A stretch of 20,000 nucleotides of DNA from an uncultured virus (IMG/VR IMGVR_UViG_3300028805_000071) (lineage: Duplodnaviria > Heunggongvirae > Uroviricota > Caudoviricetes). Below are positions 1-20,000 of the stretch, one piece after another. The stretch lies in the IMG/VR virus record IMGVR_UViG_3300028805_000071. The stretch is one strand, 5' to 3'. A program made the translations under genes and the position numbers. The notes beneath the pieces are model-generated. The model made no database searches. It worked only from the letters and a program-made list of their open reading frames with translations, and had not been told where the DNA came from. Numbering within the stretch: position 1 is the stretch's first letter; each line of letters starts with the position of its first letter.

Positions 1-770
1 TCCTCTTCTTCTTCGATAGGCTCTTCTTGTGGCTCTTCTGTAGGCTCAAGTTCTTCTTCAACAGAAGTAACTTCTAAATCTTTATTATCTTCCACAGATT
101 TTCCTCCTTCACTATTAATTCTATTTACCTGTTCAATTAGTGCAAATAATTTATTTTTAAAATCTTCATCAAATGAAAATTGAACCTTAGTAATTTGAGC
201 ACCTTCAAAGCAAGGCTCTACATCTTCGCCTAAAATGCACAATTTTGAGATAATAGCTTCATTAATAATAAAAAATTCGTAAAAATTATTATCATCTTCT
301 GTCCAAGTTCCTTTTAAAGAATTTGCATCTAATTCCATTGATTGATTGTTTCCTCTTTCGAGGATTCTCTGTGCCTCTGGATATTGTCCAGTCCAGAGAT
401 ACCCCTCAGTCATTAAATATTCATGCTCAACGCCGTCGTCCAGGAATTTCTGAAACCAAGCCTTTGCACCTAAATCTACAAACCCATATGGCTTTGTTGT
501 ATCAATTACATCAAACTTACCATTAGAGATATCAATAATTCTATTATGTTCTTCAAAATCATCCGTCTCTTTATTAAAGAAGCCAACGATAGGCGAACCG
601 GGTAAACTGTTCGCCATCTCTTTCGCTACTTCTTTAGTAATAACGCTACCGTTTCTATTAGGCTCTTCGCCAACATAACAAACTTTAATTTGACATTTAC
701 TAATTAAAGGGTTAATAGGTTGTAAATTTATTAATTCACAAGGAGTGTTTAATTTAATACTTGTATGCAT
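1..770 (-). CDS. Prohead protease / scaffold fusion (5' part; runs off the window edge)
   Basis: Missing from the ORF track because it has no stop in the window. ATG at 770-768 follows an AGGAGG overlapping the portal stop. Open frame MHTSIKLNTPCELINLQPINPLISKCQIKVCYVGEEPNRNGSVITKE...PIVG...EYLMTEGYLWTGQYPE...NQSMEL...LCILGEDVEPCFEGA then an acidic tail. Sits directly downstream of the portal. Confidence 0.75.
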   Translation of the reverse strand, partial: MHTSIKLNTPCELINLQPINPLISKCQIKVCYVGEEPNRNGSVITKEVAKEMANSLPGSPIVGFFNKETDDFEEHNRIIDISNGKFDVIDTTKPYGFVDLGAKAWFQKFLDDGVEHEYLMTEGYLWTGQYPEAQRILERGNNQSMELDANSLKGTWTEDDNNFYEFFIINEAIISKLCILGEDVEPCFEGAQITKVQFSFDEDFKNKLFALIEQVNRINSEGGKSVEDNKDLEVTSVEEELEPTEEPQEEPIEEEE

Positions 771-781
771 AAATCGCCCTC

Positions 782-2401
782 CTAATTCTTTGACTCTTCA
801 TTAGCCAGAGTTTTATCGCTCTTTTCTGATTGCTCCTTCTCAGGGCGACCAGCAGAGTTCCCCTCTACATTACCTTCAGTTTTACCACTAGAAGATTGAG
901 ACTTGTTGCCCAAAACATCTGTGCTGGACATAGTAGATGACATAAGAGGTGGAATCATAATCTCACTCAGATGAAGCATATTGTTTTCAAAGAATGCAGT
1001 GTTGATAATATCGCTTTGTGAATGTCCAAGAGCGATTTGCGGTAACATTTTAGAATATCCAATTTGTACTTGCTCTTTGTACATCTTTGATAATTCTTTA
1101 TAATTATATTGTGTTGTTTCTAACATATATAATCTAAAGTTAAATTTTTTAGCATACTTTGGTTCAAGATACTCTTGAGTAAGTTTATCAAAGAAAATTC
1201 TAAACTGTAATAATAAATGGCGCATTGAACCTTCATCAGATAATACAGATTTTTCTAACGCAAGATTTCCATCTGTATTGAATAAGTTCTTTGAAACACC
1301 TAATGCATTATATACAGTTCTTTCAACTCTTTCTAATTGGTCATTTGCTTCACTAGCATTTGTATCACTAATATCGATAGATTCTACATCTGCAAAAGTA
1401 GTTAATACATCTACACCAATAGCACGACTTAACATCATAACCGCATTATTATGAATATCTGCGGCTTCATCAACGTCAAAAATTAAATCTCCATTTTTAT
1501 CTCTTGGTAATTTTTGAACTAAAATTTTCATTAACTGTTGTAATTGTTTACGACGGTCAATGTCTTGAGCATCATCTAAATCTAAAATATTAGGGATGGC
1601 GTTTACGAACAATGGTAAATCGTCGTCTCCTCCCATGTCATGCAGAGAGAATTTAATTACAGAACCTGGTTCTAATAAATACCAACTACCATATTGAACG
1701 CCCCACTCGTCTCTTGGTAATTTACCTTCTTTATATAACATATACCCCTTTGCAAATTCGGGCGGGAACATTTTTAAAACTCTCATACGATAAGCAGGGT
1801 CGGCAAATTCAGCATCAAATCATTGCATATTAAATTCAACAGCTGGTAAATTACCTACATAATATCTTACTCGACAATAATCAATAGGTAATTTTTGCAC
1901 TAAAAATCCATGATTGCCTTCAAATACATAACCATAATAACATCCGTCTAATATTACATCACGAGAAATCTTATTACATAAATTCTTTAAATATGAACTG
2001 TCTAAATAATTTAACACACGATTAAATTGTTCAATAAGTTTTTCCTCTTTTACCTTTTGGTCATATACCTCTGGCACAATGTACCAATCCCACCTATACA
2101 TATTAGCATAATAATCACATACCTTTTGATAAATTCCGTTAACTCTATAAAAATATCTTGAAATTTTTCTTAAAGTAGGTAAATCTTTTCTTGCTAATGC
2201 TCTTAATATAAAATGTTTATCGGCATACATGCGCTCTGGGCCATTAATATATCGATAATAATTACCTAATTGTATTGTCGCATCTTGTACTGTTTTTACG
2301 CCGATTTTAACTTTATTATACTCGGTTGGGAGGGGGCCATCAACTAAATTAAAACCTTTTTCATGGATGGTTTCTTGCTTTGTTTTTTCTTCGTCCATCA
2401 A
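782..2401 (-). CDS. Portal protein, 539 aa with TGA (1820-1822) read as Trp
   Basis: ORFs 1820..2401 and 782..1786 are in frame and joined by an open bridge (VEFNMQ*FDAEFADPAYRMRVLK). GGAGG RBS before 2401, TAG stop. Size and position between TerL and protease fit a portal. Confidence 0.8.
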
Positions 2402-2414
2402 TTAACCTCCTCAT

Positions 2415-2777
2415 TTAATTATTTCCATAAGCCTTTTGGATAATATAATCATAGGAAATTAAATTATCGTCCCAGTATGGAATTTCAACTAATGTAATAC
2501 CGTGCAATGCACAAAATCTTCTTTTCTTATTATCATTAAATTGTTGTTGATACAGGGCTTTTTTACCGCCAAATTTTGTACTTGCCTCATAATGCTGACG
2601 ACCTTGATATTCTATTAAAAAATCAATGCGGCCATCGTCATCAAATACGGCAAAGTCAAATCTTAACGGTTTACCATTGCTGGAGTTTAACCCCTCAAAT
2701 ACATACTCTTCTTTAAAGACTAAATTGGCATCGCGCAAAATCTCTTCAATTAAAATTTCTCCTCTACTAGCTCTCAT
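2415..2777 (-). CDS. PD-(D/E)XK / Vsr-like endonuclease-fold protein (120 aa)
   Basis: Motif LRFDFAV...LIEYQGRQHY...DNKKRRFC..HGITLVEIPYW is typical of small phage endonuclease-like proteins; tightly packed between TerL and portal. Confidence 0.65.
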   Translation of the reverse strand: MRASRGEILIEEILRDANLVFKEEYVFEGLNSSNGKPLRFDFAVFDDDGRIDFLIEYQGRQHYEASTKFGGKKALYQQQFNDNKKRRFCALHGITLVEIPYWDDNLISYDYIIQKAYGNN

Positions 2778-2786
2778 TTCATCCCC

Positions 2787-4514
2787 CTAATTCATAAACA
2801 TCCAATCTTTTGCATTAAACCGCTTATGTTTTCTATTCTCTTCTTCATGTTTAATATAATATAAACCATATTCCAACGCAGAGAATTTATCTTTTCGTAT
2901 TTTCTTATTTGCCTGTTTTAAATTAATATTTAATCCTTCATTTTCTTCACGCAAATTCAACATTTCTTCTTTTAAAATCGATGTAAGAGTAAATGGGCGT
3001 AAATATTCAGCTCTTTCTTCGGGCGTCATATTCTGGCCCACCTTTGTTCCTAATAATTTATTCTTTGCGTCTTTCTCATCAATTAAAAATTTAATTTTTC
3101 CAGCGTTTAATCTTGCTTGTACATTACTATGAGCGTCGCTGTTGATTGGTGCATTCGCTTTAATAATATATACAGCCTCTTGTTCAGTCTTTTTTGTCTT
3201 ATATTTATGATAAGAACCATCATTATCATTATAAATACCAAAATCAGGATATATATCCCCGGTAATAGGGTCTTCTTGCGACATAACCATCTCATCAATA
3301 AGACCAATACCAAGTCCATTACCATCTATAACCAATCTTCTTGCCTTATATTTATAATATAACTGCTTTAATTTAATCGCTTGATATTTAAAATGCTCAT
3401 CAGATAGTGTATAAATATTTACAACCGACGCAATTGAGTCTCCCATCGTTTGTGGATTTACTTTGAATACTATAGCAACTGAATCGCAGTCTTTACGACC
3501 AACGTCGACGCCAATAACATAATAACTTTGCGACCCACTGCGTTTAGAATACTCATATTCTGGCTTTTGGAGCTCGCGATTTCGGTCAAAAGCTTCTGCG
3601 CGGAAGAATGCGTCTTCGCTAGAGCCCGACCATTCAGATTCATACTCTCTAGAAAAGGCGGCGTCATTGAAAGAGCCGTCATTTTTAAGGTCTTGAATGA
3701 AATTTTTGCTTTGTAGACCCGTTAAAACAGGAATTCTTCAAGTTCCGCCCATTACAAAAGCTTTATCTGGCTCTGTAACCATCCAAACTAGGAATTGAAT
3801 GAGTTTATCATAACTAAAAGTGCCTTTTCAGCCAGCTGTGGTTACAAAAATTTGCGATTTATTTAATGTTTCATCATCGTGACGAGTTCCATCCATCGCT
3901 AAACGTGATACGTTCATAGTTGGTAAGATAACTGTAGATAAAATATCGCCATCTACGCCGACACACTCTTCAATTAAGCCTCCGTGGAAACGCTTACCAC
4001 GAGAACGCTCACTTGCGGCAACGTTTGTAAGCATCGAACCGCCCTTAAACATATAAATAACAGTATCTTTAGACTCACGTGTGCGTCCAGGACGTCTATC
4101 TAGCTCATTTTCAAAGGCTGGAATTAATGAACAAATTTCATTAACCTTATCTTTTGCGATACCAGCGGCCTGCTCTTTACCTCCAGAAGTAATAAACAGC
4201 TTACTACGGGGGTATAAAATACAACGGCACATTAAAATCATAATAGATAAGAATGATTTTGAATAGGCTCGAGGGAAAACCCCGTAGACATACTTATAAC
4301 GCATGGCCACTCGCAAGAAAATTCGTTGATAAAAATAAAAATGGAAGTTCTGCGGGTTGCCTTGCTCAAGCATAAAGTCTACAAATAAATCAGGGTATTC
4401 CCGCCAAAACGCAATATATTGACGAATGGCGGGTTTAACCGCTTCAATACGTTCTGGGGAAATACCTATTTTCTTTCGTTTCGTCGATAAATCTAATAAA
4501 TCTTGCAGAGCCAT
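2787..4514 (-). CDS. terL: Terminase large subunit, 575 aa with TGA at 3828-3830 and 3738-3740 read as Trp
   Basis: Walker A-like FPRAYSKS, Walker B GGLIEE, coupling motif VTTAG, then *KGTFSYDKLIQFLVWM...MGGT*RIPV...FSREYESEWSG, nuclease motif VIGVDVG, VIDGNGLG and KDKFSALEY. One continuous frame apart from two TGAs; ends in TAG. Confidence 0.92.
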
Positions 4515-5750
4515 TTAAAACACCTCCCCGGTGTCTAATAGCTTCTTTAAATATTCATCGTCAGCAGCTTCTTGCTCTTCTTCAAAGTCATTAAATTCAT
4601 TATAATCTTCTTCAGTAATAAATTCAGTGGAGTCCTCGGCAAAGATTTTTTCCTCAAACTCTTCATCGCTGCCCCAAACCTCATCTTCAGACACATCTTC
4701 TTCTTCAGCAGCTTTCTGTTTATCAGCATTAATATCTTGAACAGCTTTTTCAATTAAAGCGCCAAGGTGCGGGTCTTCAGAAATTAAACGACGAGTATAA
4801 TTTTGTAAATCTTCTAATACTCTATCCGCCTTATCCTGCGGTCCATCAGTGTAATAACGAGGAATAAAGCCATCTTGTTCGCAAATCATAACCAATTCAG
4901 AAACAGCATTTGCGTAATCACCATTTTCTGCTTTATTTTGCGCAGCGGTAAACTTGCCCGAACGCATTAATGCGTCATATACTTTACTAACCTTTTGGAA
5001 TCCATCAACATCACCGATATCCAAAAGCTGGTCCATCTTTAAAGAGGCTTTACAAATCTTCTTTAAAGTATCAATATGGCCAGCAGCTTGAATATCATAT
5101 GACTCCATCATGTCATTATAAAGCTGTTCCATTTTAACCCATTCTTCGGGTTTATAAAGAGCACCCCATTTTAAACGTAAATAGGTAACATCTTCATCAG
5201 TTAATCCTAAATCATCGGCAGAAGCCTCAGGAAGTTGAGACCAGCGCTCAACGGCATTCCCTGTTTCTTCTTCATCTTCTTCTGGCTCTTCATCAGGACG
5301 AGGCGGCATTTGAGTTCTGCCTTGTTCAATAGCAAGAGCTATGTCAGCAGCGTCGTATCCTTGGCGACGCATCGTGTCTTTAATTTTCGCATCCGCTAAT
5401 TCTTGTAAAAATTCTGTATCTTTCCAACGAAAATCTTTATATTGTTTAATTCTCATAGTGGAAATATACCGACCCAAGATAGTTTTACCGGAAACGTCTC
5501 TGCGATTGCGTCCGTATCGACTTAATAATTTATTTCATTGTTCTGGTATATATGGAATATCAAGTTCCTCTAAAACTGGTTTATAAGTTTCAGGGTCCCA
5601 GTTATCGATATGCATCGTAAGACAGTTCTTACATACATTCATAATTCCATCTTCTGGGTATTTTTCAAGATTATTAGAGCGATAGAAATTATCGGCACTC
5701 ATTGTTCGATGACATTTGTCGCAATAGTACAATTTTTCATCTAAACCCAT
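4515..5750 (-). CDS. 411-aa protein with N-terminal CxxC..CxxC zinc finger and acidic tail (TGA 5535-5537 = Trp); terminase small subunit candidate
   Basis: ORFs 5535..5750 and 4515..5477 are in frame with an open bridge PYIPEQ*NKLLSRYGRNRRDVSGKTILGRY. AGGAG RBS; stop abuts the terL ATG. The TerS call rests on position only. Confidence 0.7.
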
Positions 5751-5775
5751 ATTTTCGCTCCTTTCTTTTTTTTAT

Positions 5776-5802
5776 AAAAAAAGAGGTTTTTCACCTCTTT
5801 TT
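5776..5802 (-). terminator. Bidirectional intrinsic terminator-like hairpin
   Basis: AAAAAGAGGT-TTTTC-ACCTCTTTTT with T runs on both strands, between the 353-aa and 411-aa genes. Confidence 0.55.
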
Positions 5803-5821
5803 CTATATATTTTGGCTTTTT

Positions 5822-6883
5822 TTATATGTTTATTGATGTTTTTTGTCCATTTCTGCAATTTTTACAAATAGAATAAAATCCGTCTTTACTTGTATTGTTT
5901 TTACTGAAGTAACGTGAGTGCGCCAATTTCACTTTACCGCAACGACTGCAGCGTTTATATTTGCCTTTTTCTTTAAAAGTATAATACCAATTAAGAAAAT
6001 ATTCTTGCGATAAGTCTGAAATTAAATTAGGAATTTTCTTGCGCCATAATGAAGAAATATATTCTAAGGAGTGGGTTGTTCCAAATTCTTCGTCTAAAAC
6101 TTCTTGAATGGCTTGATTAGAGAGTCCATCAATTTTTAATTCAGTAATACGTAAAAGTAAAGGATGCGATTGAAGAGCGGCCCAAGAAATTGTATCAAAA
6201 TCTTGCATGATACACCATAAATCACTTGTGGGGTGTTCTCACGCATTTTGCTTTAAATTAGAATAATTGCATAAGATACCAGAGCAACATCTAGGGTCAC
6301 ATAAACTAATCCCGCTCCAGCGCACGGTCCCATCGGCTTCAACCCATTCTTCACTTTCCAGCTTTACTGTGCTGGGAAGGGAGTAGTGAATTGAATGGGC
6401 ATGAATTAAATACTCGCTTTTAATTTGATATTGTTGTTTACGAAAGTCAATTAATGCTTTCTTGGCGAGATACTTATTACGACCGGTCGCAGTTGCAGAA
6501 ATCTTTTTCCATGCTTCAATGGCTTCTTGCACCTCCCGCATTCCCGGGAGGGTATCAATATCATGCTGTGTAATTTTTTGTTTTGGTTGGAAAAGGATGT
6601 GCTTATTATCATTTTTAATTGCATAAATACCATCTTCGCCATTCTCGAATTTATCAGCTAATGCTTGATAAGATGTTTCGCGTTTGTTGATGGTTACCAT
6701 GCGGTTTTCTGTCAGGATTTTTTTCTGTTTGCGTTCTTCCTTTTCCATGCAGAAAATTAGATAGTCAGCTAACACTTCAAGGTCATCATTAGTAAGGTCA
6801 GGATTCTCAGCGACAATTTGTTCTACATACTCCTTGCGCGCTAAAGAACTTTCTAATGTGTAATCCAATTTTACTGTTATCAT
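5822..6883 (-). CDS. 353-aa putative DNA-binding regulator (C-terminal HTH-like segment plus CxxC..CxxC finger; TGA 6239-6241 = Trp)
   Basis: ORFs 6239..6883 and 5822..6208 are in frame with bridge NYSNLKQNA*EHPTSDLWCIMQDFD. GGAGG RBS at 6891-6895. Contains ELKIDGLSNQAIQEVL...EYISSLW (HTH-like) and CSRC...CKNC. Confidence 0.7.
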
Positions 6884-6903
6884 TCAACTACCTCCATAGT
6901 AGC

Positions 6904-6932
6904 ATTATAGCAAAAAATATTATGTAAAGCAA
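6904..6932 (-). promoter_or_regulatory. Sigma-A-type promoter, leftward
   Basis: TTGCTT-17 bp-TATAAT with extended TG on the minus strand, just upstream of the 353-aa gene. Confidence 0.7.
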
Positions 6933-6939
6933 AAAAATA

Positions 6940-6968
6940 TTGACAAAATTATAAAAATTTGATATAAT
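6940..6968 (+). promoter_or_regulatory. Consensus sigma-A promoter, rightward
   Basis: TTGACA(6940)-17 bp-TATAAT(6963) with extended TG. Confidence 0.85.
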
Positions 6969-7005
6969 TTATATATAAAAAATATATTGGGATAAAAATA
7001 AAATT

Positions 7006-7209
7006 ATGGAATTAATATCAAAAGAAGAATTAATTAAAGAATTAAAAGGCTCGGTATTAATGATGAGAGATATTCCCACCTGGCCGCCCACATATGAAGA
7101 TACTAATATTTTTCATATTATAGATAAAATACCAGTTATTGAAGTAGATGAAGATGTAATGCCTCCCTGCGCATGGGGCGACAGTTGTGCATACTACACT
7201 TCAGAGTAA
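7006..7209 (+). CDS. Hypothetical protein, paralog family A (N-terminal part only)
   Basis: MELISKEELI...IDKIPVIE resembles the genes at 7447, 10554 and 10940. Confidence 0.7.
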   Translation: MELISKEELIKELKGSVLMMRDIPTWPPTYEDTNIFHIIDKIPVIEVDEDVMPPCAWGDSCAYYTSE

Positions 7210-7221
7210 GGAGATAGGTAA

Positions 7222-7434
7222 ATGGCAAAACTTAAATTTGATATACAAGAAAGTTCGCCACTTATTAAATTTGGCGCACTACAAGAAGGTGAAATATTTT
7301 TGTATCATAATGCACCTTTTATAAAAGCAAACGATAATCACGTACCTAATTTAGTTAATGGCTGTTGGACGTTAATTGATGATGATGAACTTGTTACTTA
7401 CGTCAAATCTGCTGAATTAAAATTAACGATATAA
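7222..7434 (+). CDS. Hypothetical protein (70 aa)
   Basis: RBS-like AGGAGATAGG; tiles in the operon. Confidence 0.7.
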   Translation: MAKLKFDIQESSPLIKFGALQEGEIFLYHNAPFIKANDNHVPNLVNGCWTLIDDDELVTYVKSAELKLTI

Positions 7435-7446
7435 TAAGAGGAAAAA

Positions 7447-7710
7447 ATGGATTTAATATCAAAAGCTGAGGCAATTAGCGCAATAGATAATATGAGAGCG
7501 CAGCCGGACGAAGATGGATATTTATTAATTTATAAAATGGATGCAGTAGATAATATTAGATGTTTACCAGTACAAGAACCTAAACGAGGCTATTGGATAG
7601 TCGATAAAGATAATATTGGATGTTCAGAATGTGATACGTGGTATATATCAAAGTACATGACGCACAGGAACTTTTGTCCTAATTGCGGAGTATTAATGGA
7701 GGAAGAATAA
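7447..7710 (+). CDS. Zinc-ribbon protein, paralog family A
   Basis: MDLISKAEAI...LPVQEPKRGYW...CSEC...FCPNCG; GAGG RBS. Confidence 0.8.
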   Translation: MDLISKAEAISAIDNMRAQPDEDGYLLIYKMDAVDNIRCLPVQEPKRGYWIVDKDNIGCSECDTWYISKYMTHRNFCPNCGVLMEEE

Positions 7711-7711
7711 T

Positions 7712-7918
7712 ATGGAAGTAGCAATAAAACCTTGTCCTTATTGCGACGATGCTTGGGTATATGCTTCTGTTGGAGATTATGGAAGTGGATATGAAAGTTA
7801 TGGCTATCGAATGCAGTGCAGATGTGGGTTTGCTTGGAAAACTATCAACTGGCATGATAACAAAGATGAGGCGATAAAGGAATGGAATGCGGAGGTGTCT
7901 AATGATAGCAATTCCTAA
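7712..7918 (+). CDS. Lar-like (restriction alleviation family) zinc-finger protein
   Basis: IKPCPYC...CRCG...EAIKEWN resembles the Lar-family pattern KPCPFCG...CxxCG...A...WN; GGAGG RBS. Confidence 0.6.
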   Translation: MEVAIKPCPYCDDAWVYASVGDYGSGYESYGYRMQCRCGFAWKTINWHDNKDEAIKEWNAEVSNDSNS

Positions 7919-8201
7919 TATAGATAAGCCGCAGCGTTGTCAAGAATGCCCGGCACATACATTTAACTATGGATATATTCCAGGTGACAATGGTTGTCGC
8001 ATTTTGAAACGTGCATTCAATATAGATAAGTTAGATATAAACCCTTTTAATGAAGTTCTTCCCGATTGCCCGTTAATCGACATTGTAGAATGTTGGGAAT
8101 GCGAATATTATAGGGGCCATGAAGAATATTGTGATATAGACCAGTTTGCAAGAGAACATGGTTTTTGCTATAGCGGAAAAAGGAGAAACAATGGCGTATA
8201 A
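7902..8201 (+). CDS. Cys-rich hypothetical protein (99 aa)
   Basis: GGAGG then ATG at 7902; MIAIPNIDKP..CQECP...CPL..IVECWECEY...C...FC. Confidence 0.75.
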   Translation: MIAIPNIDKPQRCQECPAHTFNYGYIPGDNGCRILKRAFNIDKLDINPFNEVLPDCPLIDIVECWECEYYRGHEEYCDIDQFAREHGFCYSGKRRNNGV

Positions 8202-8376
8202 ACAATTATGTGACATTTGTGGGCAGGAAATCCACGAGGTGTATTTCGACCCAAGGAAATTCAAGTACAAGCGAAGAATATTCGGCACTTATGAAACGGT
8301 GGACATCTGTCAAGAATGTGCAGAAGAAATGGAGAAATACATTAGAGAAAGGAAAAAGAATGGCGCAACTGATTAA
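8191..8376 (+). CDS. CDIC..CxxC zinc-finger protein, paralog family C (61 aa)
   Basis: AGGAG RBS before ATG 8191; CDICG...DICQECAEE, similar to the gene at 10327. Confidence 0.75.
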   Translation: MAYKQLCDICGQEIHEVYFDPRKFKYKRRIFGTYETVDICQECAEEMEKYIRERKKNGATD

Positions 8377-8869
8377 AGCACCGAGCCAAGAAGAGCCTAA
8401 ATACATTTCTGTATTTTTAGCAGGAGGTATCACTAACTGTAAGAATTGGCAGAAAGAAGTCGAGAAATATCTCTCTAATATAAAAAAGATTTCTGTTATT
8501 AACCCACGGAACGATAAATTTGATGTTACAAATGAACAAGCATCAAAGAATCAGATACAGTGGGAGTTTGACCGATTGGAAAAGGCAGACATATTTAGTA
8601 TGTACTTTTGCAATAGTGACTCGGTTCAGCCCATATGTCTTTATGAACTTGGAAGAAATATAGTCCGTATGCAGCAGAGATTCCCAAACGATTGGGAGGA
8701 CAGAATAATTATAAGCGTAGAAAACGGATACTCAAGAGAGTTCGACGTGATTATGCAGACAAAGTTGTGCGCATCAAGGCTATTAGTATTTACAAATGCT
8801 AGTCCTTATTCTCACGCAGTAAAAATAGATGAGAAAGTAACAAAGATAAGGAGCAACGATGATATATAA
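8360..8869 (+). CDS. Nucleoside 2-deoxyribosyltransferase-like protein (169 aa)
   Basis: VFLAGGIT..WQ...INPR...QIQWE..LEKAD...YF...QPICLYELG motif set; AAGGA RBS before ATG 8360. Confidence 0.75.
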   Translation: MAQLIKAPSQEEPKYISVFLAGGITNCKNWQKEVEKYLSNIKKISVINPRNDKFDVTNEQASKNQIQWEFDRLEKADIFSMYFCNSDSVQPICLYELGRNIVRMQQRFPNDWEDRIIISVENGYSREFDVIMQTKLCASRLLVFTNASPYSHAVKIDEKVTKIRSNDDI

Positions 8870-9137
8870 GAAATACCAGGCAAACCACGAAGAAGAGAAA
8901 ATAGAAACAGACGGGTGTAATGGATGTAAATATATTTTTGTACAGACCTGGGAAGAACCATGCAGACGATGTAAGCGTACCGCAAAGGACTTATATGAAA
9001 GGGCAAGTAATGAGATAAAACAAACGATAGAGGTATCTATTGAATCACTCAATGCTGATAGAGAAACAAATCGTAAAATATTAGACGATATTAAATCAGG
9101 CAAAGGATTACCGCCGATAAAAATGGAGGGAAGATAA
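8859..9137 (+). CDS. Hypothetical protein with CxxC..CxxC (92 aa)
   Basis: AGGAG RBS; overlaps its neighbours in operon fashion. Confidence 0.7.
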   Translation: MIYKKYQANHEEEKIETDGCNGCKYIFVQTWEEPCRRCKRTAKDLYERASNEIKQTIEVSIESLNADRETNRKILDDIKSGKGLPPIKMEGR

Positions 9138-9415
9138 TGAGCTTAATACTTGAAGGCATAGACCTGCCGAAAGGCGAGACAGCAGAAGTAATAATTCGCA
9201 TTCAGCCGAATGGAGATATAAAAGATGGGCACGGAATATTATTAACAGAAACAAAAGCCACGCAGATATCCACCCCACACGGAAGGTTAATAGATGGCGG
9301 CAAACTTGACAAACTTGTTCATGAATGGAGTCCCGTCTATACATATGGAAGAAGTGCATTTACCAGAGCGATAGAAAATGCACCCACGATATTAAAAGCA
9401 GAAGGAGAATGGTGA
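9137..9415 (+). CDS. Hypothetical protein, paralog family B
   Basis: MSLILEGIDLPK...HGRLID...IENAPTILKAE; ends in TGA overlapping the next ATG (TGATG). Confidence 0.8.
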   Translation: MSLILEGIDLPKGETAEVIIRIQPNGDIKDGHGILLTETKATQISTPHGRLIDGGKLDKLVHEWSPVYTYGRSAFTRAIENAPTILKAEGEW

Positions 9416-9702
9416 TGTCGTTTATAGTAAAGGGCATTGATTTACCAAAGGATAATAATAGTTTAGACATTCATATTTTTAATGGAAAAGTGGAAGTAGT
9501 ACATCCGTTAGACGCTTGTGAATTAGCGCATATTAATGGCGAAGCTATCCAGATTCCTAAAGGCCATGGAGATATTAAAGATGTTAGTAAATTGCGCGTT
9601 AGCGAATATGATTGCGAGGGAGAGGTTAGTTGGTACACTATAAGGGCAGTGGATACGTGGGATATTGAGAATGCTCCAACGATATTAGAAAGTGAGAAAT
9701 AA
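9415..9702 (+). CDS. Hypothetical protein, paralog family B
   Basis: MSFIVKGIDLPK...IQIPKGHGDIKD...IENAPTILESE. Confidence 0.8.
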   Translation: MSFIVKGIDLPKDNNSLDIHIFNGKVEVVHPLDACELAHINGEAIQIPKGHGDIKDVSKLRVSEYDCEGEVSWYTIRAVDTWDIENAPTILESEK

Positions 9703-9703
9703 G

Positions 9704-9997
9704 ATGCAAATAGTAATAGATATACCTAATAGTGATATTACATCAAAACAAAATATTATAAATCTTGATTTGCATTTTATTGATGGACATATTTGCGAAT
9801 GCACCTATCCGTTTAAAGAACTACCCAAAGAACATGGAAAGCTGATAGACGCAGATGAAACAAGAAAGCAATATTACCAATGGATGGAAGAGTTATTACA
9901 ATCAACAACCATTAATATGTCCGCAGAGGCGTTGAGTTTATTATGCGGATTCACTTTAATAAATAATGCCCCGGCAGTATTAGAAGCAGAGGAGTAA
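9704..9997 (+). CDS. Hypothetical protein, paralog family B
   Basis: MQIVIDIP...LPKEHGKLIDAD...INNAPAVLEAEE. Confidence 0.8.
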   Translation: MQIVIDIPNSDITSKQNIINLDLHFIDGHICECTYPFKELPKEHGKLIDADETRKQYYQWMEELLQSTTINMSAEALSLLCGFTLINNAPAVLEAEE

Positions 9998-9998
9998 A

Positions 9999-10325
9999 AT
10001 GAGTTTAGTAATAAAAGGAATTAATAAACCAAAGGAAGGCGAAATGGTCGTTATAGGAATACAAGCGACAGACGCAGTTATTGATACTTGGGAAACCAGC
10101 GAAATAGATGGAGAAGACGTATTTGTAAAACGAGAACATATTAAACACGCTGATATTATTCAAATTCCAGAGGAGCATGGAGATATTAAAGATATCAATA
10201 CTTTTGTAAAAGATAAAAGTATATACGAATGCATTGAAAATGATGTATTTAACAAGAAATATACTTATTTGGTTGGTGTAGGTGCTATATATAATGCGCC
10301 AACGATTTTAGAAGCGGAGGAGTAA
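9999..10325 (+). CDS. Hypothetical protein, paralog family B
   Basis: MSLVIKGINKPK...IQIPEEHGDIKD...YNAPTILEAEE. Confidence 0.8.
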   Translation: MSLVIKGINKPKEGEMVVIGIQATDAVIDTWETSEIDGEDVFVKREHIKHADIIQIPEEHGDIKDINTFVKDKSIYECIENDVFNKKYTYLVGVGAIYNAPTILEAEE

Positions 10326-10326
10326 T

Positions 10327-10554
10327 ATGGAAGTAACATGTTGTGACATTTGCCGCAAACCTTTAACTCGTAAAGGATATAAAGACCAAGACGGCAAGGA
10401 TTGGAGAGATATAAGTTTTAGAGAACGCAAATATAGTACAAGGATATTCTCATTTGTAAAAAGCGCATTTGATACCGAATATATATCCGTGTGCGGATAT
10501 TGTCGTTCAGAATTAGCAAAACATAATCCTAGGGAAGGACTAAAGGGAGAATAA
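10327..10554 (+). CDS. Zinc-finger protein, paralog family C
   Basis: CCDICRK...SVCGYCRSEL; GGAGG RBS. Confidence 0.75.
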   Translation: MEVTCCDICRKPLTRKGYKDQDGKDWRDISFRERKYSTRIFSFVKSAFDTEYISVCGYCRSELAKHNPREGLKGE

Positions 10555-10850
10555 TGATAGGATTAATATCCAGAGATGAAGCAATTAAACAAATAGACGA
10601 AGCGTTTGACGTTGGTGGATGTTATTGTGATAAATATGCAATCCGAGGCATATTAAGAAGCCTTCCCACTATAGAAGAACGCAAAGAGGGGAGATGGGTA
10701 AGAATCACTCAAGACGTGGGTGTAGGACCTCATCTATATAAGTGTAGTGAATGTCATAGAGTTATTGAATATAGTAGTTCCGAACTCCCCTGCTTGTTGG
10801 AGATGAAGTTTCCTTACTGTCATTGCGGAGCAAAGATGAGAGGAGAATAA
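10554..10850 (+). CDS. Zinc-ribbon protein, paralog family A
   Basis: MIGLISRDEAI...LPTIEERKEGRW...CSEC...YCHCGAKM. Confidence 0.8.
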   Translation: MIGLISRDEAIKQIDEAFDVGGCYCDKYAIRGILRSLPTIEERKEGRWVRITQDVGVGPHLYKCSECHRVIEYSSSELPCLLEMKFPYCHCGAKMRGE

Positions 10851-10851
10851 T

Positions 10852-10926
10852 ATGGGAGACAAGTTTTATAAATATTTCTTTTATATTATAGGGGTAATGG
10901 CAATCTTGAAATTTATATTAGGATAG
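10852..10926 (+). CDS. 24-aa single-helix membrane peptide
   Basis: AGGAG RBS; MGDKFYKYFFYIIGVMAILKFILG fills the gap between two genes. Confidence 0.55.
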   Translation: MGDKFYKYFFYIIGVMAILKFILG

Positions 10927-10939
10927 ATAGGAGAATAAT

Positions 10940-11212
10940 ATGGAATTAATATCAAGACAAGACGTAAAGGACACGATTAAACGCAAACCCTTTTCTTTGA
11001 TTGATGAACGAATACTAATGAATACCATTGATTCTATCCCCACTGTAGAAGAACGGAAAGAAAGTGAATGGATAATCCTTAAAGAACCTACCGGGGGACT
11101 ACCGAAAAGATGGCGAGTTAAATGTCCGATTTGTCGTAAAACATTAAGAATAAGAGATAAAGAATTATGGGAGTTTTGTCCTTGTTGTGGAACAAGGATG
11201 GGGAAAAAATAA
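10940..11212 (+). CDS. Zinc-ribbon protein, paralog family A
   Basis: MELISRQDV...IPTVEERKESEW...CPIC...FCPCCGTRM. Confidence 0.8.
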   Translation: MELISRQDVKDTIKRKPFSLIDERILMNTIDSIPTVEERKESEWIILKEPTGGLPKRWRVKCPICRKTLRIRDKELWEFCPCCGTRMGKK

Positions 11213-11213
11213 A

Positions 11214-11462
11214 ATGAAAACAATAGAACAAGTACGTGAAGAAACAAAATTAGGCGATGTATTTATAGGCGAAGTATTTACTTTAGAAGAATTTATGGAA
11301 GAGGTAGACCGTGGCAGCATCACCGAATACGACGGCATTGGCTATTTCCATGATGGGGAAAAAGAAACTGCTATTAGCGTGTTTTCTCCTATATGGTTTA
11401 AATACAACAGCGTCGATGAAGTTATAGAACAATTTCCATATGTAATTTGGTATAATAAATAG
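11214..11462 (+). CDS. Hypothetical protein (82 aa)
   Basis: ATG 1 nt after the previous stop; tiles in the operon. Confidence 0.7.
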   Translation: MKTIEQVREETKLGDVFIGEVFTLEEFMEEVDRGSITEYDGIGYFHDGEKETAISVFSPIWFKYNSVDEVIEQFPYVIWYNK

Positions 11463-11471
11463 GAGAATGAT

Positions 11472-11666
11472 ATGATAGAAATTTCAGAATGGGAATTAGC
11501 AAGACTTCGAGAGCATGACAAAAGTTATTATGAATTAAAACAAGAAAAGGAAGATTTATGTTCTGCATTAGCTCCTATATTTAAACAACTGATTGAAAAC
11601 TTAGATGATGAAACTTTATATAAGTTAAAAACAGATATGGGCCAGGCGTGTCTATATTATGACTGA
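11472..11666 (+). CDS. Hypothetical protein (64 aa; TGA stop in frame with the next gene)
   Basis: AGGAG RBS; ends in TGA at 11664-11666. Confidence 0.7.
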   Translation: MIEISEWELARLREHDKSYYELKQEKEDLCSALAPIFKQLIENLDDETLYKLKTDMGQACLYYD

Positions 11667-11690
11667 ACAAAAGTAGATAAGGAAAATAAT

Positions 11691-11882
11691 ATGGTAAAAG
11701 CAAATGACGTAGAAATTTATATAAAATGGTATGGTTCTAATGGGTTTGGCGAATACAATATTTGGACAGACACAGAGGGCCGCATTAAAGGCGATTCTGA
11801 GTATATGGACAAAGGCGACAAAAAAGATTTTTTGAAAAGTTTATTTGACTCTATTTTAGAGCAGATTGAGATAGTTGGATAA
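11691..11882 (+). CDS. Hypothetical protein (63 aa)
   Basis: AAGGA RBS; tiles in the operon. Confidence 0.65.
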   Translation: MVKANDVEIYIKWYGSNGFGEYNIWTDTEGRIKGDSEYMDKGDKKDFLKSLFDSILEQIEIVG

Positions 11883-12103
11883 TGGGAATAATAGACGATA
11901 TAAATAAATTGCACCAGGTTGGATTACAGAATGGAGTGGAATATAAGACGTTAAGAATTAATAGGGAATTATTGGATAAACTTGAAGCGGAGATAAATGG
12001 GTTCGTGCAGCCGGCGACGCTAGATAATTCGATAGCGACGTTGTTCGGTATGAAAATAGAGCCAGTAGAGGACTCAGACTATTGTTATATATTGGAGGAT
12101 TAG
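11882..12103 (+). CDS. Hypothetical protein (73 aa)
   Basis: TAATG overlap with the previous gene. Confidence 0.7.
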   Translation: MGIIDDINKLHQVGLQNGVEYKTLRINRELLDKLEAEINGFVQPATLDNSIATLFGMKIEPVEDSDYCYILED

Positions 12104-12104
12104 T

Positions 12105-12248
12105 ATGGGGATAGCGTTTTTGATGGCGGTAGGGTTTGCGGCTTTCTTCGTGCTGGGGTATACTCTGGGCCATATGGCAGGGTTTAACCACGGCCATGAG
12201 GCAGGTATCGAGGAAGAACGCGACAGGTATTGCCGGATGGGGCCTTGA
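12105..12248 (+). CDS. 47-aa membrane protein
   Basis: GGAGG RBS; MGIAFLMAVGFAAFFVLGYTLGHMAGFNHGHEAGIEEERDRYCRMGP; TGA stop lies inside the next -35 box. Confidence 0.65.
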   Translation: MGIAFLMAVGFAAFFVLGYTLGHMAGFNHGHEAGIEEERDRYCRMGP

Positions 12249-12273
12249 CAAAATTAAAAATAAATGTTATAAT
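12245..12273 (+). promoter_or_regulatory. Consensus sigma-A promoter
   Basis: TTGACA-17-TATAAT with extended TG. Confidence 0.85.
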
Positions 12274-12302
12274 TTATATATAAAGTGAAAGGAAAAAAAT
12301 AA

Positions 12303-12506
12303 ATGGATAACGGAGCAACAGTAGGAAAAATGTTCTATAGAGGCCAAGAGTACGAGGCTCATCTGGACGCAGAAGGAAACTTATTGGTGCCGTCATTCTT
12401 TAAAGATGGCTCTGAGTTAATTGTGTATTATGTGAAGGTGCCGGTGGAGCTCCTGGAGACCATATATACAATGACCAAGCAGAGATATGAACTTGAAAAT
12501 TTATAA
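12303..12506 (+). CDS. Hypothetical protein (67 aa)
   Basis: Own promoter and AAAGGA RBS. Confidence 0.7.
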   Translation: MDNGATVGKMFYRGQEYEAHLDAEGNLLVPSFFKDGSELIVYYVKVPVELLETIYTMTKQRYELENL

Positions 12507-12521
12507 AAAATTTGATATAAT
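12493..12521 (+). promoter_or_regulatory. Sigma-A promoter reading into non-coding DNA
   Basis: TTGAAA-17-TATAAT with extended TG. Confidence 0.6.
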
Positions 12522-12609
12522 ATTAATATAAAGAAGAGAAAATTTAAATATAAAAAAACCAAACTCTTTACCTTTCTTACACTCTCTTCTTCCCAGTTGC
12601 TGGGAGTTG

Positions 12610-12640
12610 GGCGGGGCCGCAGGCTCCGCCTTTTTGTTTT
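12610..12640 (+). terminator. Intrinsic terminator
   Basis: GGCGGGGCC-GCA-GGCTCCGCC hairpin followed by TTTTTGTTTT. Confidence 0.75.
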
Positions 12641-12677
12641 GGTAAAACTTGGGGTCGACGGGAGGGGGAGACAATAA

Positions 12678-12691
12678 CGAACACGCGTTCT
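12678..12691. promoter_or_regulatory. Firmicute-type LexA (SOS) box
   Basis: CGAAC-ACGC-GTTCT versus consensus CGAAC-N4-GTTCG. Confidence 0.55.
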
Positions 12692-12789
12692 TTTTTTGTT
12701 TTTTTCCCAAAAAACACCCCCCAGTATATACGTAGATATACCGGTGGCTCGCGCGAGCCAGCGAGGTAGGACCCGGGGGGTCGGGCCCT

Positions 12790-13990
12790 AAACAAACAAA
12801 CAAGCTAATGACACACAGGACATTAAACAAAATAAATTTTGTTAAAAGATAAGATTAAATACCAAAAGCAAACATAAATCAATTGTTTAAATAAATAAAT
12901 AACAATCAATACAATACTATAATGCATAGTCATCCACTACTGCTGCTCTACCCATGGCATGGCACAGTATACCAATAGTAGATGACACACAACACACTAC
13001 TGAGAGCTTGGCGCTGGGGCGGTCACCGTTGACGAGCGTGAAAAGTGCTGATTCGCGCAAGGAGAAGCTTTGCAGAAAAAATCGCACAACAACACAACAA
13101 ATGTAATACAATCATTTATCCTAAAACTCTAATACACCACGACAGTAGGGGCAATGCATGCACACACAGACAGAGGGGCAGCCAGGCTGGCCAGCCACAG
13201 CCAACGAGCAAACAACGAACATACAAAGAACAATAGATTAACACACAAGCAACACACAACACACAACACACACATAATGATATAATAATATATATAATAT
13301 ATATACATACACATAGGTATAGGGATGCCATGGGGTAGGGGTAGGGGGCGTGGTGTGGTAGGCACACAGTATAGTAACACAATAAGATAGATAATAAACA
13401 TATAATATAATACACAAACAGTAAACAGTATTCTATCTATTGGTTTCAGTATGGGTATGAGATATGTGGTAATGTAGTAATAATACCTAGACACGTAAGC
13501 TGTAGTGTATAGCTACACAGTACACAAGCAGGACACAACGTGTAACACAAAGGGTGAGACACACATAGATACATACACATACACACACAACAACAGACAC
13601 ACAGACAATCAACAACACAAGCAACACATACACAACAACAGATAGATAGATACACAACATACAATAATACATACACACAAAGAGATAGATAAGAACAAGA
13701 CAATAGACAACACAAGCAATCAACCAACAGACAAAGAGAAGATAGAATAAAAGATAAAAGAAAATAAATAGAAATAAGATTTGTTATTGTGTTTTAGTTT
13801 CAGGTACAGTGTATGGTATAGGTAGTATACCAAGGGGTAGTCTGCAGGTCTACTGGACAGGGTAGGTGCAGTGGGGCATAGACCTAATGGCCAACAGAGA
13901 GACAGAGAGAGAAAGAAGATAAAGAGATAATAAAGTATTAACAACAACACAAAGAATAATAATTGATATTTATATATGATATATTGCATG
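12790..13990. repeat. Strand-skewed low-complexity non-coding tract (CA/ACA/AGAT runs)
   Basis: e.g. ACACACAACACACAACACACACAT and ACACATAGATACATACACATACACACACAACAACAGACAC. Only C/V/Y-rich spurious ORFs; no RBS-led genes seen. Confidence 0.8.
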
Positions 13991-14265
13991 GCTGTGGGGC
14001 TGGGCCTGCCCCCGCGCCGCCCCCGGCCATGGCGGCGCGAGTTTTCGCTGTATACAGCCCGTGCATAAAATTTAACGCTTCACCGCGGTAAAGTGGTAAC
14101 GCGGTGAACTCCTGAAATTCAGCACTTTAACGCGGTGAAGTGCGAAAGACTTTAGCGCGGTGAAGCGTTAACGCAGTAAAGCAAATTTTTGTTTTTTGCG
14201 ATAAAAAGCAAAAATTTTACTTTTTCCGCCATGCTTTAGTGAGTTAAAGCGTTGAAGTCCGTCGC

Positions 14266-14283
14266 TTGTTAAAAATTTAACAA
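14266..14283. promoter_or_regulatory. Rex operator (clostridial type)
   Basis: Perfect TTGTTAA-AAAT-TTAACAA. Confidence 0.65.
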
Positions 14284-14400
14284 TGTTATAAGTATGCAAA
14301 AAAATGTATAAAAAAACTTTTAAAAAAAGTATTGACAAATTGCTAAAGGTATGATAATATATAATTACAAAAGGGAGAGAAAACAAAGAGAGGTAACAAG

Positions 14401-14649
14401 ATGTATACAGTAACAAATGACGCAAAGGCAAAGACAATCAACGAAAACACAAAGTATGTTGCAATCGCACCGCTTCTTGAAACTGTTATAAATATGTCAA
14501 AGGACAAGGCTCCTTACACAGTGCTTACTGTTGGAGCAACACTCGAAGAGGTTGAGATGTTCGCTTCTTCCGATTGGATGATGGCTCACGCAATCGTTGA
14601 TGGTTGGTGGACAATCGTAACAATCGATGAAATAACAATCAATAACTAA
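14401..14649 (+). CDS. Early hypothetical protein (82 aa)
   Basis: Own promoter, GAGAGGT RBS, terminator directly after. Confidence 0.8.
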   Translation: MYTVTNDAKAKTINENTKYVAIAPLLETVINMSKDKAPYTVLTVGATLEEVEMFASSDWMMAHAIVDGWWTIVTIDEITINN

Positions 14650-14670
14650 AAAAGGCGAAAGCCTTTTTTT
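14648..14670. terminator. Bidirectional intrinsic terminator
   Basis: AAAAAAGGC-GAAA-GCCTTTTTTT. Confidence 0.8.
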
Positions 14671-14683
14671 ATTTGCGTCGTGG

Positions 14684-14697
14684 CGAACATACGTTCG
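14684..14697. promoter_or_regulatory. Perfect Firmicute LexA box
   Basis: CGAAC-ATAC-GTTCG. Confidence 0.75.
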
Positions 14698-14745
14698 GTT
14701 AGTCACCGCTAACCAATAGGCACATTCCCCTCTTCCATCATCCTC

Positions 14746-14774
14746 ATTATAACATAAAACCGCAAGGCTGTCAA
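14746..14774 (-). promoter_or_regulatory. Consensus antisense sigma-A promoter
   Basis: TTGACA-17-TATAAT with extended TG on the minus strand. Confidence 0.8.
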
Positions 14775-14867
14775 TAGAAAAAATAAAAAAAATTTTTTTA
14801 AAAAAGTATTGACAAACCCTCTTCAGTGTGCTATCATTATTATAGAAAGAAGAGAGGAGAACAAACA

Positions 14868-15299
14868 ATGAGAATTTGGTTAGACATGGACGGAACAATC
14901 GCAGACCTTTACGGAGTAGAAAACTGGCTCCCTATGTTAGAAGCAGAAGACCCTACACCTTACGCAATCGCAAGACCGCTTGTGAGAATGAACATTCTCG
15001 CAAGATTGTTAAATAAGGCACAGAGAAACGGCTATGAAATTTGCATCGTGTCCGCACTCTCAAAGAACGGCTCCGCAGAGTATGGGCAGAAAGTAATCAA
15101 CGCAAAGTTAACTTGGTTACAGACCCACCTCGCAAGCGTAAAGTTTGACGAAATCCAGTTCGTATCTTACACCTACACAAAGAACAATGTAAATAGTGGA
15201 AATGATATTCTTTTCGATGATGAAGAGAGACACCTCACCGCTTGGACGGGTGAAGCCTACAACGCAAGAAACATTTTAGAGGTTTTAAGAAACCTCTAA
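14868..15299 (+). CDS. HAD-superfamily phosphatase, 5'(3')-deoxyribonucleotidase-like (143 aa)
   Basis: IWLDMDGTIAD (motif I), IVS (II), K..WL (III), ILFDD (IV); GAGGAG RBS. Confidence 0.8.
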   Translation: MRIWLDMDGTIADLYGVENWLPMLEAEDPTPYAIARPLVRMNILARLLNKAQRNGYEICIVSALSKNGSAEYGQKVINAKLTWLQTHLASVKFDEIQFVSYTYTKNNVNSGNDILFDDEERHLTAWTGEAYNARNILEVLRNL

Positions 15300-15379
15300 T
15301 TTTTTTTATAAAAAAGGCTTGACAGAACACCAAAAGGATGATATAATAAAGGTACAGAAAACGAAAGGAGACCAAAGCA

Positions 15380-15553
15380 ATGAAGGAAGTTATAGGAATT
15401 GTAATCTTAAGTTTAATCGTTTTATTGGTAGTCGCCTCAATCGCATTTTTACTGTGGTTTGGCGTTTCATGGGCTTCGATAATGTTTCAAAATCTCGACA
15501 TGGACGAGCCCACGGTATTAAGTTCGTGGAATCTATTTTCATTCATTGGATAG
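15380..15553 (+). CDS. 57-aa membrane protein
   Basis: Promoter 15319, AAGGAG RBS, MKEVIGIVILSLIVLLVVASIAFLLWFGVSW...; terminator follows. Confidence 0.75.
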   Translation: MKEVIGIVILSLIVLLVVASIAFLLWFGVSWASIMFQNLDMDEPTVLSSWNLFSFIG

Positions 15554-15554
15554 G

Positions 15555-15580
15555 AAAGAGGGCAAAGCCCTCTTTTTTCT
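15555..15580 (+). terminator. Intrinsic terminator
   Basis: AAAGAGGGC-AAA-GCCCTCTTTTTT. Confidence 0.8.
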
Positions 15581-15813
15581 GTTGTCGGTCAACTATTCCG
15601 AAAATTAATTTTTAGGGAATAGTTGGGCTTTTGGGCTTTTGGCAAGGGTTTTTTCTGTCAAGGAACTATTCCCAAAATTAGTTTTTAAGGAATAGTTGAC
15701 CGACCCCAATTCACTTTAGCGAATTAAAGCGTGAAAGAAAAAATTTTTAAAAAAGGGCTTGACAAACAAGCCTTTTTCTGTTATACTATAATCAGAAAGA
15801 GAGGTAAAGACAA

Positions 15814-15984
15814 ATGACTACATTCGCACTTAACATTTTAATCATAACAGTAATACTTTTAATGGGTTTCGCCATTGGAATGATAATTATTGAACTAATC
15901 AAAACCGCAAAGTTTCGCAAAGAGGTAAAAGCCACAAACGAGGCTTTAAAAGATTACGCAGAACATTGTTTGAAAAAATTTTAA
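15814..15984 (+). CDS. 56-aa membrane protein
   Basis: Promoter 15759, GAGAGGT RBS, MTTFALNILIITVILLMGFAIGMIIIELIK... Confidence 0.75.
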   Translation: MTTFALNILIITVILLMGFAIGMIIIELIKTAKFRKEVKATNEALKDYAEHCLKKF

Positions 15985-16055
15985 AAAAAGGGGTTGACAA
16001 ACCCTTTTTTTCATGCTATAATAAACTCAAGAAAAGACAAAGAGAGGTAAACAAA

Positions 16056-16196
16056 ATGAAGTATTACACAGTACAGTGGTTCGACAAAGAACTTGGAGAA
16101 ATCTACAACACAATCACAAGCGAAAAGGGAGTTGCTTACATGCAGAAGCACCCCGAAGTGTATGACATTCTTCTGTTAGATATTTACACCGAATAA
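16056..16196 (+). CDS. 46-aa hypothetical protein
   Basis: Promoter 15994, GAGAGGT RBS, MKYYTVQWFDKELGE... Confidence 0.75.
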   Translation: MKYYTVQWFDKELGEIYNTITSEKGVAYMQKHPEVYDILLLDIYTE

Positions 16197-16261
16197 AAAA
16201 AAGGGGTTGACATTCAACCCCTTTTCTGTTATAATAAAGACAGAAAGAGAGGTAAAGACAA

Positions 16262-16459
16262 ATGACAATCCACAATATTGATAACACATTCTATGACTCA
16301 GAAATGAGCGTAAAAGAACTTATTGAATACTTAAAAGAAAACTATGACGAAAATAATAGGGTCACTTGGTTTATGCAAAAGACTCTTCCAAACAGAGATT
16401 TTCATAGAATTTACATTGATTCAGATGATTATTACATTGAAAAAGAAGAAGAGAGGTAA
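16262..16459 (+). CDS. 65-aa hypothetical protein
   Basis: Promoter 16207, GAGAGGT RBS; internal MSVKELIEYL resembles the start of the 16682 gene. Confidence 0.75.
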   Translation: MTIHNIDNTFYDSEMSVKELIEYLKENYDENNRVTWFMQKTLPNRDFHRIYIDSDDYYIEKEEER

Positions 16460-16464
16460 ATAAA

Positions 16465-16623
16465 ATGACAATTTACGGACTTAATAAGAAAGCAACAAAA
16501 GGCTTATACATCGTATACACAATAACTGAAGGAAGAAAGTATTTCTTGAGTGCTTGGAGAACAGAAGAAGACGCAAACAAAAGAGCAAAAAAATATTTTG
16601 GAAAAGTTTGGAAAAACTGTTGA
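16465..16623 (+). CDS. 52-aa basic hypothetical protein
   Basis: GAGAGGT RBS; MTIYGLNKKATKGLYIVYT...; TGA stop inside the next TTGACA. Confidence 0.7.
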   Translation: MTIYGLNKKATKGLYIVYTITEGRKYFLSAWRTEEDANKRAKKYFGKVWKNC

Positions 16624-16681
16624 CAAACCCCCAAAAGAGTGATATAATAAAGGTACAAAGAGAGAAAGAGAGGAAATAAAA

Positions 16682-16867
16682 ATGACAGTAAAGGAATTAA
16701 TCACAAGACTTGAAGCAGTAGAAAATAAAGATTTGGATGTAGTCATCAATAGCGATGATTACGGCAATGTAGTTGTTACCTATGTCTCGGAAATAGAAGT
16801 ATACTACGGAAGAGATGAGGACACGGGTTGGTACTGTGATACAAGAGAATGTGTTTTACTCGAATAA
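16682..16867 (+). CDS. 61-aa acidic hypothetical protein (MTVKELI type)
   Basis: Promoter 16620, GAGAGG RBS. Confidence 0.75.
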   Translation: MTVKELITRLEAVENKDLDVVINSDDYGNVVVTYVSEIEVYYGRDEDTGWYCDTRECVLLE

Positions 16868-16944
16868 AAAATTTTAAAAAGGGCTTGACAGAGCCCTTTT
16901 TCTATGATATAATAAAGATAAGAAAAGAGAAAGGAAAGAAAAAA

Positions 16945-17112
16945 ATGTTTATACTTGGAATTTTAGTAGGATGGTTTATAGTTTATTTAGGAGCAACAAT
17001 TTGTTGCAACGCTTTTGATAAGGAAGAGTGGATGTCCTATTGGGTTGTTGGCCCGTTTCTCCCTCTTCATTTAGGAATCGGCTATATATATAATAAGTTA
17101 AGAAAAAAATAA
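16945..17112 (+). CDS. 55-aa membrane protein
   Basis: Promoter 16885, AAAGGA RBS, MFILGILVGWFIVYLGA... Confidence 0.75.
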   Translation: MFILGILVGWFIVYLGATICCNAFDKEEWMSYWVVGPFLPLHLGIGYIYNKLRKK

Positions 17113-17182
17113 AAAAAGGGTTGACAAACCAACAGAAAGATGTTATAATAAACTCAAGAAAAGAGAAAGAGAGGAAAAAACA

Positions 17183-17320
17183 ATGGACGAAAAAGCAAAA
17201 AGACTTGCAGACATTATGTTTGAAGAAGATGAATACAGAGACGCTAATGATATGGAACTGATGTATCACACAAAAGAAGATTTTGAAGCAGAGAAAAGAG
17301 AAAGAGAGGTAAAGAAATGA
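17183..17320 (+). CDS. 45-aa charged hypothetical protein
   Basis: Promoter 17121, GAGAGG RBS; MDEKAKRLADIMFEEDEY...; ATGA overlap with the next gene. Confidence 0.7.
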   Translation: MDEKAKRLADIMFEEDEYRDANDMELMYHTKEDFEAEKREREVKK

Positions 17321-17511
17321 ATCCCAAGAACTTATTTGTAGGCAAGGCGACCGAAGCCATAAACGAAATCGATGAAATGAACAACGAGTGCGTTGAAGAG
17401 TATGGCGACAAGTATGCGGATTGTTTCCCCGCATTAGCCACCAAGAGGGTAGAAATTGACGGCAAGACCTACAGAATGAAAATCGAAATCACCCTCACCG
17501 AAATAAAGTAA
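17317..17511 (+). CDS. 64-aa hypothetical protein
   Basis: GAGAGGT RBS; terminator downstream. Confidence 0.75.
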   Translation: MNPKNLFVGKATEAINEIDEMNNECVEEYGDKYADCFPALATKRVEIDGKTYRMKIEITLTEIK

Positions 17512-17543
17512 AAATTACATTTTGACTGTATTTGTTTTCATTT

Positions 17544-17577
17544 GCCCCCTCAAGCGAGGGGGCTCCTTTCTATTTTT
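17544..17577 (+). terminator. Intrinsic terminator
   Basis: GCCCCCTC-AAGC-GAGGGGGC followed by a T-rich tail. Confidence 0.65.
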
Positions 17578-17817
17578 ATACATTTGGATGTATAAATATT
17601 TATGCATGCGTGTGCATATTCATTCGTGCTTTCACACGGTGAAGTGTGAAAGCAAATTTTTATTTTTTGCGATAAAACGCAAAATTTTGCCAATCCCATC
17701 AGCCGCGCGCCAGTGGCCCAGGCGAGCGGAGTTTGATTTTTTTGGGGCTTTGGCAAAATTTTACCCTAAAGCGACAGAAAGCGAAAATTTGCTTTAATTC
17801 ACTAAAGTGCTGAAGTG

Positions 17818-17843
17818 TTAGCACTCGCACCCAAGAGTGCTAA
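17818..17843. promoter_or_regulatory. CIRCE-like HrcA operator (8-bp spacer variant)
   Basis: TTAGCACTC-N8-GAGTGCTAA: perfect arms, spacer 1 bp shorter than the canonical N9. Confidence 0.6.
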
Positions 17844-17951
17844 TAACAAAAAATTTTTTTCGTAAATTTTTAAAAAGTGCTTGCATTTGGGTCTGTGATG
17901 TGGTAATATACTTATAGAGGGGAACGCAAATAATAGAGAGGAGAAAAGACA

Positions 17952-18074
17952 ATGACATACGAAGAAATCAAGGCTTACATCAACAACAAAATCGCCAATG
18001 GCGAACCGCTTCACGGATATGCGAGGGAACTCGCTATCGAGTTGGCTCTCAATGAAAAAGAGAGAGCCAACTAA
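17952..18074 (+). CDS. 40-aa hypothetical protein
   Basis: Promoter 17881, GAGGAG RBS; MTYEEIKAYINNKIANGEPLHGYARELAIELALNEKERAN. Confidence 0.7.
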   Translation: MTYEEIKAYINNKIANGEPLHGYARELAIELALNEKERAN

Positions 18075-18174
18075 AAAAGAGAAAAAAAATTCTCTTTTTT
18101 TTAAAAAAGTACTTGCAATCTGCTTTGTAATGTGGTAATATAATATCGGGGGGAACAAGAGAGGAGAAAATAAA

Positions 18175-18579
18175 ATGACTTACTACTTCGATATGGACGG
18201 CGTACTCGCTAACTTCCACAAGGCATATAAAGAAAACAAGGCAGTTGCACTCGACAAGGACGCAATGGCAAACCTCGAACCTTTTGAAGAGAATGTGGCT
18301 CTCGTAAATAACCTCATCTCTACTGGAATCAAGGTTTACATCCTCACCAAAGCCGCCAACGAAGATGGCAAGGCTGGAAAAATCGAGTGGCTTGCAAAGT
18401 ACATCCCCGCTCTTGACCTTGAAAACTTCATTTGCATCGTAGGGGCTGGCAAGAAAATCGACTACATCAGAGAGGATGGAATCCTCGTTGATGACGATAT
18501 GAAGAACCTCACCCCTTGGGCAAAGGCTGGCTTCGGCACCTACTTCGTAGAGGAGAAGGGTGCGGTCATCACCTTCTAA
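18175..18579 (+). CDS. HAD-superfamily phosphatase, 5'(3')-deoxyribonucleotidase-like (134 aa)
   Basis: YFDMDGVLANF, YILT, GKIEWL..Y, ILVDD...NL..W; GAGGAG RBS. Confidence 0.85.
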   Translation: MTYYFDMDGVLANFHKAYKENKAVALDKDAMANLEPFEENVALVNNLISTGIKVYILTKAANEDGKAGKIEWLAKYIPALDLENFICIVGAGKKIDYIREDGILVDDDMKNLTPWAKAGFGTYFVEEKGAVITF

Positions 18580-18588
18580 GGCAAACCA

Positions 18589-18614
18589 ACGGACGGGCAA
18601 CCGTCCGTATTTTT
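18589..18614 (+). terminator. Intrinsic terminator
   Basis: ACGGACGG-GCAA-CCGTCCGT followed by ATTTTT. Confidence 0.8.
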
Positions 18615-18639
18615 ATTCATGCTGATGTATAAAAATACA
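18606..18639. promoter_or_regulatory. Tandem ARG-box-like pair (ArgR/AhrC)
   Basis: CGTATTTTTATTCA-6 bp-TGTATAAAAATACA. The same 14+6+14 layout recurs at 14285-14318, 17569-17602 and 19664-19697. Confidence 0.55.
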
Positions 18640-18640
18640 G

Positions 18641-18654
18641 CGAACATACGTTCG
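18641..18654. promoter_or_regulatory. Perfect Firmicute LexA box
   Basis: CGAACATACGTTCG, identical to 14684-14697. Confidence 0.75.
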
Positions 18655-18834
18655 GAAAATTTTACATTTGTGCGATAAAATGCAAAATTTTGCCAAAGTC
18701 CAGCTCGCCGCCAGCGGCAGCCGGCGGCGAGATTTTTATTTTTTGCGGGATTGCGGAAAAAATTTGCGTTTTTGCGGAAAAAATGCGAAAAAACGCGATT
18801 TCCCAAAACTTTCACACACTAAAGCGTTAAAGTG

Positions 18835-18861
18835 TTAGCACTCACCCCAATCGGGTGCTAA
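18835..18861. promoter_or_regulatory. CIRCE (HrcA operator)
   Basis: TTAGCACTC-N9-GGGTGCTAA, one mismatch from consensus. Confidence 0.75.
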
Positions 18862-18931
18862 CAGAAAAAAATTTTTTAAAAAATTTTAAAAAAAGTATTG
18901 ACATTTCCAAGAGAGTATGGTAATATATAAT

Positions 18932-19037
18932 TGTTCCAAGGGAGAGAGCGGAAACGAGTACTCCCTCAGGTTTTACAAGGTTAGTCACCGCGGGTTTTGA
19001 CTGCAACACAAACCGAAACGATAGAGTGGCCACTCGA
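18932..19037 (+). ncRNA. Candidate ~105-nt structured small RNA
   Basis: Own promoter (18898-18926), no ATG-led ORF. Stems GGGAG/CTCCC, GGTTT/AAACC enclosing TAGTCA/TGACTG, and the palindrome GAGTGGCCACTC. Confidence 0.5.
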
Positions 19038-19090
19038 AAAATTTTTAAAAAACCCTTGACAGATAGCACCAAGTGTGCTACAATATAAAT

Positions 19091-19305
19091 GTAATGAGGG
19101 ATGCGGGGCAGAACCGCTGGTAGTCTCTTGAGTGAGACGGGTAAGACCTTCGACGACAAAGTCCTCGACCGCACGGAGTCCTGTTGTGCGGGATATAAAT
19201 GTGAACCAAGCCCTTAAGTGTGGCAACCCCTTCAGTAACTGGGTAAGGCGAAGAACCCCCCAAAGTGCTGAGAACGGATGGAATGGGGGACGGCAGGACT
19301 CCGTG
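19091..19305 (+). ncRNA. Structured ncRNA, paralog 1 (family not recognised)
   Basis: Own promoter, GC-rich, no RBS-led ORF, several stems, 16-bp long-range complement 19172-19187/19290-19305, motifs shared with paralog 2. Confidence 0.7.
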
Positions 19306-19371
19306 GAAAAGTTTTTCAAAAAAGTTTTGAAAAACGCTTGACAAATAGCACCGAAGGTGCTATACTATAAT

Positions 19372-19620
19372 CAAGGTAAGGGAAGTGAGAGCCGCGGAAG
19401 CCCCGTTAGGCACAGGTAGCCAAGTAAGCCTCTCCCCGATAAAGTCCTTACCACCGCAAGGGTCTCAGCGTTGCGGTATATAAGTGTGAACCAAAGCCCC
19501 CAGGCGGTTGGAATAGGCAAAGGGGGTACACATCGCTGTAGAGGCACCGCAAAGGCTCCGAGGTAAAGGAGAGAGCGAACGGGACTCGGAGCCGACCCCC
19601 AAAAACTTGGGGGCTTTTTT
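19372..19620 (+). ncRNA. Structured ncRNA, paralog 2 (family not recognised)
   Basis: Own promoter and terminator (CCCCCAA-AAAC-TTGGGGG plus T6, 19596-19620); same stem order and conserved motifs as paralog 1. Confidence 0.7.
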
Positions 19621-19770
19621 ATTTGCCGCCCGGCTTCGGTCACGCTGGGCGGCATTTCGTTTCTGCATATCTATGCAAAAAAATGTATAAAAATTTTTTT
19701 GAGAAACCCCTTGACAAAAAATCCCAAAACTGTTATAATAATTATAGAAAAAAGAGAGGAGACCAAGACA

Positions 19771-19986
19771 ATGTTGAAGGTAAACACAAATGTAAATACT
19801 GAAATCTTAACCGAAGATACTTATAATTATGTAACAGTATGGACAAGAAGAAACGGTGAAAAGTATGTAACCGCTTACGGAGATGACCTCACAGATGTTA
19901 GAGAACAGGGGTATTTCCACTGGGCTGTGATTACCGACTACGAAGGCAACTTCGAAGTAATGCCCACCACAGAAATTACTTGGTAA
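19771..19986 (+). CDS. 71-aa hypothetical protein
   Basis: Promoter 19711, GAGGAG RBS. Confidence 0.75.
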   Translation: MLKVNTNVNTEILTEDTYNYVTVWTRRNGEKYVTAYGDDLTDVREQGYFHWAVITDYEGNFEVMPTTEITW

Positions 19987-20000
19987 AAAAATAAAAAAAG

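Follow-up and report, generated by a model that had tools for sequence, protein, structure and literature searches.

Five TGA codons lie in frame within four packaging and head genes of a large, uncultured phage found in the guts of sheep and goats, raising the question of whether they are read as tryptophan and, if so, whether they time late-protein synthesis. The window analyzed here is a stretch of 20,000 nucleotides from IMG/VR record IMGVR_UViG_3300028805_000071. Its late genes and related features are arranged as follows:

3-770, minus: 5' part of a 435-aa virion-module gene (phrog_3313), without TGA
782-2401, minus: portal protein, 539 aa (phrog_2739, E 2.6e-84), with one sense TGA
1820-1822, minus: sense TGA, portal codon 194 (30 loci: TGA 1, TGG 5, TTY 16, TAY 8)
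2415-2777, minus: HNH/homing-type endonuclease, 120 aa, between the TerL and portal genes, without TGA (phrog_9084, E 3e-28)
2787-4514, minus: TerL (large terminase subunit), 575 aa, with two sense TGAs (codons 229 and 259)
3738-3740, minus: sense TGA, TerL codon 259 (47 loci: TGA 2, TGG 39, TAT 6)
3828-3830, minus: sense TGA, TerL codon 229, directly after TTAG (47 loci: TGA 3, TAT 34, TGG 4, TTY 6; all aromatic)
4515-5750, minus: 411-aa protein whose translation shows a zinc ribbon at the N-terminus and an acidic tail at the C-terminus, directly upstream of TerL (phrog_3314, E 3e-55)
5535-5537, minus: sense TGA, codon 72 of the 411-aa gene (33 loci: TGA 1, TGG 32, standard-code cultured phages included)
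5778-5802, strand not assigned: palindromic hairpin between the sigma-like and 411-aa genes, a possible terminator by consensus scan only
5822-6883, minus: sigma-factor-like regulator, 353 aa, with a CxxC...CxxC zinc ribbon at its C-terminus (phrog_5767 'sigma factor', E 8.8e-47)
6239-6241, minus: sense TGA, codon 215 of the sigma-like gene (26 loci: TGA 1, TGG 19, TTT 1, GAA 1, GAT 1, AAA 1, TAG 2)

A preliminary description had proposed that five UGAs gate four genes in this module. All five TGAs were found at the positions it gave, on the minus strand, and each joins fragments into a full-length gene: code 11 breaks 782-6883 into nine fragments, and code 4 yields the four long ORFs listed above (portal, TerL, 411-aa and sigma-like genes) together with the untouched HNH gene, which is kept in relatives. 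The frames are intact, with no indels at any of the five sites, the contexts TTAG*K, GGT*RIP and PEQ*NK read as described, and the true stops of the module (TAG, TAA, TAG, TAA and TAA) agree with the claim that all are TAA or TAG. The estimate of about 25 TGG codons compares with 22 in 782-6883 and 25 when the partial gene at 3-770 is included; TGA makes up 5 of the 30 Trp codons in the late genes of the window. The sites and genes were thus correctly named, but the scope was too narrow, as the window holds the first part of a recoded late module of 49 kb.

By tblastn, TerL matches the annotated TerL proteins of Geobacillus virus E3 (48.9% identity) and of Enterococcus phage H1 (46.1%). Its PHROGs matches fell in two families, phrog_15503 and phrog_24618, one N-terminal and the other C-terminal, and comparison with PDB sequences gave no match at E<=1. 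The sigma-like gene is the first of the leftward module, carries one sense TGA and has 1079 relatives at E<=1e-3. A Pfam search with its product returned nothing, NCBIfam gave a sigma model only at E 0.098, and Foldseek found no clear match to its AF2 model (pLDDT 87.8). The best fold matches obtained with VIA, over residues 202-301, were sigma-H (3mzy_A, Z 7.0, rmsd 3.1, 76 aligned) and WhiG (7lq4, Z 6.4), neither of which reaches the tool's trust level of Z 8.

That UGA stands for Trp in the late genes of this phage is well supported at the sequence level, by homologue columns and by TGA/TGG swaps between close relatives. Aligning homologues, a check suggested by the preliminary description, gave Trp or aromatic residues in 170 of 173 cells at the five sites, a count that leaves out TGA and TAG holders and includes near-copies among the loci. 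By column, aromatic residues were found at portal codon 194 in 29/29, at TerL codon 229 in 44/44, at TerL codon 259 in 45/45 and at the sigma-like codon, whose column varies across the wider family, in 20/23; the 411-aa gene has Trp in 32/32. No Cys or Gly was found at the five columns among homologous loci. Among close relatives, TGA in one genome is TGG in another at 13 distinct codons (14 swaps, in both directions); two of these codons fall among the five window sites, and TGA has partners other than TGG in only five cases. Portal codon 194, for instance, is TGG in contigs L003 and L025, and TerL codon 259 is TGG in L025, which is 98% identical. Assembly error had been raised as a possible refutation and was not borne out: L004/G002, L003 and L025, all assembled independently, have either TGA or a natural TGG variant at the five positions, and RNA-library (X13) contigs over 1706-2111 and 5880-6307 showed 0 differences.

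To follow the recoding beyond the window, we used G001, a near-identical 61-kb record (99.98% over 19,140 bases of the window), where it continues for 42 kb. The late genes of G001 contain 47 sense TGAs, in 13 of 28 genes, against 154 TGG (23% of 201 Trp codons). Changing from code 11 to code 4 reduced the G001 late region from 68 ORFs to 29 and raised its coding density from 0.902 to 0.971; the same comparison on window positions 1-7000 gave 0.927 and 0.968, so that code 4 was the denser in both regions where this proposed check was run. The early genes lie on the other strand:

6940-6968, plus: perfect TTGACA-17-TATAAT promoter with a TG extension (12/12 consensus match), which drives the rightward early genes
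7006-12506, plus: 19 small early ORFs without sense TGA, two of which stop at TGA (9413-9415 and 11664-11666)
14300-19986, plus: early module of small genes (14 ORFs led by SD sites, two of which stop at TGA, 16621-16623 and 17318-17320), with repeated sigma-A-type promoters

These 33 early ORFs hold 56 TGG and 0 sense TGA, a zero that is partly by construction as they were called under code 11. The difference from the late genes was significant for G001 (47 TGA/154 TGG versus 0/56, Fisher p 3e-6) and for the window only (5/25 versus 0/56, p 0.004), which bears out the statement that recoding is concentrated in late genes for the packaging/virion and small early genes that the counts cover; the lysis and replication genes of this phage are outside the sampled DNA. 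One early pair (11472-11666 and 11691-11882) would fuse under code 4, and no distant homologues of it were found to settle the matter. Minus-strand TGA-bearing ORFs in 12,500-20,000 appeared to be antisense junk (low complexity, no PHROG matches) and were left out of the gene counts. The precedent invoked for TGA-to-Trp recoding in late genes of gut phages is real (Borges et al., bioRxiv 10.1101/2021.08.26.457843).

Probably, this is a large virulent-type siphophage of a standard-code, Firmicutes-like gut host, in which the late packaging, head and tail genes use UGA as a minority Trp codon; a phage tRNA(UCA) would decode it and may thereby delay or gate late proteins. For early genes, host sigma-A-type promoters would drive transcription and the host code would apply; these genes carry no sense UGA and sometimes use UGA as a terminator. 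Full-length late proteins would have to await a phage tRNA with a UCA anticodon that outcompetes RF2. This suppressor tRNA, presumably charged by host TrpRS, would, by analogy with related genomes, be encoded in the two thirds of the genome outside the sampled DNA, and its decoding of UGA may act as a timer that delays or gates late-protein synthesis. As far as sequence can speak to such a timer, it is compatible with the early/late partition only.

The search for the decoder covered the sampled DNA, about 36% of a genome of ~160-170 kb (CheckV estimate). The tRNA-Trp(UCA) that the preliminary description had proposed to look for did not appear: scans of the window, of G001 (61 kb) and of G002 (52 kb) returned no tRNA at all, and there were 0 matches to a UCA-bearing, Trp-tRNA-like pattern modelled on the D-arm of TAG-lineage relatives. 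Its other candidates fared no better, with no release factor or TrpRS/TyrRS (class Ib synthetase) domain in G001, G003, G006, G012 or G013. Megablast returned no near-identical phage records, exact 39- and 40-mers from the window ends found no extension in IMG/VR, and a metagenome scan for a longer contig recovered only a 4.5-kb contig and G002. A search for tRNA-side contigs through a conserved neighbouring protein of G003/G004 retrieved only contigs already known. One candidate for the missing part, G017 (93 kb, with a tRNA(UCA) and a metagenome id prefix shared with G002), is probably another phage: it has no DNA overlap with G001 52,000-60,000 or window 12,500-20,000, no TerL, and a G+C of 29.9% against 35.4%.

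Relatives do carry such a tRNA. In G012, an uncultured IMG/VR record of 177.8 kb (95% complete), tRNA(UCA) lies in the lysis cassette between endolysin and holin; it is also present in G018, G019 and G021, and the same type occurs in 25 IMG/VR contigs. TerL was checked in five tRNA(UCA) records, three of which have a TerL 59-60% identical to that of the window, one with four TGAs. With its long extra arm and G73, the relatives' tRNA(UCA) resembles Ser/Sec tRNAs in shape more than tRNA-Trp. Elsewhere, a phage TrpRS:tRNA(UCA) pair has been shown to insert Trp at UGA (PMC12636597), and a suppressor tRNA is reported for only about one third of TGA-recoded genomes (Borges et al.).

It is possible, though less likely than not, that UGA, read here as Trp, has no regulatory purpose: given a suppressor tRNA, A+T pressure would let TGG drift to TGA in any gene translated after that tRNA has appeared. 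Early genes could then not tolerate TGA, and highly expressed virion genes would select against a slowly read codon; as an account of the pattern, TGA being unusable in early genes and avoided by abundant virion genes is equally simple as a timer. Usage is indeed sparse and varies between near-identical genomes, the 13 swap sites running in both directions. Moreover, 15 of 28 late genes lack TGA, among them the last three and the capsid-region genes (G001 18371-21520, 0 TGA in 11 Trp codons), so the codon is not a uniform gate, and the first TGA of a late gene falls anywhere from codon 22 to 639 rather than near the gene start. Against this reading, the late genes of G012 use TGA for the majority of Trp codons (in its tape measure, 22 TGA versus 6 TGG), which looks like more than drift. 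TGA, TAG-Gln and TAG-Tyr lineages all have a recoded sigma-like regulator, and Borges et al. describe a bias toward lysis genes.

The remaining readings change the decoder, the host or the codon itself. Bacillus subtilis tRNA-Trp(CCA) reads UGA at low efficiency, and a host or phage tRNA of this kind could throttle yield with no dedicated suppressor. The lack of a tRNA in 61 kb, the one or two TGAs per gene in the window and a purine bias after TGA (41/47 versus 96/154 after TGG, p 0.001), perhaps a sign that strong RF2 contexts are avoided, would fit. We nevertheless regard such leaky read-through as quite unlikely: essential late proteins of G001 carry 8 (a 448-aa gene), 8 (the tape measure) and 11 TGAs (a 1742-aa gene), which would make the yield negligible, and related genomes carry tRNA(UCA).

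Less probable still is a Mycoplasma-like host that itself uses code 4, leaving no switch to explain. The phage is low in G+C (35.4%), and the sole host hint, a weak one, comes from a Clostridia MAG whose bin includes a TAG-recoded relative. UGA has the same meaning in Mycoplasma/Spiroplasma, but there code 4 is genome-wide and UGA never terminates; here sense UGA is confined to late genes and present in only 13 of 28 of them, TGG outnumbers it 3:1 even there, and none occurs among the 56 early Trp codons. Early stops are TAA in 26 ORFs, TGA in 4 and TAG in 3. Two of the TGA terminators overlap the next start, 9413-9415 as TGATG and 17318-17320 as ATGA, and the former closes a member of a tandem set of four paralogues, at the point where proteins of this family normally end. 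Within the TerL family, sister lineages use TAG or the standard code, and cultured relatives infect Enterococcus, Geobacillus and Alicyclobacillus. The TTGACA-17-TATAAT, sigma-A-type promoters and strong Shine-Dalgarno sites of the early genes argue, indirectly, for a Firmicutes-type host with the standard code; Shine-Dalgarno motifs (GGAGG/AGGAG) stand ahead of nearly all genes.

An artefactual or decayed origin, through assembly errors, pseudogenes, selenocysteine or TGA=Gly, has in its favour the bare presence of in-frame stops and is refuted by TGAs that recur across independent assemblies and RNA-library contigs, by intact frames and by the homologue columns, with selenoproteins and code 25 (TGA=Gly) ruled out by columns that hold no Cys or Gly and by an Rfam search of 61 kb in which nothing, SECIS included, reached the gathering threshold.

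The recoding of UGA as a minority late Trp codon matches the published Agate type of TGA recoding, and this phage is a further case of that known kind. Agate-type phages, whose clade is a TerL clade, are described with TGA=Trp in structural genes and the standard code in early and replication genes, large genomes, predicted Firmicutes hosts in animal guts, TAA-dominated stops and close relatives with other codes (Borges et al.), all as here; compared with that published description, TGA is sparse in our phage (23% of late Trp codons), and its lysis genes and decoder lie outside the sampled DNA. G012 is the closest near-complete TGA-recoded relative (TerL 72%, collinear late module), with W opposite its TGA at 32 of 62 non-gap sites and replication genes that have no TGA or nearly none; unlike our phage, it is far more heavily recoded and its tRNA(UCA) is visible. 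The human-gut phage phAss-1 of the proposed Phassvirus group (Babkin et al. 2023, PMC10607447) shares the TerL family (43.9% identity) and is described as a ~136-kb siphophage with recoded TerL, portal and tape measure genes and a large tRNA set with suppressors, in which its authors report no synthetase; there, however, the change is TAG to Gln. The cultured standard-code relatives (Enterococcus phage H1/EF1, Geobacillus virus E3 and Alicyclobacillus phage KKP_3916; genomes 120-141 kb, TerL 46-49% identical) keep the same order of zinc-ribbon gene, TerL and portal, but have no in-frame stops, with Trp, Tyr or Phe at four aligned columns; only H1 aligned at the fifth, sigma-like codon 215, where it has Lys. 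A sister lineage of the same TerL family reads TAG as tyrosine. We found no description of UAG=Tyr reassignment from alignments in the literature searched, only a Tyr isotype prediction for 1.1% of phage suppressor tRNAs.

Taken alone, this phage is one more case of late-gene-restricted TGA-to-Trp recoding and opens no new question. Standard-code gene calling shatters the TerL, portal and tail genes of this phage and its relatives, and phrog_15503 and phrog_24618 look like TerL halves produced in that way. Tentatively, and as a call that falls just short of even, we place it at the young, sparse end of a series that runs from the standard code through UGA=Trp at 23% to the majority use of G012, with UAG=Gln lineages and the UAG=Tyr sister lineage alongside. 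Recoding of the sigma-like regulator is common to the three kinds of lineage, so the wait for the suppressor tRNA could extend to late transcription as well as late translation. Such close relatives, at different stages and with different codes, are useful material on stop-codon capture.

The packaging and head region at 782-6883 of the window carries five genes on the minus strand. Table 11 divided this region into nine pieces, and table 4 gave four long ORFs, each broken by TGA only.

Genes of the window between 782 and 6883
5822-6883, minus strand, sigma-like gene, 353 aa; TGA at codon 215; PHROGs phrog_5767 ('sigma factor')
4515-5750, minus strand, 411-aa gene; TGA at codon 72; PHROGs phrog_3314, a family without assigned function
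2787-4514, minus strand, TerL, 575 aa; TGA at codons 229 and 259; tblastn matches to annotated terminases
2415-2777, minus strand, HNH/homing endonuclease, 120 aa; zero TGA; PHROGs phrog_9084
782-2401, minus strand, portal, 539 aa; TGA at codon 194; PHROGs phrog_2739

The preliminary description had placed in-frame TGAs at 1820-1822, 3738-3740, 3828-3830, 5535-5537 and 6239-6241, and we recovered all five at exactly these coordinates. Its claim that true stops here are only TAA or TAG holds (TAG, TAA, TAG, TAA and TAA for the five genes), and its hand count of about 25 TGG codons compares with 22 in 782-6883, or 25 when the partial gene at 3-770 is included.

TerL was identified by tblastn matches to annotated terminases, among them those of Geobacillus virus E3 (48.9% identity) and Enterococcus phage H1 (46.1%); 146 phage records matched in total. 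The protein also matches two PHROGs families, phrog_15503 over residues 11-206 and phrog_24618 over residues 350-565, both labelled 'unknown function', and these look like terminase halves cut at recoded stops by standard-code gene calling. The 353-aa product is a candidate sigma factor. Because a hairpin lies 3' of its gene, the sigma-like gene may form its own transcription unit.

We drew relatives from IMG/VR, from contigs of metagenomes and from phages in GenBank, and read the codon at each of the five sites in a set of 48 loci that includes near-copies.

Codons and residues of homologues at the five TGA sites
Portal codon 194, 30 loci aligned: TGA 1, Trp 5, Phe 16, Tyr 8
TerL codon 229, 47 loci aligned: TGA 3, Trp 4, Phe 6, Tyr 34
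TerL codon 259, 47 loci aligned: TGA 2, Trp 39, Tyr 6
411-aa gene codon 72, 33 loci aligned: TGA 1, Trp 32
Sigma-like gene codon 215, 26 loci: TGA 1, Trp 19, Phe 1, Glu 1, Asp 1, Lys 1, TAG 2

Trp or another aromatic residue dominated every column across the 48 loci, in line with the Trp identity initially proposed. Because neither Cys nor Gly occurred at the five columns in these loci and an Rfam search returned no match, selenocysteine and code 25 were excluded as meanings of UGA. Contigs from an RNA library span two of the five sites with zero differences, which speaks against an assembly error.

Exchanges of TGA and TGG between close relatives are a more direct test of the meaning of UGA than homologue columns. 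G001, the 61-kb record that extends the window, is 99.98% identical to it and 82-98% identical by block to a close relative, G002. These two genomes have 101 TGG and 14 TGA codons in common and swap TGA for TGG at nine codons, while TGA stands opposite another sense codon at only two sites (TCA and TTA). Two further relatives, L003 and L025, added two and three swaps, respectively, for a total of 14 at 13 distinct sites; portal codon 194 is TGG in both, and TerL codon 259 is TGG in L025.

G001 (61,251 bases, 36% complete by CheckV) includes window positions 1-19,140 and then runs 42 kb further into the virion module, which encodes virion structural proteins, a 2571-aa tape measure and several large tail proteins. 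Coding density there bears out the suggested code 4, which gave 29 ORFs at a density of 0.971 in the late region, against 68 ORFs at 0.902 for code 11. Across 28 late genes we counted 47 sense TGA and 154 TGG codons, with at least one TGA in 13 of the 28 and none of the 28 needing TGA as a stop. Their distribution is uneven: a 1742-aa gene holds 11, and all eight Trp codons of a 448-aa gene preceding the tape measure are TGA, with no TGG (L022 6796-8142, equal to G001 26796-28142; no PHROG or Pfam match), while zero occur in the capsid-region genes or in the final three late genes. In the late genes of G001 (L021-L024), 41 of the 47 sense TGAs had a purine as the next base, compared with 96 of the 154 TGGs (Fisher p 0.001), and both T and C were depleted at this +4 position.

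Small genes occupy the plus strand from 7006 onward, preceded by a perfect promoter at 6940-6968 (TTGACA-17-TATAAT). At least 11 further plus-strand promoters lie at 14,300-19,760, each with an A/T-rich upstream element, TTGACA, 17 nt and TATAAT, and each followed by an AGAGAGG-type ribosome-binding site and a small ORF (40-82 aa). This region looks like an early module of the host-takeover type, and two HAD-like nucleotidase genes (14868-15299 and 18175-18579) are interspersed with its repeated promoter units. The segment at 13220-13660 is A/C-rich and of low complexity, with imperfect ACACA-type repeats and no convincing ORF on either strand.

The 33 early ORFs (2695 codons) contain 56 TGG and zero sense TGA codons, the zero being partly by construction as these ORFs were called under code 11; they end in TAA (26), TGA (4) or TAG (3). 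Trp codon usage differed between early and late genes whether all late genes (Fisher p 3e-6) or only those of the window (5 TGA against 25 TGG; p 0.004) were counted. The sole early pair that would fuse under code 4 is 11472-11666 and 11691-11882, for which we found no distant homologues. Four tandem plus-strand paralogues at 9137-10325 (about 92-108 aa) end in APTIL/APAVL-x-AE (pattern MSxIxxGIDLP...APTILxAE), and three of the four begin MSxIxxGI[DN]; a PHROGs search with one member gave no family match. The TGA at 9413-9415 ends the first paralogue at the usual end of the family and overlaps the ATG of the next as TGATG, and the TGA at 17318-17320 overlaps the following ATG as ATGA. UGA therefore acts as a terminator in the early genes, with zero sense TGA and with TGA serving as stop and in overlaps, and is read as Trp in the late ones.

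A tRNA scan of the window, G001 and G002 found zero tRNAs, and no longer contig of the window phage was found; near-complete relatives carry 22-32 tRNAs each. In a wider scan of 80 TerL loci, nine had in-frame TGA, 63 TAG, one TAA plus TAG and seven no in-frame stop. The closest near-complete TGA-recoded relative, G012 (177.8 kb, 95% complete, TerL 72% identical), has a late module collinear with that of G001, and of its TGAs aligned to G001 at 62 non-gap positions, 32 stand opposite Trp. Between endolysin and holin, where the recoded module ends, G012 encodes a tRNA of 95 nt (anticodon UCA) that has G73 and a long extra arm (L205 1498-1592, equal to G012:58415-58506, minus strand). The CUA suppressor of the TAG-recoded G006 (L064 412-505) is of similar length (about 95 nt) and shares these two features; both tRNAs thus have a class-II shape, which ordinary tRNA-Trp and tRNA-Gln lack. 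A pattern built on the G012 tRNA matched 25 IMG/VR contigs, and ARAGORN called tRNA(UCA) in nine of ten checked. Three of five searched tRNA(UCA) records encode a TerL 59-60% identical to that of the window, one of them with four TGAs. Release-factor or class Ib synthetase domains were found in none of G001, G003, G006, G012 and G013. From the tRNA(UCA) of the relatives and the lack of synthetase domains, we infer that the unsampled part of the window phage genome likewise encodes a UCA tRNA and that the phage uses host TrpRS.

We considered G017 (93 kb, with tRNA(UCA)) as the missing part of the window phage and rejected it; it has no overlap and a G+C of 29.9%. Its scanned 12-kb locus (within L246-L250) holds 25 tRNAs including tRNA(UCA), its replication module is collinear with that of G012, and its metagenome identifier shares a prefix with that of G002. 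G017 is probably a second TGA-recoding phage distinct from the window phage. In the tRNA array of the TAG-recoded G004 (L063 655-733), ARAGORN reported a 79-nt 'tRNA-???' with an irregular anticodon loop and a two-base anticodon; the G004 loci checked showed no CUA suppressor.

Several relatives (L005, L006, L019, L020, L028 and L033) have in-frame TAG opposite Tyr, not Gln. The 23 in-frame TAGs of G007 (38.7 kb; L020, loci L095-L096) align with G001 Tyr (12), Trp (3), Phe (2), Glu (2), Cys (1) or a gap (3). Among the 16 sites with further homologues, nine fall in columns that are 81-100% Tyr (e.g. 36/36 and 25/25), three in Phe and two in Trp columns. These alignments suggest that TAG is read as tyrosine in a sister lineage of the window's TerL family. 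No tRNA was found in the fragments of this lineage, and the papers searched gave no alignment-based report of TAG as Tyr in phages; among 180 phage suppressor tRNAs, 1.1% were predicted to be of a Tyr isotype (Kienbeck et al., PMC10879173). On a 36-row TerL tree, built without rows under 380 residues or with TerL divided among several HSPs, the TGA lineage (four rows) and the TAG-Tyr lineage (three rows) each form a 100/100 clade, and the code label requires at least four changes.

The TerL frame of L006, L015, L017, L018, L019 and L020 is split by inserts of about 0.3-1.2 kb between conserved blocks (e.g. following residue 83 or 291). Enterococcus phage EF1 shows the same arrangement, with an annotated HNH homing endonuclease. 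These inserts are likely introns or inteins, and the TerL of the window has none.

Strong SD sites ahead of nearly all genes and the hosts of cultured relatives (Enterococcus, Geobacillus and Alicyclobacillus) point to a Firmicutes-type, standard-code host; one relative binned in a Clostridia MAG gives a further, weak hint. Window DNA was found in sheep and goat gut metagenomes from 10 studies, and its source may be among these studies. Borges et al. (10.1101/2021.08.26.457843) describe an Agate clade of large phages with Firmicutes hosts in animal guts, in whose structural and lysis genes TGA means Trp; DNA replication genes keep the standard code in Agate and crAss-like phages. By their account, stops are TAA-rich, clades mix codes 11, 15 and 4, and only 35% of code-4 genomes had a detected suppressor tRNA. 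Late-gene recoding in the window phage matches this pattern and is thus of an already known kind. In experiments, a phage TrpRS:tRNA(UCA) pair inserted Trp at UGA (2025 preprint, PMC12636597). The phage phAss-1 (Babkin et al., PMC10607447) belongs to the same TerL family as the window phage but recodes TAG to Gln.

Borges et al. (10.1101/2021.08.26.457843) hypothesized that recoding sets the timing of late and lysis proteins, and the preliminary description likewise proposed a translational timer. The early/late partition fits a timer, and it fits simple constraint too: early genes have to be translatable at a time when the tRNA does not yet exist, and a codon that is read slowly may be avoided in abundant virion proteins. 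TGA/TGG swaps in both directions among near-identical genomes, capsid-region genes without TGA and first TGAs scattered from codon 22 to 639 suit constraint at least as well as a timer. However, all three kinds of recoded lineage (TGA, TAG-Gln and TAG-Tyr) have recoded stops in the sigma-like gene that heads the module, which favours a regulatory role for recoding.

Follow-up and report, generated by a model that had tools for sequence, protein, structure and literature searches.

The window, a stretch of 20,000 nucleotides from the genome of an uncultured virus, is, as judged from its sequence, the early region of a large phage whose host belongs to the gut or rumen Clostridia and which apparently has a virulent lifestyle. 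Between positions 14332 and 19739 the plus strand carries a series of about 17 predicted sigma-A-type promoters, each serving a single small gene or non-coding RNA. A perfect TTGACA-17-TATAAT arrangement with TG extension is seen in nine. Six intergenic islands are present, each bounded by an intrinsic terminator and a consensus TTGACA-17-TATAAT promoter, and together with the plus-strand promoters (repeat families D1-D4) they constitute repeated terminator-to-promoter cassettes. An earlier sequence-only reading had described the islands as reshuffled palindromic modules carrying operators of several unrelated host repressors. Repeat families D5, D8, D9, D11, D13, D17 and D18 are indeed modules common to the islands, and all coordinates claimed for the motifs proved correct.

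Island 1 (13985-14331; islands and boxes are given without strand) comprises a GC-rich hairpin and HisR-like sites at 14076-14095, 14123-14142, 14148-14167 and 14232-14251; the last of these has a third half-site, TTGAAG. A repeated module termed X (14178-14222) is also present, as are a Rex box at 14266-14283 and an ATGYATA cluster at 14288-14315, and the promoter at 14332-14360 follows. In island 2 (14648-14808), a bidirectional terminator (14648-14669) is followed by a LexA box (14684-14697), with the hairpin GGTTAGTCACCGCTAACC next to it (14698-14715). The island also contains a consensus minus-strand promoter (14774 to 14746), the predicted transcript of which crosses the LexA box, at about +45, and runs to the terminator. 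In island 3 (15555-15758), a terminator precedes a pair of dif-like palindromes, at 15591-15624 and 15664-15697. Further along is a HisR operator (15712-15731) that matches the consensus at 13 of 14 positions, with the promoter at 15759.

Island 4 (17544-17880) starts with a terminator (17544-17570), which is followed by palindromes of the TATRCAT/ATGYATA type (17575-17625) and by a HisR-like hairpin site (17627-17646), continues with module X (17649-17690), a second GC hairpin with T run (approximately 17700-17745) and GCAAAATTTTAC at 17753, and ends with a HisR operator (17790-17817) that abuts a CIRCE element with 8-nt spacer (17818-17843) ahead of the promoter at 17881. Island 5 (18589-18897) contains a terminator (18589-18608), TGTATAAAAATACA at 18626, a LexA box (18641-18654), module X (18652-18695), again a second GC hairpin with T run (approximately 18700-18745), TTGCG repeats (18735-18800) and a HisR operator (18807-18834) abutting a CIRCE element with 9-nt spacer (18835-18861); the promoter follows at 18898. 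In island 6 (19596-19710), a terminator (19596-19613) and a GC hairpin are accompanied by the palindrome TGCATATCTATGCA (19664-19677) and by ATGTATAAAAA at 19683 ahead of the promoter at 19711, and none of the motifs of this island was matched to a host protein. Between the end of each site and the next -35 element downstream there are 27-244 nt, and not a single operator-like site overlaps a plus-strand promoter core, which bears out the view that the geometry is poor for plain repression.

The sequence CGAACATACGTTCG at 14684 and 18641 is a GAAC-N4-GTTC palindrome fitting the LexA (Cheo/SOS) box CGAACRNRYGTTYC, a Firmicute consensus in agreement with PMC2248561. The next plus-strand -35 element follows the two boxes only after 111 and 244 nt, and so neither of them overlaps a promoter there. 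A variant, CGAACACGCGTTC, is located at 12678-12690, 47 nt after a terminator (12609-12631) and outside the 14000-19700 region originally singled out; the number of LexA sites in the phage is low (two to three). The single Rex box, TTGTTAAAAATTTAACAA at 14266, is an exact match to the clostridial Rex operator TTGTTAANNNNTTAACAA, a consensus that we confirmed against the published string. For HrcA, the 9-bp inverted repeat TTAGCACTC/GAGTGCTAA represents the CIRCE consensus (PMC8336468). The element at 17818, TTAGCACTC-N8-GAGTGCTAA, agrees with it at 18 of 18 arm bases and that at 18835, TTAGCACTC-N9-GGGTGCTAA, at 17 of 18. The spacer is 9 nt in all 15 CIRCE elements found in candidate-clade Clostridia, where four of five genomes contain two to five copies each; the phage has two. 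Both phage elements end 36-37 nt upstream of a -35 element, and a 40-aa ORF and a non-coding RNA lie downstream. A position between promoter and chaperone gene was considered and does not apply to either of them.

A pattern scan for LexA, CIRCE and Rex sites gave no match in positions 1-12500 of the window. When the region 14000-19700 was simulated 500 times with a Markov-1 model, the mean counts were 0.08 for GAAC-N4-GTTC and 0.00 each for CIRCE and Rex, and none of the 500 simulations matched the observed numbers. Exact or near-exact consensus sites are confined to the early region; the nearest record, G001 (61 kb), has none in its remaining part.

Among the motifs initially left unassigned, two could now be given an identity. 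The first, CACTTTA-N6-TAAAGYG, is the operator of HisR, the Firmicute histidine repressor, an assignment that rests on independent evidence from host genomes. We detected the motif in about 130 bacterial genome stretches with titles mostly of Clostridia or other Bacillota, and a promoter identified by regular expression was present within 60 nt upstream in 28 of 83 instances. From 80 loci with flanking sequence we picked 24 with a long downstream ORF. The products were 12 SBP_bac_3 binding proteins, six HisZ/HisS-like proteins, one HisG, one Trp_repressor-family protein and four others. According to the available part of PMC9413887, the published Firmicute consensus is cacTTTAnnnnnnTAAAgtg, Ruminococcus gnavus has three sites, and binding of HisR from this organism has already been assayed in vitro; the word 'phage' does not occur in that paper. 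The phage shares with the operators of Firmicute his and transporter genes, which are bound by a TrpR-family protein (same source), the 20-bp palindrome cacTTTA-N6-TAAAgtg and also the extra direct half-site. Eight sites with at least 11 of 14 matches are located in 14000-19700 and one elsewhere in the window, compared with a mean of 0.5 and a maximum of three in 300 simulations of that region. Hosts have one to three sites per genome, immediately downstream of the promoter that serves hisZ, hisG, an ABC transporter gene or hisR, whereas the eight phage sites each lie at least 27 nt upstream of any -35 element and beside unrelated tiny genes. Promoter-proximal control of histidine biosynthesis or transport genes, true in hosts, therefore does not apply to the phage sites.

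The second newly assigned motif, a 34-bp palindrome AACTATTCC…GGAATAGTT, matches a single-copy chromosomal site and looks like dif. Exactly one copy was present in each of 15 matching genomes out of 301 searched, although a reversed-pattern control gave eight matches in seven genomes. In one genome, G205, the site sits at the plus-to-minus GC-skew switch, a position in line with the replication terminus, beside a Phage_integrase-family gene; the arms of the phage palindromes are identical to those in genomes G011 and G227. The single-recombinase system difSL/XerS likewise has one chromosomal copy at the GC-skew switch with an adjoining tyrosine recombinase gene, and the arm TTCCGAAAA presumably resembles difSL. 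Unlike difSL, the site described here is fully palindromic over 34 bp, and the phage carries two tandem copies while a recombinase gene of its own was not found.

The proposed assignment to ArgR/AhrC found no support. TGYAT-W4-ATRCA has 15 matches in four of five host genomes; eight loci were fetched, five had a nearby ORF, and none of these five ORFs is an arginine gene. The region contains only two strict TGYAT-N4-ATRCA palindromes (18626 and 19664); the other TGYAT-N4-ATNCA-like 'pairs' reported originally are looser half-site clusters. In addition, a TAGCAC-N5-GTGCTA palindrome is present in the promoters at 19056 and 19338. Taking consensus matches as the yardstick, the terminator-to-promoter gaps carry authentic sites for host LexA, Rex, HrcA and HisR plus a Xer/dif-type site.

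Related phages show how far this design is conserved. Within 11 kb, the relative G002 contains 15 GAAC-N4-GTTC LexA-like boxes, 12 Rex-like boxes (each with at most one mismatch) and HisR boxes in most islands. The order is fixed (terminator, LexA, HisR, Rex, promoter). LexA boxes begin some 8-20 nt beyond the T run of the terminator, Rex boxes lie 28 to 152 nt from the -35 element, and three minus-strand promoters are located inside islands. Elsewhere the content varies: it differs upstream of the orthologous NT5C-like gene, CTTTA-N6-TAAAG is absent from four of ten related loci and Rex boxes occur in only two of the ten. Joints between conserved promoter cassettes are apparent, related phages having different genes behind the same cassette. 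About 110 unrelated viral contigs likewise contain HisR arrays, in many cases with Rex or LexA boxes alongside; with G002 excluded, 27 of 118 non-redundant viral HisR-array loci have another host-type site within 350 nt. Contig L039 has five [Rex+HisR] units, repeated about every 60 bp and beginning right behind a terminator, and L102 has nine HisR sites within some 500 bp; neither array shows a consensus promoter in its interior. Seventeen contigs 11.5-14.8 kb long carry HisR arrays near both ends, at a distance of about 10-185 nt, and inverted terminal repeats are recorded by IMG/VR for all three small HisR-array contigs checked.

Our leading reading, which we hold tentatively, is that the main effect of the islands would be the capture of host repressors on phage DNA, because the sites lie outside promoter cores in stretches that terminators shield from transcription. 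As the phage genome replicates, its sites (two CIRCE and eight HisR-like per genome) would come to outnumber the few host operators (two to five CIRCE, and three HisR sites in R. gnavus). This would leave less repressor for the host and so derepress its SOS, chaperone, redox and histidine regulons. Such a decoy would fit the geometry, the multiplicity and the promoter-free tandem arrays of other phages; what the analysis demonstrates is the identity of the motifs, their enrichment, conservation and geometry, and a lack of detectable homologues encoded in the phage records searched, while binding by host proteins, titration, and titration as a selected function are what we infer. Repressor titration by multicopy operators is exploited in FURTA and in operator-repressor titration plasmids. 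Decoy arrays of transcription factor sites, as treated in the available part of PMC3322331, likewise sequester a factor on multicopy operator DNA and shift target expression. All these systems are synthetic or eukaryotic. No natural phage operator-decoy was found in the literature searched.

Several points weigh against the decoy. To our knowledge, all experimentally characterised host-factor sites on phage DNA act in cis. The fixed module order in G002, abutting terminator and promoter cassette, looks like a regulatory unit, and sites that would be crossed by transcripts from minus-strand promoters, such as that at 14774 and the three in G002, could serve as ordinary operators or roadblocks. 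Titration of HisR would bring little obvious gain since the protein binds only when histidine is plentiful, and most of these repressors regulate their own genes so that titration is buffered. The dif-like site is not a repressor operator, the 8-nt spacer of one CIRCE element is non-canonical, LexA and Rex sites are few in the phage of the window, and related loci often lack HisR or Rex sites.

Close behind comes the possibility that the sites act in cis as sensors of host state. Bound repressors would then be roadblocks or insulators behind terminators, or gates on divergent island transcripts or on replication, and would tie the early cassettes to SOS, redox, proteotoxic and amino-acid status. 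All these repressors bind in unstressed, well-fed cells. The G002 arrangement, with LexA directly behind the terminator, and the minus-strand promoters argue for this reading, as do the HisR arrays near both ends of the 17 small contigs, where protein-primed replication would start. The Spo0A boxes of phi29 and 'lytic deferment' by CtrA tie the early or infection program to host state. In GIL01 (LexA/gp7) and in Alphaproteobacteria phages (CtrA sites), as far as covered by the available parts of PMC4551915 and PMC9437464, sites for a host global regulator on phage DNA likewise couple infection to host state. Each of these precedents, phi29 included, involves a single regulator whose sites lie within or on promoters or origins and for which action in cis has been demonstrated or suggested, whereas the islands combine at least four regulons and a dif-like site, all outside promoter cores. 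The plus-strand cores free of sites, the varying distances to -35 elements and the differing content upstream of the NT5C-like gene speak against action in cis, and the long promoter-free arrays of L039 and L102 are hard to explain by promoter control.

We consider it unlikely that the palindromes are bound by phage-encoded proteins and merely resemble host operators. The model for this would be the SPbeta repeated element (SPBRE), which according to the available part of PMC10516654 is a conserved, repeated intergenic docking site in a large Firmicute phage, bound by MrpR, a protein with tyrosine-recombinase fold; the dif-like palindrome might accordingly bind a recombinase-fold repressor. 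In its favour, module X, the ATGYATA clusters and TAGCAC-N5-GTGCTA have no host assignment, and completeness is only 36% for G001 and 66% for G002. SPBRE, however, is a single element bound by the own repressor of a temperate phage (PMC10516654, same part), whereas the islands hold several host-type motifs and no candidate phage binder. Four unrelated site types fit the host consensus over their full length, including the third HisR half-site. Moreover, no LexA, Rex or HrcA domain was detected in five phage records, no Trp_repressor domain, the HisR homologue, in ten records including a complete phage of 13,166 bp, and no integrase domain above cut-off in the phage records searched, complete ones among them.

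Still less probable is a role in DNA entry or protection, in which abundant host DNA-binding proteins would load on the first-entering DNA and ratchet or shield it. It would suit the confinement of the sites to an early region with same-direction sigma-A promoters and to both termini of small linear phages, but the sites are sparse (few per kb), and the proteins named are low-abundance regulators rather than nucleoid proteins. Arbiol et al. in 2010 are said to have described 'promoter-early stem-loop' (PeSL) mobile cassettes in T4-type phages, which resemble the islands in that a repeated terminator stem-loop and an early promoter flank small variable ORFs and which promote gene shuffling; we know of no PeSL that carries host operator arrays. 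That the islands are such recombination scaffolds and the motifs passengers without a protein-binding role is the least credible alternative, in spite of the many joints between promoter cassettes and the same modules recurring in different orders, as passengers would neither keep consensus quality nor turn up repeatedly, both among about 110 unrelated contigs and near the ends of small linear phages.

Returning to repressor capture, it is possible, though less likely than not, that gut Firmicute phages make wide use of protein-free operator sponges for HisR, Rex, LexA, HrcA and others, located on DNA that enters early and is shielded from transcription. A rise in copy number would then strip the repressors from the host chromosome and turn on regulons for amino acids, energy, chaperones and repair. 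Phage take-over of the host is usually ascribed to phage proteins and auxiliary metabolic genes; here, non-coding DNA carries sites for at least four host regulons, and the same design occurs in many uncultured phages of gut and rumen, small linear ones among them. If repressor capture is true, hosts would be reprogrammed in a way that is new and costs the phage little, and annotation would gain a new class of non-coding feature. If the sites act in cis, they would form a multi-input sensor of host physiology in an apparently virulent phage. Either way, the sites offer a directly testable system and, because operator dialects and dif arms are lineage-specific, a sequence-based handle on host prediction.

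The six islands, the terminator-to-promoter gaps at 13985..19710, very probably contain real docking sites for host proteins, a conclusion that is well supported. A sequence-only reading had proposed operators for LexA, HrcA, Rex and ArgR/AhrC in this region, and all of its motifs were recovered at their positions. The LexA box CGAACATACGTTCG occurs twice, at 14684 and 18641, and in variant form at 12678. The Rex box TTGTTAAAAATTTAACAA lies at 14266, and the HrcA operator CIRCE is found both at 17818, where 18/18 arm bases match around an 8-nt spacer, and at 18835, where 17/18 match around a 9-nt spacer. Published consensus strings are given for Rex and CIRCE in the available text of PMC8336468 and for the Firmicute LexA box in that of PMC2248561. 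None of the three patterns occurs in 1-12500, and the counts observed at 14000-19700 were reached in 0/500 Markov-1 simulations, confirming enrichment over background. In G001, the nearest phage record, these sites are confined to the part equal to the window. Reshuffled modules are common to the islands, and the window showed no boxes of the CodY, cre, CtsR, NrdR, Fur, parS or DnaA type. CIRCE was found two to five times per genome in 4/5 genomes of the candidate clade.

The most frequent island module consists of CACTTTA-N6-TAAAGYG with a third half-site after it. We scanned two collections with the pattern CACTTTARCNNNNTAAAGNNNTAAAG and found it in ~130 stretches of bacterial genomes, mostly from records titled Clostridia or other Bacillota, where it typically lies just 3' of a TTGACA…TATAAT promoter (at most 60 nt upstream in 28/83 by regex). 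From 80 host loci with flanks, 24 with a long downstream ORF were picked; the products were 12 SBP_bac_3 binding proteins, six HisZ/HisS-like proteins, one HisG, one Trp_repressor-family protein and four others. This set of genes is the one controlled in hosts by HisR, a histidine repressor of the TrpR family. According to the available text of PMC9413887, which nowhere mentions phage, the Firmicute HisR consensus is cacTTTAnnnnnnTAAAgtg, HisR-DNA binding is stimulated by histidine, and R. gnavus has three HisR sites. Eight HisR sites matching at least 11/14 positions lie at 14000-19700 (simulation mean 0.5, maximum 3 in 300 runs), and one in the rest of the window.

A 34-bp palindrome, AACTATTCC-N16-GGAATAGTT, is present in two copies at 15591 and 15664. 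It was detected exactly once per genome in 15 of the 301 Clostridia genomes scanned, a number that carries little weight by itself because the reversed-pattern control gave 8 matches in 7 genomes. About 12 of the real matches lengthen into long palindromes, as read by eye, and in two Clostridia genomes (G011 and G227) the arms are identical to the phage arms. G205, the only single-contig genome examined in this way, has the palindrome at 2,270,626, exactly at the plus-to-minus GC-skew flip and next to a Phage_integrase-family gene. On the basis of the single copy per genome, the arm identity, the skew flip and this neighbor, the palindrome is most likely a dif-type site.

The TGYAT motifs had been attributed to ArgR/AhrC. 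They gave 15 host matches in 4/5 genomes, and this assignment was dropped because the five flanking ORFs that were tested included no arginine gene. The claim of several host regulons holds for LexA, Rex and HrcA, to which HisR and the dif-like site are added; for ArgR it is incorrect or unproven. The underlying observation is real and stronger than first stated. Module X, the repeated palindrome TTTTGCG-N6-CGCAAAA, had 21 matches in 18 of the 301 Clostridia genomes with an equally frequent reversed control, and its host matches look like terminators. A cluster of CTTTA-N6-TAAAG on G173:C6, a bacterial or phage contig, was rejected as a HisR array. It is a separate repeated element with 14 copies (L357-L359, ~18-51 kb) of CTTTAACAAAGTAAAG plus the fixed hairpin AACTTCTGCTCAAATTGAGCAGAAGTT, which sit 3' of conserved gene ends. 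The palindrome AGTTAGT-N4-ACTAACT recurs in several places in the phage arrays L086 and L102, and GGTTAGTCACCGCTAACC at 14698 is a weaker relative of it.

In the related phage G002, 15 GAAC-N4-GTTC boxes (mostly GAACATATGTTC) and 12 Rex-like boxes fall within 11 kb, and the 11 islands displayed share a recurring order of terminator T run, LexA box, GC-rich spacer, HisR operator, Rex box, UP element and promoter; one island of this phage additionally carries a dif-like palindrome and a pair of NrdR-like boxes spaced by 32 bp. Across ten related loci CTTTA-N6-TAAAG was counted 7, 0, 1, 1, 0, 5, 6, 0, 4 and 0 times, and Rex boxes were seen in two, so the repertoire varies among relatives with the same genes. 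One of these loci, L008, has no HisR or Rex boxes and instead a DnaA-box cluster, three perfect boxes and one near-match at 12040-12085 directly 5' of a TTGACA promoter. One DNA run has numerous joints between promoter cassettes, and related phages therefore have different genes behind a common cassette. This resembles the PeSL cassettes of T4-type phages, in which different genes likewise stand behind the same cassette.

The strict HisR pattern was found in IMG/VR at 149 loci in ~111 contigs (counted by hand); 20 of the loci, one conserved and apparently unrelated family, were left out. With G002 excluded, a second host-type site lay at most 350 nt away in 27 of 118 non-redundant loci. These partners were Rex-like in ~16 and LexA-like in ~10, and further included a perfect N9 CIRCE (L041), two dif-like sites (L080) and DnaA boxes (L126 and L130). 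Some long tandem arrays showed no consensus promoter within them, among them L039, with five [Rex+HisR] units of ~60 bp period immediately after a terminator, and L102, with nine HisR sites and a CtsR-like direct repeat (GGTCAAAGTCAGTCAAAGTCA, L102:241-263). In 17 contigs of 11.5-14.8 kb (L029/L030, L034/L035 and 15 further pairs), HisR arrays of at least two operators plus extra TAAAG half-sites lie ~10-185 nt from both ends; all three of these contigs that were checked have inverted terminal repeats by IMG/VR class. In a complete 13,166-bp genome the array is at 47-135, ~110 nt 5' of the first promoter. Adenovirus terminal repeats similarly hold host-factor sites.

The minus strand of the window encodes portal- and terminase-like phage proteins at 1-6900, and the early-type region (14000-20000) consists of tiny plus-strand genes, each with its own sigma-A-type promoter. 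Nine of these promoters have a perfect TTGACA-17-TATAAT with TG extension, and intrinsic terminators close many of the genes (35 promoter-like sites observed vs 20.1 expected; 23 terminator-like sites vs 6.7). Early gene products gave two Pfam matches, both NT5C-like (5' deoxynucleotidase) paralogues on the plus strand, at 18175-18579 above and at 14868-15299 below the curated cut-off. The Rfam scan gave no match at gathering score (three at E ~0.5 were chance-like), the tRNA scan found none, and INPHARED phage matches were promoter-sized only (60-80 nt, to Staphylococcus and Enterococcus phages). G001 (61 kb, 36% complete, 96% of sampled words in common with the window) served as stand-in for the whole genome; genomes of relatives reach 182-240 kb, and no integrase exceeded the cut-off in five related records, of which two are complete. 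The window sequence is present in sequencing runs of several studies, which are labelled as metagenomes of sheep, goat and gut. A 120-aa ORF at 2415-2777 (minus strand), amid terminase-/portal-like genes, could be a homing-endonuclease-type gene inserted there. A stretch of ~1.1 kb (12850-13950) that separates the small-gene block from island 1 has no convincing ORFs and a strongly skewed composition; for example, A makes up 57% and C 23% of 13560-13760, where ACACAAC-type repeats abound.

All assigned sites in the window lie upstream of the next -35, with 27-244 nt between the end of the site and that element; for the two CIRCE sites, which lie past an UP element, this distance is 36-37 nt. 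Host HisR operators, in contrast, lie just downstream of their promoters. Islands 4 and 5 each have a second GC hairpin with T run. The sole minus-strand consensus promoter, at 14774, has a predicted transcript that would run through the 14684 LexA box as far as a bidirectional terminator, and G002 has three such promoters. Islands 1, 4 and 5 lie outside the RNA contigs listed for three metatranscriptome runs, missing cover being no proof of silence, and low-depth X11 contigs fall inside island 4. RNA contigs from two studies end at 18580-18582 and 17494-17515 where the DNA run goes on, a faint indication at best that transcripts end ahead of the islands.

Three promoters (18898, 19056 and 19338) give ORF-free transcripts within 18898-19622, for which Rfam had no match. 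Two homologous ORF-free units of ~230-250 nt, 19092-19318 and 19374-19622, have 76% column identity. Their core, TGCGGNATATAANTGTGAACCAA, with a conserved hairpin (ACCGCA…TGCGG) ahead of it, is present in 14 IMG/VR contigs. RNA contigs from three metatranscriptome runs of two studies cover 19053-19584, with adapter sequence after 19580 and 19584. Both non-coding-RNA promoters (19056-19084 and 19338-19366) have TAGCAC-N5-GTGCTA between -35 and -10, whose arms are CIRCE-like at different spacing and which may be the operator of another protein.

What the sites do is a matter of competing readings. Capture of host repressors on phage operators, a putative decoy mechanism, is the leading reading, plausible though tentative; host repressors would be titrated on these operators during replication of the phage genome. 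It is favored by the position of the sites outside promoter cores, their shielding from transcription by terminators, their consensus quality, their multiplicity together with the promoter-free arrays of other phages, and the fact that repressors own nearly all assigned sites. The published literature searched contained no natural phage instance of operator decoys. That the sites instead sense host state in cis, or serve replication, is only slightly less likely; this would fit the constant order of the G002 cassettes, LexA boxes that sit near terminators, promoters on the minus strand, arrays at the ends of phage genomes and the weak gain from titrating a repressor whose binding requires histidine. 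To our knowledge, all precedents of host-factor sites on phage DNA act in cis, which favors the same reading.

Binding by phage-encoded proteins is unlikely. LexA_DNA_bind, Rex and HrcA domains were not found in five phage records (G001-G005), nor a Trp_repressor domain in ten that include the complete 13-kb phage, and in the records searched the HisR-ended linear phages have no Trp_repressor gene. A binder of another fold is possible, G001 and G002 being incomplete, and the available text of PMC10516654 offers a precedent in MrpR on the SPbeta repeated element. A role in DNA entry or protection is very unlikely, and passenger motifs within mobile cassettes are the most improbable explanation.

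Follow-up and report, generated by a model that had tools for sequence, protein, structure and literature searches.

Two diverged subtypes of an uncataloged structured RNA family encoded side by side in a tailed-phage genome

The 20,000-nt stretch of DNA analyzed here (the window) encodes two genuine RNAs, which are diverged subtypes, A and B, of one RNA family. We regard it as almost certain that this is a real structured RNA family, encoded by phages and not yet cataloged. An earlier note on the same DNA, made from its letters alone, had described two structured RNAs with a conserved core and covarying stems; covariation in three alignments now bears out such a family, with the term "functional" best read as functional-looking. 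The fold is well supported, and the job suggested for the RNA below is to be taken as a proposal. No cataloged family matches it. Like ROOL and GOLLD, it can be counted among the orphan phage RNAs, where it forms a class that is much smaller and folds differently; its conserved core measures ~165-215 nt and extends to ~250 nt when the extra hairpin and terminator of copy B are counted. The family is confined to a clade of 120-180 kb phages with Clostridia-like hosts.

Organization of the RNA genes and consensus fold

The window derives from a tailed phage. Its portal, large terminase and sigma-factor-like genes are encoded on the minus strand, and a long series of small genes runs along the plus strand behind consensus promoters. 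A nucleotidase-like gene (18175-18579) is followed by three short transcription units and then by a small ORF (19771-19986). Each unit starts from a sigma-70-type promoter with a TG extension, matching the consensus in 10 of 12 letters at 18898-18926 and in 11 of 12 before each of the two RNA copies, in agreement with the separate promoter per RNA that the earlier note had read from the sequence. The third promoter unit (18898-19040) has no relatives among the family loci collected. The only strong terminator (19596-19613 plus a T run) lies behind copy B; none follows copy A, whose coordinate 19304 marks the end of the last conserved helix and not a mapped 3' end. A LexA-type box was also seen at 18641-18654, just 5' of the RNA block, and similar boxes adjoin relatives; such boxes near the RNA genes fit with exchangeable cassettes.

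The consensus order of elements is a 5' domain (P1-P4), hairpin P5, a junction strand and a 3' H-type pseudoknot (S1/S2). In the 5' domain, P1 and P2 close a junction that holds hairpins P3 and P4, and a near-invariant GUAAGA links P4 to P2. The strands of the 3' domain run S1-5', S2-5', UGGAA, S1-3', linker, PK1-3' and S2-3', with the long loop of the S1/S2 pseudoknot pairing with the P5 loop to form PK1. In subtype A, P6 is an added hairpin, and S1 and S2 are sometimes separated by an insertion. Altogether, the fold comprises nine helices with two pseudoknots. Each string quoted in the earlier note was found where it had been placed, among them the P5 hairpins with their 11-nt loops and the stretch shared by both copies (19188-19213 and 19473-19499). 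In copy A, P2 and P3 are weak or ambiguous, with an alternative hairpin at 19103-19117. The coordinates of all features are collected in Table 1.

Table 1. Features of the two RNA genes in window coordinates; alignments A8 and A10 are described in the text
Feature	Coordinates	Strand	Remarks
Copy A promoter	19056-19084	+	TTGACA, 17 nt, TACAAT, TG extension
RNA copy A (subtype A)	19091-19304	+	5' end placed by promoter geometry
Copy A 5' domain	19096-19166	+	family covariation of P1-P4
Copy A P1	19096-19100 with 19162-19166	+	
Copy A P4	19123-19127 with 19134-19138	+	
Copy A near-invariant GUAAGA	19141-19146	+	
Copy A GACAAAGTCCTC	19155-19166	+	end of 5' domain
Copy A hairpin P5	19169-19191	+	stem CCGCAC/GTGCGG, 19169-19174 with 19186-19191
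Copy A P5 loop	19175-19185	+	11 nt; PK1 5' strand 19178-19185
Copy A conserved junction strand	19193-19209	+	AUAUAAAUGUGAACCAA
Copy A 3' domain	19210-19304	+	by eye against alignment A8
Copy A hairpin P6	19210-19224	+	
Copy A S1	19227-19230 with 19285-19288	+	
Copy A lineage-specific insertion	19231-19273	+	43 nt
Copy A S2	19274-19278 with 19300-19304	+	
Copy A UGGAA	19279-19283	+	
Copy A PK1 3' strand	19292-19299	+	partner 19178-19185
Copy B promoter	19338-19366	+	TTGACA, 17 nt, TATACT, TG extension
RNA copy B (subtype B)	19373-19620	+	inferred start to end of terminator T run
Copy B 5' domain	19375-19452	+	
Copy B P1	19375-19381 with 19446-19452	+	
Copy B P2	19387-19391 with 19430-19434	+	
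Copy B P4	19409-19411 with 19419-19421	+	
Copy B GUAAGC	19424-19429	+	
Copy B GATAAAGTCCTT	19438-19449	+	
Copy B hairpin P5	19454-19476	+	CCGCAA/TTGCGG, 19454-19459 with 19471-19476
Copy B P5 loop	19460-19470	+	11 nt; PK1 5' strand 19463-19470
Copy B conserved junction strand	19478-19494	+	AUAUAAGUGUGAACCAA
Copy B 3' pseudoknot domain	19497-19550	+	alignment A10
Copy B S1	19497-19501 with 19522-19526	+	
Copy B S2	19504-19508 with 19546-19550	+	
Copy B UGGAA	19509-19513	+	
Copy B PK1 3' strand	19534-19542	+	T at 19539 bulged
Copy B extra hairpin	19554-19593	+	19554-19562 with 19585-19593; loop holds GGGACTC
Copy B intrinsic terminator	19596-19620	+	7-bp stem, then CTTTTTT

Recovery of relatives and phyletic distribution

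Relatives were sought with motif scans and two covariance models, R1, seeded with a single relative and a hand-drawn structure, and R2, built from a family alignment that includes both window copies. Each model matched the 20-kb window at two places only: R1 scored copy A at 83 bits (19094-19209) and copy B at 37 bits (19376-19494), and R2 scored them at 100.7 and 77.3 bits, respectively. Because both the relative-only R1 and R2 match exactly these two places, the similarity of the two copies is far beyond chance. Folding energy alone is non-significant (copy A, z = -2.0; copy B, z = -0.8).

An exact scan with the 17-letter junction motif returned 57 viral, 103 genome and at least 120 metagenome loci (~390 metagenome stretches are estimated to carry it). 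The majority of the viral and genome matches are at chance level for 17 letters, and true relatives were distinguished by blastn and the covariance model. On the window plus the 57 viral loci, R1 gave 20 matches at E <= 1.6e-4, with 24 more representing the bare motif (E 0.4-1). Across all collections, with at least 120 loci listed from metagenomes, the P5 signature was present in 77 matches, two of them the window copies, yielding 63 distinct members. R1 detected 61 of these at E <= 1e-4. R2 recovered the remaining two, of which one is truncated at the 5' end and the other has a short 5' domain. A scan with a P4-hairpin motif that did not use the 17-mer found 13 loci, 12 of them new, all matched by R2 (E <= 3.4e-6). 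The earlier note had suggested a covariance-model search for relatives; motif scans and covariance models together recovered at least 75 distinct members from phage contigs, metagenomes and phage-like MAG contigs.

The family is common in rumen and gut viromes, and MAG bins with true relatives are labeled Clostridia, Acutalibacteraceae, Eubacteriales, Faecousia or Bacillota. Among 151 genomes of a candidate host order, that of one of these MAGs, the only match lay in this MAG's own phage contig. A single copy was found in each of five related genomes searched (three of them at least 95% complete), and no second copy was seen within the flanks at any locus other than the window. By terminase, the closest named phages infect Geobacillus, Enterococcus and Alicyclobacillus and have genomes of 120-142 kb, with the gut phage Phass-1 as a further neighbor; in the nearest four (Geobacillus E3, Enterococcus VRE9_4, Phass-1 and Alicyclobacillus KKP_3916), R2 found no match at E <= 0.01, the best being 0.087. 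Against 50,697 named phage records, the sole match from blastn and megablast was a promoter-like stretch of 70 nt in a Streptococcus phage (E = 4e-3).

Covariation across the family

Three alignments carry the structural evidence. Alignment A9, which was fitted to the covariance model and covers the 5' domain and P5 in 59 distinct rows, has 91.9% of cells paired, against 71.3% in shuffled alignments and 41-55% with slid partners, and shows compensatory change in 18 of 22 pairs. The four outer pairs of P5 are invariant in all 59 rows, and its inner pairs covary. Alignment A8 (the 3' half of subtype A, 21 rows) reaches 97.1% paired cells, versus 84.7% shuffled and 35-60% slid, with compensatory change in 16 of 27 pairs; here pairing in P6, S1, S2 and PK1 ranges from 93 to 99%, compensation is seen in 14 of the 21 pairs of these helices, and one S1 pair occurs as C-G, G-C, A-U and U-A. 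In alignment A10 (subtype B, nine rows), 98.6% of cells are paired, versus 91.4% shuffled and 32-51% slid, with compensatory change in 8 of 24 pairs. None of 500 shuffles reached the observed pairing in any of the three. A8 and A10 are plain MAFFT alignments, and these, together with the slid-partner control, constitute the stronger evidence, since the shuffle control leaves relatedness in.

For the long-range helix PK1, 72 of 72 cells are paired in copy B and eight relatives, and three of the eight pairs are compensatory, with CGCTG-T-AGA (19534-19542) as the partner of the loop. Across subtypes, the two strands change together, as in GUCCUG/CAGGAC, GCCUGA/UCAGGC, UCGCUAUAG/CUAUAGUGA, UCGCCACG/CGUGGCGA and GCCGUAUGG/UCAUACGGC. 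An alignment-free test of the loop was suggestive but weak, with 62% of own loops scoring >=6, against 16% of foreign ones. A solver maximizing total base pairs over S1, S2 and PK1 did not rise above mononucleotide shuffles (mean 16.9 versus 14.5) and placed 17 of 63 members above their best control; the subtype alignments were used instead. For the 5' half, RNAalifold on a plain MAFFT alignment detected P5 alone, and the 5' domain needed a covariance model seeded by hand.

The conserved part of the junction strand consists of AUAUAA and AUGUGA, and its 3' end varies: in the 12 members from the P4-motif scan, the 17-mer differs at this end (AACCAG, GAGCCAA and others), and inserted hairpins split the strand in two of them (L300 and L312). 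The invariance of the strand is partly an artifact because the first scan demanded the 17-letter motif. Taken together, the helices are shown by covariation, and their three-dimensional packing is what these pairings would suggest.

Two old subtypes in one phage

Copies A and B align at 73% column identity, chiefly over the first ~135 nt. Each resembles RNAs from other phages more closely than it resembles its neighbor, copy B being 90.7% identical to L046 over 118 nt and copy A sharing 85% identity with the L053 group over 81 nt, and they are therefore two old subtypes and not the products of a fresh duplication. The description of the pair as tandem paralogs accordingly survives in that they belong to the same family and lie side by side, but not in the sense of a recent tandem duplication.

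The earlier note had further proposed complementarity between the P5 loop and the 3' end of each RNA. For copy A the loop partner was right: the proposed pairing overlaps PK1 (19178-19185 with 19292-19299), and a 12-bp complement (19173-19184 with 19293-19304) represents PK1 continuing into the 3' strand of S2. For copy B, GGGTCTC/GGGACTC (19460-19466 with 19581-19587) exists as letters but is not the conserved pairing, the real partner of the loop being the strand at 19534-19542. In L270, the closest relative of copy B and the only one to share its extra hairpin, GGGTCTC/GGGACTC is broken, and PK1 is kept through a compensatory change. The PK1 strands and 3' domains of A and B show no cross-pairing. 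Two subtypes in one phage may serve either a higher dose or two specificities.

Comparison with known RNA families

The earlier note had been unable to assign the RNAs to a known family and had called for an Infernal search of Rfam. Nothing in the window reaches the gathering threshold of any Rfam 15 family (4227 models), and relaxing the search to E <= 10 across 18600-20000 brings up only noise, at 14-22 bits versus cut-offs of 45-100. For 15 diverse relatives, the only Rfam matches at E <= 0.1 were tRNAs. ARAGORN found no tRNA or tmRNA gene in the window, and the tRNAs of relatives adjoin the RNA and do not lie inside it.

Several specific candidates were rejected. Bacterial RNase P RNA was suggested by an AAAGUCC resemblance, but these letters belong to the 3' strand of P1 and vary in relatives, no CR-V-like strand was apparent by eye, and no Rfam match was obtained. 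A riboswitch is disfavored by the lack of a consistent downstream gene class, an expression platform and an Rfam match. The S1/S2 order resembles P1/P2 of HDV-like ribozymes; membership in that class was dismissed, as 5-13 unpaired letters (UGGAA...) lie between S2-5' and S1-3' with no P3 hairpin, and Rfam gives no match. A base-pairing sRNA or guide RNA was set aside for want of a recurrent target and on account of the split junction strand in L300 and L312. Searched for its complement, the window yields no second site for the junction strand, and five MAGs yield none above a reversed-pattern control, the RNA genes themselves aside; the guide scaffold that the earlier note had listed among possible roles is thereby weakened. 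An AUG/GUG-UGA mini-ORF acting as a release-factor trap for TGA recoding was likewise discarded, the RNA being present also in TAG-recoded and unrecoded relatives and the UGA being lost in L300 and L309. Linkage to tRNA genes is no rule, with four of 63 members by ARAGORN plus L308.

Among systems of comparable setting, HK022 put and Bacillus EAR are antitermination RNAs of simpler fold whose action is confined to the polymerase transcribing them, and put-type elements can occur twice per phage. Like them, the present RNA is a folded, promoter-proximal element heading a phage early transcription unit, and its position directly after the promoter fits; its fold of nine helices with two pseudoknots and its per-genome count do not. 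It also differs in that a third of the members close with a terminator of their own, behind which a new promoter lies. The large virulent phage T4 has a pair of small stable RNAs, C and D (species 1 and 2), whose genes adjoin each other within or close to its tRNA region; by description, the present RNAs differ in having their own promoters and in usually lying outside a tRNA cluster. The phi29 pRNA is a packaging RNA from an early promoter, with a three-way junction and loops that make specific pairings, whereas the phages considered here package with a large terminase, and the RNA differs in overall architecture and has no Rfam match. SAM-II and preQ1-II aptamers and HDV-like ribozymes have H-type or nested pseudoknot topologies; the present family shares with them the strand order S1-5', S2-5', S1-3', long loop, S2-3' and conserved joining letters, but its long loop pairs with a distant hairpin loop, it lacks P3/L3, P1.1 and an expression platform, and Rfam again gives no match.

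According to PMC12286853, ROOL and GOLLD are self-assembling phage RNAs of unknown function that often lie near tRNA islands. The present family resembles them in being phage-encoded, multi-pseudoknotted, abundant in rumen and gut data and sometimes next to tRNA genes, and differs in size (a ~165-215 nt core versus ~600-800 nt) and in the rarity of tRNA adjacency (four of 63). Membership in either was rejected on the missing Rfam match and on length, even copy B with its terminator reaching ~250 nt, against a criterion of >500 nt. Letter strings of the junction strand were found only in unrelated papers among the matches listed, with no description of the RNA. PMC10690425 catalogs 10,006 viral candidate RNAs; six contig numbers had no match in the part of its supplements that was searched, and the RNA may appear there unnamed.

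Genomic context and transcription

A promoter is present in 53 of the 63 distinct members and ends 77-148 nt (mostly 101-114) before the junction strand. Downstream arrangements vary. A terminator begins 52-138 nt past the junction strand in 18 members; in 19, a new promoter appears within 60-136 nt with no intervening terminator; in five, a ribosome-binding site and ORF follow within ~105 nt; and a tRNA gene lies directly 3' in at least five (four by ARAGORN, plus L308). Where the RNA runs straight into a ribosome-binding site and ORF or into a tRNA, it would form the 5' part of a longer transcript. A distance of 6-15 kb separates the RNA from the terminase gene in the window and four relatives. 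The neighboring proteins are mostly without assignment and unrelated between phages. A nucleotidase gene is nearby in two of six contexts above threshold, with two more below it, which more likely reflects shared gene order than a clue to a ligand. The phage clade itself switches among standard, TGA-recoded and TAG-recoded late genes. Expression early in infection, as the earlier note had it, would be in keeping with host-type consensus promoters amid small same-strand genes.

Parts of the stretch occur in 20 public sequencing runs, including six RNA libraries made from the guts of sheep or other animals. Contigs of four RNA runs, each from a different study, were compared over 17500-20000, which may contain DNA and from which RNA ends and levels are not readable. 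With that proviso, RNA-library contigs cover both copies, the earlier note having made its proposal hinge on transcripts. Run X8 holds one error-free contig at 19053-19584 with a depth of 113, compared with 9.3 and 6.6 for contigs of flanking genes, a contrast that we take as a weak hint of expression. This contig fits read-through or DNA as well as it fits two RNAs, since it starts inside promoter A and bridges both copies. Further contigs come from runs X20 (19357-19611), X19 (19166-19307 and 19386-19585) and X16 (19166-19591), and several contigs of other family members occur in the same RNA runs. Collectively, these contigs hint at expression and at read-through from A into B. The contig ends at 19584, 19585, 19591 and 19611 were not accepted as RNA 3' ends, these being ends of contigs only and one of them adapter. 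In the same RNA runs, 17500-17984 and 18583-18843 are uncovered, an observation given no weight.

Proposed mode of action and rival explanations

In the mechanism we propose, host RNA polymerase would initiate at the consensus promoter ~5-12 nt before P1. The transcript would fold into the P1/P2-closed junction with P3 and P4, then into P5, followed by the purine-rich junction strand; the loop of the 3' H-type pseudoknot would then capture the P5 loop through PK1, clamping the junction strand into a compact core. With both ends buried in helices, the RNA would probably accumulate as a stable species. Overall, the best explanation is that copies A and B are independent genes of the family, each giving a stable early RNA that acts in trans, a reading to which we give about an even chance; by whatever means it acts, the prospects that it does so in trans as free RNA are likewise evenly balanced. 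The more specific suggestion that the near-invariant core binds or decoys a host macromolecule in trans early in infection is tentative and falls somewhat short of even. Action in trans leads because the RNA has its own promoter, frequently ends at a terminator of its own, is followed by unrelated sequence in different phages, occurs once per genome and has its ends buried; weighed against it is the absence of a terminator from copy A and from 19 of 63 relatives.

The main competitor is a cis-acting 5' leader, either antiterminating its own polymerase or shielding the transcript from 5' exonucleases. The RNA always stands at the very start of a transcription unit, the terminator behind 18 of the 63 members could be read through, five members continue into an ORF and at least five into tRNA genes, and an RNA contig bridges copy A to copy B. 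We nevertheless judge a leader unlikely: genomes of ~120-180 kb carry one copy each, amid many early promoters, downstream content is unrelated between phages, the fresh consensus promoter within 60-136 nt in 19 of 63 makes read-through needless, and put and EAR are far simpler folds, neither of which, if present in Rfam, gave a match. An active pocket in the clamped junction, amounting to a new ribozyme class or to the first RNA-made sponge of a host signal or immune messenger, is similarly unlikely. Taken on its own, a new ribozyme, self-cleaving or acting on other RNA with the clamped junction strand as its core, is rather doubtful. Many near-invariant junction nucleotides within covarying helices and two pseudoknots would suit it, as would the phage context, sometimes next to tRNA genes, and an S1/S2 topology recalling nested-pseudoknot ribozymes; on the other side, no known ribozyme family in Rfam matches, the HDV-like P3/L3 hairpin is absent between S2 and S1, no conserved processing site is seen, and RNA contigs run through the entire RNA. 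A free small-molecule aptamer serving as a sponge, for instance for a host signaling nucleotide, and not as a riboswitch, is improbable. Its compact pseudoknotted core with conserved junction letters is aptamer-like, the promoter is strong and the window phage has two copies, but an expression platform and a consistent downstream gene are lacking, no riboswitch family matches, and the neighbors suggest no ligand.

Equally improbable is an RNA-only assembly in which PK1 forms between molecules to give dimers or rings, in the manner of ROOL and GOLLD cages. Covariation is blind to intra- versus intermolecular pairing, and the loop pairs of A and B do not cross-pair; yet the RNA is 3-4 times smaller than ROOL or GOLLD, Rfam matches it to neither, and the PK1 3' strand sits inside the S2 loop ~60-110 nt from its partner, which favors intramolecular pairing. 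That the stretch holds no RNA gene at all, but a small protein gene, a DNA-level regulatory site or chance similarity, is highly improbable. Reverse-strand ORFs of 67-112 aa do overlap it, and at least one frame stays open over 167 nt in 55 of 63 members. Compensatory changes, however, preserve helices and not codons, the core carries indels of 1-2 nt, and Pfam finds no family at threshold in six overlapping ORFs. The covariance-model matches, moreover, are highly significant. The earlier note had named a conserved translated ORF as a possible source of the similarity; the best anchored frame is open in just 33 members (at most 63 tested), and none is open in all.

Implications

RNAs that combine a complex fold with numerous conserved junction letters and nested pseudoknots have usually proved to be ribozymes, ligand sensors or the core of an RNA-protein machine. 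At ~165-215 nt, the core of the present family is small enough for structure probing, crystallography, scaffold-assisted cryo-EM, and self-cleavage and binding assays. If the trans-acting RNA were a sponge, it would be an RNA counterpart of the protein sponges deployed at the onset of infection, and the two subtypes would then represent two specificities. In a phage clade so variable in its recoding, few features other than proteins are constant; a shared early RNA is among them and could bear on how these phages take over their hosts.

Gene content of the window and transcription units of its early region

Perfect 12/12 sigma-70 promoters with a TG extension were recovered ten times between positions 6940 and 19739. 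All but one are plus-strand promoters, and they stand at the heads of short units in the early region. Two junctions between early transcription units each carry a perfect Gram-positive LexA-type box (CGAACATACGTTCG; see table); allowing up to one mismatch, four boxes were found in all, against 0.24 expected by chance. Similar LexA-type boxes with GC palindromes were also observed in the flanks of relatives. Besides the two paralogous nucleotidase-like (NT5C) genes of the window, three other loci have an NT5C-like gene no more than about 2 kb away from the RNA, scoring above the Pfam cut-off in L288 and below it in L289 and L290.

Features of the window outside the two RNA copies
Feature	Position	Strand	Remarks
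Portal gene	782-2398	minus	1 in-frame TGA
Homing or HNH endonuclease-like ORF	2415-2777	minus	between portal and terminase genes
Large terminase gene	2787-4514	minus	2 in-frame TGA
Sigma-factor-like gene	5822-6883	minus	1 in-frame TGA
Stretch of ~1.9 kb without credible ORF	12510-14400		CA-rich, low complexity, GC-rich palindromes
LexA-type box, perfect	14684-14697		junction of early units
5'(3')-deoxyribonucleotidase-like gene (NT5C)	14868-15299		paralog of the next
5'(3')-deoxyribonucleotidase-like gene (NT5C)	18175-18579
LexA-type box, perfect	18641-18654		junction of early units
Third promoter-driven unit, ~110 nt, without ORF	18898-19040		directly upstream of copy A

The ORF-poor stretch contains repeated CACTTTA...TAAAGTG-like half-sites near 14040-14270; it may mark an origin or a terminal region, or house further RNA genes. 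The short unit preceding copy A is covered by RNA-library contigs of run X8 at a depth of 51-108. Among the collected loci its only relative is at L001, in the near-identical record G001; it does not belong to the RNA family of copies A and B.

Stop-codon use in the late genes

In-frame TGA codons are the sole interruptions of the portal, large terminase and sigma-factor-like genes, and 24 of the 28 small early ORFs of the window stop at TAA; taken together, these codon patterns suggest that TGA is read as a sense codon in the late genes. Among the related phage genomes, these genes carry in-frame TGA in G003, in-frame TAG in G002 and G005, and neither in G004 and G006.

Elements around and within family members

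At four loci (L053, L045, L006 and L266), a conserved leader hairpin (GGGUUGCGACC...CGCAAGA) opens the next transcription unit about 150-200 nt 3' of the RNA, where it precedes an unassigned gene; this hairpin is a candidate for another conserved RNA element, the second after the family itself. Some members, such as those of L164 and L259, lack a promoter of their own and instead share a common upstream sequence (...GCAUAGGCGGUGGUC...), possibly another RNA that is co-transcribed with the family member.

Contigs from the gut RNA-library runs X16 and X19 agree with copy A from position 19166 onward, with two differences, and run upstream of that point into a different 5' domain. These contigs suggest that the family includes relatives in which the RNA's 5' half and 3' half have been exchanged.
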